Assembly: GCF_009931435.1 (NCBI RefSeq)
Contig: NZ_CP043414.1
Reading direction: 5' to 3' (one strand)
Length of the DNA stretch: 64,000 nucleotides
DNA from: Escherichia coli
Lineage (GTDB): Bacteria > Pseudomonadota > Gammaproteobacteria > Enterobacterales > Enterobacteriaceae
The position numbers were made by a program, and so were the translations under genes. Below are positions 1 to 64,000 of the stretch, one piece after another; within the stretch, counting starts at the first letter, position 1, and each line of letters opens with the position of its first letter. The notes below the pieces were generated by a model, which ran no database searches, was not told the origin of the DNA, and saw nothing but the letters and a program-made list of their open reading frames with translations.

Positions 1-1
1 T

Positions 2-448
2 ACCCAGAGTTACTCCTGTTCGCTGGAACAAATCTCTGATTTCCGCCATGAAATGCGTTATCAGTTCTGGCACGATTTTCTTGGCAACGCGCCGAGCATT
101 CCGCCTGTGCTCTACGGCCTGAATGAAACGCGTCCGAGCCAGGATAAAGACGACGAGCAAGAGGTGTTCTATACCACCGCATTAGCCCAGGATCAGGCAG
201 ATGGCTATGTATTGACCGGGCATCCTGTGATGCTGCAAGGCGGTGAATATGTGATGTTTACCTATGAAGGTCTGGGAACAGGCGTGCAGGAGTTTATCCT
301 GACGGTATACGGAACGTGCATGCCAATGCTTAACCTGACGCGCCGTAAAGGTCAGGATATTGAGCGATACTACCCGGCAGAAGATGCCAAAGCGGGAGAT
401 CGCCCAATTAATCTGCGCTGTGAACTGCTGATTCCGATCCGTCGTTAA
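2..448 (+). CDS. rob: Rob, AraC/XylS-family regulator; C-terminal part only, 5' end outside window
   Basis: Frame is open from the window edge to the stop at 446-448; C-terminal peptide ...GDRPINLRCELLIPIRR and position next to gpmB fit Rob as I recall it. Confidence 0.7.
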   Translation, partial: TQSYSCSLEQISDFRHEMRYQFWHDFLGNAPSIPPVLYGLNETRPSQDKDDEQEVFYTTALAQDQADGYVLTGHPVMLQGGEYVMFTYEGLGTGVQEFILTVYGTCMPMLNLTRRKGQDIERYYPAEDAKAGDRPINLRCELLIPIRR

Positions 449-1092
449 CGCTGCAGCTCATCTAATGCAGGGGCGTCCAGATGCGAGATGTCCCCTGCGG
501 TTTCAACCACCCAGCCAGACGCCAGCCACAAGCTTTCCTGATAATCCACGCGCGAAATAGAACAGTTACGCAGACGTAAGCGACGCTCTGCCCATGCTGG
601 TAATCCGAGAATCGTACTCACCAGGCATCCCAGTGCAATACCGTGGCTCACCAGCAGCGGTCGGCTTCCCTGCGGTAATTCCCGACAAGATTCCAGTGCC
701 GCATTGACACGATCGCTGAGCTCCTGCATAGACTCGCCTTCAGGAATACGTCCGTCGACAGTGCCATTGACCAGTTGGCGACGCCAGTTTTCTTCTTCTT
801 CGGTGAGTGAATCGATATTTCTTGTTTCCAGTACACCCATATTTAATTCACGCAGGCGAGAATCAAAGATGATGTCACAGCCGCAGGCCTGGGCGATGAT
901 TTCCGCCGTGCGGCGGGTGCGCCCTAAATCGCTACTGATGATATGCGTAATGCCAAGCTCTTTGGCACGGGTCGCCACCTGCATCGCCTGTTGCTCACCT
1001 TTGGCAGTCAGCGGGCTGTCAGACTGGCCCTGAATACGTCGCTCGGCGTTCCACTGCGTTTCACCGTGGCGGACTAGGTATACCTGTAACAT
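445..1092 (-). CDS. gpmB: Phosphoglycerate mutase family protein GpmB (YtjC)
   Basis: 215-aa ORF starting MLQVYLVRHGETQWN with the histidine phosphatase RHGE motif; expected length and neighbours. Confidence 0.9.
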   Translation of the reverse strand: MLQVYLVRHGETQWNAERRIQGQSDSPLTAKGEQQAMQVATRAKELGITHIISSDLGRTRRTAEIIAQACGCDIIFDSRLRELNMGVLETRNIDSLTEEEENWRRQLVNGTVDGRIPEGESMQELSDRVNAALESCRELPQGSRPLLVSHGIALGCLVSTILGLPAWAERRLRLRNCSISRVDYQESLWLASGWVVETAGDISHLDAPALDELQR

Positions 1093-1131
1093 GCTTTTTT
1101 TCCGTATACTGCTGTAACGTTAATTTTCTGA

Positions 1132-1994
<863 letters not shown>

Positions 1995-2026
1995 TTAGCG
2001 GGGGAAGCAAAATGCCTCCCCCGGTT

Positions 2027-2044
2027 GTACTCGCTAAAGAGTAC
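2027..2044. promoter_or_regulatory. trpR operator (TrpR autoregulation site)
   Basis: GTACTCGCTAAAGAGTAC palindrome 48-65 bp upstream of the trpR start, resembling the trp operator half-sites GTACT/AGTAC. Confidence 0.5.
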
Positions 2045-2068
2045 GATAGCATATCATAAACGTGCGGA

Positions 2069-4006
2069 TCAGTAACGACGTCCCCATTCCGTGGCGCTCA
2101 TCAACGTTGGTTTATCCCCCATGAAATAGCGGTAGTAAGCGTCATAAGCCAGCACGTTCTTCACATAACCGCGCGTCTCAGAGAACGGAATACTCTCGAC
2201 AAATGCCACTGCGTCGATACGACCAGCGCTGTTGCCAAGCCAGGTGCGCACTCGTCCAGGTCCGGCGTTATAAGCTGCTGAGGCGAAAATACGGTTATTG
2301 CCAAACTGCTGATAAACATATTGCAGGTAACTGGTGCCGATGTTGATGTTCGTTTCCGGATCCAGCAATTGCCCAGGGCTGCTGTAGCCAGGAATAGAGA
2401 ACATCTTCACCGTATGGGTCGCCGTACCAGGCATAATCTGCATCAGCCCGCTGGCCCCTACCGGTGACTTCACTTTCGGATTCCAGGCGCTCTCCTGACG
2501 GGCAATCGCCATCGCATAGCTTTGCGGGATCTCCTTACCGCTGGTGTAACGTTTGAAAAAATCGTTGTAGGCCAGCGGGAATCGTTCTTCCAGATGATCC
2601 CACAACTTCCCGGCGATCGTCGCCTGAACGCTGAGATCCCACCATTGGTTGTTGAAAGCATACCGTGCCAGCTGTGCCTGCTCTGTTTTTGACTTGCTCT
2701 TCACCAGATTGGCCCACTCGCTACGCGCGGTGTTATCGAGATTCCAGTACATCAACTCGCGCACGCGCGCCATCTCCGGCCCCTGAGTCAGGGTGCTGTC
2801 AACATTCTGCGGCGCTTTATCAATCTTCAGCTCATACTCTTCGCCGATGCGCTGTGCAGCAACCATCGGGTAGAAACCACGCTGTTGCATGAGTTGATGC
2901 AGAATCTCTTTCGCTTCAGCTTCACGTCCGCGTTCCAGCAATAAATCGGCCTGCCAGTAACGCCATTCATCTTTCTCTTTCGCTTCCATCGGCAAACGCG
3001 CCAGCCAGGTATTCAGGCCACGCCGATCGCCAGTACCAAGCGCCATCCGCACTCGGCGTTCAATCAACGAGGTGGATTGCGAGCGCATAATGGCGTCATC
3101 GCGCCATTTCGCCTGCTCGTCGGTGACATCGTTGCCCATCAAACGCCAGGCGACGATATCGCGCAGTTCCTGAATCTGATCTTCATTAAGCTGCTGTGCC
3201 TGAGCAAGCGATGGAATCATCAGCCGTGCATTTTCAGCATCCTGCCGTGCCACGCTGGCAAACGCCACCGCCGCCATTTGACGGGTAAAATCGGTCGCAC
3301 CGGTTGTACGCGCGAAGGTCAGTACCGTATTAGGGTTGTTCGCCAGAGAAATAATCGCCGAGGCGATAGTCTGGTAATCAGCAGGCATCTGACCTGCCAG
3401 CACTGTCACCAGACCCGTGTTACCCGCTTTCATCGCCAGACGGATACGCTCTAAATACGCCAGCGGATCTTGTTTGCCTGACGCACGCCAGACACTAAAT
3501 AACTTGTCACAAGCGTTAGGCTGGCTCTTGCCGGTTAGCCACAACTCTTTCGCCCCTTGCCAGGCTTCTTCACTCTGCCCGGTGTTCCATTTCGCATAGT
3601 AGTAATTACATTGCGCTTCGGTAGTTCCGGGCTTTTCCGGGCTAAAGGCTAACAAGCCACGCCAGTCTTCACGCCGCGCCAGTTCATTGACGAAACGAGA
3701 TTGCAGCGTGCGAGCGGGAGGAAGCGTGGGGTTAGCGCGAACAAAGTTAGTGACCGTCACCGCCGGTTGATTCATCAGGTCATCGGTGATCTGACGGTAT
3801 TCCAGGTAGGGATAAAGCGGATAATCTTTCAGTCCAGGCATCATTTGTTCGACCACATCCATTTGTCGATTATCCCAGGCCTGCTTAATTTGCGCGTAAC
3901 GGCTACGCTGCTCATCCAGTGAGTCGGCTCGCGCCACGCTGCTGACCGTCAGCAGACAGACACCGACAGCCAACAGCCGCCAGGTAACGTGTTTGGCTTT
4001 TTCCAC
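2069..4006 (-). CDS. slt: Soluble lytic murein transglycosylase Slt70
   Basis: 645-aa ORF with an N-terminal signal peptide and a C-terminal lysozyme-like domain (...ESAWNPKVKSPVGASGLMQIMPGTA...). Confidence 0.95.
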   Translation of the reverse strand: MEKAKHVTWRLLAVGVCLLTVSSVARADSLDEQRSRYAQIKQAWDNRQMDVVEQMMPGLKDYPLYPYLEYRQITDDLMNQPAVTVTNFVRANPTLPPARTLQSRFVNELARREDWRGLLAFSPEKPGTTEAQCNYYYAKWNTGQSEEAWQGAKELWLTGKSQPNACDKLFSVWRASGKQDPLAYLERIRLAMKAGNTGLVTVLAGQMPADYQTIASAIISLANNPNTVLTFARTTGATDFTRQMAAVAFASVARQDAENARLMIPSLAQAQQLNEDQIQELRDIVAWRLMGNDVTDEQAKWRDDAIMRSQSTSLIERRVRMALGTGDRRGLNTWLARLPMEAKEKDEWRYWQADLLLERGREAEAKEILHQLMQQRGFYPMVAAQRIGEEYELKIDKAPQNVDSTLTQGPEMARVRELMYWNLDNTARSEWANLVKSKSKTEQAQLARYAFNNQWWDLSVQATIAGKLWDHLEERFPLAYNDFFKRYTSGKEIPQSYAMAIARQESAWNPKVKSPVGASGLMQIMPGTATHTVKMFSIPGYSSPGQLLDPETNINIGTSYLQYVYQQFGNNRIFASAAYNAGPGRVRTWLGNSAGRIDAVAFVESIPFSETRGYVKNVLAYDAYYRYFMGDKPTLMSATEWGRRY

Positions 4007-4216
4007 AAGCGCATCCTCTAAGTGTCAATACATCAATGCAGCGTCATGCCGCGTAATAGATTTATGCTAACCAGTCATTGCCGTTTACGCCACGTTACGG
4101 ACACTTTTTTACTTTTACTGCGAGGGTGATCGACCGGCTGGGATTAGATAAGGAAACAGGCTACACTTCGCCTTTGAAAAATCATCATCACGATAAACAT
4201 AGAGGCGAAGTCCAAC

Positions 4217-5884
4217 GTGGCTCAATTCGTTTATACCATGCATCGTGTCGGCAAAGTTGTTCCGCCGAAACGTCATATTTTGAAAAACATCTCTCTGAGT
4301 TTCTTCCCTGGGGCAAAAATTGGTGTCCTGGGTCTGAACGGCGCGGGTAAGTCTACCCTGCTGCGCATTATGGCGGGCATTGATAAAGACATCGAAGGTG
4401 AAGCGCGTCCGCAACCGGATATCAAGATTGGTTACCTGCCGCAGGAACCTCAGCTGAACCCGGAACACACCGTGCGTGAGTCCATTGAAGAAGCGGTTTC
4501 TGAAGTGGTTAACGCTCTGAAACGTCTGGATGAAGTGTATGCGCTGTACGCCGATCCGGATGCCGATTTTGACAAGCTGGCCGCTGAACAAGGCCGTCTG
4601 GAAGAGATCATTCAGGCTCATGACGGTCATAACCTGAACGTTCAGCTGGAGCGTGCGGCGGATGCGCTGCGTCTGCCGGACTGGGACGCGAAAATCGCTA
4701 ACCTTTCCGGTGGTGAGCGTCGTCGCGTGGCGTTGTGCCGCCTGCTGTTGGAAAAACCAGACATGCTGCTGCTCGACGAACCGACCAACCACCTGGATGC
4801 CGAATCCGTAGCGTGGCTGGAACGCTTCCTGCACGACTTCGAGGGCACCGTGGTTGCGATTACCCACGACCGTTACTTCCTCGATAACGTTGCAGGCTGG
4901 ATCCTCGAACTTGACCGCGGTGAAGGTATTCCGTGGGAAGGTAACTACTCCTCCTGGCTGGAGCAGAAAGATCAGCGTCTGGCGCAGGAAGCTTCACAAG
5001 AAGCAGCGCGTCGTAAGTCGATCGAGAAAGAGCTGGAGTGGGTACGTCAGGGAACTAAAGGCCGTCAGTCGAAAGGTAAAGCACGTCTGGCGCGCTTTGA
5101 AGAGCTGAACAGCACCGAATATCAGAAACGTAACGAAACCAACGAACTGTTTATTCCACCTGGACCGCGTCTGGGCGATAAAGTGCTGGAAGTCAGCAAC
5201 CTGCGTAAATCTTACGGCGATCGTCTGCTGATTGATGATCTGAGCTTCTCGATCCCGAAAGGGGCGATCGTCGGGATCATCGGTCCGAACGGCGCGGGTA
5301 AATCAACCCTGTTCCGTATGATCTCTGGTCAGGAACAGCCAGACAGCGGCACCATCACTTTAGGTGAAACGGTGAAACTGGCATCTGTCGATCAGTTCCG
5401 TGACTCAATGGATAACAGCAAAACCGTTTGGGAAGAAGTTTCCGGCGGGCTGGATATCATGAAGATCGGTAACACCGAGATGCCAAGCCGCGCCTACGTT
5501 GGCCGCTTTAACTTTAAAGGGGTTGATCAGGGTAAACGCGTTGGCGAACTCTCCGGTGGTGAGCGTGGTCGTCTGCATCTGGCGAAGCTGCTGCAGGTTG
5601 GCGGCAACATGCTGCTGCTCGACGAACCGACCAACGACCTGGATATCGAAACCCTGCGTGCGCTGGAAAACGCCCTGCTGGAGTTCCCGGGCTGCGCGAT
5701 GGTTATCTCGCACGACCGTTGGTTCCTCGACCGTATCGCCACACACATTCTGGATTACCAGGATGAAGGTAAAGTTGAGTTCTTTGAAGGTAACTTTACC
5801 GAGTACGAAGAGTACAAGAAACGCACGCTGGGCGCAGACGCGCTGGAGCCGAAGCGTATCAAGTACAAGCGTATTGCGAAGTAA
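4217..5884 (+). CDS. ettA: ABC-F translation factor EttA (YjjK)
   Basis: 555 aa with two ABC cassettes (GLNGAGKST..LSGGERRR..LLLDEPTNHLD and GPNGAGKST..LSGGERGR..LLLDEPTNDLD). Confidence 0.95.
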   Translation: MAQFVYTMHRVGKVVPPKRHILKNISLSFFPGAKIGVLGLNGAGKSTLLRIMAGIDKDIEGEARPQPDIKIGYLPQEPQLNPEHTVRESIEEAVSEVVNALKRLDEVYALYADPDADFDKLAAEQGRLEEIIQAHDGHNLNVQLERAADALRLPDWDAKIANLSGGERRRVALCRLLLEKPDMLLLDEPTNHLDAESVAWLERFLHDFEGTVVAITHDRYFLDNVAGWILELDRGEGIPWEGNYSSWLEQKDQRLAQEASQEAARRKSIEKELEWVRQGTKGRQSKGKARLARFEELNSTEYQKRNETNELFIPPGPRLGDKVLEVSNLRKSYGDRLLIDDLSFSIPKGAIVGIIGPNGAGKSTLFRMISGQEQPDSGTITLGETVKLASVDQFRDSMDNSKTVWEEVSGGLDIMKIGNTEMPSRAYVGRFNFKGVDQGKRVGELSGGERGRLHLAKLLQVGGNMLLLDEPTNDLDIETLRALENALLEFPGCAMVISHDRWFLDRIATHILDYQDEGKVEFFEGNFTEYEEYKKRTLGADALEPKRIKYKRIAK

Positions 5885-5894
5885 TGCATAAAAT

Positions 5895-5925
5895 GCCGGA
5901 TGCGGCGCGCCAGCATCGCATCCGG
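5895..5925. terminator. REP-like hairpin downstream of ettA
   Basis: GCCGGATGCG ... CGCATCCGG inverted repeat starting 11 nt after the ettA stop; no clear U-tract, so it may be a REP element rather than a classical terminator. Confidence 0.4.
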
Positions 5926-5939
5926 TAATAGTTAAATGA

Positions 5940-6224
5940 TTAATGGGAGGCAAGTTCCCGGAAAAAGGCAGGATTTTCTTTAATTGTGGCAAGTACTTTT
6001 GCAGCCAATCCCGTAGGATTTCTTCGCTTCGATTCCCAGCTTTTAATGGTATCCACACTGGTTCCCAGAGCTTTTGCCATCTCACTTTGCGAAACGTTGA
6101 GTTGCTCACGAATAGCTTTAACATCCGCAATTTCGTAGCGGGTCACCCGTGCAGGTTCTTTTAAACCTTGTTTAATCTCGACAGCCTCTTCCAGAGAGGT
6201 TTTCAACTCATCAAAAAAACTCAT
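5940..6224 (-). CDS. HTH (XRE-family) antitoxin, HigA-like
   Basis: 94 aa from ATG 6222-6224 (track ORF starts at an upstream GTG, 6236); HTH segment ...IREQLNVSQSEMAKALGTSVDTIKSWESKRRNP...; GAGGT Shine-Dalgarno; starts 2 nt after the toxin stop. Confidence 0.7.
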   Translation of the reverse strand: MSFFDELKTSLEEAVEIKQGLKEPARVTRYEIADVKAIREQLNVSQSEMAKALGTSVDTIKSWESKRRNPTGLAAKVLATIKENPAFFRELASH

Positions 6225-6225
6225 T

Positions 6226-6558
6226 TTATACCTCACCTTTGAGCAGTTTCGTCAACTTCTTTAGTTGAGCTTTTTCCGTATCTGTCAGACTGTCTTTGGC
6301 ATTCTTCGGATAGGCCATAATCAAATAAATAATCTCTTCCGTCGCCAGAAAGTAAATTATTCTGACACTACCACTTTTTCCCTGTGAACCCGCAGCCATT
6401 CGGACTTTACGCAATCCACCAGTCTGCTGAATGAGATCACCTTTATCGGGAGTTCCGATGAGTTCTTTTTGCAATTCCTTTAATTCATCATCGGTTGCAA
6501 TCTGCTTGATCTGACGCGTAAACATTGGCGTCTCTATAAATATTATCGCCTTGCCCAT
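6226..6558 (-). CDS. Type II toxin, RelE/ParE superfamily (HigB-like)
   Basis: 110 aa from ATG 6556-6558 preceded by a GGGAGGGG Shine-Dalgarno; motif ...GGLRKVRMAAGSQGKSGSVRIIYF... typical of HigB/Gp49-type toxins; toxin-first gene order as in higBA. Confidence 0.65.
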   Translation of the reverse strand: MGKAIIFIETPMFTRQIKQIATDDELKELQKELIGTPDKGDLIQQTGGLRKVRMAAGSQGKSGSVRIIYFLATEEIIYLIMAYPKNAKDSLTDTEKAQLKKLTKLLKGEV

Positions 6559-6649
6559 TACCCCTCCCTGGCAGGTACATTGTACACCAAAATGGAGTAC
6601 TAAGTACACTTTTGAATCAGTAATATCACTCAACATCTTATAAAGATGA

Positions 6650-7882
6650 TTATCCCTGCTCCCCCATCATCTCCCGCACCAACTCCACGCAGCGCAGGAA
6701 ACGGCTGTCGTAATCGTCCTCTTCAACCCGCACAAATTCGATATTGTTCTCTTCCAGCATCTCCACCAGCAAGTTCTGGAACTCTTTGCGATCCACCGAA
6801 CTGCCGAGACTGCGTAAACCATCCGCCACCCACGGCGTGTTGTTCTCCAGCAGAATCACCAGATCAAAACGGTATTCATCGATCAGCGCCTGTACGAACG
6901 GATGCTCGCGCCCTTCGTACTTTTTGCAGAACGCCTGAGTTGTCACAAAATCGGTGTCGATAAACGCCACTTTATTGGCATATTTTACTGCAAAATCAAT
7001 ATATTGAGCGTGTCCAAGTGCGATTTTATCGTAGTCGGAATACTGCAATGCAATCTCATCGCCGCCAAGATGCGAAAAGACATAATCGCGACCATATTCC
7101 CATGCACTGGTAGTGTTGAAGATATTGGCAAGTTTGTTTACCAGGGTGGATTTACCGCTCGACTCGCCGCCGAGGATCGCCACGGTGCGCACAAAGAACG
7201 GCTTCACTTCGGTAGGAATATATTCCCAGTAGCGGAACGGATTTTCGCGGATCTGCGCACCACTGATACTCATAAAAGTACGTTTCGGATCGACCAACAC
7301 CGTTTCGATCCCCAGATGCTCCATATACTGCGGCGCGTCGGCTTCTTCCGAGGTGTAGATCAGATCCGGCTGGATCCCTTTTTCAGCCATAAACTTTTTG
7401 ATGCCGTTGCTCCACACATCCCAGCCATGCGGATACGGCTCCATGCCCTCTTCGTTGAAGGCATGAATGCGAATATTTTTCTGATATTTAAAAGTTTGCA
7501 ATAACCAGCGCAGACGATCCGGCACCGTGGGCTGCTGCGACATGGCGCTGTCTTCGAACAACGCGCGGTCGCGGGTATCGTCAAAGCCCATAATGATATG
7601 CAGCTCGTCAACCTGACTACAGGCACGCTGGATAAGGTAGATATGTCCGGTATGCAGCGGGTAAAACTTACCGAATACAACACCAATAGTTTTCTTCTGC
7701 CGGGGAAATTCAAGTCCCAAATAACGGTGCAACGCCTCCAGCTTTTGCGCGCTGGGGCTTTTAATTTTGGCATTCAGTAACTGGCTTAAATACCCTTTGG
7801 TCATACCGCTGGCATCAGCCACCTGCTGTAGCGTACAGCCCTGTTGCTTGATGGCAGTTTTCAGATAATCAAATGACGACAT
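6650..7882 (-). CDS. nadR: NadR: transcriptional regulator / NMN adenylyltransferase / ribosylnicotinamide kinase
   Basis: Start placed at MSSFDYLKTAIKQQG... (410 aa) with a GGAGGGAG Shine-Dalgarno; HTH, GVVFGKFYPLHTGH nucleotidyltransferase motif and GGESSGKST P-loop. Confidence 0.9.
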   Translation of the reverse strand: MSSFDYLKTAIKQQGCTLQQVADASGMTKGYLSQLLNAKIKSPSAQKLEALHRYLGLEFPRQKKTIGVVFGKFYPLHTGHIYLIQRACSQVDELHIIMGFDDTRDRALFEDSAMSQQPTVPDRLRWLLQTFKYQKNIRIHAFNEEGMEPYPHGWDVWSNGIKKFMAEKGIQPDLIYTSEEADAPQYMEHLGIETVLVDPKRTFMSISGAQIRENPFRYWEYIPTEVKPFFVRTVAILGGESSGKSTLVNKLANIFNTTSAWEYGRDYVFSHLGGDEIALQYSDYDKIALGHAQYIDFAVKYANKVAFIDTDFVTTQAFCKKYEGREHPFVQALIDEYRFDLVILLENNTPWVADGLRSLGSSVDRKEFQNLLVEMLEENNIEFVRVEEDDYDSRFLRCVELVREMMGEQG

Positions 7883-7902
7883 ATCTCCCTCCGTATCTCT
7901 CA

Positions 7903-9285
7903 TTATAAGTCGTCGAACACGCTAAGCGCGTCGGAGAGTTTTTTAACGCCAAAAATCTGCATCCCTTCCGGCGCTTTTTTCGGCACGTTGGCTGCCGGAA
8001 CAATCGCCCGCCGAAAACCATGTTTCGCCGCTTCAGAAATCCGCTCCTGGCCGCTGGGCACCGGGCGGATCTCCCCTGCCAGCCCGACTTCACCAAACAC
8101 CACCAGATCCTGCGGTAGCGGTCTGTCGCGCAGGCTGGAAACCATCGCCAGTAGTAACGCTAAATCGGCACTGGTTTCCGTCACCTTCACGCCGCCGACC
8201 ACGTTCACAAATACATCCTGATCGGCCATTTGCAGACCACCGTGACGGTGCAACACCGCCAGCAGGATCGCCAAACGGTTTTGCTCCAGCCCCACTGCCA
8301 CGCGGCGCGGATTCGCCATCATCGAGTGATCGACCAGCGCCTGGATCTCCACCAGCAGCGGACGAGTTCCTTCCCACACCACCATCACTGAGCTGCCGGA
8401 GGTCACTTCATCGCCGCGACTTAAGAAAATTGCCGAAGGGTTACTGACTTCACGCAGCCCCTGCTCGGTCATCGCAAATACGCCCAGTTCATTTACCGCG
8501 CCGAAGCGGTTTTTATGGCTGCGCAGGGTGCGGAAACGGGAGTCGGCATCGCCGTCCAGAAGCACCGAGCAGTCGATACAGTGTTCCAGCACTTTAGGGC
8601 CTGCCAGCGAACCATCTTTGGTTACGTGCCCCACCATGACAATCGCCACACCGCGCGTTTTGGCGAAGCGCGTCAGATAAGCCGCCGTTTCACGCACCTG
8701 TGCCACGCTGCCAGGCGATGATTGTACATCCGCCATATGCATCACCTGGATGGAGTCAATGACCATCAGCTTCGGTTGCTCTTCTTCGGCAATCAGGCAG
8801 ATCTGTTCGATGCTGGTTTCCGACAACATATTGAGATTGTCAGTCGGCAGGCCGAGGCGATGAGCGCGCATTGCCACCTGTTGCAGCGACTCTTCGCCAG
8901 TGACATATAGCGTTTTCATCTGCTGCGCCAGTTTGCACAGCGTTTGCAGTAGCAGCGTGGATTTCCCGGCTCCTGGGTTACCGCCAATCAGAATAGCGCT
9001 TCCTGGCACTACGCCACCGCCTAATACGCGGTCGAACTCTTTAAATCCGGTGGAAAAACGCGGCAACTCCTCAAGGCTGATATCGGAGAGTTTCTGGACT
9101 TTTGCCACCCCGGCGCTACCGGCATAGCCACTGAGACGCTCGTTACGCGCCACCGTTGGCGACGCAGCAAGACGCACCTCGGTGATGGTGTTCCAGGCAT
9201 GGCAGGCGCTGCACTGCCCCTGCCAGCGCGGATAATCGGCCCCGCATTCATTACAAACAAAGGCGCGTTTTGGAGCTTTTGCCAC
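7903..9285 (-). CDS. radA: DNA repair protein RadA (Sms)
   Basis: Zinc-finger CNECGADYPRWQGQCSACHAWN, Walker A GGNPGAGKST and a Lon-like C-terminal domain; GTG start chosen to give MAKAPKRAF... (460 aa). Confidence 0.9.
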   Translation of the reverse strand: MAKAPKRAFVCNECGADYPRWQGQCSACHAWNTITEVRLAASPTVARNERLSGYAGSAGVAKVQKLSDISLEELPRFSTGFKEFDRVLGGGVVPGSAILIGGNPGAGKSTLLLQTLCKLAQQMKTLYVTGEESLQQVAMRAHRLGLPTDNLNMLSETSIEQICLIAEEEQPKLMVIDSIQVMHMADVQSSPGSVAQVRETAAYLTRFAKTRGVAIVMVGHVTKDGSLAGPKVLEHCIDCSVLLDGDADSRFRTLRSHKNRFGAVNELGVFAMTEQGLREVSNPSAIFLSRGDEVTSGSSVMVVWEGTRPLLVEIQALVDHSMMANPRRVAVGLEQNRLAILLAVLHRHGGLQMADQDVFVNVVGGVKVTETSADLALLLAMVSSLRDRPLPQDLVVFGEVGLAGEIRPVPSGQERISEAAKHGFRRAIVPAANVPKKAPEGMQIFGVKKLSDALSVFDDL

Positions 9286-9333
9286 GGTGTACCTCGTTAA
9301 TACTGTGCCGCCCGCAGGATGACGGGCGGACAA

Positions 9334-10302
9334 TTACTTCTGATTCAGGCTGCCAGAGAGGATGCAGAATACCCCCATCAGGTCAGCGTGACGGATGGTG
9401 ACTTCCGTCTTTTCATTCACTTTTGGCTTGGCATGGTAGGCAATCCCCAGACCTGCCGCTTTGATCATCGGCAGGTCGTTGGCACCATCGCCAATCGCCA
9501 CGGTTTGCGCCAGCGGGATTTCATACTCCTGCGCCAGGCGGGTAAGGGTTTTCGCTTTATACTGAGCGTCTACAATGTCGCCAATCACATTACCGGTAAA
9601 TTTACCGTCCATGATCTCCAGTTCATTGGCTACTACGGCGGTCAGGCGCAGCTTATCGCGCAGGTATTCGGCAAAGAAGGTAAAACCGCCGGAGGCAATC
9701 GCCACTTTCCAGCCCAGCGTTTCCAGTTTGAGTACCAGCTGCGTTAAGCCTGGCATCAGCGGCAGATTTTCCCGCACCTGTTGCAGAATGTTCGCGTCAG
9801 CGCCTTTCAGCGTCGCCACGCGGCTGCGCAGGCTGGCGGTAAAATCGAGTTCGCCGCGCATCGCCCGCTCGGTTACTTCCGCCACCATCTCGCCGGTTCC
9901 GGCCAGTTTGGCAATTTCGTCAATACATTCAATCTGAATGGCGGTGGAATCCATGTCCATCACCAGCAGACCTGGCGTGCGCAGATGCGGAATTTTCCCC
10001 AGCGGCGCGACATCCAGTTGTGCTTCATGGGCCAGGCGCGTAGCCCGGGCGGTAAGCGAACCTGCCAGACGAATCACCTGATAATCTTCCACGCACCAGG
10101 CGGCAACAATCACCATCGCCGCGCCCAGTTTGCTTTGGTACTGGGTCAGACGTTGTTTATCCAGCCCACGACCATACAGCAGCCAGCCGCTACGACCTGC
10201 GTGGTAATCCAGTGGCATCACTTCATCACCACTTAATGAAAGAGGCAGACCAGGCCATAAAGAGACATCTTCAGGCAGGTCGCACCAGGTAATGTTAGGC
10301 AT
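9334..10302 (-). CDS. serB: Phosphoserine phosphatase SerB
   Basis: Start placed at MPNITWCDLPEDVSL... (322 aa); HAD motifs DMDST and GDGANDLPM. Confidence 0.9.
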   Translation of the reverse strand: MPNITWCDLPEDVSLWPGLPLSLSGDEVMPLDYHAGRSGWLLYGRGLDKQRLTQYQSKLGAAMVIVAAWCVEDYQVIRLAGSLTARATRLAHEAQLDVAPLGKIPHLRTPGLLVMDMDSTAIQIECIDEIAKLAGTGEMVAEVTERAMRGELDFTASLRSRVATLKGADANILQQVRENLPLMPGLTQLVLKLETLGWKVAIASGGFTFFAEYLRDKLRLTAVVANELEIMDGKFTGNVIGDIVDAQYKAKTLTRLAQEYEIPLAQTVAIGDGANDLPMIKAAGLGIAYHAKPKVNEKTEVTIRHADLMGVFCILSGSLNQK

Positions 10303-10407
10303 TAAGGCTCCTGTAAAATCGTTCGAAGCAGGGAAAATAACGCATGAGGCTACCTTGTATCCATTGCTTCTGGCAACATTAAGTCTCAAATTTTCAAAGG
10401 GTGGAAG

Positions 10408-11052
10408 ATGGCTCGCACAAAACTGAAATTCCGGCTGCATCGGGCAGTGATTGTCCTGTTCTGTCTTGCCTTGTTAGTGGCGCTGATGCAGGGGGCATCA
10501 TGGTTTAGTCAAAACCACCAGCGACAGCGTAATCCACAGCTGGAAGAACTGGCCCGCACCCTGGCGCGGCAGGTAACGCTGAACGTTGCGCCGCTGATGC
10601 GCACCGACTCGCCGGATGAAAAACGTATTCAGGCGATCCTCGATCAGTTAACGGATGAAAGCCGCATCCTCGACGCGGGCGTGTATGACGAACAAGGCGA
10701 TCTTATCGCCCGTTCTGGCGAAAGCGTCGAAGTGCGTGACCGGCTGGCGCTCGACGGTAAAAAAGCGGGCGGCTATTTTAACCAGCAGATTGTCGAACCC
10801 ATTGCAGGGAAAAATGGTCCGCTTGGCTATCTGCGCCTGACGCTCGACACCCATACGCTCGCCACCGAAGCTCAACAGGTGGATAACACCACTAACATTT
10901 TACGCCTGATGTTGTTGCTCTCGCTGGCAATCGGCGTGGTGCTGACCCGCACGCTGCTACAGGGTAAACGCACCCGCTGGCAGCAATCCCCCTTCCTGTT
11001 AACCGCCAGCAAACCGGTGCCGGAAGAGGAAGAAAGCGAGAAAAAAGAGTGA
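10408..11052 (+). CDS. ytjB: YtjB (Smp) membrane protein
   Basis: 214-aa ORF MARTKLKFRLHRAVIVLFCLALLVAL... with an N-terminal transmembrane segment; conserved position between serB and lplA. Confidence 0.85.
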   Translation: MARTKLKFRLHRAVIVLFCLALLVALMQGASWFSQNHQRQRNPQLEELARTLARQVTLNVAPLMRTDSPDEKRIQAILDQLTDESRILDAGVYDEQGDLIARSGESVEVRDRLALDGKKAGGYFNQQIVEPIAGKNGPLGYLRLTLDTHTLATEAQQVDNTTNILRLMLLLSLAIGVVLTRTLLQGKRTRWQQSPFLLTASKPVPEEEESEKKE

Positions 11053-11079
11053 CCCATTACTACAAGAAAGGAAATCGTT

Positions 11080-12096
11080 ATGTCCACATTACGCCTGCTC
11101 ATCTCTGACTCTTACGATCCGTGGTTTAACCTTGCGGTGGAAGAGTGTATTTTTCGCCAGATGCCCGCCACGCAGCGCGTTCTGTTTCTCTGGCGCAATG
11201 CTGACACCGTGGTGATTGGTCGCGCGCAGAACCCGTGGAAAGAGTGTAATACCCGGCGGATGGAAGAAGATAACGTTCGCCTGGCGCGGCGCAGTAGCGG
11301 TGGCGGCGCGGTGTTCCACGATCTCGGCAATACCTGTTTTACCTTCATGGCTGGCAAGCCGGAATACGATAAAACGATCTCCACCTCGATTGTGCTCAAT
11401 GCACTGAACGCGCTCGGTGTCAGCGCCGAAGCGTCCGGACGTAACGATTTGGTGGTGAAAACCGCCGAAGGCGACCGTAAAGTCTCAGGCTCGGCCTATC
11501 GCGAAACCAAAGATCGTGGCTTCCATCACGGCACCTTGCTACTCAATGCCGACCTTAGCCGCCTGGCAAACTATCTCAACCCGGATAAAAAGAAACTGGC
11601 GGCGAAAGGCATTACGTCGGTACGTTCCCGCGTGACCAATCTGACCGAATTGCTGCCGGGAATTACCCATGAGCAGGTTTGCGAAGCCATAACCGAGGCC
11701 TTTTTCGCCCATTATGGCGAGCGTGTAGAAGCGGAAATTATCTCCCCGGACAAAACGCCGGACTTGCCGAACTTCGCCGAAACCTTTGCCCGCCAGAGTA
11801 GCTGGGAATGGAATTTCGGACAGGCTCCAGCGTTCTCGCATCTGCTGGATGAACGCTTTACCTGGGGCGGCGTAGAACTGCATTTCGACGTCGAAAAAGG
11901 CCATATCACCCGCGCCCAGGTGTTTACCGATAGCCTCAACCCCGCACCTCTGGAAGCTCTCGCCGGACGACTGCAAGGCTGCCTGTACCGCGCTGACATG
12001 CTGCAACAAGAGTGTGAAGCGCTGTTGGTTGACTTCCCTGAACAGGAAAAAGAGCTACGGGAGTTGTCGACGTGGATAGCGGGAGCGGTACGGTAA
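11080..12096 (+). CDS. lplA: Lipoate-protein ligase A
   Basis: 338-aa [31 protein letters not shown]... matches LplA as recalled. Confidence 0.95.
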
Positions 12097-12127
12097 CTCG
12101 CTGATTAAAATATCCAGGGAAGGAAAT

Positions 12128-12391
12128 ATGATCGATTTGAAGAACCAGGAACGGGAGATTATCAATTTAATGTTCAGCCAGGGTATATCCTGACTAACCG
12201 CCGTGCGTATCAGGCATAAACTATCACTTGCTGAAGTTAGTAAAATGTTGGGTATCTCGATTAATTCTCTAAAACAAATCGAAAAGACGGAACGGCTTAG
12301 TTCAAACATCAAAAACAAAATGGCAGGAATTTATGGTTGTCCGCCAGAGTTGCTGATATGCCCTTACTGGATGACGGCTGAACATAAATGA
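12128..12391 (+). pseudogene. Small HTH (XRE-like) reading frame interrupted by one in-frame TGA; possible remnant
   Basis: ATG 12128 gives MIDLKNQEREIINLMFSQGIS, then TGA at 12191-12193, then the same frame continues ...RIRHKLSLAEVSKMLGISINSLKQIEKTERL... to 12391; K-12 has yjjJ at this junction as far as I recall. Confidence 0.3.
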
Positions 12392-12489
12392 ATAGATTCG
12401 TGAATAGATACTCGAATGGATTTAATTTTCTATCTATATGAAAAATAATAGTAAATCTATAAATCAGTCGCTATTGATGAATAGATACT

Positions 12490-12518
12490 AAAAAGCCGGA
12501 GCGGTCTCCCGCTCCGGC
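12490..12518 (-). terminator. Rho-independent terminator of deoD
   Basis: GCCGGAGCGG-TCTC-CCGCTCCGGC hairpin followed by a T-run on the minus strand, about 35 nt downstream of the deoD stop. Confidence 0.6.
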
Positions 12519-12551
12519 TTCACACGACAATCGCCTTTCAGCGAAACACAA

Positions 12552-13271
12552 TTACTCTTTATCGCCCAGCAGAACGGATTCCAGTGCGATTTTGATCATG
12601 TCGTTGAAGGTGGTCTGACGCTCAGCGGCAGTGGTTTGCTCGTGAGTGCGGATGTGGTCAGACACGGTGCAGATGGTCAGGGCTTTCGCGCCAAACTCTG
12701 CAGCCACGCCGTAGATACCAGCCGCTTCCATTTCCACGCCGAGGATGCCGTATTTTTCCATCACGTCGAACATTTCGCCGTCCGGAGAGTAGAACAGGTC
12801 AGCGGAGAACAGGTTACCAACGCGAGCATCAATGCCCAGTGCTTTAGCTGCATCTACCGCGTTACGCACCATGTCGAAGTCAGCGATAGCTGCAAAGTCA
12901 TGGTCTTTAAAACGGATGCGGTTAACTTTGGAATCGGTGCAGGCACCCATACCAATCACTACGTCACGCAGTTTTACGTGCGGCAGAACTGCGCCACAGG
13001 AACCAACGCGAATGATTTTCTTCACGCCGAAATCGGTGATCAGTTCTTTAGTGTAGATGGAGCAGGACGGGATACCCATACCGTGGCCCATTACAGAAAT
13101 TTTGCGGCCTTTGTAAGTACCGGTGAAGCCCAGCATACCGCGAACGTTGTTCACTTCACGAGCATCTTCAAGGAAAGTTTCAGCAATATACTTCGCACGC
13201 AGCGGGTCGCCTGGCATCAAAACTACGTCAGCGAAATCGCCCATTTCTGCATTAATGTGTGGAGTAGCCAT
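12552..13271 (-). CDS. deoD: Purine nucleoside phosphorylase DeoD
   Basis: Start placed at [33 protein letters not shown]... (239 aa). Confidence 0.95.
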
Positions 13272-13327
13272 CATTTTATCCTTTTTGTGACATATTAAAG
13301 GCGGAGTCACTGCTCCGCCCAAATCCA

Positions 13328-14572
<1,245 letters not shown>

Positions 14573-14602
14573 TCAAATTTAAATGATCAGATCAGTATAC
14601 CG

Positions 14603-15925
14603 TTATTCGCTGATACGGCGATAGACAGTTGGTGTGCTTTCCGGTGCTTTATCGGCAAGTTTAATTGCCGCTTTCACCGCTTTCGCCGCTTCCTGCCAGC
14701 TGTTTTCGTCTTTCGCGTGGATAACCGCCAGCGGACGCTGGCCGTCGACCTGGTCGCCCAGACGCGCCATATCAGTAAAGCCGACGCTGTAATCGATGGT
14801 GTCAGATGCCTGACGGCGACCGCCGCCCATTGCAACCACTGCCATTCCCAGCGCGCGGGTATCCATTTCACTGACAAAACCTTCGGTATCAGCATAGACT
14901 GCTTTCGTCAGCATCGCTGTCGGCAGATACTTCGCGTAGTTCTCAACGAAGTCGGTCGGGCCTTTTTGTGCTGCCACCATACGACCAAAGACTTCTGCCG
15001 CTTTACCGTTGTCCAGCACCGCCTGCAATTTCGCGCGCGCTTCGGCGTCATCTTTCGCCAGTTTGCCGGAGATCAACATCTCCACGCACAGTGCCATCGT
15101 GACATCAAACAGACGCGGGTTACGGTACTCACCTGTCAGGAACTGCACCGCTTCACGTACTTCAACCGCGTTACCGGCACTGGAGGCCAGCACCTGATTC
15201 ATGTCGGTGAGTAGCGCGGTGGTGCGCACGCCAGCGCCGTTAGCCACGCCAACAATCGCTTCGGCAAGGGCTTCAGAGAGTTCGTAGGTCGGCATAAATG
15301 CACCGCTACCCACTTTCACGTCCATCACCAGTGCATCCAGACCTTCCGCCAGTTTCTTCGCCAGGATCGAGGCAGTGATCAGCGGGATGGAATCCACGGT
15401 TGCGGTAATATCGCGGGTCGCATAGAAACGTTTATCCGCCGGAGCCAGTGAACTGGTCTGGCCAATAATCGCCACGCCAACATCTTTAATAATTTCGCGG
15501 AAACGGTTGTCATCTGGGAAGATGTCGAAGCCAGGGATGGATTCCAGTTTGTCGAGCGTACCGCCAGTATGGCCGAGGCCGCGACCGGAGATCATCGGAA
15601 TATAGCCACCGCAGGCAGCGACCATTGGCCCCAACATCAGCGAAGTCACATCGCCGACGCCGCCGGTCGAGTGTTTATCAACAATCGGGCCATTCAGATG
15701 CAGGCTTTTCCAGTCGAGAACGGTTCCTGAATCTCGCATCGCCATCGTCAGCGAGACACGCTCCGGCATTGTCATATCGTGGAAGAAAATGGTCATCGCG
15801 AGAGCGGCAATCTGCCCTTCGGAGATAGTGTTGTCGCGAATGCCGTTGATAAAGAAGCGAATTTCTTCATCGCTCAGCGCATGACCATCACGTTTTTTAC
15901 GAATAATTTCTTGTGCGAGAAACAA
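14603..15925 (-). CDS. deoA: Thymidine phosphorylase DeoA
   Basis: 440-aa ORF with a TTG start, (M)[28 protein letters not shown]... Confidence 0.95.
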
Positions 15926-15949
15926 GGTAACCTCCCGTGGAATAAGTTT

Positions 15950-16075
15950 GAAGGCGTTGTTGCCAGATGGCGGATGTTGTTATTGCCTGATGCGATGCTG
16001 ACGCATCTTACAAGGCCTACACGGCACTCGACCCGTAGGCCGGATAAGGCGTTCGCGCCGCATCCGGCATCCACC
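15950..16075. repeat. REP/BIME elements in the deoC-deoA intergenic region
   Basis: REP-type palindromes GCCTGATGCGATGCTGACGCATCTTACAAGGCCTAC and GTAGGCCGGATAAGGCGTTCGCGCCGCATCCGGCA. Confidence 0.5.
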
Positions 16076-16092
16076 CTCTGGCAAAAGGCAGC

Positions 16093-16872
16093 TTAGTAGC
16101 TGCTGGCGCTCTTACCGTCGCCGTGGCCCAGCGCTTTCAGCAAGCTTGCCAGCAGGCTGGAAGCACCAAAGCGGTAGTGACGCGCATCTGCCCAGTCAGC
16201 ACCGAAAAGTTCATCTGCAATCGCGAGATATTTCTGCGCATCTTCCGCAGTACGCACGCCGCCCGCAGGTTTGAAACCAACGGTTTTCTCTACGCCCATA
16301 TCACGGATCACTTCCATCATGATGCGCGCGCTTTCCGGCGTCGCGTTCACTGCTACTTTACCGGTAGAGGTTTTGATGAAATCAGCACCCGCTTTAATGG
16401 AGATTTCAGACGCTTTACGGATCAGCGCTTCGTCTTTCAGTTCGCCGGTTTCAATAATCACTTTCAGCAGTACGTTCGCTGCTGCGCAAGCCTCTTTACA
16501 GGCTTTCACCAGATCAAAACCAACCTGCTCGTTACCCGCCATCAGTGCACGGTACGGGAACACTACGTCAACTTCATCGGCACCGTAGGCGATTGCCGCA
16601 CGGGTTTCTGCCAGCGCGATTTCGATGTCGTCGTTACCGTGTGGGAAGTTAGTTACCGTAGCGATACGGATTTCCGGGGTGCCCTGCTCTTTCAGCGTTT
16701 TGCGAGCAATCGGGATAAAGCGAGGGTAGATACAGATAGCGGCGGTATTGCCGACCGGAGTTTTGGCCTGATGACACAGGGCGATCACTTTCTCGTCGGT
16801 ATCGTCGTCATTCAGGGTGGTCAGGTCCATCAATTTCAGTGCACGCAGGCTGCTTGCTTTCAGATCAGTCAT
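16093..16872 (-). CDS. deoC: Deoxyribose-phosphate aldolase DeoC
   Basis: Start placed at [29 protein letters not shown]... (259 aa). Confidence 0.95.
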
Positions 16873-16916
16873 TTCATTCTCCTGGCTTGTCGCCAATAAA
16901 ATTCACCTTGCGAGTT

Positions 16917-16932
16917 TGTTAGTATTCTAACA
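16917..16932. promoter_or_regulatory. DeoR operator O2 (deoP2)
   Basis: TGTTAGTATTCTAACA, 15 of 16 matches to the DeoR palindrome; centre lies 599 bp from O1. Confidence 0.6.
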
Positions 16933-17129
16933 TCGACTCCGCAACACACTTCGATATACATCACAATTAAGGAAATCTACTTACAAAATTGCATTACTGT
17001 AATGCGATCTGGTTCAAATAATTCACTTTCAAATGAATGCGTCAGTGGTGGCAAACGCATCAGGATCAAAGTGAACATCACGAAACTTCTTACAATGGCG
17101 CATCACCTTCGGCATAAAAGGAACAGAAG

Positions 17130-18680
17130 ATGCCCACTTCTCATGAAAATGCACTGCAACAACGTTGCCAGCAAATTGTCACCAGCCCGGTACTTAGCCC
17201 GGAGCAGAAACGCCATTTTCTGGCGCTGGAAGCAGAAAACAATCTGCCTTACCCGGCGTTGCCTGCCGAAGCCCGCCGCGCGCTGGATGAAGGTGTAATC
17301 TGCGATATGTTTGAAGGTCATGCGCCGTATAAACCGCGCTATGTCTTACCCGATTACGCCCGTTTTTTGGCCAACGGTTCCGAATGGCTGGAGCTGGAAG
17401 GCGCAAAAGATCTTGATGACGCACTCTCTCTGCTGACCATTCTTTACCACCACGTTCCTTCGGTCACATCGATGCCGGTCTACCTGGGGCAACTGGATGC
17501 GTTGTTGCAACCGTATGTTAGAATTCTAACACAAAACGAGATCGATATTCGAATAAAACGTTTCTGGCGTTACCTCGACAGAACCCTGCCAGACGCCTTT
17601 ATGCACGCCAATATTGGCCCGTCTGATTCACCCATTACCCGTGCGATTTTACGCGCAGACGCAGAGCTGAAGCAGGTTTCACCGAACCTGACTTTTATCT
17701 ACGATCCTGAAATCACCCCTGATGACCTGCTGCTGGAAGTGGCGAAAAACATCTGTGAATGTAGCAAACCGCACATCGCCAACGGTCCCGTGCATGATAA
17801 AATTTTCACAAAAGGGAGCTACGGGATTGTGAGCTGTTACAACTCACTGCCGCTGGCGGGTGGTGGCAGTACGCTGGTACGCCTCAACCTGAAAGCCATT
17901 GCCGAGCGCAGCGAATCGCTGGATGACTTCTTTACGCGCACTCTACCGCACTACTGCCAACAGCAGATCGCCATCATCGATGCGCGGTGTGAATTCCTCT
18001 ATCAACAATCACACTTCTTTGAGAATAGCTTCCTGGTGAAAGAAGGGCTGATTAACCCTGAACGTTTTGTGCCAATGTTTGGCATGTACGGACTGGCAGA
18101 AGCGGTTAACTTGTTGTGTGAGAAAGAAGGAATTGCCGCACGTTACGGTAAAGAAGCCGCTGCGAATGAAGTGGGTTATCGCATTAGCGCGCAACTGGCG
18201 GAGTTTGTCGCCAATACCCCCGTGAAATATGGCTGGCAAAATCGCGCCATGCTACACGCACAGTCGGGGATAAGTTCCGATATCGGCACCACGCCGGGCG
18301 CGCGTTTGCCGTATGGCGATGAGCCAGATCCGATCACCCATCTGCAAACTGTCGCCCCGCATCATGCTTATTATTATTCCGGCATCAGCGACATTTTGAC
18401 GCTCGACGAAACCATCAAACGTAATCCGCAGGCGCTGGTACAGCTTTGCCTCGGTGCCTTTAAAGCCGGAATGCGTGAATTTACCGCCAATGTCAGCGGT
18501 AACGATCTGGTTCGCGTTACCGGTTATATGGTGCGTTTGTCGGATTTAGAAAAATATCGTGCCGAAGGTTCACGTACCAATACCACCTGGCTGGGAGAAG
18601 AAGCCGCACGCAACACTCGTATTCTGGAACGCCAGCCGCGCGTGATAAGCCATGAACAGCAGATGCGCTTTAGTCAGTAA
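17130..18680 (+). CDS. yjjI: YjjI, glycine-radical-enzyme-like protein (DUF3029)
   Basis: 516-aa [20 protein letters not shown]..., divergent from deoC and followed by its activase yjjW. Confidence 0.85.
17516..17531. promoter_or_regulatory. DeoR operator O1 (deoP1)
   Basis: Perfect palindrome TGTTAGAATTCTAACA; spacing to O2 is 599 bp as published for the deo operon; lies inside the yjjI reading frame. Confidence 0.65.
17795..17810. promoter_or_regulatory. Candidate DeoR distal operator OE
   Basis: TGATAAAATTTTCACA, 12 of 16 matches; centre lies 878 bp from O2, the published O2-OE distance. Confidence 0.4.
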
Positions 18681-19515
18681 GATTATCCCCTTCTCCTGCG
18701 TTGACGGGCCAGGCAGTCGTCTGGCTCTGTTTTTACAGGGCTGCAATCTGCGCTGCAAAAACTGTCACAATCCGTGGACGATGGGGCGCTGTAATGATTG
18801 CGGTAAGTGCGTGCCACAGTGTCCGCATCAGGCGTTGCAGATTATTAACAGCAAAGTAGTGTGGAACGCAGCCGTCTGCGAGCAGTGTGATACCTGTCTG
18901 AAGATGTGTCCGCAACATGCCACGCCGATGGCGCAATCCATGAGCGTGGATGAGGTGCTTAGACATATCCGCAAAGCGGTGCTGTTTATCGAAGGGATAA
19001 CGGTAAGCGGCGGCGAAGCCACGACCCAGCTGCCGTTTGTGGTGGCGCTTTTTACTGCCATCAAAAACGATCCGCAACTGTGCCATCTCACCTGTCTGGT
19101 GGACAGTAACGGCATGTTGAGAGAAACCGGCTGGGAAAAATTGCTCCCGGTGTGCGACGGCGCGATGCTCGATCTCAAAGCGTGGGGAAGCGAATGTCAT
19201 CAGCAGCTAACCGGACGCGATAATCAGCAGATCAAGCGCAGCATTAGTCTGCTTGCCGAGCGCGGCAAACTGGCAGAACTGCGTTTGCTGGTAATCCCAG
19301 GCCATGTGGATTATTTGCAGCATATCGATGAGCTGGCGGCGTTTATCAAGGGACTTGGCGATGTTCCGGTACGCCTGAACGCGTTTCATGCTCACGGCGT
19401 GTATGGCGAGGCGCAAAGCTGGGCGAGCGCCACGCCGGAAGACGTTAAGCAATTGGCTGATGCGTTACGGGAGCACGGGGTGAGCCGATTAATATTTCCG
19501 GCGCTGTATTTGTGA
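18652..19515 (+). CDS. yjjW: Glycyl-radical enzyme activating protein (radical SAM) YjjW
   Basis: 287 aa; radical SAM motif CNLRCKNC plus ferredoxin-like cysteine clusters; overlaps the yjjI 3' end. Confidence 0.85.
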
Positions 19516-19516
19516 C

Positions 19517-19735
19517 ATGGCGGATGCAGCCTACGGTTCGGCACAGACCTGTAGGCATGATAAGACGCGTCAGCGTCGCATCAGGCATTGTGCGCCAACT
19601 GCCGGATGCGGCGTGAACGCCTTATCCGGCCTACGGTTCGGCACAGACTTGTAGGCATGATAAGACGCGTCAGCGTCGCATCAGGCATTGTGCGCCGACT
19701 GCCGGATGCGGTGTGAACGCCTTATCCGGCTTACG
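19517..19735. repeat. Tandemly duplicated REP/BIME cluster (two ~100-bp units)
   Basis: Unit CCTACGGTTCGGCACAGAC(C/T)TGTAGGCATGATAAGACGCGTCAGCGTCGCATCAGGCATTGTGCGCC(A/G)ACTGCCGGATGCGG(C/T)GTGAACGCCTTATCCGGC occurs twice, about 19529-19628 and 19629-19730. Confidence 0.6.
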
Positions 19736-19744
19736 AAGGGCAGA

Positions 19745-20527
19745 CTACCCACGAACGTTAAACACCGCATACGTGTTATTAAGCAACACTTCGGCAATCT
19801 CATCCGCGGGTTCCGGGCGTAACTCGCACAGCACGGCAAACACACGGGCGGCCTGTTCAGGGCGATTAGGCTGCCCCTGAAAACCATTGAGCGGCATATC
19901 CGGTGCGTCGGTTTCCAACAACAACGATGCCAACGGTAATTTTGCGATGACATCGCGGGTTTTACTGGCGCGTGGATAGGTGATAGTACCGCCTACGCCA
20001 ATTTTGTAGCCCAGCTGCACAAACCGTTCGGCCTGTTGCTGGCTGCCAGAAAAACCATGAACCACACCAGTGCGTGGCAAATTTTGGCGTTTAAGATGCA
20101 TCGCCAGTTTGTCGTGCGTGCGCCGTGAATGAAGGATCACCGGCAGATCGTAGCGTTTCGCCAGTTTCAGTTGTTCATCAAGCAACCTCTGCTGCCTCTC
20201 AAATTGCGGATCGTCACCAAAGAGATCCAGGCCGATCTCCCCCACCGCCACCACCTTCGTCGGACGTCTTTCCAACGCCTGCTGTAATTGATCCAGCGAT
20301 GCATCGTTATGTTTTTCCAACATCCCCGGATGCAACCCTAAAGCGGCATACAGTGGTTGATAATTTTCCGCTAACGCCTGCACACGGGCAAAATTTGCCG
20401 CCTCGGTGGCCGGAACAATGATCTTGCCTACGCCCGCTTGTGCCGCGCGTTGCAGGCTGGCCTCTTCATCGCCACTAAACGGCGGGAAATCAAAATGGCA
20501 GTGGGTGTCGATAAAACGGCAAATCAA
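19745..20527 (-). CDS. yjjV: TatD-family metal-dependent hydrolase YjjV
   Basis: 260-aa ORF MICRFIDTHCHFDFPPF... with TatD signature histidines. Confidence 0.85.
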   Translation of the reverse strand: MICRFIDTHCHFDFPPFSGDEEASLQRAAQAGVGKIIVPATEAANFARVQALAENYQPLYAALGLHPGMLEKHNDASLDQLQQALERRPTKVVAVGEIGLDLFGDDPQFERQQRLLDEQLKLAKRYDLPVILHSRRTHDKLAMHLKRQNLPRTGVVHGFSGSQQQAERFVQLGYKIGVGGTITYPRASKTRDVIAKLPLASLLLETDAPDMPLNGFQGQPNRPEQAARVFAVLCELRPEPADEIAEVLLNNTYAVFNVRG

Positions 20528-21597
20528 GCCAAATCCTCATTGTTAAATGTCGGGTCGTTCGCCTGTGGAGCGTCTATCACCTCGGTAACCAGCGTATCGT
20601 TGGCGACGGGTGCAGGCGGAATAACGATCGACTCCGGCGTCACCACCGGCACCAGATGGCGGCTCAGCGGCGCTTTTTCAGTCAATAACTTACCGACCGT
20701 TGCCAGAAAATAACGCCCGCATAAACGCCCAAGTTTATAGTCTTCACGCAGCGCCGGAATCCGACTGCCGAGCGCGATACTATGTAATGGCTTCGGCGGA
20801 TAAATTTCGAATATCCTCAACTGGCCCGGTGGTTTCTCAATAAATTGCTGAATCTCACGATAGCTGGTTTCATGATGCTGCACCAGATTGACCAGCGGCT
20901 GCAGGCTACTGTCACCCAACCAGCGTTCCATGCGTTTGAACCACTGCGGCGTATAGTACATTTGTGACGGCACAGTGCGGATGACGACCAACGTTTTTGC
21001 GCCCTGCCTTGCCGCCTCTTTAACCGGGATCGCATCACTGATCCCGCCATCCAGGTAATTAATGCCTTCCAGCGACACTCCGCTACGATAAAAGCCAGGT
21101 ATTGCACTGGAGGCGCGAATCACATCCAGCCAGTTCTGTTTGGTTGGCAAAAAGTAATTCGGCGCATAGTCATCCTGACGACAAGCGCACATATAAAACG
21201 ATTTGCCGCTGTCAAATAGCCGCGCTGCGGTGTCCATTTGCAACGGCATCTGGCTTGCGGTGGCCTCCACCAGCCAGTCGAGATCGATAAGATTTCCTCC
21301 ACGGACAAAGCGCAATGGATCGAAAAATTCGCGTTTTGTGGTATAGCGCATGATGACTTTGCGCGCGTAACCGGGCTGATTGCAGATATACGCCGAGAGG
21401 TTCTGCGCCCCGGCAGATGTGCCGAGATAAAGATCGAAAGGATTAAACTGCGCGCGCATAAACTCATCCAGCACGCCAGCTGTGAAAATTCCACGCTGCC
21501 CGCCGCCTTCGCACACCAGAGCTATTCGTCCAGGCTGGAACGGCCTTAGCGACAACGGCGCAATATTACCAAGCGTTACAGGTATTCGCTGCCCCAC
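20524..21597 (-). CDS. yjjU: Patatin-like phospholipase YjjU
   Basis: Patatin motifs GGGQRG and GTSAG; GTG start chosen to give (M)GQRIPVTLGNIAPL... (357 aa), track ORF starts at an upstream TTG. Confidence 0.8.
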   Translation of the reverse strand: MGQRIPVTLGNIAPLSLRPFQPGRIALVCEGGGQRGIFTAGVLDEFMRAQFNPFDLYLGTSAGAQNLSAYICNQPGYARKVIMRYTTKREFFDPLRFVRGGNLIDLDWLVEATASQMPLQMDTAARLFDSGKSFYMCACRQDDYAPNYFLPTKQNWLDVIRASSAIPGFYRSGVSLEGINYLDGGISDAIPVKEAARQGAKTLVVIRTVPSQMYYTPQWFKRMERWLGDSSLQPLVNLVQHHETSYREIQQFIEKPPGQLRIFEIYPPKPLHSIALGSRIPALREDYKLGRLCGRYFLATVGKLLTEKAPLSRHLVPVVTPESIVIPPAPVANDTLVTEVIDAPQANDPTFNNEDLA

Positions 21598-21718
21598 CTC
21601 TGCCTTCCTGTTTTTGTTGTGAAAGAATGACAAAGTAACGCAATTTATTATTCGCTAAAACCGCAAAAGCCAGTCCGCTGGACTGGCTTTGGATAAAATT
21701 TTCTTAATGGTCTGAAAT

Positions 21719-21880
21719 CTAGGGTCGTTTTCGGCCCATGAACAAACTCACCAGGAACAGAATAATCCCGACGACAAAGACAATTTTAGCTGCGCCCGCA
21801 GCGGTACCGGCCAGACCACCAAACCCAAGTGCGGCGGCGATTAACGCGATAACCAGAAATATGATGCCCCAACGAAACAT
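21719..21880 (-). CDS. ytjA: Small membrane protein YtjA (DUF1328)
   Basis: 53 aa [53 protein letters not shown]. Confidence 0.7.
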
Positions 21881-22008
21881 ATAAGCGTCTCCTTTACCAT
21901 AGTTAATGTCACCGCTTGATATGAGCGTGAAAATCACTCAATGCGATATTTTTAGTGTGGTGCACATCGCGCCTCCCGACAAAGTTCGGGAGGTCGAATT
22001 ACGACGAA

Positions 22009-22614
22009 TTACTTAGTTTTCAGATCATTTTTAACGCTTTTCACACCATCTACCGCTTTGGCGATACTTTCAGCACGGTCACTTTGTGCCTGAGAATCTA
22101 CGGTACCGGAGAGCTGAACCACGCCATCGGTGGTTTCAACTTTCACTTTACGTGAAGGGACGATATCGTCCGCCAGCAGCTTGGCTTTGATTTCACTGGT
22201 GGTGGCGGTGTCACCCGCGTAGCCCTTCACAGAACCTTCTTTAGCGTCGCGAACGTGCAGTTTGTCGCTGACAGAGGTCACGCCTTCAACGCCTTTCGCC
22301 ACTTTCACTGCCTCTTCGGCCTGGGCCTGGCTTTCAACGAAACCGCTCAGGGTCACGACTTTTTGATCGGTTTTGACAGAGATATCGGTGCTCTTGATGT
22401 TGTCATGATCCACCAGGGCCGCCTTCACTTTCGCGGTGATAGCGCTGTCATCCATGAAATTACCGACTTTATTCATAGAGCTATCGACTTTTTGCCCTGC
22501 GCTTTCATTGGTTGTGTGCGCGTTGTTTTCTGCGTAGGCAGAGCCGGTCGCGACGGCAGAGGTCAACATTACAGCCAGCAGAGTTTTCGAAATCTTCAGT
22601 CTTGTCATAGTCAT
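22009..22614 (-). CDS. osmY: Osmotically inducible periplasmic protein OsmY
   Basis: Start placed at [28 protein letters not shown] (signal peptide) followed by two BON domains; 201 aa. Confidence 0.9.
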
Positions 22615-23006
22615 CGATTTATTCCTGTATGTTTGCTCGTAATTTGAGCCTGGCAACACGAGGTTGCATTGCTGAATAGGGAGAGACTTCACCCTCTACA
22701 GAAGTCAATGGTCGTTATCACAAAAGCGATGGCTGATGAATAACGACCATTACAGCCTCTGAATCAGTTATTAATATCGGTAGAATGACAATCGACGGCT
22801 TTAGATACTGATATCTACGCATTGAACGGTATTTAACGCCGTCAGAAATGTCATTACTTTGTTAAATATAGATCACAATTTTGAAACCGCTCGGGATATC
22901 CCCTAAAACATAAGCAAAAGTGAATGTTTTAAGAACATTCCGTAAGCGGCTAATAAGGAAGGGAAATTGACAGGGCGCAGCGGCTACCGCGCCCTGGAGG
23001 CAAGAA

Positions 23007-24596
23007 TTAATGCTCGCGAGTCTGGTGGAACTGAACGTCCGGATAACGTTCCTGCGCCAGGCGCAGGTTGACCATGCTGGTAGCGATGTAAGCGAGGTTA
23101 TCGCCGCCATCAAGCGCCAGTTGGCTTTCGTTCTTACGCTTGAACTCTTCGAATTTCTTCGCGTCCGCACATTCTACCCAGCGTGCAGTGGCAACGTTGA
23201 CTGACTCATACACTGCTTCAACGTTGTATTCGCTCTTCAGGCGCGCTACCACCACATCAAACTGCAGCACACCAACCGCACCAACGATCAGGTCGTTGTT
23301 GGAAATCGGACGGAACACCTGCACCGCGCCCTCTTCGGAAAGCTGTACCAGCCCTTTGAGCAGCTGTTTTTGCTTCAGCGGATCTTTCAGGCGGATACGA
23401 CGGAACAGTTCCGGCGCAAAGTTCGGGATACCGGTGAACTTCATCATCTCACCCTGGGTAAAGGTGTCGCCGATCTGAATAGTGCCGTGGTTGTGCAGAC
23501 CAAGGATGTCGCCCGGATACGCTTCTTCAACATGCGAACGGTCGCCCGCCATAAAGGTCAGCGCGTCGGAGATCACCACATCTTTCGCGGTGCGCACCTG
23601 ACGCAGCTTCATGCCTTTTTCATATTTACCGGATACCACGCGCATAAACGCCACGCGGTCGCGGTGTTTCGGGTCCATGTTGGCCTGAATTTTAAATACG
23701 AAGCCGGTAAATTTATCTTCGCTCGCCTCTACGGTACGGGTATCAGTCTGACGCGGCATCGGCGCAGGTGCCCACTCTACCAGGCCATCCAGCATATGAT
23801 CGACGCCGAAGTTACCCAGCGCAGTACCAAAGAACACTGGAGTGATTTCGCCCGCAAGGAACAATTCTTTGTCGAACTCGTTAGACGCGCCTTTCACCAG
23901 TTCCAGTTCGTCACGCAGCTGCTGTGCCAGATCTTCACCAACCGCAGCATCGAGATCCGGGTTATTCAGCCCTTTAACAATACGGACTTCCTGAATGGTG
24001 TGACCTTTACCACTCTGATAGAGATAGGTTTCGTCTTTATAAAGGTGGTAAACGCCTTTAAACAGCTTGCCGCAGCCAATCGGCCAGGTGATCGGCGCAC
24101 AGCCGATTTTCAGCTCGTTCTCAACTTCATCGAGCAGCTCCATCGGATCGCGGATATCACGGTCAAGTTTGTTCATAAAGGTGAGGATCGGCGTATCGCG
24201 CAGACGGGTAACTTCCATCAGCTTACGGGTACGATCTTCAACACCTTTTGCGGCGTCGATAACCATCAGGCAGCAGTCCACCGCCGTCAGGGTACGATAG
24301 GTATCTTCCGAGAAGTCTTCGTGCCCGGGGGTGTCGAGCAGGTTAACCAGGCAGTCGTGATACGGAAACTGCATCACAGAGGTGGTAATGGAGATCCCAC
24401 GCTGCTTTTCCATCTCCATCCAGTCCGACTTAGCGTGCTGGTTGGAACCACGGCCTTTTACTGTACCGGCAGTCTGAATGGCCTGTCCGAACAGCAGCAC
24501 CTTCTCGGTGATGGTCGTTTTACCGGCGTCCGGGTGAGAAATAATGGCAAAAGTGCGGCGCTTCGCCACCTCTTGCAAATAAGGAGACAACGTCAT
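23007..24596 (-). CDS. prfC: Peptide chain release factor 3 (RF3)
   Basis: Start placed at [28 protein letters not shown]... with GTPase motifs (529 aa). Confidence 0.95.
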
Positions 24597-24686
24597 AATT
24601 CTTTCTTCTTGAGTAAGCGGCATCGCGCCGCGCTTGTTGAAAACGAAAAATTGCGGCTATTTTACCCATCAACGGGGGGGAGGCAA

Positions 24687-25364
24687 TCAGTGTTTACACA
24701 GGAGCTGCTCCAGTTCGTGCAACGAAGAAACGGTCCAGGTAGGCGCGATGCCTTCTGGTTGCTCGCGATTGTGCGCATTCAGCCAGCAGGTCGCAAGCCC
24801 GGCGTTGATGCCACCGAGAATATCGGACTCGGCAGTGTCGCCAACCATCAGCACGCGTGAACGGTCAGGATTGCCCGCCTGTTCCAGCGCATAATCGAAA
24901 ATTTTCTTATTCGGTTTGGCTACGCCAACTTCTTCGGAAATCACCAACAAATCGAAATAATCACGCAGGCCCGTGCGTTCCAGACGCACTTGCTGCAAGG
25001 CGCTAAAGCCGTTGGTGATGATGCCGATTTTGGCGTTGCCGCGAATGGCATTAAGCAGGGAAACCGCGCCCGGCAGCGGCGTGCAAATTTCCGCCATCGC
25101 ATTAATGAAGGCCTCGTTGAGTTTACCTGGCTCGACGTTCAGCCGTTCGGCCCAGCTCTCAAAACGCCCGTGCTGAAGCTGTAATGAAGTGATCGCGCCG
25201 TTTTGATAATCCACCCACAGTGGCTTGTTAACGGCCTGATAGTCCTGAAAATCTTCAGCGGTAAAGGTGACGCTGTAATCAAGAAACATCCGCTGCAGGC
25301 CGGTGAATGAGTCAAAGGTAAACAGCGTTTCATCGGCATCAAAGAAAATCCAGTCCCACTTCAT
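24687..25364 (-). CDS. yjjG: Pyrimidine 5'-nucleotidase YjjG (HAD family)
   Basis: 225-aa [20 protein letters not shown]... with HAD motif I (DxDET). Confidence 0.9.
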
Positions 25365-25378
25365 TATTCCACCTTGTC

Positions 25379-25825
25379 TTACATACTGATTGGCAACGCC
25401 ATGATGATGGCGTCTTCGCGACCGTCCTTGGTGGGGTAGTAATTGCGGCGAATCGTCGCCTCGTTAAAGCCTAAACTTTCGTACAGGGCAATGGCGGCAG
25501 CGTTTGAGGCACGGACTTCCAGCCATAGCGTCGCCACGCCGCGTTTTTCCAGTTCGTCGATCAGATGTTCCAGCAGCGCCCTTCCCAGTCCCTGACGCTG
25601 ATAGTCAGGATCGACCGCAATATTGAACAATGTAGCTTCATCCAGCACCACTTGCGTAATCGCAAACGCCGCCATTTTGCCGTTTTGCGTTAACTGAAAG
25701 TTGAGATAACGCTCGCCCTGATTACTGGCAAAGGTTTTTTCACTCCACGGAAAGGCGTGGGCGCGTTGTTCAATGTGGAAAGCCGTTGGTAAATCAGTCG
25801 TTTCGAGGGAAGAAATCGTGTTCAT
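25379..25825 (-). CDS. rimI: Ribosomal protein S18 alanine N-acetyltransferase RimI
   Basis: Start placed at [13 protein letters not shown]... (148 aa); GNAT motif [10 protein letters not shown]. Confidence 0.9.
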
Positions 25826-26207
25826 ATGTGCAAATTTGTTGCCATAACGCGGCGCGTGCCGTTGGGTTTGCCCGTAATTCGGTGAGCGCCGGTGATGCCA
25901 CCTGAGCGCCTTCCAGTGATAGCGGTTCATCAGTACCCAACCGCCAGCTGTTGCAGCGACTGCCTTGCGGCAGCATCGCGATCTTTTCTGGCGTCAGTTG
26001 CAGCACCTGGTCGGGGCTGACGGTTAATGCACGCAGAACATCGCTCACCAGAGGATCGGTCAGGGCGGGAAGATCGTTTGCCACCATCACCAGACGGACG
26101 TGTGCCGGGATCGCAATGGCAATCTCCCCCTGCAACGCGCCAGGGCGACGCAGCGACCACTGGGTAATGCCCAGTTGCTGTAACTGCCAGTCTCGTCGGG
26201 ATGTCAT
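25794..26207 (-). CDS. holD: DNA polymerase III psi subunit HolD
   Basis: 137-aa ORF MTSRRDWQLQQLGITQWSLRRP...; overlaps the rimI start as in the holD-rimI operon. Confidence 0.9.
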   Translation of the reverse strand: MTSRRDWQLQQLGITQWSLRRPGALQGEIAIAIPAHVRLVMVANDLPALTDPLVSDVLRALTVSPDQVLQLTPEKIAMLPQGSRCNSWRLGTDEPLSLEGAQVASPALTELRANPTARAALWQQICTYEHDFFPRND

Positions 26208-26309
26208 AGCGAATCGCTCCTGTTGTCAGGGGCGCAAATATAGCAAATTCGTCGATACCGCGCCAACATATGGCTATAATCGCCGCCAGTATCAATTGAG
26301 GAGCATTCC

Positions 26310-27341
26310 ATGTCTGCATTTACCCCGGCAAGTGAAGTCTTGCTGCGTCACAGTGATGATTTCGAACAAAGCCGTATTCTTTTTGCCGGAGACTTACAGG
26401 ATGACCTGCCCGCGCGTTTAGATACCGCGGCCAGCCGTGCTCATACCCAGCAATTCCACCACTGGCAGGTGTTAAGCCGCCAGATGGGGGATAACGCCCG
26501 TTTTAGTCTGGTCGCCACGGCGGATGACGTCGCAGATTGCGATACGCTGATTTACTACTGGCCGAAGAACAAACCGGAAGCCCAGTTTCAGTTGATGAAT
26601 TTACTTTCTCTGCTGCCGGTGGGGACGGATATTTTTGTTGTTGGCGAGAACCGCAGCGGCGTGCGCAGCGCCGAGCAGATGCTGGCAGATTATGCGCCGT
26701 TGAATAAAGTCGACAGCGCCCGTCGCTGTGGCCTCTATTTTGGTCGTCTGGAAAAACAGCCGGTATTTGATGCCGATAAATTCTGGGGCGAATACAGCGT
26801 CGATGGCCTGACGGTGAAAACGCTGCCTGGCGTGTTTAGCCGCGACGGTCTGGATGTCGGTAGCCAGTTGCTGCTCTCGACGTTAACTCCGCACACGAAA
26901 GGTAAAGTGCTGGATGTCGGCTGCGGTGCAGGCGTTCTTTCAGTTGCCTTTGCACGCCACTCACCGAAGATTCGTCTCACGTTGTGCGATGTTTCTGCGC
27001 CAGCAGTTGAAGCCAGCCGTGCAACACTTGCGGCCAACGGTATTGAAGGTGAAGTCTTTGCCAGCAACGTCTTTTCTGAGGTGAAAGGTCGTTTTGATAT
27101 GATCATCTCCAATCCGCCGTTCCACGATGGGATGCAAACCAGTCTGGATGCAGCACAAACGCTGATTCGCGGCGCGGTGCGTCATCTTAACAGCGGCGGC
27201 GAGCTGAGAATTGTGGCGAATGCCTTCCTGCCTTACCCGGACGTGCTGGATGAGACATTTGGCTTCCACGAAGTGATCGCGCAAACCGGGCGATTCAAGG
27301 TGTATCGCGCCATTATGACCCGCCAGGCGAAGAAAGGTTAA
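26310..27341 (+). CDS. rsmC: 16S rRNA (guanine1207-N2)-methyltransferase RsmC
   Basis: 343 aa; SAM motif [12 protein letters not shown] and NPPFH catalytic motif. Confidence 0.9.
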
Positions 27342-27359
27342 GTATCCCGCCAAATACCG

Positions 27360-27395
<36 letters not shown>

Positions 27396-27461
27396 AAACC
27401 TGCACGTTAGTTTCCTGATGGACATTTTTCCAGCAATTACACCTCCGTCGATAATTAACTA

Positions 27462-27489
27462 TTGACGAAAAGCTGAAAACCACTAGAAT
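27462..27489 (+). promoter_or_regulatory. Candidate sigma-70 promoter of the leuQPV tRNA operon
   Basis: TTGACG, 16-bp spacer, TAGAAT, followed by a GC-rich discriminator (GCGCCTCC) about 40 bp before the first tRNA. Confidence 0.45.
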
Positions 27490-27530
27490 GCGCCTCCGTG
27501 GTAGCAATTCTTTTTAAGAATTGATGGTAT

Positions 27531-27617
27531 GCGAAGGTGGCGGAATTGGTAGACGCGCTAGCTTCAGGTGTTAGTGTCCTTACGGACGTGGGGGTTCAAG
27601 TCCCCCCCCTCGCACCA
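27531..27617 (+). tRNA. leuQ: tRNA-Leu (anticodon CAG), copy 1
   Basis: 87-nt GCGAAGGTGGCGGAATTGGTAGACGCGCTAGCTTCAGGTG...CCCTCGCACCA with encoded CCA; long variable arm; anticodon CAG. Confidence 0.95.
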
Positions 27618-27645
27618 AAAACCACGTTGATATTGCTCGCACTGG

Positions 27646-27732
27646 GCGAAGGTGGCGGAATTGGTAGACGCGCTAGCTTCAGGTGTTAGTGTTCTTACGG
27701 ACGTGGGGGTTCAAGTCCCCCCCCTCGCACCA
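27646..27732 (+). tRNA. leuP: tRNA-Leu (anticodon CAG), copy 2, with a C-to-T change at position 48
   Basis: Identical to copy 1 except GTTCTTACGG instead of GTCCTTACGG in the variable arm. Confidence 0.95.
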
Positions 27733-27765
27733 AACGAGGCGATATCAAAAAAGTAAGATGACTGT

Positions 27766-27852
27766 GCGAAGGTGGCGGAATTGGTAGACGCGCTAGCTTC
27801 AGGTGTTAGTGTCCTTACGGACGTGGGGGTTCAAGTCCCCCCCCTCGCACCA
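27766..27852 (+). tRNA. leuV: tRNA-Leu (anticodon CAG), copy 3
   Basis: Identical to copy 1. Confidence 0.95.
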
Positions 27853-27890
27853 ATTATCTTTACTTCCTTTCTTGTTTCTTCCTTGTTTTT

Positions 27891-28127
27891 TCATCCCTGA
27901 TTCCAGTTCATTATCATCAGCATGACACCAGCAATAAGCGCCAGGCACGATGGTAGCAAAATGTAATGCCGTAACTGTTTGTGATACAGCATTACCGGCG
28001 TCAATACTAATCCCATCAGAATGACAATCCGCCACTGATCCGGCGATAAATCCGCATACATCAGCCCTGCAATCAGCAATCCCGGCAGCAACACTCCCCA
28101 ACCACTGCCCAGCATACGTTGCAACAT
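27891..28127 (-). CDS. yjjZ: Small membrane protein YjjZ (DUF1435)
   Basis: Start placed at MLQRMLGSGWGVLLPGLLIAGLMYADLSPDQW... (78 aa). Confidence 0.7.
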   Translation of the reverse strand: MLQRMLGSGWGVLLPGLLIAGLMYADLSPDQWRIVILMGLVLTPVMLYHKQLRHYILLPSCLALIAGVMLMIMNWNQG

Positions 28128-28145
28128 GGTTTCATCTCTTTCATT

Positions 28146-28164
28146 GATAATGATAACCAATATC
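28146..28164. promoter_or_regulatory. Fur box in the yjjZ-fhuF divergent region
   Basis: GATAATGATAACCAATATC, 17 of 19 matches to the Fur consensus GATAATGATAATCATTATC. Confidence 0.5.
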
Positions 28165-28234
28165 ATATGATAATTTTTATCATTTGCAAGCCAGAGAAAT
28201 CCCTTGCTATCGGGTAAGCCTATCGCTAGGATTA

Positions 28235-28249
28235 GCAATCATTATCATT
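28235..28249. promoter_or_regulatory. Second Fur-like site just upstream of fhuF
   Basis: GCAATCATTATCATT about 20 bp before the fhuF start codon. Confidence 0.4.
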
Positions 28250-28267
28250 TAGATTACTATCCCGATT

Positions 28268-29056
28268 ATGGCCTATCGTTCCGCACCGCTCTATGAAGAT
28301 GTTATCTGGCGAACGCATCTCCAGCCGCAGGATGCTGGGCTTGCACAAGCAGTACGTGCGACGATCGCCGAACATCGTGAACATTTGCTCGAGTTTATCC
28401 GTCTGGATGAACCCGCCCCGCTTAACGCCATGACGCTGGCGCAATGGTCATCACCGAATGCGTTAAGTTCTCTGTTAGCTGTTTATTCCGATCATATCTA
28501 CCGCAATCAACCAACGATGATCCGCGAGAATAAGCCGCTGATCTCCCTGTGGGCGCAATGGTACATCGGCCTGATGGTGCCGCCATTAATGCTGGCCCTG
28601 TTAACGCAGGAAAAAGCATTAGATGTGACGCCGGAACATTTCCACGTTGAGTTTCACGAAACCGGACGCGCCGCCTGTTTCTGGGTCGATGTGTATGAAG
28701 ATAAAAACGCAACACCACATTCACCGCAGCAGCGAATGGAAACGTTAATTAGCAAGGCGCTTGTTCCGGTTGTGCAAGCATTAGAAGCGACTGGAGAAAT
28801 TAACGGTAAACTTATCTGGAGTAATACCGGTTATTTGATCAACTGGTACCTCACTGAGATGAAGCAGCTGCTCGGCGAGGCGACAGTTGAATCGCTGCGC
28901 CATGCCCTCTTTTTTGAGAAAACGCTCACTACCGGTGAAGATAATCCACTCTGGCGTACCGTGGTGCTGCGCGACGGCCTGCTGGTGCGCCGCACTTGCT
29001 GCCAGCGTTATCGCTTACCGGATGTGCAGCAATGTGGTGACTGTACGCTGAAATAG
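28268..29056 (+). CDS. fhuF: Ferric-siderophore reductase FhuF
   Basis: 262-aa ORF MAYRSAPLYEDVIWRTHLQ... ending in the C-C-x10-C-x2-C 2Fe-2S motif (CCQRYRLPDVQQCGDC). Confidence 0.9.
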   Translation: MAYRSAPLYEDVIWRTHLQPQDAGLAQAVRATIAEHREHLLEFIRLDEPAPLNAMTLAQWSSPNALSSLLAVYSDHIYRNQPTMIRENKPLISLWAQWYIGLMVPPLMLALLTQEKALDVTPEHFHVEFHETGRAACFWVDVYEDKNATPHSPQQRMETLISKALVPVVQALEATGEINGKLIWSNTGYLINWYLTEMKQLLGEATVESLRHALFFEKTLTTGEDNPLWRTVVLRDGLLVRRTCCQRYRLPDVQQCGDCTLK

Positions 29057-29094
29057 AAAAATTTGCCGGGGAAGTAAACCCGGCATTAAGCGTA

Positions 29095-29772
29095 TTAATA
29101 GGGGTGCAACACGTTACTTGCTTCGCAATGACGCATACATAACAGAATGTCTGCGGCCTCCAACAACCCTGCATCAGAACTGACGCCCAGTTTCGACATT
29201 ACATTAAATTTATGCGCGCGGATCGTTTTGATATTGCGTTTAAGCTGCTCGGCAATTTGTGTCATTGAGTAGCCACGCGACATAAAGCGCAATATTTCTC
29301 TCTCCGTCGGGCTTAGCGTCCGGCTTTGGTTAATATACCACTGATTGTTCAATCGGTCGGTCGCCTGACGCACACCATTTAATGACAAAAAGAGTTCTTG
29401 ATGAAAAATCTCCAGCGTCGACGCTTTACTTAATACACCGTCCAGCGGTGATGGCGACAATGAACCAATCAGCCGAGCTTCAATATCATCATCCGCAATA
29501 ACTAAACGGCGGGTACGCGGAAACTTAATCGCCAGGTCAGTCAGGCTAGATAATCCCTCTCTGCGCTCATTTCTCATGGCAGAAAAAGAAAAAATGACTG
29601 CCGCAAATGAGATCCGCGACATGGCATCCTGAAATGACTCCTGACTGGTATAGGTATAGAGCTTATAAGGGTTACCCGCAAATTTTCTGAATAAACTCTC
29701 AATACCGATACTGCTCATGACGCATTTTTCTATGAGTGCGACATTTCTCTTCTTAATTCGGCTGTGTTCCAT
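29095..29772 (-). CDS. bglJ: LuxR-family transcriptional regulator BglJ
   Basis: 225 aa with a C-terminal LuxR-type HTH (...[36 protein letters not shown]...). Confidence 0.85.
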
Positions 29773-30455
29773 TCTGCGGCATCTCCATAAACAGAAGGCA
29801 AGTTAAGTTCTCTTGCACCCTGCGCGCTATTTATCCATGCATACATTTCAGCGTTGCTGTGAATTGCCAGTCGACGCATCGCACTGTTTTTTTGGGCGCT
29901 GATAGTTTTATTACTTTTCTTAAGCAATGAAGCTATCTGGTTGATGCCCCATCCTTTACCTAATAGCCGCAGTACTTTACGCTCTGAAAGAGTGAGAATA
30001 ACGGAGCGATAGCTAAAATCATGCGTTTCAGTCATTGCCGGAGAGGTCAGCATGGCACTGATACGCTCTGCGTGCGTATTGCCAGAACGCACGGTCTTGA
30101 CCAGATTCTCAATGGGTTCAACATCAGACAATAATGTCGCCGTAGGGCACATGAGCAGTTCTACCGCCTGGGAATACCAGGAGCGTGACACCATGAAAAC
30201 CCAGTGAATTTCCCGATATTGTGAGATTAAAGAATAATAATGCTCACAAACAGAACGAGGATCTTCACTTTCACCGGCTAAATCTGCAATAACTAATCCG
30301 GAACGACGTAATTGTAATAAGGTAAGGTCCTCCGCAGAGGCGCTGGATATTATTTCATATTCAGGGAAGTGAGTCCTCATGACCTCTTTTAACCCTGCTT
30401 GCATAACAGGTATTTTACTGATAACAATTCCATTTTTGCAGCATCCTGGCAACAT
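29730..30455 (-). CDS. yjjQ: LuxR-family transcriptional regulator YjjQ
   Basis: 241 aa with a C-terminal LuxR HTH (...[34 protein letters not shown]...); overlaps the bglJ start. Confidence 0.85.
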
Positions 30456-31074
30456 ATTTCCTCCACATCCACTGTCTAAAAATCATGATGGTTTATTCAG
30501 GATATTCATTCCTTAAATGTTCCCAGCAAATTAATAGATTAAGCGAATAAATTATCCTTTGCATTCACTTTCATATCAGCATACTCCTGCTGCACAATAA
30601 CTCCACTGCATGTGTCAGAAGGTTAGCATCAAATGATAACCTGGTGAAATAGCCTGGAGACATTTAAAATATCTACATTAAGTTGTTAGAAATACTTAAT
30701 GAAAAACAGAATCCTCATTCATTTAATTTATAATTAAAAAATATTTCTTCTCGCAAAATAAAAAATCACACAATCAATATTTATTCAATAAAATCTGATA
30801 GTTTTATCTTTTTTAAACCCTAAAAAAGCACTCAGTTATCGATAATCCCGATTCGTAAAAACCAGACCATACATTCATTATACCGATAATATTCACGTTA
30901 TAATTTGTTTACAGCTTGAGATTATTCGCTTTTTACCACCGAACCTCTCCCGATAACCAGGATTAATCAGCGCAATTTTGATCTTAACCTGCCGCAAAAC
31001 AACCGCGCTTCATGATACAAATGGATTCTCATAATTTGAACAATACGCAGCGCGTCTATGACAAAGGGCGAGTT

Positions 31075-32309
<1,235 letters not shown>

Positions 32310-32416
32310 AATTGCCTCACTTAAAGCACGCGGATGAGAGACAGCCTCCTCTCCTCCGTGTGTTACTATAAAAGTTATCTCCCTTCTCGTTCATCGTTCC
32401 ATATTTGAGAAACAGT

Positions 32417-32956
32417 ATGTCTTCCAGAGTTTTGACCCCGGACGTCGTTGGTATTGACGCCCTGGTACACGATCACCAAACCGTTCTGGCAAAAGCTGAA
32501 GGCGGTGTGGTTGCCGTATTTGCTAACAATGCCCCGGCGTTTTATGCCGTCACGCCTGCGCGCCTGGCTGAACTGCTGGCGCTGGAAGAAAAGCTGGCGC
32601 GTCCAGGAAGCGATGTCGCTCTGGACGATCAACTCTATCAGGAACCGCAAGCCGCTCCCGTTGCTGTACCCATGGGGAAATTCGCCATGTATCCGGACTG
32701 GCAACCCGATGCCGACTTTATCCGCCTGGCGGCGCTATGGGGCGTGGCGCTAAAAGAGCCGGTGACCACCGAAGAACTGGCCTCATTCATTGCCTACTGG
32801 CAGGCGGAAGGTAAAGTCTTTCACCATGTACAGTGGCAACAAAAACTGGCGCGCAGCCTGCAAATCGGCCGTGCCAGCAACGGCGGACTGCCGAAACGAG
32901 ATGTGAATACGGTCAGCGAACCTGACAGCCAAATTCCACCAGGATTCAGAGGGTAA
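32417..32956 (+). CDS. dnaT: Primosomal protein DnaT
   Basis: Start placed at [25 protein letters not shown]... (179 aa). Confidence 0.9.
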
Positions 32957-32958
32957 CG

Positions 32959-33696
32959 ATGAAAAACGTTGGCGACCTGATGCAACGCCTGCAAAAAATG
33001 ATGCCTGCCCATATCAAACCTGCGTTTAAAACGGGTGAAGAACTACTGGCCTGGCAGAAAGAACAAGGGGCAATCCGCTCCGCCGCTCTCGAACGTGAAA
33101 ACCGGGCGATGAAAATGCAGCGCACCTTTAACCGCTCCGGTATTCGTCCACTGCATCAGAACTGCTCCTTTGAGAACTATCGCGTTGAGTGTGAAGGGCA
33201 GATGAATGCGTTAAGCAAAGCACGCCAGTATGTCGAAGAGTTTGACGGCAACATCGCCAGCTTCATCTTTTCTGGCAAGCCAGGAACCGGCAAAAACCAT
33301 CTGGCGGCGGCAATCTGCAACGAGCTACTGCTACGCGGTAAATCCGTATTGATCATCACCGTGGCCGATATTATGTCGGCGATGAAAGATACCTTCAGGA
33401 ATAGCGGTACCAGCGAAGAACAACTGCTTAACGATCTGAGCAACGTTGATCTGCTGGTGATCGATGAGATCGGTGTGCAGACCGAATCGAAATACGAAAA
33501 AGTGATCATCAACCAGATCGTCGATCGCCGCTCTTCTTCCAAACGCCCAACCGGGATGCTGACCAACAGTAATATGGAAGAGATGACCAAGTTGCTGGGC
33601 GAACGCGTGATGGACCGTATGCGCCTGGGCAACAGTTTGTGGGTGATCTTCAACTGGGATAGCTACCGTAGCCGGGTAACGGGTAAAGAGTATTAA
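32959..33696 (+). CDS. dnaC: Helicase loader DnaC
   Basis: 245-aa ORF MKNVGDLMQRLQKMMPAHIK... with Walker A GKPGTGKNHLAAA; starts 2 nt after the dnaT stop. Confidence 0.95.
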   Translation: MKNVGDLMQRLQKMMPAHIKPAFKTGEELLAWQKEQGAIRSAALERENRAMKMQRTFNRSGIRPLHQNCSFENYRVECEGQMNALSKARQYVEEFDGNIASFIFSGKPGTGKNHLAAAICNELLLRGKSVLIITVADIMSAMKDTFRNSGTSEEQLLNDLSNVDLLVIDEIGVQTESKYEKVIINQIVDRRSSSKRPTGMLTNSNMEEMTKLLGERVMDRMRLGNSLWVIFNWDSYRSRVTGKEY

Positions 33697-33741
33697 TCCC
33701 AATTTCTGGCGGTATACTGCGACACAATTCCACCTTGAGTA

Positions 33742-34239
33742 ATGATGATGAAAACTGTTAAACATCTTCTGTGCTGTGCCATTGCTGCCAGCGCATTAAT
33801 TTCCACCGGGGTGCATGCTGCGTCCTGGAAAGATGCGCTCTCCAGCGCCGCCAGCGAACTTGGCAACCATAACAGCACGACACAAGAAGGCGGTTGGTCA
33901 CTCGCTTCATTAACTAGCTTGCTTAGCAGCGGGAACCAGGCCTTAAGCGCAGATAACATGAACAATGCCGCAGGCATACTGCAATACTGCGCGAAGCAGA
34001 AGTTGGCTTCGGTAACCGATGCCGAAAACATCAAGAACCAGGTGCTGGAAAAGCTGGGCCTGAACAGTGAAGAGCAAAAAGAAGACACCAACTATCTGGA
34101 TGGCATTCAGGGTTTGCTGAAAACCAAAGATGGTCAGCAACTCAATCTGGATAACATCGGAACGACTCCGCTGGCAGAAAAGGTGAAAACCAAGGCCTGT
34201 GATCTGGTGTTAAAGCAGGGGCTAAACTTCATTTCCTGA
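33742..34239 (+). CDS. yjjA: Secreted protein YjjA
   Basis: ORF begins with three consecutive ATG codons (the second or third may be the true start); signal peptide KTVKHLLCCAIAASALISTGVHA. Confidence 0.7.
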   Translation: MMMKTVKHLLCCAIAASALISTGVHAASWKDALSSAASELGNHNSTTQEGGWSLASLTSLLSSGNQALSADNMNNAAGILQYCAKQKLASVTDAENIKNQVLEKLGLNSEEQKEDTNYLDGIQGLLKTKDGQQLNLDNIGTTPLAEKVKTKACDLVLKQGLNFIS

Positions 34240-34492
34240 TCCGCGAAACGCCGCGTTTTAGCTGTTACCCGGCTGACGCGGCTCTCTCCTGCCCTTTTCC
34301 CTGCTCCTGGACGGTTTTCCCCCTGTTACACGGGAAGCGACCGTAATCAAAAAAGTCTGTTTATAAACTAATTCCTAACAACATCGCATTTTTTTGACAC
34401 TAGAATTGCAGCAATATGGCGACGCCATTACATTGTGCTTCTCAAAAAGCTTAAACGTTGGCTAAACGGCCCGGTTTAGTGAGGATCGCCCG

Positions 34493-36784
34493 TTGTCAGA
34501 ACTACTCTCTTTCGCCCTTTTTCTCGCCTCTGTGCTGATTTACGCATGGAAAGCGGGACGTAACACCTGGTGGTTTGCAGCCACGTTAACGGTGCTGGGG
34601 CTATTTGTCGTTTTAAATATCACCCTGTTTGCCAGCGACTATTTTACTGGTGATGGTATTAACGACGCGGTTCTCTATACCTTAACCAACAGCCTGACCG
34701 GTGCTGGTGTCAGCAAATACATTCTGCCGGGTATCGGCATTGTGCTGGGGCTGACGGCGGTGTTCGGTGCTCTGGGCTGGATCCTGCGCCGTCGTCGTCA
34801 TCATCCGCACCATTTTGGTTACAGCCTGCTGGCACTCTTACTGGCGCTGGGTTCAGTGGATGCCAGCCCGGCATTTCGTCAGATAACGGAACTGGTGAAA
34901 TCCCAGTCACGCGACGGCGACCCGGACTTCGCGGCTTATTATAAAGAGCTGTCGAAAACTATCCCTGACCCGAAACTCAACCTGGTTTATATCTACGGCG
35001 AAAGCCTCGAGCGGACCTATTTTGATAACGAAGCTTTCCCGGATCTCACGCCTGAACTGGGCGCGTTGAAAAATGAAGGCCTGGATTTCAGCCATACGCA
35101 GCAGCTGCCGGGAACGGATTACACGATTGCAGGCATGGTGGCTTCTCAGTGCGGCATTCCGCTGTTTGCTCCCTTTGAAGGCAACGCCTCCGCTTCTGTT
35201 TCCAGCTTCTTCCCACAGAACATCTGCCTGGGCGATATCCTGAAGAACTCGGGTTATCAGAACTATTTCGTGCAGGGCGCGAATCTGCGTTTTGCCGGTA
35301 AAGATGTGTTCCTGAAGTCGCACGGCTTCGACCATTTATATGGCTCAGAAGAGCTGAAAAGCGTGGTGGCAGACCCACACTATCGCAACGACTGGGGATT
35401 CTACGACGATACCGTTCTCGATGAAGCGTGGAAAAAGTTTGAAGAGCTTTCCCGCTCTGGCCAGCGATTCTCACTGTTTACCCTGACAGTCGATACCCAT
35501 CACCCGGATGGTTTTATCTCGCGTACCTGTAACCGCAAAAAATATGATTTTGACGGTAAGCCGAATCAGTCATTCAGTGCGGTAAGTTGCAGCCAGGAGA
35601 ATATCGCGGCGTTTATCAACAAAATCAAAGCGTCACCGTGGTTTAAAGATACCGTTATCGTCGTCTCATCTGACCATTTAGCGATGAACAACACGGCGTG
35701 GAAATACCTCAATAAGCAAGATCGCAATAATCTGTTTTTCGTCATTCGTGGCGACAAGCCGCAGCAAGAAACGCTGGCGGTGAAGCGTAATACGATGGAT
35801 AACGGCGCGACGGTGCTGGACATTCTCGGTGGCGATAACTATCTCGGACTTGGTCGTAGCAGTTTATCCGGGCAGTCAATGTCGGAAATCTTCCTCAATA
35901 TCAAAGAGAAAACGTTGGCGTGGAAGCCGGATATCATCCGCCTGTGGAAATTCCCTAAAGAGATGAAAGAGTTCACCATCGACCAGCAGAAAAACATGAT
36001 TGCCTTCTCAGGTAGCCATTTCCGTTTGCCGCTGCTGTTGCGGGTTTCAGACAAACGCGTGGAACCGCTGCCGGAAAGTGAATACTCAGCACCGCTGCGT
36101 TTCCAGTTGGCCGATTTTGCTCCACGCGACAATTTCGTCTGGGTTGACCGTTGCTATAAGATGGCACAACTCTGGGCTCCGGAACTGGCACTTTCCACCG
36201 ACTGGTGTGTCTCGCAAGGGCAGCTTGGCGGTCAGCAAATTGTCCAGCATGTTGATAAAACAACATGGAAGGGCAAAACGGCATTTAAAGATACGGTCAT
36301 CGACATGGCGCGTTACAAAGGCAATGTCGATACGCTGAAGATTGTTGATAACGATATTCGCTACAAAGCCGACAGTTTCATCTTTAACGTCGCCGGTGCG
36401 CCAGAAGAGGTGAAACAGTTTAGCGGGATTTCTCGTCCGGAGTCGTGGGGCCGCTGGTCCAACGCACAGTTGGGCGACGAAGTAAAAATCGAGTACAAGC
36501 ATCCGCTGCCGAAGAAATTTGACCTGGTGATTACCGCCAAAGCATACGGCAATAATGCCAGCCGCCCTATTCCGGTACGCGTAGGCAATGAAGAACAAAC
36601 CCTTGTGCTGGGCAATGAAGTAACCACCACTACGCTGCATTTCGATAACCCAACCGATGCTGACACGCTGGTGATTGTGCCACCTGAACCCGTCTCAACC
36701 AACGAAGGGAATATCCTCGGACACTCGCCGCGTAAGCTTGGTATCGGCATGGTGGAAATTAAAGTGGTGGAACGTGAAGGGTAA
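34493..36784 (+). CDS. opgB: Phosphoglycerol transferase I OpgB (MdoB)
   Basis: 763-aa ORF with a TTG start, (M)[21 protein letters not shown]...; N-terminal transmembrane segments followed by a sulfatase-like domain. Confidence 0.9.
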
Positions 36785-36798
36785 TTCCTGACTGATTT

Positions 36799-36825
36799 GT
36801 AGGTCGCATAAGGTGCGACCTACAC
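36799..36825. repeat. REP-like palindrome downstream of opgB
   Basis: TGTAGGTCGCATAAGGTGCGACCTACA near-perfect inverted repeat. Confidence 0.4.
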
Positions 36826-36918
36826 ACCTTCTCCGGCTCACAACACATTATTAAGAAACAAAAAAAACAGCGCCCAACACTTCCCCGGACGCTGCATGGC
36901 AACTTTAATAATCTCGCC

Positions 36919-37944
36919 TTATAAGAAAGTAATTACACCCTTAATCAACTCACGGTTGTTAATCACATCGCGCTCATAGGTTTCTGCCAGCGTGGCGAAC
37001 GGATAGCGATGGGTTAACATCATGTCGGCAGTGATTTTTCCTTCCGCCATCAGTCGACCGACTTTAGCGAAATCTTCCGGCGTGGCGTTGCGGCTGCCCA
37101 TCATCGTCGTTTCTTTTTTATGGAATTCCGGATCGGAGAACTGCAACTCACCTTTAAACAGACCGACAAACACCACCGTGCCGCCGTGACGAATCAGATT
37201 CACGGTGTTATTCATTGCATGTTGATTACCTGTCGCGTCGATCACTTTCTGCGCCAGCGAACCACCAAACTGCGCCCGCAGCTGCGCGTCAAAATCTTCG
37301 GCTGACGGGTCCAGCACGGGCAACTCCAGACGCGTTGCCACATGTTCTCGGCGTGCCGGACTGGTATCCGCCACCACCACCTGTGCGCCATCAGCTTTAG
37401 CGATTGCCGCCGCGCCCAGACCAATTGGCCCCGCCCCGACCACCAGCACCTGCTCGCCGGGAGCAATAGCCGCACGACGCACCGCATGAGCGCTAATAGC
37501 GAAAGGTTCAATCAATGCTGCCGCCTGCGGGTCAATACCGTCTGCGGGCAAAATGTTCGCCACCGGCACGCTCAAATACTCACTAAAACCACCATCCTGA
37601 TGCACACCAATAACTGAAATTTTTTCACAGCAATTGGTGCGACCGCTTTTACATGCCGGGCATTGCTGACAGGCAACATAAGGGATCACAGCAACTTGCT
37701 GACCATTTTTAAGATCAGCAATATTTTTACCCAGCCCAACAATCTCCCCACATATTTCATGGCCTAAAACGCGTGGATAACTAAAAAATGGTTGATTTCC
37801 ACCCCAGGCATGAATATCGGTACCGCAAATCCCGACAGACTTAATTTTTATTAATGCTTCATTGTCACCCGGAATAGGTATCTCGCGTTGTTTCCAGACT
37901 AATTCTTTCGGCTGCTGGCAAATTAAAACATTCATCGTAGACAT
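36919..37944 (-). CDS. lgoD: Zinc-dependent alcohol dehydrogenase family, L-galactonate 5-dehydrogenase LgoD (YjjN)
   Basis: Start placed at MSTMNVLICQQPKELVWKQREIP... (340 aa); MDR zinc and Rossmann motifs. Confidence 0.85.
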   Translation of the reverse strand: MSTMNVLICQQPKELVWKQREIPIPGDNEALIKIKSVGICGTDIHAWGGNQPFFSYPRVLGHEICGEIVGLGKNIADLKNGQQVAVIPYVACQQCPACKSGRTNCCEKISVIGVHQDGGFSEYLSVPVANILPADGIDPQAAALIEPFAISAHAVRRAAIAPGEQVLVVGAGPIGLGAAAIAKADGAQVVVADTSPARREHVATRLELPVLDPSAEDFDAQLRAQFGGSLAQKVIDATGNQHAMNNTVNLIRHGGTVVFVGLFKGELQFSDPEFHKKETTMMGSRNATPEDFAKVGRLMAEGKITADMMLTHRYPFATLAETYERDVINNRELIKGVITFL

Positions 37945-38082
37945 GATTCGGCTCTCCATTTTTTGTTGCCTTAGATATCAATGAAAATGAAAAATGGCAG
38001 CGGAACGGAAAATCTGTTTTGTGAAAACACACGCATAAAAATGTTTTAAATCGGGTTTTAATGGACTCACAAGGAGGAAAAT

Positions 38083-38997
38083 ATGAGTCGCTCACAAAAT
38101 TTACGCCACAATGTGATTAACCAGGTCATTGATGATATGGCACGAGGTCATATCCCTTCGCCACTTCCATCGCAAAGTGCGCTGGCAGAAATGTACAACA
38201 TCAGCCGCACCACAGTGCGTCATATTCTCAGCCACTTACGCGAATGCGGCGTCTTGACGCAGGTTGGAAACGACTATGTTATTGCGCGTAAACCTGACCA
38301 TGATGACGGTTTCGCCTGTACTACCGCTTCAATGAGTGAACAAAACAAAGTGTTTGAGCAGGCTTTTTTTACGATGATAAACCAGCGCCAGTTACGCCCA
38401 GGAGAAACTTTTTCTGAACTGCAACTGGCTCGGGCCGCGGGTGTCAGCCCGGTTGTAGTAAGAGAATATCTTTTAAAATTCGGTCGTTATAATCTTATTC
38501 AGAGCGAAAAGCGCGGCCAGTGGAGCATGAAGCAATTCGATCAATCCTACGCCGAGCAGCTGTTTGAGCTACGCGAAATGCTCGAAACTCATTCACTTCA
38601 GCACTTTCTCAACCTGCCTGATCATGATCCCCGCTGGCTGCAGGCGAAAACCATGCTCGAACGTCATCGACTACTGCGTGACAACATCGGCAATAGCTTT
38701 CGCATGTTCTCGCAACTTGACAGAGATTTTCACTCCTTACTGCTTTCAGCTGCCGATAATATCTTTTTTGATCAATCGCTTGAGATCATCTCAGTCATCT
38801 TTCATTTTCACTATCAATGGGACGAAAGCGATCTTAAACAGCGCAATATCATTGCCGTCGATGAGCATATGACCATTCTCAGCGCTCTGATTTGCCGCAG
38901 TGACCTGGATGCCACCCTTGCGCTCCGTAACCATTTGAATTCAGCTAAACAATCAATGATTCGATCCATTAATGAGAACACGCGTTATGCTCATTAA
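38083..38997 (+). CDS. lgoR: GntR-family regulator LgoR (YjjM)
   Basis: 304-aa ORF MSRSQNLRHNVINQVIDDMARGHIPSPLPSQSALAEMYNISRTTVRHIL... with an N-terminal GntR HTH. Confidence 0.85.
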   Translation: MSRSQNLRHNVINQVIDDMARGHIPSPLPSQSALAEMYNISRTTVRHILSHLRECGVLTQVGNDYVIARKPDHDDGFACTTASMSEQNKVFEQAFFTMINQRQLRPGETFSELQLARAAGVSPVVVREYLLKFGRYNLIQSEKRGQWSMKQFDQSYAEQLFELREMLETHSLQHFLNLPDHDPRWLQAKTMLERHRLLRDNIGNSFRMFSQLDRDFHSLLLSAADNIFFDQSLEIISVIFHFHYQWDESDLKQRNIIAVDEHMTILSALICRSDLDATLALRNHLNSAKQSMIRSINENTRYAH

Positions 38998-39211
38998 GTA
39001 CGGATTAAAAACAGCAAACTATTAGCGGGTGCACGGTTTTATCAAAAGATAAATACCGGAAAATTCCCGCTTACCTATGCTCACAATCAGTCGACTAAAA
39101 ATGTTTTTGTGAGCGGTAGTAAAGTCCTAAAACTTTCACCTGCCGTTAATGTCAACCTTGCGTAATGCACAATTACGTAAACAATTAAAATTATAAATAC
39201 AGGAGTCCGGC

Positions 39212-40573
39212 GTGGAAAAAGAAAATATCACCCTCGATCCGCGTTCTTCATTTACTCCATCTTCGTCGGCAGATATTCCCGTGCCACCAGATGGATTAGT
39301 TCAACGCAGTACCCGAATTAAACGCATTCAAACCACCGCCATGTTGTTATTATTTTTTGCGGCGGTAATCAATTATCTCGACCGCAGTTCACTGTCGGTA
39401 GCAAATTTAACGATTCGTGAAGAATTGGGATTAAGTGCCACCGAAATCGGCGCTTTGCTCTCCGTGTTTTCACTCGCTTACGGGATTGCGCAACTTCCTT
39501 GCGGCCCACTATTGGATCGTAAAGGCCCGCGCCTGATGCTGGGACTGGGGATGTTCTTCTGGTCACTGTTCCAGGCAATGTCTGGCATGGTGCACAGCTT
39601 TACGCAGTTCGTGTTGGTGCGTATCGGTATGGGAATTGGTGAAGCGCCGATGAACCCATGCGGTGTAAAAGTCATTAACGACTGGTTCAACATCAAAGAG
39701 CGCGGACGCCCGATGGGCTTCTTCAACGCAGCTTCTACCATTGGCGTTGCCGTAAGCCCACCGATTCTGGCGGCGATGATGCTGGTGATGGGCTGGCGCG
39801 GGATGTTTATTACCATTGGTGTACTGGGGATTTTTCTCGCCATTGGCTGGTATATGCTCTATCGCAACCGCGAGCACGTAGAACTGACTGCCGTTGAACA
39901 AGCTTATCTCAATGCAGGTAGCGTCAATGCCCGCCGTGATCCGCTCAGTTTTGCCGAATGGCGCAGCCTGTTCCGTAACCGCACAATGTGGGGAATGATG
40001 CTCGGATTCAGTGGCATCAACTACACTGCGTGGCTGTATCTGGCCTGGCTTCCTGGTTACCTGCAAACAGCCTATAACCTGGATTTAAAAAGCACAGGAT
40101 TGATGGCGGCTATCCCTTTCCTGTTTGGGGCTGCCGGGATGCTGGTCAACGGTTACGTTACCGACTGGCTGGTCAAAGGGGGAATGGCTCCGATTAAAAG
40201 CCGTAAGATCTGCATTATTGCCGGGATGTTCTGTTCTGCCGCCTTTACGCTGGTCGTACCGCAAGCGACAACATCCATGACAGCGGTTCTGCTGATTGGC
40301 ATGGCACTGTTCTGCATTCACTTTGCCGGAACATCCTGCTGGGGATTGATCCACGTCGCTGTCGCTTCTCGCATGACTGCATCGGTGGGCAGTATCCAGA
40401 ACTTTGCCAGCTTCATCTGCGCTTCTTTCGCGCCGATCATTACTGGTTTTATTGTCGATACCACCCACTCATTCCGTCTGGCGCTAATCATCTGCGGTTG
40501 CGTCACCGCGGCGGGTGCACTGGCATACATCTTCCTGGTTCGTCAGCCGATCAACGACCCACGTAAAGATTAA
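39212..40573 (+). CDS. lgoT: MFS transporter LgoT (YjjL), L-galactonate transporter
   Basis: 453 aa, multi-pass MFS protein. Confidence 0.85.
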   Translation: MEKENITLDPRSSFTPSSSADIPVPPDGLVQRSTRIKRIQTTAMLLLFFAAVINYLDRSSLSVANLTIREELGLSATEIGALLSVFSLAYGIAQLPCGPLLDRKGPRLMLGLGMFFWSLFQAMSGMVHSFTQFVLVRIGMGIGEAPMNPCGVKVINDWFNIKERGRPMGFFNAASTIGVAVSPPILAAMMLVMGWRGMFITIGVLGIFLAIGWYMLYRNREHVELTAVEQAYLNAGSVNARRDPLSFAEWRSLFRNRTMWGMMLGFSGINYTAWLYLAWLPGYLQTAYNLDLKSTGLMAAIPFLFGAAGMLVNGYVTDWLVKGGMAPIKSRKICIIAGMFCSAAFTLVVPQATTSMTAVLLIGMALFCIHFAGTSCWGLIHVAVASRMTASVGSIQNFASFICASFAPIITGFIVDTTHSFRLALIICGCVTAAGALAYIFLVRQPINDPRKD

Positions 40574-40580
40574 TTTCCCT

Positions 40581-40614
40581 ATGCCCGATAACATTTTGCT
40601 TATCGGGCATTTTT
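40581..40614. terminator. Bidirectional rho-independent terminator between lgoT and tsr
   Basis: ATGCCCGATAA-CATTTTGC-TTATCGGGCAT hairpin followed by TTTT. Confidence 0.6.
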
Positions 40615-40621
40615 ATGGCGA

Positions 40622-42286
40622 TTAAAACGTTTCCCAGTTCTCTCCGCTATCTGCCACTGCCACTTTGCGCGGCGCAGATGGCGTCACAGTTTTTACTACT
40701 GCCGATGCTTCGCGCTGGCGTTGCTGCTCTTGCTGAATCCGGAACACTGCCACAGCTTCGGTCAGGCGACTGGCCTGCTCCTCCAGCGCGGCGGCGGCAG
40801 CGGCAGATTCTTCCACCAGCGCAGCGTTCTGTTGGGTTACCCGGTCCATCTCAGCAACCGCTAAGCCAACCTGATCGATACCACGGCTCTGCTCATCAGA
40901 AGCAGAAGCAATTTCGCCCATAATGTCCGTCACGCGGGTCACAGCGCTGACAATCTCCGCCATTGTTTCCCCGGCGCTTTCGACCAGCGTAGAGCCAACA
41001 TCCACTTTCCCCACCGAGTCTTCAATCAGGCTTTTAATTTCGCGAGCCGCCTGGGCGCTACGCTGGGCCAGATTACGCACTTCTCCCGCAACCACCGCAA
41101 AACCGCGCCCTTGCTCACCCGCACGCGCTGCTTCAACCGCCGCGTTCAAAGCCAGAATATTGGTCTGGAAGGCAATGCCGTCAATTACGCTGATAATATC
41201 GGCGATTTTCTGCGAGCTGGTGGAGATATCGCGCATGGTCTGCACCACGTTATCCACCACTTTGCCGCCACGTTGCGCCGTTTCGGAAGCACTTAACGCC
41301 AGGTGGCTGGCCTGACGCGCATTTTCGGCGTTCTGCTTCACCGTTGCGGTCAGTTGCTCCATGCTGGCTGCCGTCTCTTCCAGCGAAGCGGCCTGTTGCT
41401 CGGTGCGCGAAGAGAGATCGTTATTGCCGGTGGCGATTTCGCTGGCACCGCTATAGATAGCATTGGCCCCGTTGCGCACATCACCGACGGTACGCATCAG
41501 CTCTCCCTGCATATGGCGCAAACTCTCTGCCAGTTGCCCCATCTCATTAGAACCATCCACCTCAATCGGTTTCACCAGATCGCCACCTGCAATATGACGA
41601 ATGCTGTCAATCAGGCGATTCATTGGCGCTACCAACGAGGCTTTAATACCGAACCAGACGGCGAAGATGACCGCCAGTACGACGATCATCACGCCCACCA
41701 GAATCCACATCGCCTGGCTGTAGGAGGCATTATTATCGCTGACGGCGATATCATAGAGCCGATCGTTTTGCTCCATGTAAGCCACATACTGCTTCTCGAA
41801 ACCGTCCTGATATCCCTGAGTCGGCTGATCAAAGAATTCGTTGATTTTGCCTGCACCTAACAGTTGGATCAGTTCCGCCAGCGCATTGTGATAAATATCG
41901 TAATTACGTTTGATCTCTGCCGCTGCGGCGGTGCTCTGACGCGGGTCACGCGGCAATGCTTCGTAATCCGCCCAGTTTTTTTCCGCCTGTTTCAGCGAAA
42001 TACTGGCACTCTGCATCAGCTCGGCAACGGTTGAACCGCTACCAATATTGTTCTGATCCATCATGTAGCGGATACCCGCGCGGTTGAGGGTGTTACGCGT
42101 CTGCAACAACGCGACCCAGCTGCCATTCAGCGTGGATTGCTGCTGGCGAATGGTTTGTAAAACAGTGAAATTTTCTTTGTCATTCTTTAAGGCATTAAAG
42201 AACAGACCGCCTGATGTCAGTTGTAAAAGGCCAAAAACGGCCAAAACCAGCAGTAAGCTGGTCACGATCTTGATACGTTTTAACAT
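40622..42286 (-). CDS. tsr: Serine chemoreceptor Tsr (methyl-accepting chemotaxis protein I)
   Basis: Start placed at [21 protein letters not shown]... (554 aa from this start); HAMP and methyl-accepting domains and the C-terminal NWETF pentapeptide. Confidence 0.95.
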
Positions 42287-42317
42287 GGTTTCTCTTTCCA
42301 CTAGACAGATACACTGG

Positions 42318-42344
42318 TTGTCGGCCTGGTGGTGGAAAACTTTA
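42318..42344 (-). promoter_or_regulatory. Candidate sigma-28 (FliA) promoter of tsr
   Basis: On the minus strand: TAAAGTTT, 11 nt, GCCGACAA, ending about 30 nt before the tsr ATG. Confidence 0.5.
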
Positions 42345-42425
42345 TGCTGTGGAAAAGCGTCGGCACTGCTTTTGTTGCAGCAAACTTGCGTTTTTTGTGA
42401 GGGTCACACTCTATAGCGGCAGTTT

Positions 42426-43331
42426 ATGGTACAAAGTATCAATCTTCTTCGAACCAGTGATACTCCTATGGCTTATAGCATCGATATCATCTCCTGCATT
42501 ACCGAACGATTTATGGCGTTAACAGCCACTGAAAAGCGTATCGCACAATTTATTCTTGATGACGTCTCTGCCGCAGTAGAGTTGCCAATTGCTGAGCTGG
42601 CACGGTTAACGCAAACCAGTCAGGCGTCGGTGACGCGTTTTGCCCGTGCACTGGGGTGCAAAGATGTCCGCGAGTTGAAAGTCAAACTGGCGCAGTCACT
42701 GGCTGTCGGGCAGCGGTTTATTCTCGATGTACCGGATCTTGACGGTGTTCAGGGGATCTACGAAGCGATTATTAGCGTGCTGGAAACGCATCGTCGTTCG
42801 CTGGATATGAATGCCATCAGCCAGGCTGTAAGCTGGTTAAGTCAGGCGCGGCAAATTCTTGCGTTAGGAACTGGCGGCGGTTCCACTATCTGTTCACAGG
42901 AGATTCAGTACCGTTTATTCCGTCTGGGGCTACCGGTGGTCAGTCAGAATGATGCCCTGATGATGAGAATGATGTGCTCGGCAGTGATGCCGCAGGATGT
43001 GGTGATTGTGCTGTCGCTGGGCGGTTATACACCGGAAATCATCGAAAGTGCGGCAATCGCCCGTCAGTATGGCGCGCGTGTTATTGCCATTACGCCAGCA
43101 CAAACACCGCTGGCGGAACAGGTGGATCTGGTATTGCCGTTACTGGTTCAGGAAAGTGATTACATCTTTAAGCCCACCCCTTCCCGCTACGCGATGTTAG
43201 CCATGGTCGATGTACTGGCAACAGAACTGGCAATGGCAAATAAAGCGCAGGCGAAAGATCGCCTGCGGCGGATAAAACTGGTGTTAGACAGCCACCGTGG
43301 GGGCGCTAACCGCCAGCCACTTGGCGATTAG
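42426..43331 (+). CDS. RpiR/MurR-family transcriptional regulator (HTH_6 + SIS domain)
   Basis: N-terminal HTH region (...LTATEKRIAQFILDDVSAAVELPIAELARLTQTSQASVTRFARALG...) and SIS motif ILALGTGGGSTICSQ; true start may be an internal Met. Confidence 0.7.
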   Translation: MVQSINLLRTSDTPMAYSIDIISCITERFMALTATEKRIAQFILDDVSAAVELPIAELARLTQTSQASVTRFARALGCKDVRELKVKLAQSLAVGQRFILDVPDLDGVQGIYEAIISVLETHRRSLDMNAISQAVSWLSQARQILALGTGGGSTICSQEIQYRLFRLGLPVVSQNDALMMRMMCSAVMPQDVVIVLSLGGYTPEIIESAAIARQYGARVIAITPAQTPLAEQVDLVLPLLVQESDYIFKPTPSRYAMLAMVDVLATELAMANKAQAKDRLRRIKLVLDSHRGGANRQPLGD

Positions 43332-43340
43332 CATTGTCGG

Positions 43341-44810
43341 TTATGCTTCTTCAGGTTTGGTGATCACGACACTCTGGTTTTCACGCTCATTGGTGATAAT
43401 AGCCAAAGCTTCTTCCCGGCTGACCTGACTTGCTGGCGTTACCAACGTCACCAGTACGCCAGCGACCAGGCTGCCCAGCACTGACGGAATACACGGGTTA
43501 CCCCAGTAAGCCAGCCAGTCGGCATTCATCAGCACCACAATTGACATCACCATACCGCTCACTAACGCCGCCAGCGCGCCCTGCCAGTTAAAGCGTAGCC
43601 AGAAGCGACCGAGAATCGAGCAGATAAACAGCCCGGACATCAGCATCGAAATCATTTTGGTAATGTAGCTGATGATGTCATTAGAGGTCAGAGCAAAGAC
43701 CAGCGCCAGGCCAATAACAAAGGTCAACATCCAGCGTGAGTAAGTAATGGCCTTGTCCTCCGGCGGCATTCTGCCGGTAATCATGGTGTAGACGTCGCGC
43801 ATCATAATCGCCACTGCCGCAATGGCATCAGAACTGGCAGAAGACATGGTGGCAGAAAGCCCGGCAATCAGCACCACCAGCCCAAGAATGGCAGGTAAGA
43901 AGCTGGTCGCGAACAAGAAGGCATAGTTACTGTTTTCCAGATTCGGGTTCATGGTGAACGCCGCCATGCCGATAATGGCAGGCAGAATCGAGAAGAACAG
44001 ATACAACACGCCAGTAATAACAAATGAACGCCGTACAGAGGGAACGTCTTTTCCCGAGTAAATACGCTGGCGATAAGATGGTGTGGCCAGTACGCCGACA
44101 CCAATAACCAGCGCCAGCGAAAGCGCAGGCAGCACGCCCATTTTATCAATCGCAAACAGGCTCATCGCTTTTGGGTCCATCGCCTGTTCAATCGCACTCC
44201 AGCCACCAACGTGAACAACGGCAAGAATAGCCATTAATATAAAGCCAAAGAACAGAATTAGGGCCTGAATAGTATCTGTCCACACTACCGCCGAATAACC
44301 GCCGATAATAACGTAAATCGCAAAAGCTAAGGCAATAATTAATTTTGCCACCGTAAGATCAATACCTGTCGCCCAGGCAAGATACATACTGCCACCTAAT
44401 ATATGCGCTCCCAGCCAGCCAATAGAGGCAATAAATATCATCAGGCCGACAATATTTTTAATTAAATGGCTGCCGCCAGTATAATAAGATATTTCTTCAC
44501 TCATGGTCATAAAACGTAATTTACGTACCGGTGCAAACAGCCACGCCACCAGTAATATACCTACGGCCCCACCGACGCCATAAAGCATTCCGGCCCAGCC
44601 ATTGCTGTAGCCAAAGCCCACTGCGCCCATACTGGAACCCGTGCCAACCATCGTGGCAACGGTTGACCCCAGCGTCAGAAACAGCGGCAGCGAACGCCCG
44701 CCCAACAGAAAATCTTCTCCGCTTTTCTGATTACGAGAAACAAACCAACCAAGCCAAATCATGGCGATGGCATAAATAATAAAGCCGACTAAAAAGATAT
44801 GACTGTTCAT
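43341..44810 (-). CDS. Sodium:solute symporter family (SSS) transporter
   Basis: 489 aa, about 13 predicted transmembrane segments; N-terminus ...FVSRNQKSGEDFLLGGRSLPLF... typical of PutP/PanF-type symporters. Confidence 0.7.
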   Translation of the reverse strand: MNSHIFLVGFIIYAIAMIWLGWFVSRNQKSGEDFLLGGRSLPLFLTLGSTVATMVGTGSSMGAVGFGYSNGWAGMLYGVGGAVGILLVAWLFAPVRKLRFMTMSEEISYYTGGSHLIKNIVGLMIFIASIGWLGAHILGGSMYLAWATGIDLTVAKLIIALAFAIYVIIGGYSAVVWTDTIQALILFFGFILMAILAVVHVGGWSAIEQAMDPKAMSLFAIDKMGVLPALSLALVIGVGVLATPSYRQRIYSGKDVPSVRRSFVITGVLYLFFSILPAIIGMAAFTMNPNLENSNYAFLFATSFLPAILGLVVLIAGLSATMSSASSDAIAAVAIMMRDVYTMITGRMPPEDKAITYSRWMLTFVIGLALVFALTSNDIISYITKMISMLMSGLFICSILGRFWLRFNWQGALAALVSGMVMSIVVLMNADWLAYWGNPCIPSVLGSLVAGVLVTLVTPASQVSREEALAIITNERENQSVVITKPEEA

Positions 44811-44912
44811 AATTCACATCCTGCCAGTAGAGAGAGAATAATGTAAGAGTTCCCGGAGTGCTGAATGTATTCAGCACTCAATTGCGGTCTGTTTTTTTAA
44901 TTCTTAAATTTA

Positions 44913-45308
44913 TTAGCGGGTCGCGTTATAACAGGTCACATCGACTTCGACTTTACAATCGACAACCAGATCAGCCACACAACAAATACGTGCAGGCGGA
45001 TTCTCGCCAAAAAATTCTCTGAATACTTTATTAAATGACTGGAAATAGCGGGCGTCGGTCAGGATCACTTTCACGTGAACCACATCCGCCAGGCTATAAC
45101 CGGCTTCAGTCATGATGTCGACACAGTTTTGGATCGCCAGTCGTGACTGTTCAACGATTCCGCCTTCTACCACTTCACCGTTTTTCATGGGTGTTTGCCC
45201 GGAGACGTACAGCCAGCCGCCCGCCTCAACCGCCCTGGCAAAAGGCAAATGCTGCCCGCCAGTGCCTGTTCCACCTTCCGTACCGTAACGTTTAATGCTC
45301 ATATTCAC
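44913..45308 (-). CDS. RidA/YjgF-family reactive-intermediate (enamine/imine) deaminase
   Basis: 131 aa with the YjgF fold signature (...AGYSLADVVHVKVILTDARYFQSFNKVFREFF...); starts 3 nt after the upstream deacylase stop. Confidence 0.7.
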   Translation of the reverse strand: MNMSIKRYGTEGGTGTGGQHLPFARAVEAGGWLYVSGQTPMKNGEVVEGGIVEQSRLAIQNCVDIMTEAGYSLADVVHVKVILTDARYFQSFNKVFREFFGENPPARICCVADLVVDCKVEVDVTCYNATR

Positions 45309-45311
45309 TCC

Positions 45312-46763
45312 TTAATGTGAGGTCTGCCGGCGCAGGAAGCGTCCCGCACGGCCTGTAATATGTTTATCGCGACCATAGCTCATAACGCCGTTCACCATCA
45401 CCGCCTCAATGCCATCTGCCGGGCGTTTGGGATCAGAAAAGCTGGCAACATCACGAATGGTTTGTGGATCGAACAACACCAGGTCCGCAAAATAACCGAC
45501 TTTCACCAGTCCACGCTGGGGCAGGCGAAAACGGCTGGCAGAAAGCCCGGTCATTTTGTGGATAGCCGTGGTCAGTGGGAATAAGCCTTCATCACGGCAA
45601 TAGTGGCCCAGCACACGAGGGAAGGCGCCCCATAAACGTGGATGCGGCATGGGATCATTGGGCAGGCCGTCAGAGCCAATCATACTGACCGGATAACTCA
45701 ACACTCGGCGGACGTCGCGCTCGTCCATGTTGTAATAGATAGCCCCGGCAGGCATTAGCAGCTTCGCGGCCTCCAGCATACTCATCTGCCAGTCGATGGC
45801 GATTTGCGCCAGTGTTTTCCCGGCCTGCTGCGGATGTGTTTGTGACCAGGTGATCATAATATCGAATTCGTCGGTGACTTGTTTGAGATCCAGCGTTGAA
45901 GAGCTGGCTGAGTAAGGGTAGACATCGCAGCCAATTTCCTGGTGTTGACGCATTTGGTCAAAAAAGGCCAACGTTTCTTTTGTCCGCCCCCAGTTTTTCG
46001 CCCCGGCGCATTTATGATGGGAAACCACGACAGGCACTTTGCCATGACGCCCAATACGAAACGCCTCATCCAGGGCATCGAGAATCGGTTCAAATTCAGA
46101 ACGCAGGTGGGTGGTATAAACGCCCTTCTCACCGGCTAATTCTTCCGCCAGCGCCATGACTTCTTCGGTAGTCGCCTGAAATGCTGTGGCATAGGCCAGC
46201 CCGGAACTTAACCCCAGCGCCCCCTGACTCAACGCCAGACGTAAGTCGGCGCGCATGGCGGCAATTTCATCCGCCGTCGCCGGGCGAAACAGGTCGTCCA
46301 TATGGTTATTACGCAGCGCCGTATGACCAATCAGCGTGCCAACGTTCAGTGACGGCCTGGCTGCTTCCACTGCCTGGGCATAGCTTTCAACGGTAGGATA
46401 AATAAAGTGCTCCGCTTCCCCCAACAGATTCATCGGGTCAGGAACTTCACCTTTCATTTTCGCCGACGCCGCACTGATCCCGCAGTTACCGACAATCACC
46501 GTAGTGATCCCCTGACTGATCTTTGGCAGATATTCCGGGATGCGAATAACGTTGATATCGTCATGGGTATGAACGTCGATAAACCCTGGTGCCAGCACCC
46601 GCCCTTCCCCGTCAATGACCTGCTGCGCCGTAGCGTTAAGCGCAGGGGCAATATCGACAATCCGATCACCTGTTATTGCCACGTCACCGCGAAATTCAGG
46701 GCCGCCGCTACCGTCGATAACGGTCACATTTTTGATTAACCAGTCAACCTGCATGTTCGTCAC
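45312..46763 (-). CDS. N-acyl-D-amino-acid deacylase (D-aminoacylase), amidohydrolase superfamily
   Basis: 483 aa; N-terminus VIDGSGGPEFRGDVAITGDRIVDIAP and metal-binding GFIDVHTHDD motif. Confidence 0.7.
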   Translation of the reverse strand: MTNMQVDWLIKNVTVIDGSGGPEFRGDVAITGDRIVDIAPALNATAQQVIDGEGRVLAPGFIDVHTHDDINVIRIPEYLPKISQGITTVIVGNCGISAASAKMKGEVPDPMNLLGEAEHFIYPTVESYAQAVEAARPSLNVGTLIGHTALRNNHMDDLFRPATADEIAAMRADLRLALSQGALGLSSGLAYATAFQATTEEVMALAEELAGEKGVYTTHLRSEFEPILDALDEAFRIGRHGKVPVVVSHHKCAGAKNWGRTKETLAFFDQMRQHQEIGCDVYPYSASSSTLDLKQVTDEFDIMITWSQTHPQQAGKTLAQIAIDWQMSMLEAAKLLMPAGAIYYNMDERDVRRVLSYPVSMIGSDGLPNDPMPHPRLWGAFPRVLGHYCRDEGLFPLTTAIHKMTGLSASRFRLPQRGLVKVGYFADLVLFDPQTIRDVASFSDPKRPADGIEAVMVNGVMSYGRDKHITGRAGRFLRRQTSH

Positions 46764-46954
46764 TCCATTTCTGCAATGGTGACAAGTTAACCATTTACAA
46801 GGACGAAAAACAGTGGAAAACTACGCAAAACCCAGATGATTTTCTGATACTTTTATTCATAAACTATAAGATAAATAAACTAAATATTTATATTTCATTT
46901 AGTTACAAATGATACTCACATCCGATACGGTGAAAAACTTAAAAGGTAAATGTT

Positions 46955-48175
46955 ATGAAATACCACTCAGAACCTCTGGTTCCCCATAAATCGGCCCTGA
47001 TGCAAATGCCCGCAAATCTCCTTGCCGAAGATGTCTGTTTACCTGCCGCGATCATTAAAAAGCAGGCCCTGGAGAACAACATTACGTGGATGCAGCGTTA
47101 TGCTGACGCGCGCGGCGTTTCGCTGGCACCGCACGGTAAAACCACCATGACGCCGTGGATTTTTCAGGCGCAGCAGGCAGCTGGTGCCTGGGCAATAGGT
47201 GTCGGTAGCGCATGGCAGGCTGGTGCGGCAATGGCGAGCGGTATTCAGCGAGTGCTGATGGTTAACCAGCTGGTCGGCAAGGCGAATATGCAGTTGATTG
47301 CCCAGTTGCAACGACATTACCCGACGGTCGATTTTATCTGCTGTATCGACAGCATTGAGAACGCCCGCGCTTTGTCTGCCTTTTTTGCCAGTCAGCAACA
47401 GACACTGAACGTGATGATTGAGTTGGGTGTCCCCGGCGGACGCTGTGGCTGCCGCTCAACGGATGCCGCACTGGCACTGGCTAAACAGGCGGCCCAATTA
47501 CCAGGGCTACGTCTGCGCGGGCTTGAGTTATATGAAGGTGTTTTACACGGTGACGATCCACAACCGCAGGTAGAAGCACTGCTGCGGGATGCCGCACAAC
47601 TGGCCTGTGATATGGCAAGTCTGGTTGATGGCGAATTTATTCTCACCGGAGCAGGCACGGTCTGGTATGACGTGGTGTGCAATATCTGGCTGGCGGCAGA
47701 AAAGCCTGATAACTGCCGCATTGTTATTCGCCCTGGCTGCTACATCACTCACGACACCGGGATCTACGACGCGGCACAACAACAGTTGCTTGCCCGCGAT
47801 CCTGTGGCCTGCGATCTGGCAGGCGATCTCACATCTGCGCTGGAACTGGTCGCCATGGTGCAATCGGTGCCGGAAGCTGATCGTGCGGTGGTAAATTTTG
47901 GTAAGCGTGATTGCGCCTTCGACGCCGGACTGCCGCAACCAGTCGCCCACTACCGCAACGGCAAATCACTGGCATTTGATCCACAGGCGATTCGCAGTAC
48001 AGGCATTATGGATCAGCACTGCATGTTGCAACTGTCAGCTAATAGCGACGTGCAAGTGGGGGATATTCTGGTGTTTGGCACATCGCATCCGTGCCTGACC
48101 TTCGACAAATGGAAAGCGTTGTTATTGACTGATGACGACTACAACGTACTGGCGGAATTAGACACTCTCTTCTAA
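46955..48175 (+). CDS. PLP-dependent alanine-racemase-fold enzyme (D-serine deaminase-like / D-threonine aldolase family)
   Basis: 406 aa; candidate PLP-lysine motif LAPHGKT near the N-terminus; divergent from the deacylase operon. Confidence 0.6.
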   Translation: MKYHSEPLVPHKSALMQMPANLLAEDVCLPAAIIKKQALENNITWMQRYADARGVSLAPHGKTTMTPWIFQAQQAAGAWAIGVGSAWQAGAAMASGIQRVLMVNQLVGKANMQLIAQLQRHYPTVDFICCIDSIENARALSAFFASQQQTLNVMIELGVPGGRCGCRSTDAALALAKQAAQLPGLRLRGLELYEGVLHGDDPQPQVEALLRDAAQLACDMASLVDGEFILTGAGTVWYDVVCNIWLAAEKPDNCRIVIRPGCYITHDTGIYDAAQQQLLARDPVACDLAGDLTSALELVAMVQSVPEADRAVVNFGKRDCAFDAGLPQPVAHYRNGKSLAFDPQAIRSTGIMDQHCMLQLSANSDVQVGDILVFGTSHPCLTFDKWKALLLTDDDYNVLAELDTLF

Positions 48176-48180
48176 GAATA

Positions 48181-48214
48181 CCCCTTCGGTTAATTATCGA
48201 AGGGGCATTTTTAT
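48181..48214 (+). terminator. Rho-independent terminator after the racemase-fold gene
   Basis: CCCCTTCG-GTTAATTAT-CGAAGGGG hairpin followed by CATTTTTATT. Confidence 0.65.
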
Positions 48215-48230
48215 TGTGATCTCAATCACA
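48215..48230. promoter_or_regulatory. CRP binding site upstream of btsT
   Basis: TGTGATCTCAATCACA, a perfect TGTGA-N6-TCACA. Confidence 0.55.
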
Positions 48231-48258
48231 TATCCACCCGACGAATAATTCTTGCCCA

Positions 48259-48286
48259 ACCGCTCACCGCCATTCCTGACCGCTTA
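48259..48286 (+). promoter_or_regulatory. Candidate BtsR (LytTR) direct-repeat binding site upstream of btsT
   Basis: ACCGCTCA, 12 nt, ACCGCTTA direct repeat, matching the ACC(G/A)CT(C/T)A motif I recall for the btsT (yjiY) promoter. Confidence 0.45.
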
Positions 48287-48442
48287 CGTCCCAAATATAA
48301 CCACTCAGTTATTTACCTTACTTTACGCGCGCGTAACTCTGGCAACATCACTGCAGGATAGCGGTCAATTTACCTCCTCAAACGCAACGCAAACCTAGAA
48401 CGGCTTCGGCCAACTATTAATCAATACATGCCAGGTTTTACT

Positions 48443-50593
48443 ATGGATACTAAAAAGATATTCAAGCACATACCCTGGGTGATTCTTGGAATCATCGGTG
48501 CATTCTGCCTCGCGGTAGTTGCATTACGTCGGGGGGAGCACGTCAGCGCCCTGTGGATCGTGGTCGCCTCTGTGTCGGTGTATCTGGTGGCTTATCGCTA
48601 CTACAGTCTGTACATCGCCCAGAAGGTGATGAAACTCGACCCCACGCGCGCGACGCCTGCGGTTATTAACAATGACGGTCTGAACTATGTTCCGACCAAC
48701 CGTTACGTGTTGTTTGGTCACCACTTCGCCGCTATCGCCGGTGCGGGTCCGCTGGTTGGTCCGGTTCTCGCCGCGCAGATGGGTTACCTGCCTGGCACAC
48801 TGTGGCTGCTGGCGGGGGTAGTGCTGGCCGGTGCGGTACAGGACTTTATGGTGCTGTTTATCTCTTCTCGCCGTAACGGCGCATCTCTCGGTGAGATGAT
48901 CAAAGAAGAGATGGGGCCAGTACCGGGGACTATCGCGCTGTTTGGCTGTTTCTTAATCATGATCATCATCCTCGCCGTTCTGGCGCTGATTGTGGTTAAA
49001 GCCCTGGCCGAAAGTCCGTGGGGGGTCTTCACCGTTTGCTCAACCGTACCGATTGCGCTGTTCATGGGTATCTACATGCGCTTTATCCGTCCGGGGCGTG
49101 TAGGTGAAGTCTCTGTTATTGGTATCGTGCTGCTGGTTGCCTCTATCTACTTCGGTGGCGTGATTGCTCACGATCCGTACTGGGGTCCGGCACTGACCTT
49201 TAAAGACACCACAATTACCTTCGCACTGATTGGCTATGCGTTTGTTTCCGCACTGCTGCCGGTGTGGCTGATCCTCGCACCGCGCGACTATCTGGCAACC
49301 TTCCTGAAAATCGGCGTTATCGTCGGCCTGGCGCTGGGTATCGTGGTGCTGAACCCGGAACTGAAAATGCCTGCGATGACCCAGTACATTGACGGTACTG
49401 GCCCGTTGTGGAAAGGCGCTCTGTTCCCGTTCCTGTTCATCACCATCGCCTGTGGTGCGGTATCTGGCTTCCACGCGCTGATCTCTTCCGGTACAACGCC
49501 GAAATTGCTGGCTAACGAAACCGACGCGCGTTTCATTGGCTACGGCGCAATGCTGATGGAGTCCTTCGTGGCGATTATGGCGCTGGTTGCTGCGTCCATC
49601 ATCGAACCGGGTCTTTACTTCGCGATGAATACCCCGCCTGCGGGCCTTGGCATCACCATGCCTAACCTGCATGAAATGGGTGGCGAGAACGCGCCGATCA
49701 TCATGGCGCAGCTGAAAGACGTTACCGCACACGCGGCAGCGACTGTCAGCTCCTGGGGCTTCGTGATTTCGCCAGAGCAGATCCTGCAAACCGCGAAAGA
49801 CATTGGTGAGCCTTCTGTCCTGAACCGTGCAGGTGGTGCGCCGACGCTGGCGGTAGGTATCGCTCACGTGTTCCACAAAGTGCTGCCGATGGCTGACATG
49901 GGCTTCTGGTATCACTTCGGTATTCTGTTCGAAGCCCTGTTCATCCTGACCGCGCTGGATGCGGGTACCCGTTCTGGCCGCTTTATGCTGCAAGACCTGC
50001 TGGGTAACTTCATCCCGTTCCTGAAAAAAACCGACTCTCTGGTTGCCGGCATCATCGGTACTGCGGGCTGTGTGGGTCTGTGGGGCTACCTGCTGTATCA
50101 GGGCGTGGTCGATCCGCTGGGCGGCGTTAAGAGCCTGTGGCCGCTGTTCGGTATCTCCAACCAGATGCTGGCAGCCGTAGCGCTGGTACTGGGCACCGTT
50201 GTGCTGATTAAGATGAAGCGCACCCAATACATCTGGGTGACTGTTGTTCCGGCTGTATGGCTGCTTATCTGCACCACCTGGGCGCTGGGCCTGAAACTGT
50301 TCAGCACCAACCCGCAGATGGAAGGCTTCTTCTACATGGCAAGCCAGTACAAAGAGAAGATTGCTAACGGTACTGACCTGACGGCACAGCAGATTGCCAA
50401 CATGAACCACATCGTTGTGAACAACTACACCAACGCGGGTCTGAGTATTCTGTTCCTGATTGTGGTGTACAGCATCATCTTCTACGGTTTCAAAACCTGG
50501 CTGAAGGTGCGTAACAGCGACAAACGTACTGACAAAGAAACTCCGTACGTTCCAATCCCGGAAGGCGGCGTGAAGATCTCTTCGCACCACTAA
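48443..50593 (+). CDS. btsT: Pyruvate/H+ symporter BtsT (YjiY), CstA family
   Basis: Start placed at MDTKKIFKHIPWVILGIIGAF... (716 aa). Confidence 0.9.
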   Translation: MDTKKIFKHIPWVILGIIGAFCLAVVALRRGEHVSALWIVVASVSVYLVAYRYYSLYIAQKVMKLDPTRATPAVINNDGLNYVPTNRYVLFGHHFAAIAGAGPLVGPVLAAQMGYLPGTLWLLAGVVLAGAVQDFMVLFISSRRNGASLGEMIKEEMGPVPGTIALFGCFLIMIIILAVLALIVVKALAESPWGVFTVCSTVPIALFMGIYMRFIRPGRVGEVSVIGIVLLVASIYFGGVIAHDPYWGPALTFKDTTITFALIGYAFVSALLPVWLILAPRDYLATFLKIGVIVGLALGIVVLNPELKMPAMTQYIDGTGPLWKGALFPFLFITIACGAVSGFHALISSGTTPKLLANETDARFIGYGAMLMESFVAIMALVAASIIEPGLYFAMNTPPAGLGITMPNLHEMGGENAPIIMAQLKDVTAHAAATVSSWGFVISPEQILQTAKDIGEPSVLNRAGGAPTLAVGIAHVFHKVLPMADMGFWYHFGILFEALFILTALDAGTRSGRFMLQDLLGNFIPFLKKTDSLVAGIIGTAGCVGLWGYLLYQGVVDPLGGVKSLWPLFGISNQMLAAVALVLGTVVLIKMKRTQYIWVTVVPAVWLLICTTWALGLKLFSTNPQMEGFFYMASQYKEKIANGTDLTAQQIANMNHIVVNNYTNAGLSILFLIVVYSIIFYGFKTWLKVRNSDKRTDKETPYVPIPEGGVKISSHH

Positions 50594-50642
50594 CCGTGTT
50601 TAGCCCCGCTTCGGCGGGGCTTTGTTCTTATCAGAGTGAACT

Positions 50643-50846
50643 ATGTTTGGTAACTTAGGACAGGCAAAAAAATATCTCGGCCAGGCGGCGAAGATGTTGA
50701 TTGGCATTCCAGACTACGACAACTACGTCGAGCATATGAAGACCAACCATCCCGACAAGCCGTACATGAGCTATGAAGAATTCTTCCGCGAACGCCAGAA
50801 CGCGCGCTACGGCGGCGATGGTAAAGGCGGTATGCGCTGTTGTTAA
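50643..50846 (+). CDS. yjiX: YjiX (DUF466 family small protein)
   Basis: 67 aa [67 protein letters not shown]. Confidence 0.8.
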
Positions 50847-50856
50847 TGGAGAGAGC

Positions 50857-51813
50857 ATGAACCCGATTGCAGTTACCCTACTCACCGGTTTTTTAGGCGC
50901 AGGCAAAACCACCCTGCTGCGCCATATTCTTAATGAACAGCACGGCTACAAGATTGCCGTGATTGAAAACGAATTCGGCGAAGTCTCCGTTGATGATCAA
51001 CTGATTGGCGACCGCGCCACGCAGATCAAAACGCTGACCAACGGCTGCATCTGTTGTTCGCGCTCCAACGAGCTGGAGGACGCGCTACTCGACCTGCTGG
51101 ATAATCTCGACAAGGGCAATATTCAGTTCGATCGTCTGGTCATTGAATGCACCGGCATGGCCGATCCCGGCCCGATTATTCAGACCTTTTTCTCCCATGA
51201 GATTTTATGCCAGCGTTACCTGCTGGACGGCGTGATTGCGCTGGTGGATGCGGTACATGCCGATGAGCAGATGAACCAGTTCACCATCGCCCAGTCACAG
51301 GTTGGCTACGCCGACCGCATTCTGCTGACCAAAACCGACGTCGCAGGCGAAGCAGAAAAACTGCGTGAACGCCTGGCACGCATCAACGCCCGCGCACCGG
51401 TCTACACCGTCACCCACGGCGACATCGATCTGGGCCTGCTGTTCAACACCAACGGTTTTATGCTGGAAGAAAACGTCGTCAGCACCAAACCGCGTTTCCA
51501 CTTTATCGCGGATAAACAAAACGATATTTCGTCGATTGTGGTAGAACTGGATTACCCGGTAGATATCAGCGAAGTTTCCCGCGTGATGGAAAACCTGCTG
51601 CTGGAGTCGGCGGATAAACTGCTGCGTTACAAAGGGATGCTATGGATTGACGGCGAACCAAATCGCCTGCTGTTCCAGGGCGTCCAGCGCCTCTACAGCG
51701 CCGACTGGGACCGCCCGTGGGGCGATGAAAAACCGCATAGCACGATGGTGTTTATCGGGATTCAGCTGCCGGAGGAAGAGATTCGGGCTGCGTTTGCGGG
51801 GTTGAGGAAGTAA
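50857..51813 (+). CDS. yjiA: COG0523/CobW-family metal-binding GTPase YjiA
   Basis: Start placed at MNPIAVTLLTGFLGAGKTTLLRHIL... (318 aa); GCICCS metal-binding motif. Confidence 0.9.
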   Translation: MNPIAVTLLTGFLGAGKTTLLRHILNEQHGYKIAVIENEFGEVSVDDQLIGDRATQIKTLTNGCICCSRSNELEDALLDLLDNLDKGNIQFDRLVIECTGMADPGPIIQTFFSHEILCQRYLLDGVIALVDAVHADEQMNQFTIAQSQVGYADRILLTKTDVAGEAEKLRERLARINARAPVYTVTHGDIDLGLLFNTNGFMLEENVVSTKPRFHFIADKQNDISSIVVELDYPVDISEVSRVMENLLLESADKLLRYKGMLWIDGEPNRLLFQGVQRLYSADWDRPWGDEKPHSTMVFIGIQLPEEEIRAAFAGLRK

Positions 51814-51824
51814 AATTTCACATT

Positions 51825-51867
51825 TTTCTTAAGCCGGAAGATATATATACCCCACCGGCTTAAGAAA
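51825..51867. repeat. Inverted repeat at the convergent yjiA / accessory-operon junction
   Basis: TTTCTTAAGCCGG ... CCGGCTTAAGAAA (about 13-bp arms, 17-nt AT-rich spacer); no flanking U-tract on either strand. Confidence 0.4.
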
Positions 51868-51878
51868 GTGCAATTCTC

Positions 51879-52628
51879 TTATGAAACATCACGAAATACA
51901 CAGGTAAGTTCTTTAGGACTTGCTTTCCATATATGGTCAAAGCCACTCGACAGCATGACTTCTATTTTTCCTTCCGGACTTTCAATTAGTAAATAGCGAT
52001 CATGGCAGTTTGTATATTTGGGATTTGTAGTGATTTGCACACTCCATTCAGGATGGATACAATGAACAAAATTACTATTTATTTTACTTCCGTTTTGGAC
52101 TGCAGCGACACCTACTGCGATTTCTGAAAATTCAATAACAAGCTCTTTTCTAGGTAGTACGGAATGAAATAAGCTGCATGTATTCTCCCAATTCTGTGCA
52201 AAGTAATTATCGCATATAATTACTTTTTTTGCATTGCAACATAGCATTTCCAGATACTTTTTTAAATATATTCTATTATCTGTAGGGCTTAATGTAACGG
52301 TAACTTGATTATTAACCATACCTTTTTTATAATGTACAAAGGGAAGTGATAAATTATCATTCTCAGTAAGGATTATTTTCAACAACGATTTAGATGCTAA
52401 AGTAACAAGATCATCATCACTTTCAGGCTGACTTGCTAACATAGATAAATATTGTCGATATTCTAACTCCGGCATCTTCAATCCTAAATTTCTTGCCTCA
52501 ATCCATTGCCTTTTGTTAGTTAAATAAGGTAGTACTAGTTTTTTATGTAATCTCTTCACCTTATTCTTATCATCCATATTTTCATATGCAACTAATAAAG
52601 ATGTATCAAGAACCATTTGATAAGACAT
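51879..52628 (-). CDS. Hypothetical protein, no recognisable domain; third gene of the accessory operon (gene C)
   Basis: 249-aa ORF; ATG 4 nt after the ATPase stop with a GAGGT Shine-Dalgarno; AT-rich coding sequence. Confidence 0.6.
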   Translation of the reverse strand: MSYQMVLDTSLLVAYENMDDKNKVKRLHKKLVLPYLTNKRQWIEARNLGLKMPELEYRQYLSMLASQPESDDDLVTLASKSLLKIILTENDNLSLPFVHYKKGMVNNQVTVTLSPTDNRIYLKKYLEMLCCNAKKVIICDNYFAQNWENTCSLFHSVLPRKELVIEFSEIAVGVAAVQNGSKINSNFVHCIHPEWSVQITTNPKYTNCHDRYLLIESPEGKIEVMLSSGFDHIWKASPKELTCVFRDVS

Positions 52629-52632
52629 TTCT

Positions 52633-53682
52633 TTACCTCATCTTCATCAAATCATCTAAGGTTGCATCAAAAAAACCTAAAGGGAATCCCGTAACATTCT
52701 CTTGCAGATCGGTAAATTTCCCACCTTCATTAACTCTCATCGAGATAAAATCTTTATCCACATCAGGTTTATAATGTACAGAAATATCCTCAGAAGTTAT
52801 AACATCTTCATAAACCAAATACGCAAGTTTATTGATTAAATGTTCACAATGCGTTTCTACAATAATCTGGATACCCTTACTTGCTACAAATGCTAAAAAA
52901 ATTGCCAAATGAGACTGCGCTTTCGGATGCAATTGAATTTCGGGATTTTCTAGCAAAATAAGATCGCCTTTTTTTGCCATCAAACAAATAATCAAAACCT
53001 TTGCAATATAACTCATCCCAGCCCCAAGATTAAGAGGAGAAACATTTCCTTCAAGCTCTTTTAAGGTAAAAGCGACCTTAATCTGGTCACCAACTTTTTC
53101 AGTAACTAATTCAGACGTCGTTCCTGTAATCAGTTTCAACCAATAAGATAATTGATATGCAAGTGTTGTAGATTCGTGAACTTTCACCAGATATTCAGGT
53201 ACTGGCAAATGTTTCATTTTATCAAATGTTGAAAACAAGAATTCTCCTGCAACACCTACTCGACGTTCTGCGGTGGGCACAAATTCTTGTGCCCCCAAGC
53301 GGTTGGCATTCAGATAGAGCAACTCAGGTTCACTACCAGGCACTCTTGGCTCGTATTGATATCCCAGACGACTATCAATTTCGATATTTTCTGAGTTGAG
53401 CGTTAACGAATGAGAATTTTTTTCTGTATCCTGGACTGTTATAACAATAGATTTTGCGTTATTTTTTTTATTTCTAATAACAGGAAAATCAGCTAGAAAT
53501 CGGATAACTTCTTCCATACTATACTGATTAACAGAAGCGCTATTTTTAATTAGTAACATCAATGCCTGAATAACGCTGGATTTACCAGAAGAGTTAGTTC
53601 CAGTTAAAATGGTCAGTGGTGATAACACCAGACTTGTTGAGCCTAAACTTTTAAATCCTTGAATGTTAATATTTGTAAGCAT
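52633..53682 (-). CDS. ABC-type/AAA_21-like ATPase, second gene of the accessory operon (gene B)
   Basis: 349 aa; N-terminal MLTNINIQGFKSLGS... with Walker A GTNSSGKSS; C-terminal Walker B and H-loop (DLILLENPEIQLHP...IIVETHCEHL); start overlaps the upstream gene by 17 nt. Confidence 0.75.
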   Translation of the reverse strand: MLTNINIQGFKSLGSTSLVLSPLTILTGTNSSGKSSVIQALMLLIKNSASVNQYSMEEVIRFLADFPVIRNKKNNAKSIVITVQDTEKNSHSLTLNSENIEIDSRLGYQYEPRVPGSEPELLYLNANRLGAQEFVPTAERRVGVAGEFLFSTFDKMKHLPVPEYLVKVHESTTLAYQLSYWLKLITGTTSELVTEKVGDQIKVAFTLKELEGNVSPLNLGAGMSYIAKVLIICLMAKKGDLILLENPEIQLHPKAQSHLAIFLAFVASKGIQIIVETHCEHLINKLAYLVYEDVITSEDISVHYKPDVDKDFISMRVNEGGKFTDLQENVTGFPLGFFDATLDDLMKMR

Positions 53683-54796
53683 TTTTAATCCTTTCCATTA
53701 TTTCCTTCGCAAAATCAAAACGCATATTTACATATTGTGTTGTATCAATTGCACCAGAAAAAATACCAATCTCATCAAAATTATACTTGTATTGTTCAAT
53801 AAGCTGTTTTAATTCAATATTTTTTGATAAAAATTCAAAACTTATCTGACTGAATACCATAACTAACACTTCGAATAATCCCATATTCACTGGTCGCCTT
53901 TTAGCACCTGATTTTGTTGAAAATCTAAATGCTTCTGAACCCAACGCTTTATAGACATTAGTCATACCAGTTATACAAGCATCTTCAACTTCTTCCAGTA
54001 ACTCATCATCAGCTTTTGTATTAATGAATTTCATCGCAGATGCTAAAAAAGCATCAATATCAGACCTAAATTCAACACCTGGCATTTGATTTGTTACAAG
54101 CAAATAAAATCCTACGAACCGCAAAACCAGATATCTGTCTCGCATACGCTCAGATTTTACGCCATTACCTGTTGCAAGCCTGAAAGACTCGTGTTCAGCG
54201 AGATCCTTAATTAACTTTGTGGCCTTGCCTTGATAAAGAGCATGCCGCATTTCCTGTTTATTTAGATTAATACCACTTCGATTTACACGCTCAAAAATAT
54301 TAAATTTCACATATTCAGGTGTTGGGGGTTGAATCACATAAGAATGTAACTGGCAATCTTCAAGCTTTGCTTGTAATAATGGAGGAATATCAGAAAATTT
54401 TTTTCCTCTCAAGTCAGGCAACATAGATAAATCAGTTAAAGAAAATTCATTGTTAACATAGCGTTTCAATGCAGATATTCGTTGTTTGCCATCAATGATT
54501 TGCCTGACACCATTTTCATCCTCAAAAAGATAAATTAATGGAATAGGAATCCCCATTAAAATAGATTCAATTAATTCTGACTGGTGTTTTCTATCCCAGA
54601 CAAGTTTACGCTGAAAATCTGGAGCAAGAACCAGTTGCCCACGAGCTTCGCGACGGAGTAATTCGAAAACACTGGATTGCTCTTTTGCAATTCGAACCTC
54701 AGTATCTGTCCCCATTTGATGCGGATGAGATGTTAACTCAAGCTCTTCTTGATCTTCGAGTTCAATGCTGTCGTTTTCTACATCCGCATTACTCAT
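53666..54796 (-). CDS. DUF262 (ParB/sulfiredoxin-like NTPase, GmrS-type) domain protein, first gene of the accessory operon (gene A)
   Basis: 376 aa; acidic N-terminal tail then DUF262 motifs PDFQRKLVWDRKHQSELIESILMGIPIPLIYLF...IIDGKQRISAL and FNIFERVNRSGINLNKQEM; no DUF1524/HNH motif found. Confidence 0.75.
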   Translation of the reverse strand: MSNADVENDSIELEDQEELELTSHPHQMGTDTEVRIAKEQSSVFELLRREARGQLVLAPDFQRKLVWDRKHQSELIESILMGIPIPLIYLFEDENGVRQIIDGKQRISALKRYVNNEFSLTDLSMLPDLRGKKFSDIPPLLQAKLEDCQLHSYVIQPPTPEYVKFNIFERVNRSGINLNKQEMRHALYQGKATKLIKDLAEHESFRLATGNGVKSERMRDRYLVLRFVGFYLLVTNQMPGVEFRSDIDAFLASAMKFINTKADDELLEEVEDACITGMTNVYKALGSEAFRFSTKSGAKRRPVNMGLFEVLVMVFSQISFEFLSKNIELKQLIEQYKYNFDEIGIFSGAIDTTQYVNMRFDFAKEIMERIKNAYKY

Positions 54797-55036
54797 GGTA
54801 AAATTACCTTTAAAAATTTATCGAATTATTTATTCATAAAAATAGGGCGCTGAATCAAAATTTCAGCCCCTTAATCAACATGAATTATACCCTAACTTCC
54901 TTCTTGACTGCGACCTTCACTGCACCATTATGCGAGTTATCTCCAGAACATAATGCTCTCATACCGCCCTAAGTCATAGCCAGGCTATTGATTTTATGTA
55001 CAATCAGAATCGTCCTGATAAAAGCGAGAATACCCC

Positions 55037-57469
55037 ATGGCGGAACTGAACCTAAGTAACCTGACGGAAGCAGACATCATTACCAAATGCGTTATGCCAG
55101 CCATTCTCAATGCAGGCTGGGACAACACAACGCAAATCAGACAGGAGGTCAAACTCCGGGACGGTAAAGTCATCGTACGTGGTAAAGTTGCGGCACGCAG
55201 AACGGTAAAATCTGCTGACATCGTGCTGTATCACAAACCAGGCATTCCCTTAGCCGTGATTGAAGCAAAAGCCAACAAACATGAAATTGGCAAAGGGATG
55301 CAACAGGGCATTGAATATGCGCGCCTGCTGGACGTTCCTTTTGTTTTTGCCACCAACGGGGATGGCTTTATCTTCCGCGATGCCACCGCAGCCGAAGGTG
55401 AATGCCTTGAAAAGCAAATAACGCTGGATGACTTCCCCTCCCCCGCTGAACTCTGGCAAAAATTCTGCCTCTGGAAAGGATACACACAAGCTCAGCTTCC
55501 GGTGATTACTCAGGACTATTACGACGATGGCAGCGGTAAATCGCCACGTTATTACCAGCTTCAGGCAATCAACAAAACCATTGAAGCCGTCTCCAACGGG
55601 CAAAACCGCGTTCTGTTGGTCATGGCGACCGGAACAGGGAAAACCTATACCGCATTCCAGATCATCTGGCGCCTGTGGAAATCAAAAAATAAAAAACGCA
55701 TTCTGTTCCTTGCCGATCGCAACATTCTGGTCGACCAAACCAAAAATAATGATTTCCAGCCATTTGGTACGGCAATGACCAAAGTCAGCGGACGCACCAT
55801 TGATCCCGCTTATGAAATTCACCTCGCGCTCTATCAGGCTATAACTGGCCCGGAGGAAGACCAAAAAGCGTTTAAACAAGTCGCACCAGATTTCTTCGAT
55901 CTGATAGTCATCGACGAATGCCATCGCGGCAGCGCATCCGAAGACAGCGCCTGGCGAGAGATCCTTGATTATTTCAGTTCCGCCACCCAAATTGGCTTAA
56001 CCGCCACGCCAAAAGAGACGCATGAAGTCTCCAGCACGGATTACTTCGGCGATCCGGTTTACGTCTACTCGCTAAAAGAAGGGATCGAAGACGGCTTCCT
56101 CGCCCCTTATAAAGTTGTCCGTGTTGATATTGATGTTGATCTGCAAGGCTGGCGCCCAACCAAAGGGCAAACTGACTTAAACGGCGAAGTGATCGACGAT
56201 CGTATCTATAACCAGAAAGATTTCGATCGCACGATGGTAATCGACGAACGCACAGAACTGGTTGCCAGAACCATTACCGACTACCTCAAGCGCACCAATC
56301 CGATGGATAAAACCATCGTCTTCTGTAACGACATCGATCATGCAGAACGTATGCGCCGCGCCCTGGTTAATCTCAACTCGGAGCAGGTGAAAAAGAACGA
56401 CAAATACGTCATGAAAATCACCGGCGATGATGAAATTGGCAAAGCTCAGTTGGATAACTTCATCAACCCGAAAAAACCGTACCCGGTTATCGCGACCACT
56501 TCAGAGCTGATGACCACCGGTGTGGATGCTAAAACCTGCAAACTGGTAGTACTGGACCAGAACATCCAGTCGATGACCAAATTCAAGCAGATTATCGGTC
56601 GTGGTACACGCATCGACGAACGTTACGGCAAACTCTGGTTTACCATCCTCGACTTTAAAAAAGCCACCGAACTGTTTGCCGATGAGCGTTTCGATGGCAT
56701 TCCCGAAAAAGTCATGGATACCACACCAGAGGATATCACCGATCCAGAATCTGATTTTGAAGAGAAACTCGAAGAAATCAGCGAACATGACGACGAACAG
56801 GTAACGGGCGTTGATGAACCGCCTGCGCCACCATACCAGGTTACCGATACCGATGATGTCGGCCCACTTCCGGAAGAAGACGAGAAGAAAATCCGCAAGT
56901 TTCACGTCAACGGTGTCGCGGTGGGCGTTATTGCGCAGCGTGTTCAGTATTACGATGCCGACGGTAAACTGGTTACCGAATCTTTTAAAGATTACACCCG
57001 CAAAACACTGCTCAAAGAATATGCCTCGCTGGATGACTTTACCCGCAAGTGGCAGGACGCCGATCGCAAAGAAGCGATCATTCACGAGCTGGAGCAACAG
57101 GGGATCATCTGGGAAGTACTGGCAGAAGAAGTCGGTAAAGATCTCGACCCGTTCGACATGCTTTGCCACGTAGTGTATGGTCAGCCGCCGTTAACCCGCA
57201 AAGAGCGCGCCGAGAACGTGCGCAAGCGGAACTACTTCACAAAATACTCTGAAGCAGCGCAAGCCGTGCTCGATAATCTGCTGGATAAATACGCCGATGC
57301 GGGCGTACAGGAGATCGAAAGTATTCAGGTGCTGAAACTTAAACCATTCGACAGCATGGGCACTTTACCGGAGATTATTAAAACCGGATTTGGCGACCGT
57401 AACGGGTATAATCAGGCGCTCAGCGAGCTGGAAAACGAAATCTACCAATTACCGCCCCGCTCTGCTTAA
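55037..57469 (+). CDS. hsdR: Type I restriction enzyme R subunit HsdR (short, Type IB-like form)
   Basis: 810 aa; N-terminal PD-(D/E)xK nuclease region and SF2 helicase motifs [26 protein letters not shown]. Confidence 0.9.
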
Positions 57470-57483
57470 CAACTCTCTTTTGC

Positions 57484-57522
57484 GCCTTCTGCAACCATCA
57501 TGTTGCAGAAGGCCTTGTTTTT
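57484..57522 (+). terminator. Rho-independent terminator between hsdR and hsdM
   Basis: Perfect 12-bp stem GCCTTCTGCAAC / GTTGCAGAAGGC with a 6-nt loop, followed by CTTGTTTTTC. Confidence 0.55.
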
Positions 57523-57535
57523 CATGGAATACAAC

Positions 57536-59005
57536 ATGTCTATCAGCTCAGTAATCAAATCATTACAAGATATTATGCGCAAAGATGCCGGTGTGGATGG
57601 CGATGCGCAGCGTCTCGGTCAGCTCTCCTGGCTGCTGTTTTTGAAAATCTTCGATGCCCAGGAAGAGGCGCTGGAACTGGAGCAGGATAACTATCAATAT
57701 CCGATCCCACAGCGTTATTTGTGGCGCAGTTGGGCCGCCAACGCGCAGGGCATTACCGGTGATTCCCTGCTGGAATTCGTTAATGATGATCTGTTCCCGG
57801 CGTTGAAAAACCTCACTGCGCCTATCGATAAAAACCCACGCGGCTACGTGGTGAAGCAGGCGTTCAGCGATGCCTATAACTATATGAAAAACGGTACGCT
57901 ACTGCGTCAGGTGATCAACAAGCTGAACGAAATTGACTTTACCAGCGCCAGCGAACGCCATCTGTTTGGTGATATTTACGAACAGATCCTTAAAGATCTG
58001 CAATCTGCGGGCAATGCTGGCGAATTCTATACTCCACGCGCCGTCACTCGCTTTATGGTGGATCGCGTTGATCCGAAACTCGGCGAATCCATTATGGACC
58101 CGGCCTGCGGTACGGGCGGTTTTCTTGCCTGCGCATTTGATCATGTAAAGAACAAATACGTGAAGAGCGTCGCCGATCATCAGACTCTGCAACAACAGAT
58201 CCACGGTGTCGAGAAAAAACAGCTTCCGCACCTGCTGGCGACCACCAATATGCTGCTGCACGGCATTGAAGTACCGGTACAAATTCGTCACGACAACACC
58301 CTGAATAAACCGCTTTCCTCCTGGGATGAGCAACTGGATGTGATTGTTACCAACCCGCCATTTGGTGGCACGGAAGAAGACGGTATTGAGAAGAACTTTC
58401 CGGCAGAGATGCAAACCCGCGAAACGGCGGATCTGTTCCTGCAACTGATTGTGGAAGTACTGGCGAAAAACGGTCGCGCGGCGGTGGTATTGCCGGATGG
58501 CACACTATTTGGCGAAGGCGTTAAAACCAAAATCAAAAAACTGCTTACCGAAGAGTGCAACCTGCATACCATCGTGCGTTTACCGAATGGGGTGTTTAAC
58601 CCCTATACCGGCATTAAAACCAACCTGTTGTTCTTTACCAAAGGTCAGCCAACCAAAGAGATTTGGTTCTATGAGCATCCGTATCCGGCGGGCGTGAAAA
58701 ATTACAGTAAAACCAAGCCGATGAAGTTTGAAGAGTTTCAGGCGGAGATCGACTGGTGGGGGAACGAGGCCGATGGTTTTGCCAGCCGCGTCGAGAATGA
58801 GCAGGCGTGGAAAGTCAGCATTGATGACGTGATTGCGCGTAACTTCAATCTGGATATTAAAAACCCACATCAGGCGGAAACCGTTAGCCATGATCCGGAC
58901 GAGCTGTTAGCGCAGTATGCAAAGCAGCAGGCGGAGATCCAGACGCTGCGTAATCAACTGCGCGATATTCTTGGCGCTGCGCTGTCTGGCAAGGAGGTTA
59001 ACTGA
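57536..59005 (+). CDS. hsdM: Type I restriction-modification N6-adenine DNA methyltransferase HsdM
   Basis: SAM motif DPACGTGGFL and catalytic NPPFGG; start placed at MSISSVIKSLQDI... after the hairpin (the track ORF starts at 57500, inside the hairpin). Confidence 0.9.
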   Translation: MSISSVIKSLQDIMRKDAGVDGDAQRLGQLSWLLFLKIFDAQEEALELEQDNYQYPIPQRYLWRSWAANAQGITGDSLLEFVNDDLFPALKNLTAPIDKNPRGYVVKQAFSDAYNYMKNGTLLRQVINKLNEIDFTSASERHLFGDIYEQILKDLQSAGNAGEFYTPRAVTRFMVDRVDPKLGESIMDPACGTGGFLACAFDHVKNKYVKSVADHQTLQQQIHGVEKKQLPHLLATTNMLLHGIEVPVQIRHDNTLNKPLSSWDEQLDVIVTNPPFGGTEEDGIEKNFPAEMQTRETADLFLQLIVEVLAKNGRAAVVLPDGTLFGEGVKTKIKKLLTEECNLHTIVRLPNGVFNPYTGIKTNLLFFTKGQPTKEIWFYEHPYPAGVKNYSKTKPMKFEEFQAEIDWWGNEADGFASRVENEQAWKVSIDDVIARNFNLDIKNPHQAETVSHDPDELLAQYAKQQAEIQTLRNQLRDILGAALSGKEVN

Positions 59006-60753
59006 TGAGTGTGGAAAAGCTGATCGTTGATCATATGGAAACCTGGACCTCGGCGTTGCAAACCCGTTCCACCGCCGGGCGCGGCAGTTCCGGAAAAATT
59101 GATTTATATGGCATTAAGAAATTACGTGAGCTGATTCTGGAACTGGCTGTGCGCGGTAAACTGGTGCCGCAGGATCCGAATGATGAACCGGCGTCGGAGC
59201 TGCTGAAGCGTAATGAAGAACGGAAAAAAGAATTAGCGCGCAATAATGGTATGAAAACCACAGCAAGCACTAATATCCATGGAAATGAATATTATATCGA
59301 TACCCCCGAAAAGTGGTCATGGATAAGACTTGGTAATTTAGCTAAATTCATCGATTACCGAGGGAAAACACCACATAAAAAAGAAAATGGTATAAGGCTT
59401 ATAACAGCAAAAAATATCAGAAAGGGCTGTATTGATCTCAATCCAGAAGAATTCATATCTGAAGAAGATTACATATCATGGATGACAAGAGGCTTTCCTA
59501 AATGTGGTGATATTTTATTCACAACTGAAGCACCACTGGGGAATGCAGCGATTATTGATTTAGACGGAAAGTTCGCTCTTGCTCAACGTTCTATCTGTTT
59601 TCAATGGCATACTCCAGAGATAAGCCCTTTTATGCTTATTCAAATCCTGGCGATCCCCTTCCAGTCACAACTAAGTGACAAATCTACAGGCATGACCGCA
59701 ACAGGAATAAAAGCGTCTAAGTTAAAAGAGATCCCTGTTATTTTACCACCTTACCAAGAACAAATACGTATTGTATCCAAAGTACAGGAGTTCATGTCCC
59801 TATGTGACCAACTGGAACAGCAATCCCTGACCACTCTGGACGCACATCAGCAACTGGTTGAAACCCTGTTGGGAACGCTTACAGACAGCCAAAACGCCGA
59901 GGAACTGGCTGAAAACTGGGCGCGTATTAGCGAGCATTTCGACACCCTATTTACCACCGAAGCCAGCGTGGATGCGTTAAAACAGACCATTCTGCAACTG
60001 GCCGTAATGGGCAAACTTGTGCCGCATGATCCGAATGACGAACCAGCCTCTGAACTGCTCAAACGAATTGCGCAGGAAAAAGCTCAACTGGTGAAAGAAG
60101 GAAAAATAAAAAAACAAAAACCGTTGCCGCCGATTAGCGATGAGGAAAAACCTTTTGAACTGCCGGAAGGGTGGGAATGGATTAGACTAGGAAATATTGG
60201 TGAAGTTAAAGGGGGCGGAACCCCAAGTAAAAACAATCCTGATTTTTGGAAAGGTAATATTCCATGGGTTTCACCAAAGGATATGAAGGTTAATTACATC
60301 TCCAAAAGTCAACTAAATATTTCAAAAGAGGCTGTATTGGAGAGTTCAGTACATCTAATTCCTGAAAATAGTCTTATTTTTGTTGTCCGAGGCATGATTT
60401 TAGCCCATACATTCCCCGTAGCAATAACAAAAAAAGAAGTCACTATTAATCAAGATATGAAAGCCATATCAACTAATCAATTAAATACTGATTTTTTAAT
60501 TTACTTACTTAAAGCAAACGAGACTCGAGTAATATGCTTAGTTGACCGCTCCTCTCATGGCACATGTAAACTTGTTTCAGATAAACTTTTCAATTTGGTT
60601 TTACCGTTGCCTCCATTAGAAGAACAATTTCGTATTACAGAACGAATAAATATGCTATTAGCTTATTGTGATAGATTGAAAAATTATATAAATCTAAAAA
60701 AACAAACCCAACTGCACCTTGCAGATGCACTCACTGACGCGGCGATAAACTAA
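59005..60753 (+). CDS. hsdS: Type I restriction-modification specificity subunit HsdS
   Basis: 582 aa; ATG overlaps the hsdM stop (TGATG); two target-recognition domains, each preceded by a conserved repeat (LAVRGKLVPQDPNDEPASELLKR / LAVMGKLVPHDPNDEPASELLKR). Confidence 0.9.
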   Translation: MSVEKLIVDHMETWTSALQTRSTAGRGSSGKIDLYGIKKLRELILELAVRGKLVPQDPNDEPASELLKRNEERKKELARNNGMKTTASTNIHGNEYYIDTPEKWSWIRLGNLAKFIDYRGKTPHKKENGIRLITAKNIRKGCIDLNPEEFISEEDYISWMTRGFPKCGDILFTTEAPLGNAAIIDLDGKFALAQRSICFQWHTPEISPFMLIQILAIPFQSQLSDKSTGMTATGIKASKLKEIPVILPPYQEQIRIVSKVQEFMSLCDQLEQQSLTTLDAHQQLVETLLGTLTDSQNAEELAENWARISEHFDTLFTTEASVDALKQTILQLAVMGKLVPHDPNDEPASELLKRIAQEKAQLVKEGKIKKQKPLPPISDEEKPFELPEGWEWIRLGNIGEVKGGGTPSKNNPDFWKGNIPWVSPKDMKVNYISKSQLNISKEAVLESSVHLIPENSLIFVVRGMILAHTFPVAITKKEVTINQDMKAISTNQLNTDFLIYLLKANETRVICLVDRSSHGTCKLVSDKLFNLVLPLPPLEEQFRITERINMLLAYCDRLKNYINLKKQTQLHLADALTDAAIN

Positions 60754-60775
60754 TTTTCTCGCCCTCATAAAACCA

Positions 60776-60801
60776 ATAAAGCGGCTAAATAGCCGCTTTA
60801 T
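60776..60801. terminator. Hairpin downstream of hsdS
   Basis: ATAAAGCGGCT-AAAT-AGCCGCTTTAT palindrome 23 nt after the hsdS stop; no strong U-tract. Confidence 0.35.
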
Positions 60802-60880
60802 TCACATCACCAAAAATTATATTTTACGCTAATTTTCATCTTATTTTCATTAATTTTTAGCTGGACTTTCCCCATATTTA

Positions 60881-60896
60881 CTGATGATATGTCCAG
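60881..60896. promoter_or_regulatory. LexA (SOS) box in the symE promoter
   Basis: CTGATGATATGTCCAG, a CTG-N10-CAG box (with flanks TACTG...CAGGT) about 80 bp upstream of the symE ATG. Confidence 0.5.
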
Positions 60897-60914
60897 GTAT
60901 TTAGCGCGGTGCGA

Positions 60915-61000
60915 ATGTGCGCCAACACACCCGCACCGCTCATCACAATCCCTATTTCACGAGAATAGTAATCATGACTGACACGCATTCTATTGCACAA
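60915..61000 (-). ncRNA. symR: Expected position of the SymR antisense sRNA (boundaries not determinable from sequence)
   Basis: Placed only by analogy: in K-12 SymR is encoded antisense to the symE 5' UTR and start codon; no independent sequence evidence. Confidence 0.25.
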
Positions 61001-61315
61001 CCGTTCGAAGCAGAAGTCTCCCCGGCAAATAACCGTCAATTAACCGTGAGTTATGCGAGCCGCTACCCGGATTACAGCCGTATTCCCGCCATCACTCTGA
61101 AAGGTCAGTGGCTGGAAACCGCCGGTTTTACCACCGGCACGGCGGTAGATGTCAAAGTGATGGAAGGCTGTATTGTCCTCACCGCCCAACCACCCGCCGC
61201 CGAGGAGAGCGAACTGATGCAGTCACTGCGCCAGGTGTGCAAACTGTCAGCGCGTAAACAGAAGCAGGTGCAGGAGTTTATTGGGGTGATTGCCGGTAAA
61301 CAGAAAGTCGCCTGA
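60974..61315 (+). CDS. symE: SOS-induced toxin-like protein SymE (AbrB/SpoVT fold)
   Basis: 113 aa [48 protein letters not shown]...; track ORF starts at an upstream Met (60917). Confidence 0.85.
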
Positions 61316-61322
61316 TACATTG

Positions 61323-61354
61323 ACCCGGTAGCGCCAGTGCTACCGGGTATTATT
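61323..61354 (+). terminator. Terminator hairpin between symE and the convergent GmrSD-like gene
   Basis: ACCCGGTAGC-GCCAGT-GCTACCGGGT hairpin followed by ATTATT. Confidence 0.5.
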
Positions 61355-61361
61355 CGCCACG

Positions 61362-63110
61362 TTATACCAACGCGCTCTCCATCTGTTTTTCAAATGCCTG
61401 ACGGATTAATCCCATAATGTAAGGAAGTTGTGCGAGGTCGCTGAAACCAATTTCTACATCGCCATTGCCCCAGCGCCCAACATTTGTCACATCTTTGGCA
61501 ATACCTTTCGGATCGACCAGTTCATGAAACTGCATATTAAGCGACAATCGCAGTCGGCTTTTTTGCGGCACAACATCAACAAAATTCGTTTCCGCTTTAA
61601 ACGCAATATAGAGCTTCAATACTTCCTGCGTGATCCCTGCGTCCAGGCGCAAAACTTCATCGCTAAGATGATCGAATAACACCCGGCTATGCGAACCATC
61701 AGCAAGAAAAGGATAATCACTCAGGCTGTAACTGGTTTTGTTTTCCGGCTGCCCCCGATAAACAGCTAAAACCTCTTCAGGAAGAGAAGGCGCTTGCCAG
61801 ACCTGAACCGCGAGATCGGCCAGACGATCGGCTCGGGCGTGAATGGCAGCTTCATCCCATTTTTCGCACTGTCCAAGACCGATATTCAAATAAAGCGGGC
61901 TATGCTTAAAGCCGTCTTCAATATCGCGTTTTTCCGCGAAAGGTCTGTCACTGTAGCGGGAGTTATAGCGCGTTAAAGTGAGATTCCCCAACGTATGCAA
62001 CAATTCTTTATGAATACGCTGCCAGTCGCTTCCCAGCTCTTCGCGCCATTTAGCCGACAAATTTTCGTTCTGCGGCATAATGTGCTCAATCGTAAACTCT
62101 TCCACGCGCTCTCTGCGTTTATTGTTTTCCAGTCGTCGTAACCAGTAACTGCGACTGCGGAAGTTATAGAGATCGCGAACTTTTAATTCCCGTTTAAATT
62201 CATCATCGTTGGGGAAACGACGATATGAAGGTAGATTCAGAAAATGTACCTGAATACTTTCCAGATAATTTTCTTTATTAATAACTTTATAAAAAGTGGC
62301 AAACGTCTTGTTAAGAGAATTTGTTGGAATCGCACATACTGCACGGCGGAAAACATAAGATTCAATTAAACGAATTATGCTCAGGAAATCTTCACGAGAC
62401 AAAACGCCATTTTTATAGTCATGATAAAGCGCCAGTAAGAAAGGATACGCCACATCGACTTTTAACTCGCGCAAATCCTGAAAAGCCGTAGCAAGCGATT
62501 TGTCACTTTCTTTTCCCAATGCCATTGCACAGTAATACTCCGCGTAGATGTGAATATCTTCAACCAGCCGATCTACGCCTTTTTCAGCAACACTCTGGCT
62601 ACGGGCATGGAGTTTAAAAGCCTCATAGACTTCATCTGTCCGAGGGATCTCCCCCGTTTTTACCGTCAGATAATGACGCATAAAACTGTCAAAATATTCG
62701 CTGTAACCTTGCTGACCAAAGGCGACTTCCATGGGTCGCCAGTGATCTTCATACAACCGGGTTTGATGCTCTGGTTCGAGACCCATCAGAATAAAATTGC
62801 GCACCAGATCGGCCTGACTTAACGCCTTACCGGTGGAGTTCATACTTTCAAAAATCAGTTGCGGATTATCCTGACCACGATTAAGCGCCACATCGACAAT
62901 TAATAACTTTGCTAACCCACGACATAAGGGGATCAAGTCATCACCGAGTTTGGCAATTTGTTCATCAAAGAAAGTAAAGTTTTCCATTATTCGATGGGAA
63001 TAGTTTTCTGGCATTGGTCTTTGTTTTATTAACGCCAGCAAACTGTCTTTATCAGTCTCGGTAAGCAGTAATTTAAATCCTTTCTCGCCGGACTCATAAG
63101 GATTGAGCAA
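61362..63110 (-). CDS. GmrSD-family (DUF262 C-terminal part + DUF1524 His-Me finger) protein lacking the N-terminal DGQQR core; possibly the yjiT-equivalent locus
   Basis: 582-aa ORF with a TTG start right after an in-frame stop; DUF262 distal motif IFESMNSTGKALSQADLVRNFILMG; DUF1524 motif EHIMPQNENLSAKW...LHTLGNLTLTRYNSRYSD; only 64 bp separate it from yjiS. Confidence 0.7.
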   Translation of the reverse strand: MLNPYESGEKGFKLLLTETDKDSLLALIKQRPMPENYSHRIMENFTFFDEQIAKLGDDLIPLCRGLAKLLIVDVALNRGQDNPQLIFESMNSTGKALSQADLVRNFILMGLEPEHQTRLYEDHWRPMEVAFGQQGYSEYFDSFMRHYLTVKTGEIPRTDEVYEAFKLHARSQSVAEKGVDRLVEDIHIYAEYYCAMALGKESDKSLATAFQDLRELKVDVAYPFLLALYHDYKNGVLSREDFLSIIRLIESYVFRRAVCAIPTNSLNKTFATFYKVINKENYLESIQVHFLNLPSYRRFPNDDEFKRELKVRDLYNFRSRSYWLRRLENNKRRERVEEFTIEHIMPQNENLSAKWREELGSDWQRIHKELLHTLGNLTLTRYNSRYSDRPFAEKRDIEDGFKHSPLYLNIGLGQCEKWDEAAIHARADRLADLAVQVWQAPSLPEEVLAVYRGQPENKTSYSLSDYPFLADGSHSRVLFDHLSDEVLRLDAGITQEVLKLYIAFKAETNFVDVVPQKSRLRLSLNMQFHELVDPKGIAKDVTNVGRWGNGDVEIGFSDLAQLPYIMGLIRQAFEKQMESALV

Positions 63111-63173
63111 ATAATAACCACTTCCTTGTGAAGGTTATAGAGAAATCCGGTTTATCTGCGATGAATTGCCCCC

Positions 63174-63338
63174 TCACTCCACATCCTCCCTGCGTAACCC
63201 AATATCCCTCAACCGTTCATCACTCATCTGCTGTAACACGCGTCGGGTCTGCATTTGCCGCCGCCAACGCCTCACCGCCTGCCAGAGTTGCACCAGGCCG
63301 ATAAACGGCGCTTTAGCTCTGTTTTCGTGAAATTCCAT
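63174..63338 (-). CDS. yjiS: DUF1127 small protein YjiS
   Basis: 54-aa ORF MEFHENRAKAPFIGLVQLWQAVRRWRRQMQTRRVLQQMSDERLRDIGLRREDVE; below the 60-aa cut-off of the ORF track. Confidence 0.75.
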   Translation of the reverse strand: MEFHENRAKAPFIGLVQLWQAVRRWRRQMQTRRVLQQMSDERLRDIGLRREDVE

Positions 63339-63514
63339 CTGCTGCCTCCTCATCTTTCAGAGGCTTCATCATCCGTCTTCTGGCAGTTCATAATACAGAT
63401 GCAAATATTACTTTTATTTAACATACAGACAGGTTAAAACAACATCTGCATCCGGTTTTTTAGCCTCATCTGTACCGGTTTTTCTCTCTGTATGGTCCAC
63501 ATAAGGAATACAGC

Positions 63515-64000
63515 ATGACGCGTTATCAACATCTGGCGACTCTACTTGCCGAGCGGATTGAGCAAGGGCTGTATCGTCACGGGGAGAAATTGCCGTCGGT
63601 GCGCAGCTTAAGTCGGGAGCACGGCGTCAGCATCAGCACCGTGCAGCAGGCATATCAGACGCTGGAGACAATGAAGCTCATCACTCCGCAGCCGCGTTCG
63701 GGTTATTTTGTCGCACAACGTAAAGCCCAGCCGCCAGTACCGCCGATGACGCGTCCGGTGCAGCGCCCGGTGGAAATTACCCAGTGGGATCAGGTGCTGG
63801 ATATGCTGGAGGCGCATAGCGACAGTTCCATTGTTCCGTTAAGCAAAAGCACGCCGGATGTCGAAACGCCCAGCTTGAAACCGCTGTGGCGGGAGCTAAG
63901 CCGGGTGGTGCAGCATAATCTGCAAACCGTTCTCGGTTATGACTTGTTAGCCGGTCAGCGAGTATTGCGAGAGCAGATTGCCCGCCTGATGCTCGACAGC
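63515..64000 (+). CDS. yjiR: MocR/GntR-family regulator YjiR (HTH + aminotransferase-like domain), N-terminal part; 3' end outside window
   Basis: ATG 63515 gives MTRYQHLATLLAERIEQGLYRHGEKLPSVRSLSREHGVSISTVQQAYQTLE... (GntR HTH) and stays open to the window end; divergent from yjiS. Confidence 0.75.
   Translation, partial: MTRYQHLATLLAERIEQGLYRHGEKLPSVRSLSREHGVSISTVQQAYQTLETMKLITPQPRSGYFVAQRKAQPPVPPMTRPVQRPVEITQWDQVLDMLEAHSDSSIVPLSKSTPDVETPSLKPLWRELSRVVQHNLQTVLGYDLLAGQRVLREQIARLMLDS

Follow-up and report, generated by a model that had tools for sequence, protein, structure and literature searches.

Marine bacteria import and break down N-acetyl-glucosaminic acid (GlcNAc1A), which arises from oxidative chitin cleavage, by means of the ong pathway, and the corresponding gene cluster has been described in Pseudoalteromonas prydzensis ACAM 620 (Jiang et al. 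2022, Nat Commun 13:5899, PMC9537276). In this bacterium the reactions catalyzed by OngB and OngC were demonstrated, as was the repression exerted by OngR, which GlcNAc1A relieves. Growth on GlcNAc1A requires OngD, and it is abolished by deletion of OngIT. The structure of OngB has also been reported (Wang et al. 2025, JBC, PMC12017989). Ong-like clusters of Leclercia, Klebsiella, Cedecea, Rahnella, Buttiauxella and Serratia are included in Supplementary Data 3 and 4 of the first study, and 13 Escherichia coli strains, among them E308, are listed in Supplementary Data 3 as “ong cluster +”, with ongC, ongR, ongB, ongD and ongIT only. The GH20 enzyme OngA, the TonB-dependent receptor OngOT-1 and the LPMO are scored “−” there for every E. 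coli strain (PMC9537276).

The DNA stretch analyzed here (the window) comprises 64,000 nucleotides of E. coli (GCF_009931435.1, NZ_CP043414.1). Between tsr (40622-42301, minus strand) on the left and btsT (48428-50593, plus strand) on the right it contains five intact genes, encoding an RpiR regulator, a Na+/solute symporter, a RidA protein, an amidohydrolase of the D-aminoacylase fold and a fold-type-III PLP enzyme. In the K-12 derivative NEB5-alpha (L002) these five genes are missing and tsr and btsT are adjacent, being separated by 377 nt; the window matches this spacer only in the ~170 nt closest to btsT. The sequence that K-12 does not have was delimited to 42347..48213 (junction alignment A1, repeat search, L001 annotation and G+C), so that an island of ~5.87 kb stands in place of ~90 nt of K-12-specific spacer. 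A search of 5,426 complete E. coli genomes found the island in 194 (3.6%), of which 193 retain 80% or more of its length; all copies among these 194 carriers are chromosomal, none being located on a plasmid. The listed strain E308 corresponds to hit H58 of this search. The initial annotation, made from the sequence alone, correctly recognized the five gene families and their strands, the operon layout and the absence of the block from K-12. The block is not undescribed, though. Since Supplementary Data 3 lists exactly this five-gene set in E. coli, its novelty is low: the find is real, already known from a 2022 supplementary table, and largely explained (PMC9537276).

The content of the tsr-btsT site differs widely among strains, some of which carry the hpa cluster there. 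An ORF survey and the L001 annotation revealed no integrase, transposase or IS element, tRNA gene or att site at the island, and no direct repeats flanking it were found in the repeat search. Its G+C content (46-56%) resembles that of the flanks and is not atypical. On these grounds a mobile genomic island was rejected; the block behaves like one cassette among several that replace each other at a variable site of the chromosome. Its right edge is marked by a hairpin resembling an intrinsic terminator (48181..48215, plus strand), which lies 6 nt beyond the stop codon of ongC and consists of a 10-bp stem with six G-C pairs followed by the T-run CATTTTTATT. A comparable hairpin follows hpaC in strains with the hpa cluster at this site.

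Gene families were assigned with NCBIfam and Pfam, and three start codons were revised against the RefSeq annotation and orthologues. The first gene, ongR (42468..43331, plus strand), encodes a MurR/RpiR-family regulator of 287 aa with HTH and SIS domains (NCBIfam HexR/MurR/RpiR matches); its ORF could begin at 42426, but RefSeq and the orthologues favor 42468. It is convergent with ongIT (43341..44810, minus strand), from which it is separated by 9 nt and which encodes a 489-aa sodium/solute symporter of the SSS family (TIGR00813 sss match). The latter is the last gene of a minus-strand operon, ongB-ongD-ongIT, with gaps of 9 and 102 nt. Within it, ongD (44913..45302, start moved from 45308) encodes a 129-aa RidA-family enamine/imine deaminase (TIGR00004 match), in which the arginine of a “PAR” motif aligns with the arginine of RidA structures. 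The first gene of the operon, ongB (45312..46754, start moved from 46763), encodes a 480-aa subtype-V amidohydrolase of the D-aminoacylase fold, a predicted N-acetyl-hexosaminate deacetylase. Divergent from it, ongC (46955..48175, plus strand) encodes a 406-aa fold-type-III PLP enzyme, predicted to be a hexosaminate ammonia-lyase (dehydratase/deaminase), with the Pfam domains Ala_racemase_N (PF01168) and D-ser_dehydrat (PF14031). RefSeq labels within the island include “N-acyl-D-amino-acid deacylase family” and “amino acid deaminase”. In each of three E. coli alleles that were compared, every one of the five ORFs is intact, and the ratios of synonymous to nonsynonymous differences between these alleles are 44:8 and 47:12. 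Such intact ORFs with mostly synonymous differences are working genes rather than chance ORFs, and they are under purifying selection.

Each of the five proteins has a full-length BLASTP match in the Pseudoalteromonas ong cluster L084, which was tied to the reference system by its OngB (92% identical to that of P. prydzensis, PpOngB). The identities are 44% for OngR, 58% for OngIT (over 473 aa; 68-69% to the Vibrio ong clusters), 84% for OngD, 54% for OngB and 45% for OngC. The same five genes are co-located in the Vibrio clusters (L058 and L067) and in 10 enterobacterial species. The PHGKT motif of OngC, which contains the PLP lysine, and its SHPC motif are invariant in E. coli, Leclercia, Vibrio and Pseudoalteromonas; OngC also scores 361 bits against PDB 3gwq.

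The substrate pocket of OngB was compared with that of PpOngB (PDB 9kb1), to which it aligns without gaps (562 bits, 54% identity). The metal ligands Cys97, His222 and His252 and the catalytic Asp368 of PpOngB correspond to C94, H219, H249 and D365 of the E. coli protein (numbering of the 483-aa ORF). Altogether, 17 of the 18 catalytic and substrate-binding residues are identical, including all those that bind the acetamido and carboxylate groups. Of the OngB-specific residues that contact sugar hydroxyls or line the pocket, six out of seven are kept (Ser290, Ser292, Gln298, Glu226, Ala193 and Ala256), the sole change being Gly348 to Asn. In PpOngB, Glu226 binds the C4 hydroxyl, while Ser292 and Gln298 set GlcNAc1A deacetylases apart from true D-aminoacylases. 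Position 348 is Asn in E. coli and in every Enterobacterales and Paraburkholderia OngB examined. The GlcNAc1A-specific PfOngB is only 57% identical to PpOngB. The N-acyl-D-amino-acid deacylase AfDam has Phe191, Met254, Leu298 and Met346, and Thr at the Ser292 site, where E. coli OngB has Ala, Ala, Gln, Asn and Ser. The hydrophobic side-chain pocket of an AfDam-type enzyme (EC 3.5.1.81) is missing from E. coli OngB.

The pathway assignment made here is supported by homology and synteny, by residues conserved in the active sites, and by purifying selection. With moderate confidence, judging from sequence and from the analogy with P. prydzensis, we interpret the block as encoding the cytoplasmic core of an ong-type route by which an N-acetyl-D-hexosaminic acid is catabolized, the demonstrated substrate of the family being GlcNAc1A (2-acetamido-2-deoxy-D-gluconate). 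If, as we infer, the E. coli proteins act as their P. prydzensis counterparts, the Na+ symporter OngIT would take up the free sugar acid (2-acetamido-2-deoxy-D-aldonate), and OngB, a mononuclear Cys/His/His metal amidohydrolase, would deacetylate it to D-glucosaminate and acetate. OngC with PLP would then eliminate the C3 hydroxyl to yield an enamine/imine, the hydrolysis of which to 2-keto-3-deoxy-gluconate and ammonia OngD (RidA) presumably speeds. The E. coli core genome is known to have both KdgK/Eda and DgoK/DgoA, and a core kdgK is presumed to lie elsewhere in this genome. As the cluster KDG kinase is missing, the last steps would rest on core genes outside the window, KdgK and Eda putatively converting 2-keto-3-deoxy-gluconate to pyruvate and glyceraldehyde-3-phosphate. 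No homologue of the PfkB-type KDG kinase (KdgK) is present in the 64-kb window, and E. coli is scored “−” for it in the table of Jiang et al. as well. A GH20 OngA homologue was likewise not found in the window, and the L001 annotation shows no TonB-dependent receptor gene around the island. Since OngA, OngOT-1 and the LPMO are absent, E. coli holds just the monomer-catabolizing module and would scavenge the monomer, being unable to degrade oxidized chitin. This monomer might come from other organisms or from amino-sugar oxidation.

In the region between ongB and ongC, OngR would keep the divergent promoters repressed as long as neither the substrate nor a metabolite derived from it is available. 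A candidate OngR operator, TGATACTTTTATTCATAAACT, is located there (46845..46865, with a 15-nt core at 46845-46859). The repeat search paired it, as repeat I3, with a second copy at 42421..42441, 27 nt upstream of the ongR start and overlapping the upstream ATG; the reverse complement of this copy is the near-palindrome TGATAC-TTT-GTACCA-TAAACT. Across 11 enterobacterial genera or species the 15-nt core in the divergent promoter region does not vary, and the copy upstream of ongR was found only in E. coli loci (with up to five mismatches allowed). We infer that both sites are OngR operators. Two further non-coding blocks upstream of ongB (46784..46830; reverse complement TTTTGCGTAGTTTTCCACTGTTTTT and CTTGTAAATGGTTAACTT) are nearly invariant across 11 Enterobacterales (alignment A3) and are probably promoter or activator sites.

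Several observations, besides the missing KDG kinase, run counter to this assignment. In the nearest relatives, such as Leclercia, Cedecea, Rahnella and Buttiauxella, genes of the DgoK and DgoA types and not of the KdgK and Eda types continue the operon, which points to a galacto-configured product, and the change of Gly348 to Asn tracks this difference. Moreover, E. coli lacks an LPMO and hence has no established source of the substrate, and a Klebsiella enzyme closely related to OngB weakly hydrolyzes N-acetyl-D-amino acids.

The DgoK/DgoA genes raise the possibility, which we consider doubtful but worth weighing, that in Enterobacterales the same chemistry serves another physiological substrate, either the C4 epimer N-acetyl-D-galactosaminate (oxidized GalNAc) or both epimers. 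The product, 2-keto-3-deoxy-D-galactonate, would then be passed to the operon-encoded DgoK/DgoA paralogues in the relatives and to core dgoK/dgoA in E. coli. A DGOK-family kinase and a DgoA-type aldolase are encoded in or next to the cluster in eight of 13 enterobacterial species representatives and in six Paraburkholderia; in Enterobacterales their genes directly follow ongIT, with overlapping reading frames in Leclercia. The kinase matches Pfam PF05035 with 302 bits and Klebsiella DgoK (3r1x) with 312 bits, and the aldolase scores 289 bits against the E. coli KDPGal aldolase 2v81 and 302 bits in NF006600 (cut-off 207). From what is generally known of DgoA and Eda, a stereospecific KDPGal aldolase would be useless for KDG. 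Residue 348 of OngB is Asn in all 14 DgoK/DgoA loci, and Gly or Cys in all four loci with a PfkB-type KdgK, and the Asn348 sequences do not form one clade in a neighbour-joining tree. Against the epimer stand the unchanged Glu226, the C4-hydroxyl binder of PpOngB, and all other sugar-binding residues. LPMO-carrying Serratia and Klebsiella species share the cluster type, which suits chitin-derived GlcNAc1A, and no report of galactosaminate catabolism was found in the literature searched. E. coli, Franconibacter and Shimwellia, for their part, have no DgoK/DgoA paralogues. Core dgoKA is induced by D-galactonate, and the KdgR regulon by KDG; given this difference, the paralogues could be lost with less harm if KDG is the product, which also argues against the galacto-epimer. 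We therefore propose only tentatively that the enterobacterial ong branch, including the E. coli block, may be specialized for or extended to N-acetyl-D-galactosaminate. This compound is C1-oxidized GalNAc, GalNAc being the core sugar of mucin. If true, gut Enterobacteriaceae would possess an as yet undescribed pathway for catabolism of an oxidized host-glycan sugar.

It is quite unlikely that the block catabolizes N-acyl derivatives of ordinary D-amino acids (e.g. N-acetyl-D-Met, D-Phe, D-Ser or D-Thr), with the PLP enzyme acting as a D-Ser/D-Thr dehydratase. The RefSeq names agree with such a role, PpOngC also deaminates D-Ser and D-Thr, and KleDacyl of Klebsiella (9g5m; 935 bits, 84% identity to OngB) hydrolyzes N-acetyl-D-Met, N-acetyl-D-Phe and N-acetyl-D,L-Trp with strict D-specificity (PMC12149444). 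Nevertheless, KleDacyl is weak on these compounds, with a Km of 19-32 mM and a kcat/Km of ~0.05 per mM per s, versus 1.6 for PpOngB on GlcNAc1A; the values for N-acetyl-D-Met are 32 mM and 2.8 per min per mM (PMC12149444). This hydrolysis is probably a side activity. PpOngB, PaOngB and PfOngB are all inactive on N-acetyl-D-amino acids, and at the pocket positions that define true D-aminoacylases E. coli has the OngB set. D-Met and D-Phe cannot be substrates of a dehydratase, so that the deacylase and the PLP enzyme would make no pathway for them, and both the RpiR/SIS regulator and the grouping of the symporter with sugar and sialic acid carriers suggest a sugar-like ligand. The initial annotation had proposed that an N-acyl-D-alpha-amino acid is imported and deacylated and then passes through a PLP-dependent elimination followed by a RidA step, with a D-amino-acid derivative of unknown identity as the substrate. 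The order of reactions agrees with the experiments on the homologous ong cluster; the substrate class had to be corrected, as the family acts on GlcNAc1A. By analogy, the substrate is probably an amino-sugar acid, formally an N-acetyl-D-amino acid, and not a derivative of an ordinary one.

It is hardly credible that the block is what remains of a larger ancestral cluster in decay, left incomplete in E. coli by loss of the kinase and aldolase. Relatives do have seven genes at this tsr-linked site, where ongR of E. coli abuts ongIT across the 9-nt gap, and the site is highly variable between strains. But the ORFs are intact with synonymous changes dominating, the promoter blocks show conservation, Franconibacter and Shimwellia share the five-gene form, and the missing steps are, as generally known, covered by core KdgK/Eda and DgoK/DgoA.

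The dga operon of Salmonella, like the proposed ong route, converts an oxidized amino sugar to a KDPG-type intermediate by PLP-dependent elimination. Unlike ong, it phosphorylates D-glucosaminate first, during PTS uptake, and employs unrelated enzymes: the ammonia-lyase DgaE, acting on the 6-phosphate, and the aldolase DgaF. To our knowledge it includes no deacetylase, and hence the N-acetylated acid is not handled.

The D-aminoacylases AfDam (1M7J) and BbDam (3GIP; an N-acyl-D-glutamate deacylase) score 461 and 393 bits against E. coli OngB, versus 562 for PpOngB; they have Thr for Ser292 and Leu or Arg for Gln298, and are inactive on GlcNAc1A. KleDacyl, the “D-acylase” of Klebsiella pneumoniae (PDB 9G5M/9GV8; Martinez-Rodriguez & Gavira 2025), resembles E. 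coli OngB in having Gln at the specificity position (Gln292, KleDacyl numbering). It was characterized for biocatalysis as an N-acetyl-D-amino-acid deacylase, and the GlcNAc1A/ong context is absent from that paper (PMC12149444).

The enterobacterial ong-like clusters encode proteins 73-96% identical to those of E. coli and share the gene order C | B D T ... R and the conserved promoter-region blocks; the Leclercia cluster adjoins tsr and lgoT, as in E. coli. Most of them contain two additional genes, for the DGOK-family kinase and the DgoA-type aldolase, between ongIT and ongR, which E. coli, Franconibacter and Shimwellia lack. The P. prydzensis system differs in its host, a marine chitin degrader rather than a gut bacterium, in residue 348 of OngB (Gly, versus Asn in E. 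coli) and in its layout, with ongCRBD and ongIT-kdgK-ongA in place of a separate ongR, ongB-D-IT and a divergent ongC. It shares with E. coli all five protein families, the OngB binding signature and a MurR/RpiR regulator, shown in P. prydzensis to be a repressor.

Five long open reading frames were found at 42426-48175, in the order and on the strands given in the initial annotation, which had read the block as a putative island for catabolising D-amino acids or N-acyl-D-amino acids. Their products belong to the NCBIfam families of MurR/RpiR regulators (top match HexR), sodium/solute symporters, Rid proteins, amidohydrolases and fold-type-III PLP enzymes, and the last of them carries the Pfam domains Ala_racemase_N and D-ser_dehydrat. 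RefSeq provides only generic names (e.g. 'N-acyl-D-amino-acid deacylase family protein' and 'amino acid deaminase'); here the genes are named ongR, ongIT, ongD, ongB and ongC. Shorter starts are preferred for ongR (42468), ongD (45302) and ongB (46754) on the basis of the RefSeq annotation and orthologue alignments. The block is flanked by tsr (40622-42301, minus strand), together with lgoT, and by btsT-yjiX-yjiA (from 48428, plus strand), and the same neighbours occur in annotated E. coli genomes.

Of 5,426 complete E. coli genomes searched with megablast, as had been proposed, 194 carry the block, at 95-99% identity, and in 193 of these at least 80% of it is present. All copies are chromosomal and none is carried by a plasmid. 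In the K-12 derivatives NEB5-alpha and MC4100 the match is limited to the final ~170 nt before btsT, and NEB5-alpha has tsr next to btsT with a spacer of 377 nt between them. The initial annotation was therefore correct in placing the block outside K-12, and the observation is confirmed. Judged from a comparison of E. coli alleles, the genes are under purifying selection: synonymous and nonsynonymous codon differences stand at 44:8 and 47:12, and the ORFs are intact in every allele compared.

The five genes correspond to part of the ong cluster of Pseudoalteromonas prydzensis, whose eight genes encode a TonB-dependent receptor, OngC (PLP deaminase), OngR (MurR/RpiR), OngB (D-aminoacylase-like), OngD (RidA), OngIT (SSS symporter), KdgK and OngA (GH20) (Jiang et al. 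2022, PMC9537276). The substrate of this system is 2-acetamido-2-deoxy-D-gluconate (GlcNAc1A), the C1-oxidised sugar left on chitin chain ends by lytic polysaccharide monooxygenases (LPMOs). Its uptake in P. prydzensis needs OngIT; OngB deacetylates it to D-glucosaminate, which OngC converts to 2-keto-3-deoxygluconate and ammonia, and KdgK phosphorylates the keto acid. OngD is essential for growth on GlcNAc1A and OngR is a repressor (PMC9537276). By homology to this pathway, the chemistry proposed in the initial annotation, i.e. deacylation followed by a PLP-dependent elimination with RidA quenching the enamine, is essentially right; the substrate, left there as unknown, can be named by the same homology.

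As a reference for the five-protein comparison we used the ong locus of Pseudoalteromonas sp. ZZD1 (L084), which encodes an OngB with 92% identity to PpOngB. This locus, which has no kdgK, served as a stand-in, the protein 100% identical to PpOngB (P0001) being present only on a 2.7-kb contig. Each of the five E. coli proteins has a single full-length counterpart in L084, with identities of 44% (OngR), 58% (OngIT), 84% (OngD), 54% (OngB) and 45% (OngC). A scan of a genome collection, from which the best 80 loci (P. prydzensis and Klebsiella not among them) were compared, revealed all five genes together in two ong clusters of Vibrio and in representatives of ten enterobacterial species as well. 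In most Pseudomonas species (the Pseudomonas loci among L016-L082) only the homologues of OngR and OngB are neighbours, and the 10-kb flanks yielded no homologue of OngC, OngD or OngIT. Three enterobacterial loci (L012, L013 and L025; Enterobacter sp. Ag1, Cedecea neteri and RIT693) show the arrangement C-B-D-R without a symporter. The module is thus built differently by lineage.

The assignment of the deacylase was examined at the level of its active site. E. coli OngB scores 562 bits against PpOngB (PDB 9kb1) and 935 bits against a Klebsiella 'D-acylase' (9g5m), versus 461 (1m7j) and 393 bits (3gip) for classical D-aminoacylases. The structure of PpOngB with bound GlcNAc1A (Wang et al. 2025, PMC12017989) defines the metal ligands Cys97, His222 and His252, the catalytic Asp368, the anchors of the acetamido and carboxylate groups (Leu116, Tyr194, Lys254, Tyr285, Ser291, Leu370 and Arg379), the sugar-hydroxyl binders (Ser290, Ser292, Glu226 and Gln298) and the small pocket residues Ala193, Ala256 and Gly348. 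True D-aminoacylases have Thr in place of Ser292 and Leu or Arg in place of Gln298, and mutation of either residue in PpOngB crippled the enzyme. GlcNAc1A, but no N-acetyl-D-amino acid, is hydrolysed by PpOngB and by two homologues, of which one shares only 57% identity with PpOngB (PMC12017989). The alignment of the E. coli protein with PpOngB is gap-free, and 17 of 18 key residues are identical, the sole change being Gly348 to Asn. Because these residues are kept, and PpOngB and its homologues share this specificity, the E. coli enzyme is classed by its sequence signature as a predicted OngB and not as an AfDam-type D-aminoacylase.

The same signature is relevant to the Klebsiella enzyme (KleDacyl), published as a D-acylase with a Km of 32 mM and a kcat/Km of 2.8 per min per mM on N-acetyl-D-Met (PMC12149444). 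It is 84% identical to E. coli OngB (45312-46754), and its structure (9G5M/9GV8) has every residue of the substrate signature of OngB (Ser, Ser, Gln, Glu). Comparison of published values places its kcat/Km on N-acetyl-D-Met ~30 times below that of PpOngB on GlcNAc1A, a compound that is not mentioned in the KleDacyl paper (PMC12149444). KleDacyl is therefore probably an OngB-type deacetylase of N-acetyl-hexosaminates (sugar acids), and the published D-acylase activity a side reaction.

Alignment of OngC from E. coli, Leclercia, Vibrio and Pseudoalteromonas, made without the Vibrio locus L058, showed no variation in the lysine of the PHGKT motif or in the SHPC motif near the C-terminus. In D-serine dehydratases with the same fold the former is the PLP lysine and the latter supplies zinc ligands that hold the beta-hydroxyl; the motifs of OngC fit an enzyme that catalyses elimination and not an aldolase. 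The 'PAR' motif of RidA proteins keeps its arginine in OngD. RidA proteins hydrolyse enamines/imines of the 2-aminoacrylate type that arise from PLP eliminations, and by analogy the natural role of OngD would be hydrolysis of the enamine/imine released by OngC, as proposed in the initial annotation.

An ong-type route is the most likely account of how the block works in E. coli. OngIT would bring in the free sugar acid, OngB would deacetylate it, and OngC together with OngD would carry out elimination and deamination; the resulting keto-deoxy acid would pass to core kinases and aldolases, with expression under the control of OngR. A search of the window and Supplementary Data 3 of Jiang et al. 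revealed no receptor, GH20 enzyme, cluster-encoded KdgK or LPMO in E. coli, so this species would be limited to consuming the monomer. We speculate that the latter could come from gut or environmental chitin degraders, or from enzymatic or chemical oxidation of amino sugars.

Another sugar epimer has to be considered for the enterobacterial clusters. A DGOK-family kinase and a DgoA-type aldolase are encoded in or beside the cluster in representatives of eight of the 13 enterobacterial species and in six Paraburkholderia, among the best 80 loci (L004 at 13476-14973, L005, L007-L011, L015, L056, L062, L071, L077, L079 and L080), in place of KdgK/Eda. In Enterobacterales both genes come immediately after ongIT, with overlapping reading frames in Leclercia. 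The kinase reaches 302 bits with Pfam PF05035 and 312 bits against Klebsiella DgoK (3r1x); for the aldolase, which retains the AVGGV motif, the score against E. coli KDPGal aldolase (2v81) is 289 bits. A PfkB-type KdgK is found instead in the loci of Vibrio, Andreprevotia and Pseudomonas entomophila, accompanied by Eda in Vibrio. A galactonate-type kinase and aldolase would be sensible if the product were 2-keto-3-deoxy-galactonate, and the substrate would therefore be N-acetyl-D-galactosaminate (GalNAc1A). OngB position 348 tracks the kinase type, with Asn in 14/14 DGOK-type loci and Gly or Cys in 4/4 PfkB-type loci, and the Asn348 sequences do not form one clade in a neighbour-joining tree (without support values). 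However, Glu226, which binds the C4 hydroxyl, is unchanged, this cluster type also occurs in LPMO-bearing Serratia and Klebsiella, and E. coli has lost the kinase and aldolase genes. We consider galactosaminate use by the enterobacterial clusters the less likely reading. The DgoK/DgoA paralogues pose the concrete question of which epimer these clusters process. A literature search on catabolism of galactosaminate or N-acetylgalactosaminic acid found nothing relevant, and the galacto-epimer reading is the sole part of our finding that could be new.

Within the block, a 21-nt sequence occurs twice: one copy lies upstream of ongR (42421-42441), and the other, which is inverted, lies between the divergent genes ongB and ongC (46845-46865); we infer that it is a candidate OngR operator. 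The ongR copy is a near-palindrome (TGATAC-TTT-GTACCA). Eleven enterobacterial genera or species share the 15-nt core of the ongB/ongC copy without any change, and two more conserved blocks lie beside it. In the alignment of this region across Enterobacterales, three non-coding blocks at 46784-46865 are nearly invariant in these eleven: TGAATAAAAGTATCA, TTTTGCGTAGTTTTCCACTGTTTTT and CTTGTAAATGGTTAACTT. Only TGAATAAAAGTATCA has a partner upstream of ongR; TTTTGCGTAGTTTTCCACTGTTTTT and CTTGTAAATGGTTAACTT may be promoter or activator sites. No operator copy was found upstream of ongR in other genera at up to 5 mismatches, only the ongB/ongC copy being conserved between genera. A strong terminator-like hairpin lies 3′ of ongC. 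A permissive scan of 42200-48500 gave no Rfam match, and a promoter scan gave no excess over shuffled sequence (7 sites versus 7.0 expected).

Compared with K-12, the block takes the place of a ~90 nt spacer (roughly 42347-48213). Annotation and a repeat search identified no integrase, IS element, tRNA or flanking direct or inverted repeats at the block, and its composition is ordinary, without a shift; an origin as a mobile element was rejected, as none of these analyses supported it. The tsr-btsT interval (42302-48427; also L002, L003 and L085) varies within E. coli, where it takes at least four states: empty, as in K-12; an hpa (4-hydroxyphenylacetate) cluster, with hpaB and a reductase gene directly before btsT; the ong block alone, 159 genomes having the same right junction of the block as the window; and the ong block with a ~10-kb hydroxyproline catabolic cluster. 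The latter encodes a 4-hydroxyproline epimerase, FAD/2Fe-2S oxidoreductases, a DHDPS-family protein, an aldehyde dehydrogenase, an APC permease and an AraC regulator. The genes of Leclercia adecarboxylata are arranged as hpaE-hpaG / ongC / ongB-D-IT-kinase-aldolase / ongR / tsr / lgoT; since this cluster also adjoins tsr, the linkage is old in Enterobacteriaceae. E. coli lineages probably differ by loss and recombination, and not by mobile-element insertion.

Directly after yjiA lie three low-G+C genes (51879-54796, minus strand; 31-38% G+C) that match a PADLOC candidate anti-phage system (NsnC 238, NsnB 263 and NsnA 368 bits) and have no specific NCBIfam family. Further along are an EcoAI-family type I restriction-modification system (hsdR 55037-57469, hsdM 57500-59005, hsdS 59005-60753) and, after hsdS, a gene for a 582-aa protein (61362-63110, minus strand) matching PADLOC Orf5/HEC-06 models. 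The segment 55037-63110 presumably resembles the E. coli 'immigration control region'.

The ong reading gives a specific, testable function to generically annotated genes in ~4% of E. coli genomes, and suggests an ability of some E. coli from gut and poultry, including ETEC O6:H16, to scavenge oxidised amino sugars, arising by microbial release from chitin or by sugar oxidation. It does not overturn current knowledge. A literature search for this block in E. coli returned only the paper of Jiang et al., whose Supplementary Data 3 lists 13 E. coli strains, E. fergusonii ECD227 and one Escherichia sp. as 'ong cluster +'; each has ongC, ongR, ongB, ongD and ongIT, and is scored '-' for lpmo, ongOT-1, kdgK and ongA (PMC9537276). 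One of the 13, E308, was also among our matches. As this table gives the same five-gene set for E. coli, the block had already been catalogued, although its chromosomal context has not been described before. Both the pathway and its occurrence in E. coli have been in print since 2022.

Follow-up and report, generated by a model that had tools for sequence, protein, structure and literature searches.

A Covarying Palindrome at the ridA–Symporter Junction of the ong-Like Island of Escherichia coli as a Putative mRNA Stem-Loop

Gene Content of the Island and Layout of the Gap

The window (the whole stretch of Escherichia coli DNA that was analysed, 64 kb) carries an island at 42426-48175 that matches the 'ong' cluster for the catabolism of N-acetyl-D-glucosaminic acid (GlcNAc1A). 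The island genes correspond to the OngB deacetylase, the RidA-family protein OngD, the SSS transporter OngIT, the OngC deaminase, and the RpiR-family repressor OngR (Table 1). A 3.7-kb block of the island was found in 194 of 5426 complete E. coli genomes (about 3.6%), always in the chromosome and adjoining tsr. Two hairpins were called terminator-like by the scan, one past the symporter stop and one just beyond the deaminase ORF.

Table 1. Features of the island and of the ridA–symporter gap.
Feature	Position	Strand	Remark
RpiR gene, convergent to the symporter 3′-end	42426-43331	+	
Canonical intrinsic-terminator-like hairpin with T-rich tail, past the symporter stop	43246..43267	-	terminator scan
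Sodium:solute symporter gene / ongIT homologue, 3′ of the hairpin	43341..44810	-	
ridA–symporter gap	44811-44912	-	
Symporter Shine-Dalgarno (SD) region GGCAGGAUGUGAAUU	44811..44825	-	core GGCAGGAUGUGA invariant in 12/12 clade-A sequences
G-free C/U-rich tract AACUCUUACAUUAUUCUCUCUCUACU, directly 3′ of the hairpin	44826..44851	-	direct sequence reading
TAC-N2-T / CYUAC box, inside the G-free tract	44840-44845	-	
RNA stem-loop (putative)	44856..44879	-	pairing covariation; invariant in 193 E. coli genomes
3′ arm of the hairpin (sense)	44866-44856	-	
5′ arm of the hairpin (sense)	44879-44869	-	
A/U-rich, poorly conserved spacer, ridA stop to hairpin	44880..44912	-	
ridA / ongD homologue, 5′ of the hairpin	44913..45308	-	
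N-acyl-D-amino-acid deacylase family gene / ongB homologue, first gene of the operon	45312..46763	-	
Divergent deaminase/deacylase promoter region	46764-46954		
Amino-acid deaminase gene, divergent	46955-48175	+	
Second terminator-like hairpin, just beyond the deaminase ORF	48181-48205	+	terminator scan

The ong cluster of Pseudoalteromonas catabolises GlcNAc1A, which is a product of oxidative chitin cleavage (PMC9537276). The cluster of P. prydzensis ACAM 620 has the same gene set as the E. coli island (OngB, OngD, OngIT, OngC, and OngR), but the gene order differs: it is ongCRBD in P. prydzensis, whereas ongC is divergent from ongB-ongD-ongIT in the E. coli island (PMC9537276). The E. coli island also lacks the kinase, aldolase, and hexosaminidase genes of the P. 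prydzensis cluster. Genes for a DGOK-family kinase and an aldolase are located 3′ of the symporter in Citrobacter rodentium and several uncultured relatives, and are absent from the E. coli island. The genes of Pseudoalteromonas are split into two operons, ongCRBD and ongIT-kdgK-ongA. OngR does not regulate the latter, whose induction by GlcNAc1A is independent of this repressor (PMC9537276). The two systems are alike in that the ongD/ongIT junction of P. prydzensis ACAM 620 is a regulatory boundary; the report on its cluster describes no RNA element (PMC9537276).

Enterobacterales-type ong genes were also seen in two records with unexpected labels, L025 (CACSKA010000015.1, labelled Chryseobacterium sp. 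18061) and P0040 (labelled Pseudomonas sp. M30-35). Their RidA is 94% identical to that of E. coli and their symporter 82%, which suggests contamination, mislabelling, or recent transfer.

The gap between ridA and the symporter gene is 102 nt long, and both genes are on the minus strand. The initial annotation had reported a 24-bp palindrome in a 100-bp RidA–symporter gap, and the placement was confirmed. In the sense direction, the hairpin starts 33 nt past the ridA stop and ends 45 nt ahead of the symporter ATG. The tract that follows the hairpin (26 nt) contains no G in sense and many YC dinucleotides, and is a candidate pairing site for an sRNA (Spot 42) or a candidate Rho-loading site. 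The RpiR gene, which had been described as adjacent, is not upstream of the palindrome and lies convergently at the 3′-end of the symporter gene. In the MFE fold of 44781-44825 (minus strand), the symporter SD/start region GGCAGGAUGUGAAUUAUG pairs with codons 3-8 (CAGUCAUAUCUU), a possible translation-inhibitory hairpin.

The Palindrome Is Perfect and Single-Copy

The palindrome is GAGTGCTGAAT-GT-ATTCAGCACTC, with 11-nt arms, a 2-nt spacer, and 100% complementarity. Its sense reading is 5′-GAGUGCUGAAU AC AUUCAGCACUC-3′. The realistic RNA fold has 10 bp, a 4-nt loop, and a predicted energy of −14.2 kcal/mol; the stem is 10 bp rather than 11 because the innermost pair cannot close a 2-nt loop in RNA. 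Only one copy was found in the window, even when 3 mismatches were allowed, and shuffles predict none. The palindrome reported in the initial annotation was borne out. Half-sites similar to GAGTGCTGAAT (≤2 mismatches) were found 19 times in the window against 17.9 expected, and none lies in a promoter region.

Perfect inverted repeats with arms ≥11 nt and loops ≤10 nt occurred 8 times in the whole window, against 0.1 per dinucleotide shuffle, and the palindrome is therefore not a chance feature. The 7 other repeats have arms of 11–13 nt and loops of 2–8 nt (12493-12520, 21666-21690, 36798-36824, 40581-40610, 52200-52226, 57484-57513, and 60775-60802). They are probably terminators, for example 40581-40610 between lgoT and tsr.

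There is no variation in the 40 nt around the hairpin among 193 island-bearing E. coli genomes. Used as a query, these 40 nt matched only those genomes, with one copy in each, and a REP or other dispersed repeat was rejected. The query hit two places per genome, which we read as the palindrome matching itself on both strands. No Rfam 15 family matched the gap: the scan of the window was empty there at E ≤ 10, and 14 related loci gave nothing at the gathering score.

Pairing Is Conserved from Escherichia to Serratia

A scan based on the symporter alignment, with one genome per species, collected 80 loci. The ridA gene is directly 5′ of the symporter in every locus that extends far enough, with a spacer of 24–450 nt. 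Both this adjacency and a structured spacer were found in 78 of the 80 loci, which belong to Enterobacterales, Vibrionaceae, Zobellella, and Psychromonas. Clade A comprises Escherichia, Klebsiella oxytoca/grimontii/pneumoniae, C. rodentium, Jejubacter, one Serratia, and some metagenomic contigs. The spacer of clade A is 89–103 nt long and has the palindrome at the same place. A pattern scan of metagenomes for clade-A variants yielded one new stem; nearly all of its matches came from Klebsiella and E. coli.

The clade-A alignment contains 12 sequences, and only 9 distinct stems stand behind its covariation. In this alignment, 97% of the pair cells are standard. Compensatory double changes occur in 3 of the 11 pairs: position 4 is U-A, C-G, or U·G, position 5 is G-C or A-U, and position 6 is C-G or U-A. 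The pairing is kept across Escherichia, Klebsiella, Citrobacter, Jejubacter, and Serratia by these three double changes. All one-sided changes in the ten outer pairs (5/5) give G·U or U·G on the operon sense strand. The four non-standard cells are all in the innermost pair beside the loop; this pair is unable to form in RNA. The observed covariation score was reached by none of 500 shuffles. The core CTGAAT-NN-ATTCAG is the best conserved part of the palindrome, and the loop nucleotides vary.

Sense and antisense folds were compared on the hairpin only, which replaced folding of the whole segment because the latter was too noisy for clade A. For the 12 clade-A/Serratia stems, the sense fold was better in 6, tied in 4, and slightly worse in 2. 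The sense fold of the wobble-bearing variants was 0.6–5 kcal/mol more stable than the antisense fold.

The comparison shows selection for the pairing, acting on the RNA of the operon sense strand. The initial annotation had suggested an intra-operon RNA stem-loop, and both the compensatory pairing and the restriction of one-sided G·U changes to the sense strand support this suggestion.

The distance between the hairpin and the box in the G-free tract is fixed at 10-11 nt in all clade-A relatives. The box reads CUCUUACAUU in E. coli, CCCUUACCCUAU in Jejubacter, and CCUCUACCCUACA in Serratia sp. The element is therefore described here as a single-copy module of a hairpin and a G-free C/U-rich box, without a terminator U tract.

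A Longer Form of the Module Is Present in Vibrio

The hairpin-plus-box module also occurs, in a longer form, at this junction in Vibrio. A stem of 12 pairs (up to about 20), with arms 24–30 nt apart, lies approximately 20 nt past the ongD stop in most Vibrio loci. The arms are wholly different in sequence between species, yet 93% of the cells are paired. Compensatory changes occur in 9 of the 12 pairs, and one pair is G·U in 15 of 17 sequences. The sense fold of the hairpin beat the antisense fold in 17 of 18 loci (mean −5.9 kcal/mol). Compensatory pairing and G·U on the transcribed strand, two marks of an mRNA stem-loop, are found in both clade A and Vibrio. The conserved sequence UCCCUGUUAWUAU lies in the loop of the Vibrio stem, and the conserved box CUCUUACCCUACA comes immediately after the stem, ahead of A/U-rich sequence.

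The Vibrio stem consensus GAGUGCCGG...CCGGCACUC with its CCCUACA box resembles GAGUGCUG...CAGCACUC with CUCUUACA in E. coli, where the outer stem nearly equals the Vibrio consensus. A Vibrio-only covariance model recovered all Vibrio sites and gave 6 weak extra matches, of which 3 are clade-A hairpin-plus-box sites on the right strand (C. rodentium, E = 0.089). With the filters off, the best match of this model in the 40-50 kb part of the window was 44828-44887 on the minus strand. At 9.3 bits and E = 2.8 this match is not statistically firm, and it is suggestive of shared ancestry between the Vibrio and clade-A modules. The E. coli palindrome resembles a shortened form of an older hairpin-plus-box module.

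Several other structures were seen at this junction. At L054 3815-3830 and the equivalent Vibrio positions, a GGGG-loop-CCC followed by UGUUAAUAUU was called terminator-like inside the long stem. The inner hairpin and the outer Vibrio stem are mutually exclusive, so an alternative fold is possible. Clades B (L008, L010, L015, L016, L018, L029, L035, L037, and L038) and C (L014 and L021-L033) have a different, apparently structured leader approximately 130 nt ahead of the symporter ATG (at 4001). This leader comprises a variable covarying hairpin and then AAYGGGTTTCCTGT..TTTTTTCAGG, a small stem with a U-rich loop. Clade C has a third covarying palindrome, ATAATATTCAGCGGTACGAATATTAT, 25 nt ahead of the SD. 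No Rfam match was found for the structured leaders of clades B and C.

A three-hairpin leader precedes position 4001 in Photobacterium and some Vibrio (L040-L042, L050, L053, L057, L064, L065, and L078). Its hairpins are, in order, AGGYUGGCAAWGYACCARCCU, UACUGA..UCAGUA, and GGGGUAG..CUAUCCCC, with repeated AAGCAAAUAAAAGCAA motifs between them, and the first hairpin covaries between species. REP-like elements (GCCGGATGC..GCATCCGGC; GGGTTAGGGTGAGGGCG) lie right after the ridA stop in L015, L018, L035, and L037. Such insertions occur in Cedecea, Rahnella, and Buttiauxella, and the junction therefore tolerates extra hairpins.

Alternative Explanations of the Palindrome

The initial annotation had offered a binding site for the RpiR protein as a second explanation. 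The palindrome could be a DNA operator of a dimeric factor (OngR/RpiR or another) over an internal symporter promoter, with the TACATT box as the −10 element and the palindrome centred near −34.5 over the −35 region. The perfect dyad symmetry and the conservation of the core would fit an operator. In every clade-A sequence a TAnnnT hexamer follows at a constant 10-11 nt and could serve as a −10 element, and the ongIT gene of Pseudoalteromonas starts its own operon, which is a precedent for a promoter at this junction (PMC9537276). However, the gap has no −35-like hexamer and no promoter-like match on its sense strand. The outer stem arms change jointly or through sense-strand G·U intermediates, which is RNA-like and not protein-contact-like, and in Vibrio the arms are separated by 24–30 nt and covary freely, with one G·U pair conserved. 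These concerted changes, the sense-strand wobbles, and the Vibrio stem argue for an RNA stem-loop and against a protein operator. For OngR in particular, no copy of the palindrome occurs in the divergent ongC/ongB region, where other blocks are conserved, the hairpins at the junction of clades B and C are unrelated in sequence although their RpiR proteins are 75–85% identical, and ongIT is not under OngR control in Pseudoalteromonas, the one system tested (PMC9537276). The shift of the stem sequence with the pairing kept, and the unrelated stems of sister clades with the same regulator, count against the earlier proposal. The palindrome is probably not an RpiR/OngR operator, and we consider an operator of any factor over an internal promoter distinctly unlikely. 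The divergent deaminase/deacylase region has long blocks (TGAATAAAAGTATCA, TTTGCGTAGTTTTCCACTGTTTT, TTGTAAATGGTTAAC, and CTTGTAAATGGTTAAC) and a repeated GTATCA that are kept in all Enterobacterales clades; they are probably the promoters and the real OngR operators. In E. coli this region also contains an 8-nt inverted repeat AACTAAAT-N11-ATTTAGTT. Inspection by eye for sigma-54, CRP, and KdgR-type motifs around the hairpin gave no convincing match.

An end of transcription is unlikely as well. A perfect G+C-containing stem shortly past a stop codon resembles a Rho-independent terminator, and the stem is stable (10-11 bp, −14.2 kcal/mol), but the U run is absent: the sense strand continues CGGGAACUCUUAC, so that the stem is followed by CGGGAAC... 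and not by a U tract. The terminator scan of the gap gave no call in E. coli or K. oxytoca, and an intrinsic terminator was rejected. The hairpin could still be a leaky or factor-dependent stop, or a Rho entry module that ends the ongB-ongD unit, with the G-free tract as rut and polarity on the symporter. Its position 33 nt past the stop codon, the 26-nt G-free tract rich in YC, similar G-free tracts in relatives, and the operon boundary at the same junction in Pseudoalteromonas (PMC9537276) would agree with this, whereas a tract of 26 nt is short for a rut site. It is very unlikely that the hairpin is a stem of a larger ligand- or protein-sensing, riboswitch-like leader that controls the symporter. 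Such a leader would be undescribed, as there is no Rfam match. In its favour are the multi-hairpin covarying leaders ahead of the same gene elsewhere (P1-P2(-P3) in clades B and C, three hairpins in Photobacterium), the conserved Vibrio loop, and the OngR-independent induction of ongIT by GlcNAc1A in Pseudoalteromonas (PMC9537276). The E. coli element, on the other hand, is a plain 10-bp hairpin with a variable 4-nt A/U loop, without a junction or conserved pocket, and no expression platform (a terminator or an SD-sequestering alternative) is evident. Least probable of all, and extremely so, is a functionless chance repeat or a remnant of a mobile repeat (REP/MITE-like). The REP-like elements after ridA in Rahnella, Cedecea, and Buttiauxella speak for a remnant; the shuffle expectation given above, the single copy per genome, and the compensatory changes across genera speak against both.

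Two further candidates were rejected. A promoter-like TTCACA-18-AATAAT (10/12) is located at 44813-44842 on the plus strand, pointing antisense into the palindrome and ridA. This site probably just reflects the fact that the complement of the leader is A/T- and purine-rich. An antisense small RNA formed from it, the palindrome, and the T run at 44892-44899 was dismissed since the wobbles become A·C mismatches on the plus strand, and the T run is separated from the stem by 12 nt and lacks conservation in Klebsiella. A 24-codon TTG ORF runs through the hairpin and, in E. coli and Klebsiella, terminates at the symporter ATG (ATGA); it has no SD, and its frame is lost in C. rodentium.

Complementarity of the Box to Spot 42

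Spot 42 is exactly complementary over its first eight nucleotides to the box UACCCUAC, and CUCU^UACCCUAC complements nt 1-13 with one bulge. Beisel and Storz reportedly described nt 1-13 as a pairing region of Spot 42. The Spot 42 sequence was checked against E. coli genomes, and only E. coli. The predicted duplex between the hairpin-to-SD tract of E. coli and Spot 42 nt 1-25 has 21 bp and −19.5 kcal/mol. When the leaders of Vibrio and clade A are paired with nt 1-25, the best predicted duplex ends on the CCCUAC box in most loci. For 18 representative leaders, the mean energy was −16.98 kcal/mol with the real seed and −12.96 ± 1.09 kcal/mol with 400 composition-matched shuffled seeds, of which 1 equalled it; the sRNA was picked post hoc, after the box had been seen, and the nominal significance must therefore be discounted for the number of sRNAs that could have been recognised.

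Spot 42 is repressed by cAMP-CRP and represses transporters and enzymes for secondary carbon sources, and its action at galK in the galETKM mRNA is the founding case of discoordinate operon control (PMC4098024). The junction resembles galK in that an internal cistron for a secondary carbon source is preceded by a complement to a single-stranded part of Spot 42, with which pairing at the ridA–symporter junction is predicted. The predicted site differs from that of galK in its position, since it ends 17 nt before the AUG in E. coli and lies approximately 135 nt upstream in Vibrio, not on the ribosome-binding site. The gal operon has no counterpart of the ridA–symporter hairpin. Spot 42, with an unchanged 5′-end, is present in both Vibrionaceae and Enterobacterales (PMC3295665). 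The hairpin-plus-box loci are mostly from these two groups.

We speculate that the hairpin and the CYUAC box may form an undescribed, ancient post-transcriptional module of GlcNAc1A clusters, common to Vibrionaceae and Enterobacterales, by which Spot 42 (possibly with Rho) would selectively silence the transporter cistron within the operon. We consider this possible but unlikely. If true, the module would explain the regulation of ongIT independent of OngR.

Proposed Role of the Hairpin

Intercistronic hairpins are known to decouple the two halves of one message. The REP hairpin of malE-malF in E. coli and the hairpins of pufBA-pufLMX in Rhodobacter are, like the palindrome, stable stem-loops between cistrons without a U tract. 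Stabiliser hairpins of this kind should cause the segments upstream and downstream of them to differ in steady-state level. The palindrome differs from the malE-malF REP in being a locus-specific single copy and not dispersed, and from the known stabiliser hairpins in its conserved apical CUGAAU..AUUCAG and the coupled conserved G-free box. The element is an uncatalogued instance of the ordinary class of intra-operon hairpins.

On balance, the palindrome is probably a cis-acting mRNA stem-loop in the spacer of ongB-ongD(ridA)-ongIT that acts as a processing or stability boundary, a reading we hold with some reserve. We infer that the hairpin is a post-transcriptional boundary for the stability or processing of the ongB-ongD-ongIT mRNA. 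It may block 3′-to-5′ exonucleases, so that the upstream enzyme segment would be protected. If the A/U-rich spacer is cleaved, the hairpin could also shield the 5′-end of the transporter segment. By either route, transporter and enzyme levels would be uncoupled within one transcription unit. The unstructured box beside the hairpin would be the likely entry point of a trans-acting factor, such as the sRNA Spot 42 or Rho. For this mechanism we infer co-transcription across the ridA–symporter gap, a processing site, and an effect on half-life. The homologous junction of Pseudoalteromonas splits two operons, and the hairpin could therefore mark a 3′-end and not the interior of a polycistronic message. 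A differential effect of the hairpin on transporter expression, as proposed in the initial annotation, is plausible.

Conserved, covarying intercistronic hairpins are among the few sequence-level signs of post-transcriptional tuning within bacterial operons. This hairpin is located at the boundary between enzyme and transporter of a recently discovered pathway for oxidized chitin. The ong pathway reaches about 3.6% of complete E. coli genomes, as well as Klebsiella and Citrobacter, and in the only organism studied the regulation of its transporter is unexplained by the repressor of the cluster. If the element is merely a stability hairpin, it is an ordinary feature. A conserved intra-operon hairpin would not surprise specialists; what stands out is the depth of its conservation, the wobble evidence for RNA, and the possible link to catabolite repression. 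If the hairpin-box module mediates control by an sRNA or Rho, the use of oxidized chitin would be linked to catabolite repression, and an uncatalogued cis-regulatory RNA motif would be added.

Follow-up and report, generated by a model that had tools for sequence, protein, structure and literature searches.

The btsT (yjiY) promoter of E. coli K-12 reportedly combines a site for the response regulator BtsR (YehT) with control by cAMP-CRP, as Kraxenberger et al. 2012 and Behr et al. 2017 are said to have described. Kraxenberger et al. 2012 reportedly defined the YehT/BtsR site as two direct copies of ACC[G/A]CT[C/T]A, 13 bp apart. We use this definition of the BtsR motif together with a published oligonucleotide. 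The oligonucleotide, named 'yjiY YehT bs', served for SPR with K-12 sequence (PMC4847170). Sites of LytTR regulators consist of two repeats of 9-11 nt lying 11-13 nt apart (PMC4847170), and BtsR motifs are conserved across gamma-proteobacteria (PMC5552118). On the side of CRP, yjiY/btsT has been placed under cAMP-CRP control (PMC5431176), deletion of crp abolishes the activity of PbtsT (PMC7730263), and genomic SELEX located a CRP site in the K-12 yjiY<>tsr spacer (PMC3105977), where an RpoF-holoenzyme SELEX peak is also found (PMC5493296). The CRP and BtsR experiments cited here were all performed on K-12 DNA, and the allele described below differs from it at 2 of 16 positions in the CRP box, at 1 of 8 in the distal BtsR-type repeat (R1) and throughout the linker.

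We analysed a 64,000-nt stretch of E. coli DNA (the window), in which the interval 48181-48286 covers the distal half of the btsT promoter and, before it, the terminator behind the final gene of a strain-specific islet. Performing BLAST against 5426 complete E. coli genomes, we identified the locus as btsT (yjiY) followed by yjiX and yjiA, and the annotation of K-12, BL21 and AR_0085 has tsr upstream and btsT/yjiX/yjiA downstream. The pyruvate/H+ symporter gene btsT (48443-50593, + strand) is an ORF of 716 aa that bears the btsT annotation in all matching E. coli genomes; its product is intact, full length and 100% identical to that of two Escherichia genomes. Along the + strand lie a stop codon, a hairpin, a CRP palindrome, a 28-nt linker, the repeats R1, R2 and R3, a leader of about 135 nt and the btsT ATG. 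This is the usual btsT control region, already characterised, with terminator, CRP site and BtsR repeats; both the system and the variable region that holds it are known. We consider it very probable, as a whole, that the btsT CRP/BtsR promoter stands here at the right edge of a variable slot, with the terminator of the islet gene before the promoter. Our data concern sequence features, conservation, junctions and population frequencies; the dependence on CRP and BtsR is that of the K-12 literature.

The original prediction had recognised a terminator, a perfect CRP box and an R1-N12-R2 repeat as the btsT control region, complete beside the islet. All three elements exist beyond chance, at coordinates within 1-2 nt of those proposed, and the identity of the region is borne out with every functional box present. 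The deaminase ORF (406 aa), which is the last of the islet, stops with TAA at 48173-48175, and a hairpin begins 4-5 nt later, at 48180-48181. A terminator scan and RNA folding place the intrinsic terminator of this gene at 48180-48214 on the + strand. It is built of ACCCCTTCG, the loop GTTAATTAT and CGAAGGGG, followed by the T-run CATTTTTATT, so that a G+C-rich hairpin (10 pairs, 6 of them G-C, in the scan) and a T-run stand just past the stop codon. The hairpin folds at -21 kcal/mol compared with -7.9 ± 2.3 for shuffles (z = -5.7), and none of 200 shuffles was as good. By ending the co-directional deaminase transcript, the terminator would prevent read-through and leave btsT under its own control.

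The CRP box TGTGATCTCAATCACA (48215-48230) matches the core at 10 of 10 positions and is the only perfect TGTGA-N6-TCACA in the 64 kb on either strand, where 0.08 would be expected by chance. With the btsT ATG 228 nt downstream, it occupies the position held in K-12 by TGTGATATGAATCACA, the only CRP-like site of the K-12 tsr-btsT spacer, which has a perfect core and the same spacing. The box stands upstream of a promoter reported to depend on CRP (PMC7730263, PMC5431176), and cAMP-CRP would be expected to bind this palindrome. The exact 16-mer recurs 44 bp before R1 in Klebsiella, Raoultella, Citrobacter, Pseudocitrobacter, Lelliottia and others. Thus, the CRP-R1 allele of the window is the widespread form, resembling the alleles of other genera. 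Between the box and R1 runs a 28-nt linker (48231-48258), fixed in length and free in sequence; its identity with the other cargo-type alleles of E. coli is 96-100%.

Three BtsR-type units follow on the + strand, namely the distal R1 (ACCGCTCA, 48259-48266), the central R2 (ACCGCTTA, 48279-48286) and the promoter-proximal R3 (ACCACTCA, 48300-48307), with spacers R1-N12-R2 and R2-N13-R3. Single ACCRCTYA octamers are unenriched in the window (9 found versus 6.25 expected), while pairs phased by a 12-13 nt spacer occur twice, overlapping as one triple, versus 0.002 pairs per shuffle. The BtsR repeat had been predicted as R1 with R2. These two units are a real phased pair, but they sit one unit upstream of the site reportedly published, R2-N13-R3, and R3, beyond the end of the predicted interval, had been left out. 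Only R2-N13-R3 fits the reported site, in K-12 and in the window alike, because of the 13-nt spacer, the G/A at position 4 and the T/C at position 7; R1-N12-R2 fits the octamer, but its spacer is 12 bp. We take the published BtsR/YehT site to correspond to R2 plus R3 (48279-48307). The reported motif and spacer, found in R2-N13-R3, the location in the btsT promoter and the conservation across species all point to a BtsR site. The oligonucleotide 'yjiY YehT bs' (PMC4847170) aligns with 48253-48311 of the window and covers R1, R2 and R3. BtsR, a LytTR-type response regulator activated by the pyruvate sensor BtsS, would bind the phased R1-R2-R3 array, whose period of 20-21 bp is about two helical turns.

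We checked the conservation of this layout in btsT loci fetched from representatives of 80 Enterobacterales species, counting 81 upstream regions with the window and K-12 included. At least three units with at most one mismatch to ACCRCTYA are found at the 20-21 bp period in 79 of the 81 regions (78 of the 80 Enterobacterales species loci), and the R1 position holds a unit with at most one mismatch in 79/81 sequences. R2 is the most conserved unit across genera, and R1 is conserved as much as R3. Across the loci, the start of a CRP-like box precedes R1 by 43-45 bp, and the layout reads CRP, 44 bp, R1, 20 bp, R2, 20-21 bp, R3. Like the LytTR sites of AgrA, ComE, PlnC and YpdB, the array consists of direct repeats of 8-11 nt, 11-13 nt apart, before a weak promoter (PMC4847170). 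It appears to differ from the usual two-unit LytTR sites in having three units, and four phased units are present in 14/81 sequences.

Downstream of R3, an alignment of 19 sequences (15 genera and one mislabelled enterobacterial record) shows the conserved blocks ATTTACC, CTTTACGCGCG and TnTGnCAnnAT. We read the last block as a predicted extended -10, TGgCAACAT (48340-48348, + strand), with TG at 48340-48341 and the hexamer CAACAT at 48343-48348; T48340, G48341, C48343, A48344, A48347 and T48348 are invariant or nearly so in the alignment. From it we infer a +1 near 48355. With the predicted +1, the centres of R3, R2, R1 and CRP would lie at about -51.5, -72.5, -92.5 and -132.5, successively 20-21, 20-21 and 40 bp apart and roughly in helical phase. 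A CRP centre at about -132.5 would be farther out than is usual for simple class I activation. A simple scan of 48100-48460 gave no canonical sigma-70 -35/-10 pair on the + strand, as is expected for an activator-dependent promoter. In line with the K-12 literature, CRP and BtsR on these roughly phased sites would together activate a weak sigma-70 extended -10 promoter. Two other promoter candidates were rejected. A minus-strand sigma-70-like match from 48220 to 48193 is no more than chance would give (one match against 0.9 expected in 48100-48460). The sigma-54-like TGGCAACATCACTGCA (GG-N10-GC, 48340-48355) has TAC and not TGC in K-12 and the wrong spacing in other genera, and LytTR regulators are not sigma-54 activators; this match is probably due to chance.

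On the left, the variable slot is flanked by tsr, the serine chemoreceptor gene (40622-42287, - strand), annotated in K-12, BL21 and AR_0085 and given here with the start codon of the K-12 annotation. Its sigma-28 (FliA) promoter lies at 42318-42344 on the - strand, with the -35 element TAAAGTTT at 42337-42344, an 11-nt spacer and the -10 element GCCGACAA at 42318-42325 (reverse complement); we take it to match the FliA consensus TAAAGTTT-N11-GCCGATAA. The left breakpoint, 42346/42347, is identical for K-12, BL21 and the window and falls 2 nt beyond the tsr -35 element. From there the five-gene catabolic islet, absent from K-12 and with genes named by RefSeq annotation (AR_0085, 21F61) and NCBIfam matches, extends over 42347-48179. 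It encodes an RpiR/MurR-type regulator (42468-43331, +), a sodium:solute symporter (43341-44810, -), RidA (44913-45302, -), a member of the N-acyl-D-amino-acid deacylase family (45312-46754, -) and the 'amino acid deaminase' (46955-48175, +), a gene content that suggests catabolism of N-acyl-D-amino acids or D-amino acids. The islet is present in 194 of the 5426 complete E. coli genomes. Searching 42200-48600 with Rfam gave no RNA family. The 120 nt that separate the rpiR-like gene from the tsr promoter contain the small palindromes TGTGAGGGTCACA (42396-42408) and TTGCAGCAA (42375-42383), which could be operator sites for the RpiR/MurR-type regulator of the islet.

BLAST aligns K-12 with the window at 38472-42346, the tsr side (97.3% identity), and again at 48260-51813, and 5913 bp of the window replace 135 bp of K-12. 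We then have two btsT promoters with the same gene and the same element order, both with a perfect CRP core 44 bp before R1, and compared them by segment, ungapped and in register. Identity is 7/35 in the terminator region (48180-48214), 14/16 in the CRP box (48215-48230), where the spacer bases are TCTCAA in the window versus TATGAA in K-12, and 8/28 in the linker, which is chance level and makes the two linkers unrelated. R1 (48259-48266) is 7/8 identical, K-12 having GCCGCTCA, and the R1-R2 spacer 6/12. High identity resumes only at about 48275-48279; R2 and R3 are each identical at 8/8 positions, the R2-R3 spacer at 10/13, and the core promoter with the 5'-UTR (48308-48442) at 134/135. The terminator, the CRP box, the linker, R1 and the R1-R2 spacer all fall within DNA unlike that of K-12, whose own 135-bp allele retains only the CRP box and R1, both in register. 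The surroundings differ as well, since the window has an upstream terminator and a co-directional gene, whereas in K-12 the divergent tsr promoter stands at a distance of just 135 bp.

In a sensitive BLAST with the K-12 135-bp segment as query, and with the islet, the hpa cluster and 80 further loci as targets, the only matches were to E. albertii and to the CRP box. A 7-nt match (ACACTCT) between this segment and the end of the deaminase gene was considered as a homology remnant and rejected as chance by BLAST. In the 5426 complete genomes, the K-12-type allele was counted 2753 times and the cargo-type allele (48197-48262) 2246 times. Because the stretch from the terminator to the R1-R2 spacer is not K-12-like, the module is the second of two common E. 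coli alleles rather than a K-12-like promoter that an insertion had spared.

The original prediction had drawn the right boundary at 48176-48215, upstream of the regulatory module, and had proposed alignment with K-12 as the check. That alignment places the junction inside the module: relative to K-12, the boundary falls between R1 and R2 (48260-48279). The predicted boundary does stand relative to E. coli with other cargos, the hpa or hydroxyproline clusters, for which the islet-specific DNA ends within 48180-48216. Homology with hpa-type E. coli begins at 48197 in BLAST, inside the terminator, with the stem shared from about 48181, and homology with hydroxyproline-cluster E. coli (strain E66) starts one base into the CRP box, at 48216.

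The slot is bounded by the tsr sigma-28 -35 element on the left and by the btsT CRP box on the right, and in E. coli it holds the 135 bp of K-12, an hpa cluster, the five-gene islet, a hydroxyproline cluster or a stack of two. Most genomes with the promoter allele of the window lack the islet; the alternatives joined to the same CRP allele are hpa, the hydroxyproline cluster, the islet followed by the hydroxyproline cluster, and a deletion scar. Strain 99-3165 has the islet, then the hydroxyproline cluster, then btsT, while E66 has the hydroxyproline-catabolism cluster alone in the slot. This cluster (L087:19888-29918 in E. coli 99-3165, L085:1-8851 in E66) comprises nine genes, with a 4-hydroxyproline epimerase, oxidoreductases, a DapA-like protein, an aldehyde dehydrogenase, an APC permease, an AraC regulator and an Ldh-family protein, and a REP-like sequence lies at its end, just before the CRP box. 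In Escherichia sp. MOD1-EC7003 (L004:6531-6728), a 39-aa rpiR-like fragment abuts the last 37 codons of hpaC. This fusion looks like the scar of a deletion in an ancestor that had the hpa cluster as well as the islet; no tsr match turned up in the 7 kb retrieved upstream for this strain. The simplest mechanism would be a swap of cargo through homologous recombination in tsr and btsT, the flanks that are conserved. Selection would keep both promoters, which would explain why the breakpoints coincide exactly with the promoter edges.

The junction data also bear on other histories of the locus. In one of these, the islet was inserted into a K-12-like tsr-btsT spacer upstream of an untouched module, with the K-12/island junction at 48176-48215. 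Cargo-specific DNA does end in this interval relative to hpa- and hydroxyproline-type E. coli, and all functional boxes are present. We nevertheless hold this history to be improbable, as the match to K-12 picks up again at 48260 in BLAST and, judged by identity, at about 48279, and the 135-bp segment of K-12 is dissimilar except for the CRP box and R1, with E. albertii as its only relative among the fetched loci. Moreover, the left breakpoint 42346/42347 common to K-12, BL21 and the window implies a replaceable segment. It is less probable still, and in our estimate very unlikely, that the CRP box and R1 came with the islet from a foreign donor, which would move the right end of the islet to about 48278. 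Such a donor is suggested by the locus L065, which has the same islet directly upstream of btsT with an identical CRP 16-mer, and by K-12 homology that starts only at R1/R2. However, the linker of L065 is unlike that of the window, and 48197-48262 is 97-100% identical to about 2,000 islet-less E. coli with hpa or other cargo. Being common to islet-less genomes and unlike L065, this segment travels with the btsT side and not with the islet.

We give the least credence, next to none, to a mobile genomic island that entered by site-specific recombination or transposition at an att site by the btsT promoter, even if the islet varies in presence among strains and its junction positions are sharp. 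The original prediction had proposed looking for short direct repeats at both islet ends; we found no direct or inverted terminal repeats of at least 8 nt there. Nor is there an integrase or transposase among the five annotated islet products, and the G+C content of the islet (45-57%) is similar to the flanks, with no clear compositional deviation. Unrelated cargos use one and the same pair of breakpoints, each of which coincides with a promoter element. The replaceable slot between the tsr and btsT promoters remains our preferred reading, and the functional side of the original prediction, that btsT control is left intact, seems sound to us: to judge from its sequence, btsT regulation would almost certainly be intact in islet carriers.

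A close relative of the junction in the window is the hpa-btsT junction of E. coli B, C and W, which shares its CRP-linker-R1 allele (from 48197 on, identity within E. coli is 96-100%). An hpa cluster-btsT junction is also found in Klebsiella, Raoultella and Pseudocitrobacter. The stem arms and T-run of the terminator are common to the window and the hpaC terminator of BL21-type E. coli, whereas the loop differs, and the cargo is 11 kb of hpa genes as against the 5.8-kb five-gene islet. The gene hpaC stands directly upstream of btsT in many genera, and the same islet does so in L065 and lies about 2 kb away in Pluralibacter gergoviae (L062). Since the same neighbours recur upstream of btsT in other genera, these adjacencies would be old or repeatedly exchanged.

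BL21 differs from the window also by a 123-bp ERIC-like insertion in the btsT 5'-UTR, just upstream of the ribosome-binding site (L002:4228-4350, also in L005, L006 and L017). The insertion occurs in several other Escherichia and Citrobacter genomes and is absent at 48424-48443 of the window. Its GTGAATCCCCGGGAGCTTACAACAGTAAGTGACAGGGGTGAACG presumably matches the ERIC/IRU repeat consensus. Many E. coli BLAST matches show a two-piece alignment like that of insertion carriers. In E. albertii (L006:6163-6499), which has the K-12-type promoter allele, only short broken tsr-like fragments lie between lgoT and btsT; this suggests a remnant of a tsr pseudogene. The locus L065 (CACSKA010000015.1) is titled 'Chryseobacterium sp. 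18061', and its BtsT is enterobacterial (93% identity); it is probably a mislabelled or contaminated assembly.

The main value of this analysis is a correction of where the strain-specific DNA truly starts and ends. With K-12 as the sole reference, the islet boundary would be misplaced by 45-100 nt, to a position inside the promoter. The two natural alleles also provide a ready-made footprint, in which the CRP box and the third BtsR-type repeat, R1, stand out as constrained, and the one modest novelty is that R1 would be singled out by the natural replacement of alleles together with conservation across genera. The linker sequence between the CRP box and R1 is otherwise randomised between the two deeply diverged E. 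coli alleles, while R1 and the CRP box keep their exact register across both alleles and the Enterobacterales. On these grounds, we put forward tentatively, as a possibility we take seriously without favouring it, that the BtsR operator is really a three-unit array (R1-R2-R3), its alleles perhaps having different pyruvate/cAMP thresholds for btsT. If so, ACCGCTCA versus GCCGCTCA at R1, together with the different CRP spacers, would separate the responses of cargo-carrying strains from those of K-12-like strains, and a role of R1 could refine the model of BtsR binding.

Follow-up and report, generated by a model that had tools for sequence, protein, structure and literature searches.

A structure-conserved stem-loop at the 3' end of the Menshen operon next to yjiA in Escherichia coli and its probable role at the ends of Rho-terminated transcripts

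A long inverted repeat lies at the point where the conserved gene yjiA of Escherichia coli gives way to an accessory operon, and the question that it raises is whether it belongs to the junction, to the operon, or to the transcripts that meet there. The preliminary description of this DNA had offered two readings, namely that the repeat may mark the insertion junction of the operon or that it may act as a bidirectional transcription barrier. The locus is examined here in the window, i.e., the whole stretch of 64,000 nucleotides that was analysed, and in its relatives from other genomes and metagenomes.

The yjiA-hsdR slot and its inverted repeat

The genes before yjiA are btsT (yjiY) and yjiX, and a type I hsdR of the EcoAI/EcoEI family is located at 55037-57469, beyond the operon. 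The enterobacterial immigration control region is known as a hypervariable defence island with yjiA and yjiN as its borders (PMC12707154); the window locus is the yjiA end of this region, and the cassette fills the yjiA-hsdR slot. The three co-oriented genes of the cassette match the PADLOC profiles of NsnA (DUF262/ParB-like), NsnB (ABC ATPase), and NsnC over near full length, which gives a name to what had been described as 'gene C' (nsnC) of an accessory operon. As predicted from its genes, the operon is the Menshen (NsnABC) defence system. NsnA-B-C constitute the Menshen anti-phage system, with which the gene composition agrees, and NsnC is its predicted nuclease effector (PMC12065111). The features of the locus are as follows.

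50857-51813, plus strand: yjiA (GTPase; 318-aa annotated form), the conserved anchor gene, convergent with nsnC; its transcript would also enter the hairpin
51814-51824: 11-nt spacer from the yjiA stop to the stem base, the first strain-specific DNA past the E. coli homology break
51825-51867, both directions (convergent transcription): stem-loop with 13-nt arms and loop 51838-51854; covarying homologous hairpins occur in relatives
51868-51878: 11-nt spacer from the stem to the nsnC stop codon, 10-14 nt in all intact relatives
51879-52628, minus strand: nsnC (249 aa), last gene of the Menshen operon (PADLOC NsnC, E 2.2e-71; homologues); its mRNA would end in the hairpin
52633-53682, minus strand: nsnB (349 aa), ABC/AAA_15-AAA_21 ATPase (PADLOC NsnB, E 1.5e-78; Pfam AAA_15/AAA_21)
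53666-54796, minus strand: nsnA (376 aa), DUF262/GmrSD_N protein (PADLOC NsnA, E 2e-110; Pfam GmrSD_N)
51814-54962: low-GC variable segment from yjiA to the region upstream of the type I hsdR, 29-40% GC as against ~50-58% in the flanks

The homology of 5,382 out of 5,426 complete E. coli genomes breaks exactly at the yjiA stop (51813), and the repeat therefore does sit at the edge of accessory DNA, as had been described. In 563 genomes, that of O157:H7 among them, E. coli homology returns only at 54963, which is 74 bp upstream of hsdR. The 3.1-kb segment in between (51814-54962) is absent from all 5,426 complete genomes by distant-mode BLAST, in which only the 74 bp upstream of hsdR were matched, and the hairpin with its flanks found no BLAST match in the same genomes at E<=10. 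One draft contig of E. coli (L001, GCA_014719615.1) carries the cassette, and L082, a metagenome contig of 1.8 kb, shows zero mismatches to window positions 51805-53602. The same repeat is absent from mrr-carrying strains, where its presence would have counted against a link with the accessory DNA.

The arms TTTCTTAAGCCGG (51825-51837) and CCGGCTTAAGAAA (51855-51867) are 13 nt each and 100% complementary, and they enclose a spacer of 17 nt, AAGATATATATACCCCA (51838-51854), which includes ATATATATA. The repeat occupies the 65-nt gap (51814-51878) between the convergent yjiA and nsnC stops, at 11 nt from the stop on the yjiA side and 11 nt on the nsnC side, so that its original description was exact. 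A CCGG/CCGG core lies inside the 13-bp perfect stem, which makes it a G+C-rich stem-loop. The nsnC-sense (minus-strand) RNA folds at -28.7 kcal/mol (z = -4.8; 0/200 shuffles fold as well), the loop contributing extra G.U-rich pairs, and the plus-strand RNA folds at -20.8 kcal/mol (z = -3.3). No more than 7 inverted repeats in the whole 64-kb window are of comparable quality, and the repeat is beyond chance.

The remark that the repeat lacks a U-tract and is no standard terminator was also borne out. There is no T-run 3' of the stem on either strand, nor an upstream A-tract; the sequence that follows the stem is AAATGTGAAATT in the nsnC sense and GTGCAATTCTCT in the yjiA sense, both falling short of a U-tract (~5+ U in 8 nt), and a terminator scan of the window did not flag 51825-51867. 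Rfam at a permissive threshold returned only sub-threshold eukaryotic miRNA/snoRNA-like matches, the best being a miRNA precursor with 21 bits against a gathering score of 78, and these matches reflect a generic hairpin.

Conservation of the hairpin among Menshen operons

Relatives were taken as the close NsnC homologues (76-100% identity), which were traced to their contigs by exact-protein look-ups. The E. coli draft contig has the same hairpin with 1 nt different in the loop, and the hairpin of L082 is identical. Salmonella has the operon at the same yjiA-hsdR site, in a stretch of 6 kb that is collinear with the window (~79% identity), with a hairpin of other sequence (ATTTTGCCGG aataac CCGGCAAAAT). 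The operon of Klebsiella adjoins smpB and carries the hairpin TTTTCGACCGGGTG...CACCCGGTCAGAAAA; Yersinia, Dickeya, and a prophage-like context (DinI and RusA neighbours) provide further sites, each with its own hairpin version. As the hairpin is found after nsnC at different chromosomal sites in other genera, it belongs to the operon and not to the junction. The stem base starts 10-14 nt past the nsnC stop in every intact variant.

For the table of base pairs, the variants were anchored on their shared CCGR/YCGG core and the pairs were counted by script; a MAFFT alignment, which put the window and Salmonella arms out of register (unequal loop lengths), was not used for it. Compensatory double changes keep the pairing at 8 of 16 stem positions among the six intact variants. 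The pairing of own arms amounts to 10.2/11, as against 8.0/11 when a left arm is matched to right arms from other variants, and in a permutation check only the true arm assignment, 1 in 720, reaches the observed pairing total. Judging from these comparisons, the hairpin is a selected, structure-conserved element of the Menshen operon 3' end, in which selection acts on the pairing rather than on the sequence.

It may be argued that the palindrome is a relic with little or no function that has been kept by descent. The hairpin is indeed lost or decayed in 3 of 9 sequence variants (L090, Serratia, and L089), a contrast that is partly circular since the 'intact' and 'decayed' groups were set by eye before the pairs were counted. 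L089 retains only the A/T-rich stem base; in L090, the copy in a P2-type prophage hotspot, the decay of the hairpin goes along with a fragmentation of nsnA and nsnB; and in Serratia the hairpin is decayed though the operon is intact, a canonical terminator-like hairpin being located ~60 nt downstream. The hairpin is thus dispensable, as seen in Serratia and in L089. Against the relic stand the compensatory doubles at 8 stem positions and an own-arm pairing above that of 719 of the 720 permutations, which would be hard to retain without selection at ~76-80% overall DNA identity, and this explanation is considered quite unlikely.

The folding energies of the sense and antisense strands show no consistent strand bias among the relatives, and hence covariation alone cannot separate RNA from single-stranded DNA, nor one transcript from the other. 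The stem varies in length from 13 perfect pairs in the window up to ~17 in relatives. The polarity of its lower half (T-rich 5' and A-rich 3') is conserved, a feature that a role at transcript ends explains only as a lengthening of the helix.

Among more distant homologues, a profile search of genome contigs with the NsnC alignment gave 7 loci, none with the hairpin, and the hairpin is missing in distant Menshen loci where a same-strand gene directly follows nsnC. Three marine gammaproteobacterial Menshen loci (L010, L014, and L015) have a large same-strand ORF directly after, or overlapping, nsnC. The one in L014 (5708-9001) encodes 1,097 aa, and its N-terminus is by eye a candidate hsdR-like sequence; an association of Menshen with type I R-M has already been reported (PMC12065111).

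The L090 locus deserves a separate mention. In it, a Phage_GPA replication gene and a portal gene of a P2-like prophage enclose a pseudogenised Menshen operon (833-3750), with nsnA split into pieces of 145 aa and 201 aa and nsnB truncated, and a SEFIR/TIR-domain gene (4661-6097) adjoins it. The locus looks like decaying defence-hotspot cargo.

Dispersed repeats, insertion ends, and recombination at the yjiA stop

Further copies of the hairpin, searched for in the 64-kb window with up to 2 mismatches, amounted only to scattered chance matches. The pattern CTTAAGCCGG-N10-25-CCGGCTTAAG has 0 matches in viral contigs and 52 in metagenomes, where 51 are unrelated hairpins and 1 is the same element, linked to nsnC (L082). 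A dispersed repeat of the REP/BIME kind was rejected, as many copies were found neither in the window nor in the 5,426 E. coli genomes or the metagenomes. A form aattgcctccggCTTAAGCCGGaggtt...CCGGCTTAAGccaaat recurs in a dozen or more soil metagenome contigs (L040, L041, L053, L055, L059, L061, L069, L084, and others); it looks like a separate repeated palindromic family, with the CTTAAGCCGG core in common by coincidence.

The reading as an insertion junction fared no better. A matching repeat had been suggested for the other cassette end near 54800-55030; no arm copy was found there, and no inverted or direct repeat or target duplication joins the two ends. Moreover, in Yersinia L020 and the P2-like L090 homology runs past the hairpin into ~155 nt of yjiA (aa 292-346; E 2e-7 and 2.5e-8), where the remnant consists of the frameshifted last ~55 codons. 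Shorter remnants are present in L089 and Dickeya and, by eye, in Klebsiella. The yjiA remnants just past the hairpin are located as follows.

L020, 4813-4968: yjiA remnant
L090, 3815-3965: yjiA remnant
L089, ~1286-1348: yjiA remnant
L022, ~4811-4843: yjiA remnant
L006, ~5810-5860: yjiA remnant

The spacer 51814-51824 likewise has homologous counterparts in Salmonella and in the remnant of Yersinia. At the opposite end, the common homology starts ~190 nt upstream of nsnA, slightly beyond the start of the O157-type homology upstream of hsdR. The fragments suggest that the Menshen copies that carry them (Yersinia, Dickeya, Klebsiella, and the P2-type prophage hotspot) trace back to a yjiA-adjacent ancestor and moved with flanking DNA. 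With no partner repeat or duplication, with homology passing through the hairpin into a yjiA fragment, and with the hairpin travelling with nsnC to other sites, the junction or terminal-repeat reading is not supported.

A broader proposal is that the hairpin works at the DNA level as a recombination or insertion element (a boundary signal, terminal repeat, att/attC-like site, or crossover hotspot) that swaps defence cargo beside yjiA. It is situated 11 nt from the end of E. coli homology, and the conservation of structure over sequence would also be expected of a hairpin recognised as single-stranded DNA. Like integron attC, it is a structure-conserved, imperfectly sequence-conserved palindrome at the 3' end of a gene cassette. 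Unlike attC, it has no R''/R' core, integron integrase, or cassette array, and the common segment extends past the hairpin in several loci; the attC core GTTRRRY/RYYYAAC is absent, and no GTT or AAC trinucleotide occurs in 51805-51885. In most loci the cassette has neither an integrase nor a transposase beside it, and a Pfam scan of four neighbouring proteins found no tyrosine-recombinase family (e.g. Phage_integrase).

A switch in divergence also speaks for this proposal. Between the window and L001, the cassette has 3 differences in 758 positions (0.4%) and yjiA has 36 in 1,041 (3.5%); the switch from one level to the other falls within 51798-51839, and up to the stop codon neither yjiA allele is out of the ordinary for E. 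coli. A control pair of mrr-type strains, BL21 and E308, which are devoid of the nsn hairpin, shows a like switch, with 3.1% in yjiA, 0% in the REP gap, and 0.77% in mrr, the yjiA divergence extending to 24 nt before the end of the stop codon (L024/L026 4290-4486). The hairpin as a crossover point is weakened by this pair, since the same switch there makes it a property of the variable locus and not of a hairpin-specific mechanism. From these alignments, we infer that recombination tracts end where homology ends, and their ends seem to accumulate at the heterology boundary; compared with the anchor-gene alleles beside them, those of the cargo look much younger. In view of the like switch, the homology that runs through the hairpin into yjiA, and the absence of a partner repeat, mobility genes, an attC core, or dispersed copies, a DNA-level recombination element has a very slim chance of being correct.

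It is also highly unlikely that the hairpin is a Menshen-specific cis element, either a single-stranded DNA or RNA signal for the capture or swapping of the cassette at the yjiA edge or a device for the tuning of NsnC. If true, it would explain why the T-run/stem/A-run arrangement is conserved across genera and how the cassette has spread to prophage hotspots and islands without a mobility gene.

Ends of the convergent transcripts

Other cargoes in the slot provide a comparison. In K-12 and BL21, a 13-nt-arm imperfect palindrome without a U-tract (GGCCGGATAAGGC/GCCGCATCCGGCC; BL21 L024 4324-4352) lies between yjiA and mrr, and by eye we take it to be of the REP type. REP elements form a dispersed multi-copy family; the window hairpin does not match the REP consensus, and nothing is alike between it and the K-12 palindrome beyond CCGG. 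The two share the short convergent gap beside a defence gene, the arm length, and the want of a U-tract, whereas their sequences are unrelated and the nsn hairpin is single-copy and cassette-specific. O157:H7 has an unrelated perfect 10-nt-arm inverted repeat (AGAGTTCCAC/GTGGAACTCT; L025 4338-4373) between yjiA and an HNH/DUF262 gene pair. In the yjiA-hsdR slot, every alternative cargo examined comes with a convergent-gap hairpin of its own, and such cargo-specific hairpins help to annotate cargo boundaries in the immigration control region.

The transcript ends at the K-12 palindrome have been mapped. Term-seq places the primary yjiA 3' end at 4587866 (Adams et al., 2021; PMC7815308, supplementary file 1), which from the sequence and coordinates is 43 nt past the stop codon and 5 nt past the REP-type stem. 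A Rho termination region follows 277 nt further on along the same strand, antisense to mrr (Rho score 6.7, p = 7e-24), and one on the opposite strand lies 89 nt into yjiA antisense (Rho score 3.6, p = 8e-5) (PMC7815308, supplementary file 2). It would appear that in K-12 the two convergent transcripts run past the hairpin until each comes to a Rho termination region within the opposing gene, with a stable yjiA end at the hairpin. The yjiA of the window is ~97-98% identical to that of K-12, and because this sequence is common to both, an nsnC transcript would, by analogy, meet the same Rho termination region as the mrr transcripts of K-12.

The hairpin is best explained, with a probability of roughly two in three, as the RNA stem-loop in which both the nsnABC transcript and the convergent yjiA transcript have their 3' ends, and which defines and protects these ends after Rho-dependent termination. 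RNA polymerase would read through the hairpin, where the missing U-tract would allow no intrinsic release, and would run on into the untranslated antisense of the opposing gene, where Rho would load on C-rich RNA and terminate transcription. The 3'-to-5' exonucleases would then trim the RNA back to the stable 13-bp stem. The outcome would be a precise, protected 3' end a few nt past the stem and less antisense RNA over the neighbouring gene; with the stem ~11 nt past each stop codon, the terminating ribosome probably need not melt it. The hairpin would in this way behave like that of K-12, with the 3' end at the stem and Rho acting beyond.

Rho-dependent transcript ends of E. coli have been characterized by stem-loops without a U-rich tail or an upstream A-tract, followed by an enrichment of C over G, and such stem-loops protect against PNPase and RNase II (Dar and Sorek, 2018; PMC6061677). 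The window hairpin has these features, i.e., a stable stem past the gene, neither U-tail nor A-tract, and more C than G downstream. The C/G ratio in the nsnC sense is 2.8, 2.55, and 2.0 over 50, 80, and 100 nt downstream; among all 100-nt windows of the sequence, the last value ranks at the 98th percentile. In the yjiA sense the enrichment is less marked (1.0-1.4), and it varies among relatives (0.9-2.1). The tract in question is as follows.

51725-51824, minus strand: C-rich, G-poor tract (C/G = 2.0), a candidate Rho-loading region in the antisense of the yjiA 3' end, directly downstream of the hairpin in the nsnC direction

The likeness to the published stem-loops thus extends to position, the absence of U-tail and A-tract, the downstream composition, and the predicted end-protecting role. 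The window stem differs in that it appears longer than a typical terminator stem and has a conserved lower half that is T-rich 5' and A-rich 3'. As one more U-tract-less stem-loop among the many that end E. coli transcripts, it would be of little weight by itself, but it makes a concrete prediction for how the Menshen operon transcript ends.

The bidirectional barrier of the preliminary description comes close to this explanation; what would change is the agent, as termination is likely to be due to Rho beyond the hairpin and not to a block by the hairpin itself. In the stricter version, a non-canonical bidirectional terminator or roadblock, the hairpin would pause or release the polymerase both ways with no need for Rho. 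A stable 13-bp perfect stem (-20.8 and -28.7 kcal/mol) between convergent genes, in a position typical of bidirectional terminators and conserved with the operon, is what such a device would require. Bidirectional intrinsic terminators between convergent genes were reportedly described by Ju, Li, and Liu in 2019, and they resemble the present case in that one hairpin in the convergent gap is common to both transcripts. However, those terminators are built as A-tract/stem/U-tract, as for example at 60775-60802 in the window, whereas the T-run/stem/A-run polarity of this hairpin is the reverse. No U-tract occurs within ~10 nt 3' of the stem on either strand in 6/6 intact variants, the terminator scan is silent, and the Rho termination regions of K-12 lie beyond the analogous hairpin in both directions. 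A roadblock acting on its own is therefore unlikely.

The spacing between stop and stem could also point to translation, with a hairpin ~11 nt past the stop hindering the terminating ribosome and so lowering the output of the toxic effector NsnC. Liang, Rudd, and Deutscher (2015) are said to have found such an effect for REP elements within ~15 nt of stop codons. The distance of 10-14 nt in all intact variants, and of 11 nt on both sides in the window, would suit this regulation, and tight dosage control of a predicted nuclease effector is plausible. The same spacing, on the other hand, would be expected just as much from simple compaction, or from a 3'-end hairpin that lies a little beyond the footprint of the ribosome, and regulation of translation termination is hardly probable.

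The Rho-terminated 3' end would not be the only structured end of the operon. Upstream of nsnA, a leader region is conserved in the window, L002, L006, L017, L020, L022, L027, and L090, in which a GGGTATAAT box is followed after 12-20 nt by a covarying hairpin and T-run and then by ~35 nt, an RBS, and the nsnA ATG. Its coordinates in the window are as follows.

54836-54892, minus strand: conserved cassette 5' region with a -10-like GGGTATAAT box (54884-54892), then the leader hairpin GCTGAA..TTCAGC (54849-54867), then TATTTTTAT

The leader hairpin and T-run read GGGGCTGAA..TTCAGCGCCC TATTTTTAT in the window, AACGCTGAAT..ATTCAGCGTT GTATTTTG in Salmonella, and GCTCTGA..TCAGAGC CCTTTTTTG in Klebsiella, and the sequences of the leader and 3' hairpins are unrelated. 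Placed between the promoter and nsnA, the leader hairpin resembles an intrinsic terminator and could serve to attenuate the expression of Menshen. Neither a terminator nor an RNA hairpin turned up in a term search of the Menshen paper (PMC12065111). With hairpins at both the leader and the 3' end, the expression of the Menshen operon may be controlled at both ends.

A perfect inverted repeat with 12-nt arms (GCCTTCTGCAAC/GTTGCAGAAGGC) is also present at 57484-57513 of the window, 15 nt past the hsdR stop (57469), and is probably another gene-end hairpin of the same island.

Follow-up and report, generated by a model that had tools for sequence, protein, structure and literature searches.

A horizontally acquired nsnABC operon in the mrr slot of Escherichia coli is predicted to encode an intact Type I Menshen anti-phage system

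Menshen is an anti-phage system described by Millman et al. 2022, and a Type I form whose NsnC carries inPIN and PB-PLD1 domains was described by Li et al. 2025 (PMC12065111). In the E. coli pan-genome, Menshen is already on record (PMC10121019). As reported, the S. silvestris Menshen system protects against T2, T4, T6, and Fado, while an E. coli operon (EcMenshen) and SsMenshen protect against T4 in a preprint (bioRxiv 10.1101/2025.07.10.664194). Additionally, Menshen defense is lost upon deletion or mutation of the DUF262 gene. An RNase model has been proposed for most Menshen effectors. Their activity and substrate are putative, since in vitro no DNA was cleaved by the S. silvestris complex after purification.

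In this study, we analyzed a window of 64,000 nucleotides of E. coli DNA (assembly GCF_009931435.1, contig NZ_CP043414.1), in which three co-directional genes lie between yjiA and an EcoAI-family hsdR (Table 1). The coordinates in the ORF list agree exactly with the tightly packed minus-strand operon proposed in the initial annotation: nsnA and nsnB overlap by 17 nt (53666–53682), and a gap of 4 nt (52629–52632) separates nsnB from nsnC. The ribosome-binding site proposed for each gene is also present, as a purine-rich Shine-Dalgarno-like run before each ATG (AAAGG for nsnA, AAGGA for nsnB, and GAGG for nsnC). The GC content is 0.351 for nsnA, 0.357 for nsnB, and 0.324 for nsnC. In the flanks, yjiA and btsT reach 0.545–0.557 and hsdR and hsdM 0.50, and the block is thus more AT-rich than its flanks (32–36% vs 50–56% GC), as first noted. 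At 99% identity, one flank corresponds to E. coli btsT-yjiX-yjiA and the other to EcoAI-family hsdRMS, the latter being the adjoining Type I restriction-modification (R-M) system that had been pointed out. In K-12 MG1655, the space between yjiA and hsdR is taken by mrr in the same convergent/divergent geometry, which confirms the location in the mrr slot, and in NCTC9104, a 550-aa DUF262 protein occupies this slot.

Table 1. Coordinates of the nsnABC genes and adjacent features in the window
Feature	Position	Strand	Description
nsnA (gene A)	53666–54796	-	376 aa; predicted sensor
nsnB (gene B)	52633–53682	-	349 aa; ABC-type ATPase, predicted transducer, C-terminal DUF3696-like tail
nsnC (gene C)	51879–52628	-	249 aa; predicted effector
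Perfect 12-bp inverted repeat TTCTTAAGCCGG / CCGGCTTAAGAA	51826–51866		between the convergent nsnC and yjiA stops
Divergent nsnA-hsdR intergenic region	54797–55036		presumed nsnABC promoter region

Based on searches of PADLOC-DB v2, the three proteins match the Menshen profiles over their full length: NsnA with an E-value of 2e-110 (368 bits; profile positions 21–383 of 385), NsnB with 1.5e-78 (positions 1–342 of 345), and NsnC with 2.2e-71 (positions 1–241 of 242). Moreover, their domain architecture fits the published Menshen description point by point, with the same three genes in the same order, nsnA-nsnB-nsnC, and no architectural difference from Type I Menshen with an inPIN and PB-PLD1 NsnC (PMC12065111). 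On these grounds, we consider it very likely that the locus is an intact Type I Menshen anti-phage system, with the mechanism taken from the family model. Judged by sequence, the trio is an already named and already catalogued system, and the operon is almost certainly an anti-phage defense operon. The initial annotation had presented it as a candidate novel system and had listed assignment to a characterized system, Menshen-type ones included, beforehand as an outcome that counts against this claim; the PADLOC matches are such an assignment. Its reading as an acquired defense operon in the mrr slot therefore holds, while the novelty does not. Public records name NsnA only as a "DUF262 domain-containing protein", NsnB as an "AAA family ATPase", and NsnC as a "hypothetical protein". 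The Pfam check proposed for the three proteins returned PF03235 in NsnA, AAA_15/AAA_21 in NsnB, and nothing in NsnC.

Exact-protein look-ups showed that proteins identical to the trio are present in the same slot in hundreds of E. coli assemblies, including one complete chromosome. When the block was searched as DNA against 5,426 complete RefSeq genomes of E. coli, neither the near nor the distant mode gave a match; extreme rarity of the block, considered from this null search, was dropped in view of the identical proteins. The nearest relatives of this allele outside Escherichia are at most 80% identical. The A-B-C order is kept in all six E. coli neighborhoods (6/6), in the Salmonella, Citrobacter, Moritella, Klebsiella plasmid, and Campylobacter plasmid loci examined, and in a metagenome contig whose NsnC is just 29% identical. 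In Salmonella and Citrobacter, related trios occupy this yjiA/hsdR slot as well; those of Klebsiella and Campylobacter are plasmid-borne, and that of Moritella, which is embedded inside an hsdM-hsdS...hsdR operon, lies on a mobile element. Homologous trios recur in defense islands or beside R-M systems. The reported association of Menshen with Type I R-M systems (PMC12065111) is also seen here, and the published figure of 27.9% lumps these systems with BREX, type III R-M, and methylase genes.

For NsnC, the N-terminal domain (residues ~1–104) is PIN-like without the conserved catalytic acidic quartet ("inPIN"), and the C-terminal domain (~105–249) is phospholipase-D-like ("PB-PLD1"). Sequence searches of solved structures gave nothing for NsnA and nothing credible for NsnC, and fold comparison was therefore used instead. 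The C-terminal domain shows the features of the PB-PLD1 class, namely, a PLD-like fold closest to MIT_C and NucT, an Asp after beta-2, and an HDR motif before beta-5. The same two domains, Asp, and HDR motif characterize NsnC of the inPIN and PB-PLD1 kind of Type I Menshen, and the protein falls into what Li et al. 2025 class as "Type I Menshen, PB-PLD1 effector". D140, H209-D210-R211, and E223 are invariant. Pfam and NCBIfam gave no match for NsnC, and the initial annotation recognized no motif in gene C; the invariant H209-D210-R211 and D140 in a PLD-like fold correct this view. The PLD-like effector chemistry is putative; the closest structural relative of the domain is MITD1 MIT_C, which is not a demonstrated nuclease, and the motif is H-x-R, in contrast to the canonical H-x-K(x4)D. 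In the experimentally validated S. silvestris Menshen, NsnC instead combines inPIN11 with a BECR-type RNase. No NsnC homologs were found in phage genomes.

Both NsnC folds, the PIN-like fold and that of the PLD-like putative nuclease, are common in toxins, the trio occurs beside toxin-antitoxin genes on plasmids, and abortive infection is compatible with the published Menshen model. These points could fit an addiction or toxin-antitoxin-like module that stabilizes the island, with NsnC as the toxin, NsnB as its inhibitor, and phage defense as an incidental effect. However, phage protection has been reported directly for two Menshen operons, Menshen loci are found in defense islands or by R-M systems rather than in plasmid maintenance regions, and the ORF list contains no antitoxin-like small gene. 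We therefore regard such a module as very unlikely.

For NsnA, residues 1–25 are disordered and are followed by a ParB-like DUF262 NTPase domain (~35–190) and an all-helical C-terminal half (~191–376, "ParBDB"). As in Type I Menshen NsnA, there is no extra N-terminal domain, which therefore places the system in Type I. The Pfam match is GmrSD_N/DUF262 (PF03235, 4.4e-24), the model contains no nuclease fold, and NCBIfam gave no match; the description of gene A as a DUF262 protein without a nuclease domain is thus supported. The motifs are FQRKLVW at 61–67 (QRxxxW), DGKQR at 102–106 (DGxQR), and FERVN at 168–172 (FxxxN). Q62, W67, D102, G103, R106, F168, and N172 are invariant among 46 homologs, in which R63 and Q105 reach at least 90% conservation. 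In the fold comparison, the best solved-structure matches of the NsnA model are BrxU and SspE. GmrSD, BrxU, and SspE have in common with NsnA the DUF262 NTPase domain, its QRxxxW, DGxQR, and FxxxN motifs, and a helical domain after it, and group members are found in the same kind of genomic slot, such as the DUF262 protein of NCTC9104. In contrast, they possess a DUF1524/HNH nuclease domain, whereas the present locus has a separate effector and an interposed ABC ATPase.

These similarities raise the question of a type IV restriction system of the PD-T4-2 or split GmrSD type, in which the DUF262 protein senses modified DNA, a separate nuclease cuts, and the ATPase is accessory. NsnA matches the PADLOC PD-T4-2_A profile over its full length (6.4e-32), as well as SspE and HEC-05/06 weakly, and Mrr, the K-12 occupant of the yjiA/hsdR slot, is itself a type IV enzyme. 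Furthermore, the E. coli system PD-T4-2 (Vassallo et al. 2022) has an NsnA-homologous DUF262 protein of similar length without DUF1524. However, the NsnA profile scores 368 bits against 109 bits for PD-T4-2_A, and the PD-T4-2 partner genes differ: no partner profile matches NsnB or NsnC, which are matched end to end by their own Menshen profiles. The GmrSD family is defined by DUF262 fused to DUF1524, and neither DUF1524 (Pfam) nor an HNH domain (Pfam and models) is present in NsnA, NsnB, or NsnC. Accordingly, a type IV system is very unlikely, and Type I Menshen remains our preferred assignment.

For NsnB, Pfam gives matches to AAA_15, AAA_21, and SMC_N, the NCBIfam matches are to ABC ATPases only and far below threshold, and the solved-structure sequence search returned only a weak OLD-family match. 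Across five homologs, down to 40% identity, the invariant elements are Walker A (G28..G33-K34-S35), R128 in place of the Q motif, the G220-A-G222 signature (GxG), Walker B E245-N246 (EN), H278/H281 (sensor His), and the FPxGFFD tail. These matches and motifs agree with the earlier identification of gene B as a Walker A/B ABC-type ATPase. DUF3696 is matched weakly in Pfam (E 2.2), and one Campylobacter homolog is annotated as a DUF3696 protein. The EN Walker B, the GxG signature, the R for Q, and the DUF3696 tail are the variant motifs published for Type I Menshen NsnB.

In PARIS (AriAB), Septu (PtuAB), Gabija (GajAB), and HEC-03, an OLD/AAA_15-type ABC ATPase is likewise coupled with a nuclease-like effector, which it is thought to hold or regulate, and the predicted NsnB tetramer resembles GajA. 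In contrast, they have no DUF262 sensor, their effectors are Toprim, HNH, or active PIN rather than inPIN plus PLD, and NsnB has no fused Toprim domain. Membership in PARIS, Septu, or Gabija was rejected: the AriA and GajA matches are partial, PtuA scores 17.8 bits against a cut-off of 500, and no AriB, PtuB, or GajB partner was matched among the three proteins. A two-gene ABC-ATPase/effector system of the PARIS, Septu, Gabija, or HEC-03 kind formed by nsnB and nsnC, with nsnA as an independent neighbor, is likewise very unlikely, since the partial NsnB matches that favor it (AriA 1.7e-27, HEC-03B 2.1e-26, also HEC-01A, Old, and GajA), together with the coupling of an ABC ATPase to a PIN protein in HEC-03 and the Septu- and PARIS-like predicted NsnB-NsnC architecture, have to be set against the restriction of these matches to two stretches (Walker A and signature/Walker B) while the NsnB profile covers the whole length, the nsnA/nsnB overlap, the presence of a DUF262 gene ahead of that for the ATPase at all homologous loci examined in Enterobacterales, Vibrionales-like marine taxa, and Campylobacter, and the dependence of Menshen defense on this gene in the literature.

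Under the Menshen assignment, the Li et al. 2025 family model, together with related DUF262 and ABC-ATPase defense systems, suggests a likely mechanism. NsnA, through its ParB-like DUF262 NTPase domain and helical DNA-binding half, would recognize incoming phage DNA, probably modified DNA such as that of T-even phages, and would signal to NsnB. The NsnB ABC ATPase, a predicted tetramer, may hold NsnC by its PIN-like N-terminal domain via the DUF3696 tails, and ATP binding or hydrolysis would release or activate NsnC. The PLD-like domain of NsnC (D140, H209-D210-R211, E216, and E223) could then cleave nucleic acid, either DNA or RNA, and thereby stop phage replication or kill the infected cell. 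Gene structure, family membership, domain folds, motif conservation, three-gene synteny, and horizontal acquisition are shown by the present analysis; in the scheme above, the trigger, the NsnB-NsnC complex, and the substrate are inferred, and the step from sensor to ATPase is pure inference, because the published AlphaFold models predicted no NsnA-NsnB contact (PMC12065111).

The pairing with R-M genes is kept in the yjiA/hsdR slot of Escherichia, Salmonella, and Citrobacter, and the Moritella trio lies within an R-M operon; for these reasons, the enterobacterial Menshen subfamily might be functionally coupled to the adjacent Type I R-M system, with NsnC acting on DNA rather than RNA. In such a coupling, which we consider unlikely, NsnA could read the feature, DNA modification or anti-restriction activity, by which phages evade EcoAI-type restriction.

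The finding is an ordinary one and opens no new question. Its main value is correct annotation, in that the mrr slot of this strain's immigration-control region carries Menshen, which adds to the recognized variability of this E. coli defense hotspot. Moreover, there is modest practical value in having a native E. coli Menshen with a PLD-like effector, because it can be challenged with coliphages in the host to which it belongs, and such a study could settle what NsnA senses, how NsnB is signaled, and what NsnC cleaves.

The Menshen genes form an AT-rich cassette of ~3.15 kb (51814–54962) in the variable yjiA/hsdR slot. Homology of the yjiA-side flank to other E. coli ends at 51813, and homology to EcoAI-type E. 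coli genomes begins at 54963. Based on these abrupt breakpoints at both flanks and the low GC content, the operon was acquired horizontally, as had been suggested. No integrase or transposase was found among the ORFs of 49–64 kb, and the search for flanking direct or inverted repeats gave just short, chance-level ones; cassette exchange by homologous recombination in the conserved flanks appears to be the likelier entry route.

Between 54797 and 54962, the nsnA-hsdR intergenic region is found only with the Menshen insert, because homology resumes only at the end of this part. An exact TATAAT without a good -35 element is present on the minus strand at 54889–54884. A consensus scan gave neither promoter-like nor terminator-like sites in excess of shuffles, and the nsnABC promoter is therefore only presumed to lie in this intergenic region. 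The fold of the nsnA leader hairpin is not significant (z -1.0). At the other end, the inverted repeat downstream of nsnC is insert-specific DNA, because flank homology stops before it. Its RNA fold has an energy of -24.8 kcal/mol (z -5.7) for the minus strand and -19.3 kcal/mol (z -5.75) for the plus strand, and none of 200 shuffles is equally stable (0/200). This repeat is probably a bidirectional terminator or a 3'-end stabilizer.

Based on profile searches, genes A, B, and C are nsnA, nsnB, and nsnC, and together they constitute an NsnABC Menshen anti-phage system. In PADLOC-DB, A matched NsnA (2e-110, profile positions 21-383 of 385), B matched NsnB (1.5e-78, 1-342 of 345), and C matched NsnC (2.2e-71, 1-241 of 242). 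The initial annotation had proposed a novel defense operon; these end-to-end matches instead assign it to a named system, the outcome which that annotation had itself set against its proposal. Its reading of A as a DUF262 protein and B as an ATPase was sound, as Pfam returned only GmrSD_N/DUF262 for A and AAA_15/AAA_21/SMC_N for B. A Pfam search of NsnC gave no domain match, and an NCBIfam search gave no model for A or C. This sparse coverage accounts for the generic names in public records ('DUF262 domain-containing protein', 'AAA family ATPase', and 'hypothetical protein', respectively) and for the earlier failure to place the trio. Membership was judged by comparing the proteins with the family description in Li et al. 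2025 (PMC12065111). B exactly matches the unusual motif set published there for NsnB: a Walker A GxxxxGKS, a Walker B with EN rather than DE, a GxG signature, and an Arg replacing the Q-motif Gln, together with a sensor His and a conserved C-terminal FPxGFFD tail. All of these motifs are invariant among homologs down to 40% identity. Collectively, the trio is an intact, conserved, and horizontally mobile module of a DUF262 NTPase, an ABC ATPase, and a PIN-like/phospholipase-D-like (PLD-like) protein.

The first validated Menshen was an operon of Solibacillus silvestris; the introduction of PMC12065111 credits it with protection against T2, T4, T6, and Fado. The same survey counted 1,997 Menshen systems, of which Gammaproteobacteria account for 33%, and noted that they are frequently linked to type I R-M. 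Menshen is already among the defense systems of the E. coli pan-genome (PMC10121019), and an E. coli operon was reported to be protective against T4 (bioRxiv 10.1101/2025.07.10.664194). The finding is thus real but already known, since Menshen has been named, validated, bioinformatically dissected, and catalogued in E. coli. As far as could be established, the residual novelty is only that the PLD-type effector and this allele seem not to have been individually characterized.

In view of the phage phenotypes reported for Menshen, an addiction module is not the primary reading of nsnABC. A two-gene PARIS/Septu/Gabija/HEC-03-type system made of B and C was rejected; matches to those families are only partial, and the gene for the DUF262 protein shows translational coupling to B and synteny in all loci examined. 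PD-T4-2 or a split GmrSD was also rejected, with A scoring 368 bits against the NsnA profile versus 109 bits against PD-T4-2_A, no DUF1524, and B and C matching only NsnB and NsnC.

An ORF scan reproduced the Menshen trio as three co-directional minus-strand genes at the positions first annotated, with a 17-nt overlap between nsnA and nsnB and a 4-nt gap between nsnB and nsnC. Purine-rich Shine-Dalgarno-like motifs lie 5' of each ATG (AAAGG for nsnA, AAGGA for nsnB, and GAGG for nsnC), in agreement with a ribosome-binding site for every gene. The block is also more AT-rich than its flanks, as had been noted, with 32-36% GC versus 54-56% for btsT and yjiA and ~50% for hsdR and hsdM. The convergent stops of nsnC and yjiA are parted by a strong hairpin (12-bp perfect stem, -24.8 kcal/mol, z -5.7), and the nsnABC promoter presumably lies within the 240-bp divergent nsnA-hsdR spacer. 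On the minus strand of the nsnA leader, an exact TATAAT (54889-54884) precedes a hairpin with a T-run that resembles a terminator (54867-54849); the stability of this hairpin does not exceed that of shuffles (z -1.0), and the arrangement may be due to chance.

Positions of the Menshen genes and neighboring features in the window
Feature	Position	Strand	Description
nsnA (A)	53666-54796	minus	376 aa, ORF scan
nsnB (B)	52633-53682	minus	349 aa, ORF scan
nsnC (C)	51879-52628	minus	249 aa, ORF scan
hsdR-hsdM-hsdS	55037-60753	plus	complete EcoAI/FtnUII-family type IB system
symE homolog	60917-61315	plus	SymE toxin/nucleoid-associated protein; directly after hsdS, as in K-12
GmrSD-like gene	61362-63110	minus	DUF262 remnant and HNH 'EHIMPQ' motif

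The family model (PMC12065111), combined with GmrSD, SspE, and BrxU biology, suggests a mechanism. NsnA would bind phage DNA and then activate NsnB; the reported phage phenotypes make modified T-even DNA a plausible ligand. A GajA-like tetramer is predicted for NsnB, with pairs of DUF3696 tails clamping the PIN-like N-terminal (inPIN) domain of NsnC. ATP binding or hydrolysis by NsnB may activate or release NsnC, and the putative PLD-like site of NsnC would cleave nucleic acid. AlphaFold 3 runs predicted no NsnA-NsnB contact (PMC12065111), and the purified S. silvestris complex cut none of the DNA substrates tested. The nearest structural neighbor of the NsnC effector domain is MIT_C, not a proven enzyme, and the NsnC motif is H-x-R-x4-E, versus the canonical HKD.

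The neighborhood analysis proposed in the initial annotation showed one gene order throughout: a DUF262 gene and an AAA_15/21 ATPase gene precede the nsnC homolog in every neighborhood examined. In E. coli, the trio always lies between yjiA and an EcoAI-family hsdR (6/6 distinct places, the complete chromosome OZ038830.1 among them), with three or more different backbones upstream, and Salmonella enterica and Citrobacter carry it in the same slot. Moritella (2118-12090) offers an example of one defense system embedded within another: the trio lies between hsdM-hsdS and a split type I R-M hsdR (HSDR_N and SWI2_SNF2 ORFs), on an element that encodes AlpA, a DUF5906 primase, and a resolvase as well. 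In a trio on a metagenome contig, NsnC identity falls to only 29% and NsnA is longer (472 aa). On a conjugative IncFIB/HI1B plasmid of Klebsiella pneumoniae (NZ_LR890179.1, 42821-59549; NsnC 51% identical), the trio adjoins an ABC-three-component system, a retron St85-family reverse transcriptase, and a PtuA ATPase in a dense defense island, and a Campylobacter plasmid also carries it. A functional link between the trio and the neighboring type IB R-M is possible, but these stand-alone plasmid copies weaken the case for it. No NsnC homolog was found in phage genomes.

Proteins identical to the E. coli trio are found on some 240-280 contigs, and the assembly collection has 628 indexed blocks with NsnC. 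The Menshen block (51879-54796) had no DNA match, in near or distant modes, in 5,426 complete RefSeq E. coli genomes, in contrast to the identical proteins encoded by hundreds of E. coli contigs, one of them the complete chromosome OZ038830.1. This absence may reflect either a low-frequency allele missed by sampling or the composition of the collection. Among E. coli, Salmonella, and Citrobacter, the DUF262 domain of NsnA retains ~90% protein identity and the helical C-terminal half only 58-60% (58% against Salmonella), so the half presumed to recognize DNA seems to change much faster than the NTPase core does.

In DNA searches, essentially all complete E. coli genomes matched 48400-51813 (btsT-yjiX-yjiA) at 99% identity, and 984 of the 5,426 matched 54963-59100 at 99% identity with an EcoAI/FtnUII-family (type IB) hsdR-hsdM-hsdS, confirming the adjoining type I R-M. 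In K-12 MG1655, mrr occupies the yjiA/hsdR slot, as the initial annotation had it, with the same geometry, convergent with yjiA and divergent from hsdR. The slot is variable between strains; NCTC9104, with the same EcoAI-type hsd, holds a single 550-aa DUF262 protein, and in another strain the slot has BrnTA, with a different type I system after it. Relative to Salmonella, DNA identity is 85-90% for core genes and 84-87% for hsdR and hsdM, versus only 73-79% for the nsn genes. No boundary repeats or recombinase genes were found in the searched flanks of the block, so we infer that exchange likely proceeds by homologous recombination in the conserved flanks.

While hsdR and hsdM are 99% identical to those of many E. 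coli, hsdS (GC 0.41) aligns with other strains only along the conserved segments at its center and ends; its target-recognition domains differ from those of the compared genomes, and thus so does its specificity. As listed, the symE ORF begins with a GTG, and its true start is likely well downstream. Between symE and yjiS, where K-12 has mcrBC, the GmrSD-like gene matches PADLOC 'Orf5' (5.7e-174) only over profile positions 104-542 of 543. Given this late match start and the only 63 bp to yjiS, the gene seems to have lost its 5' end, and with it the DGxQR portion of DUF262; it is probably a pseudogene. In NCTC9104, the GmrSD-like gene is present in a frameshifted form.
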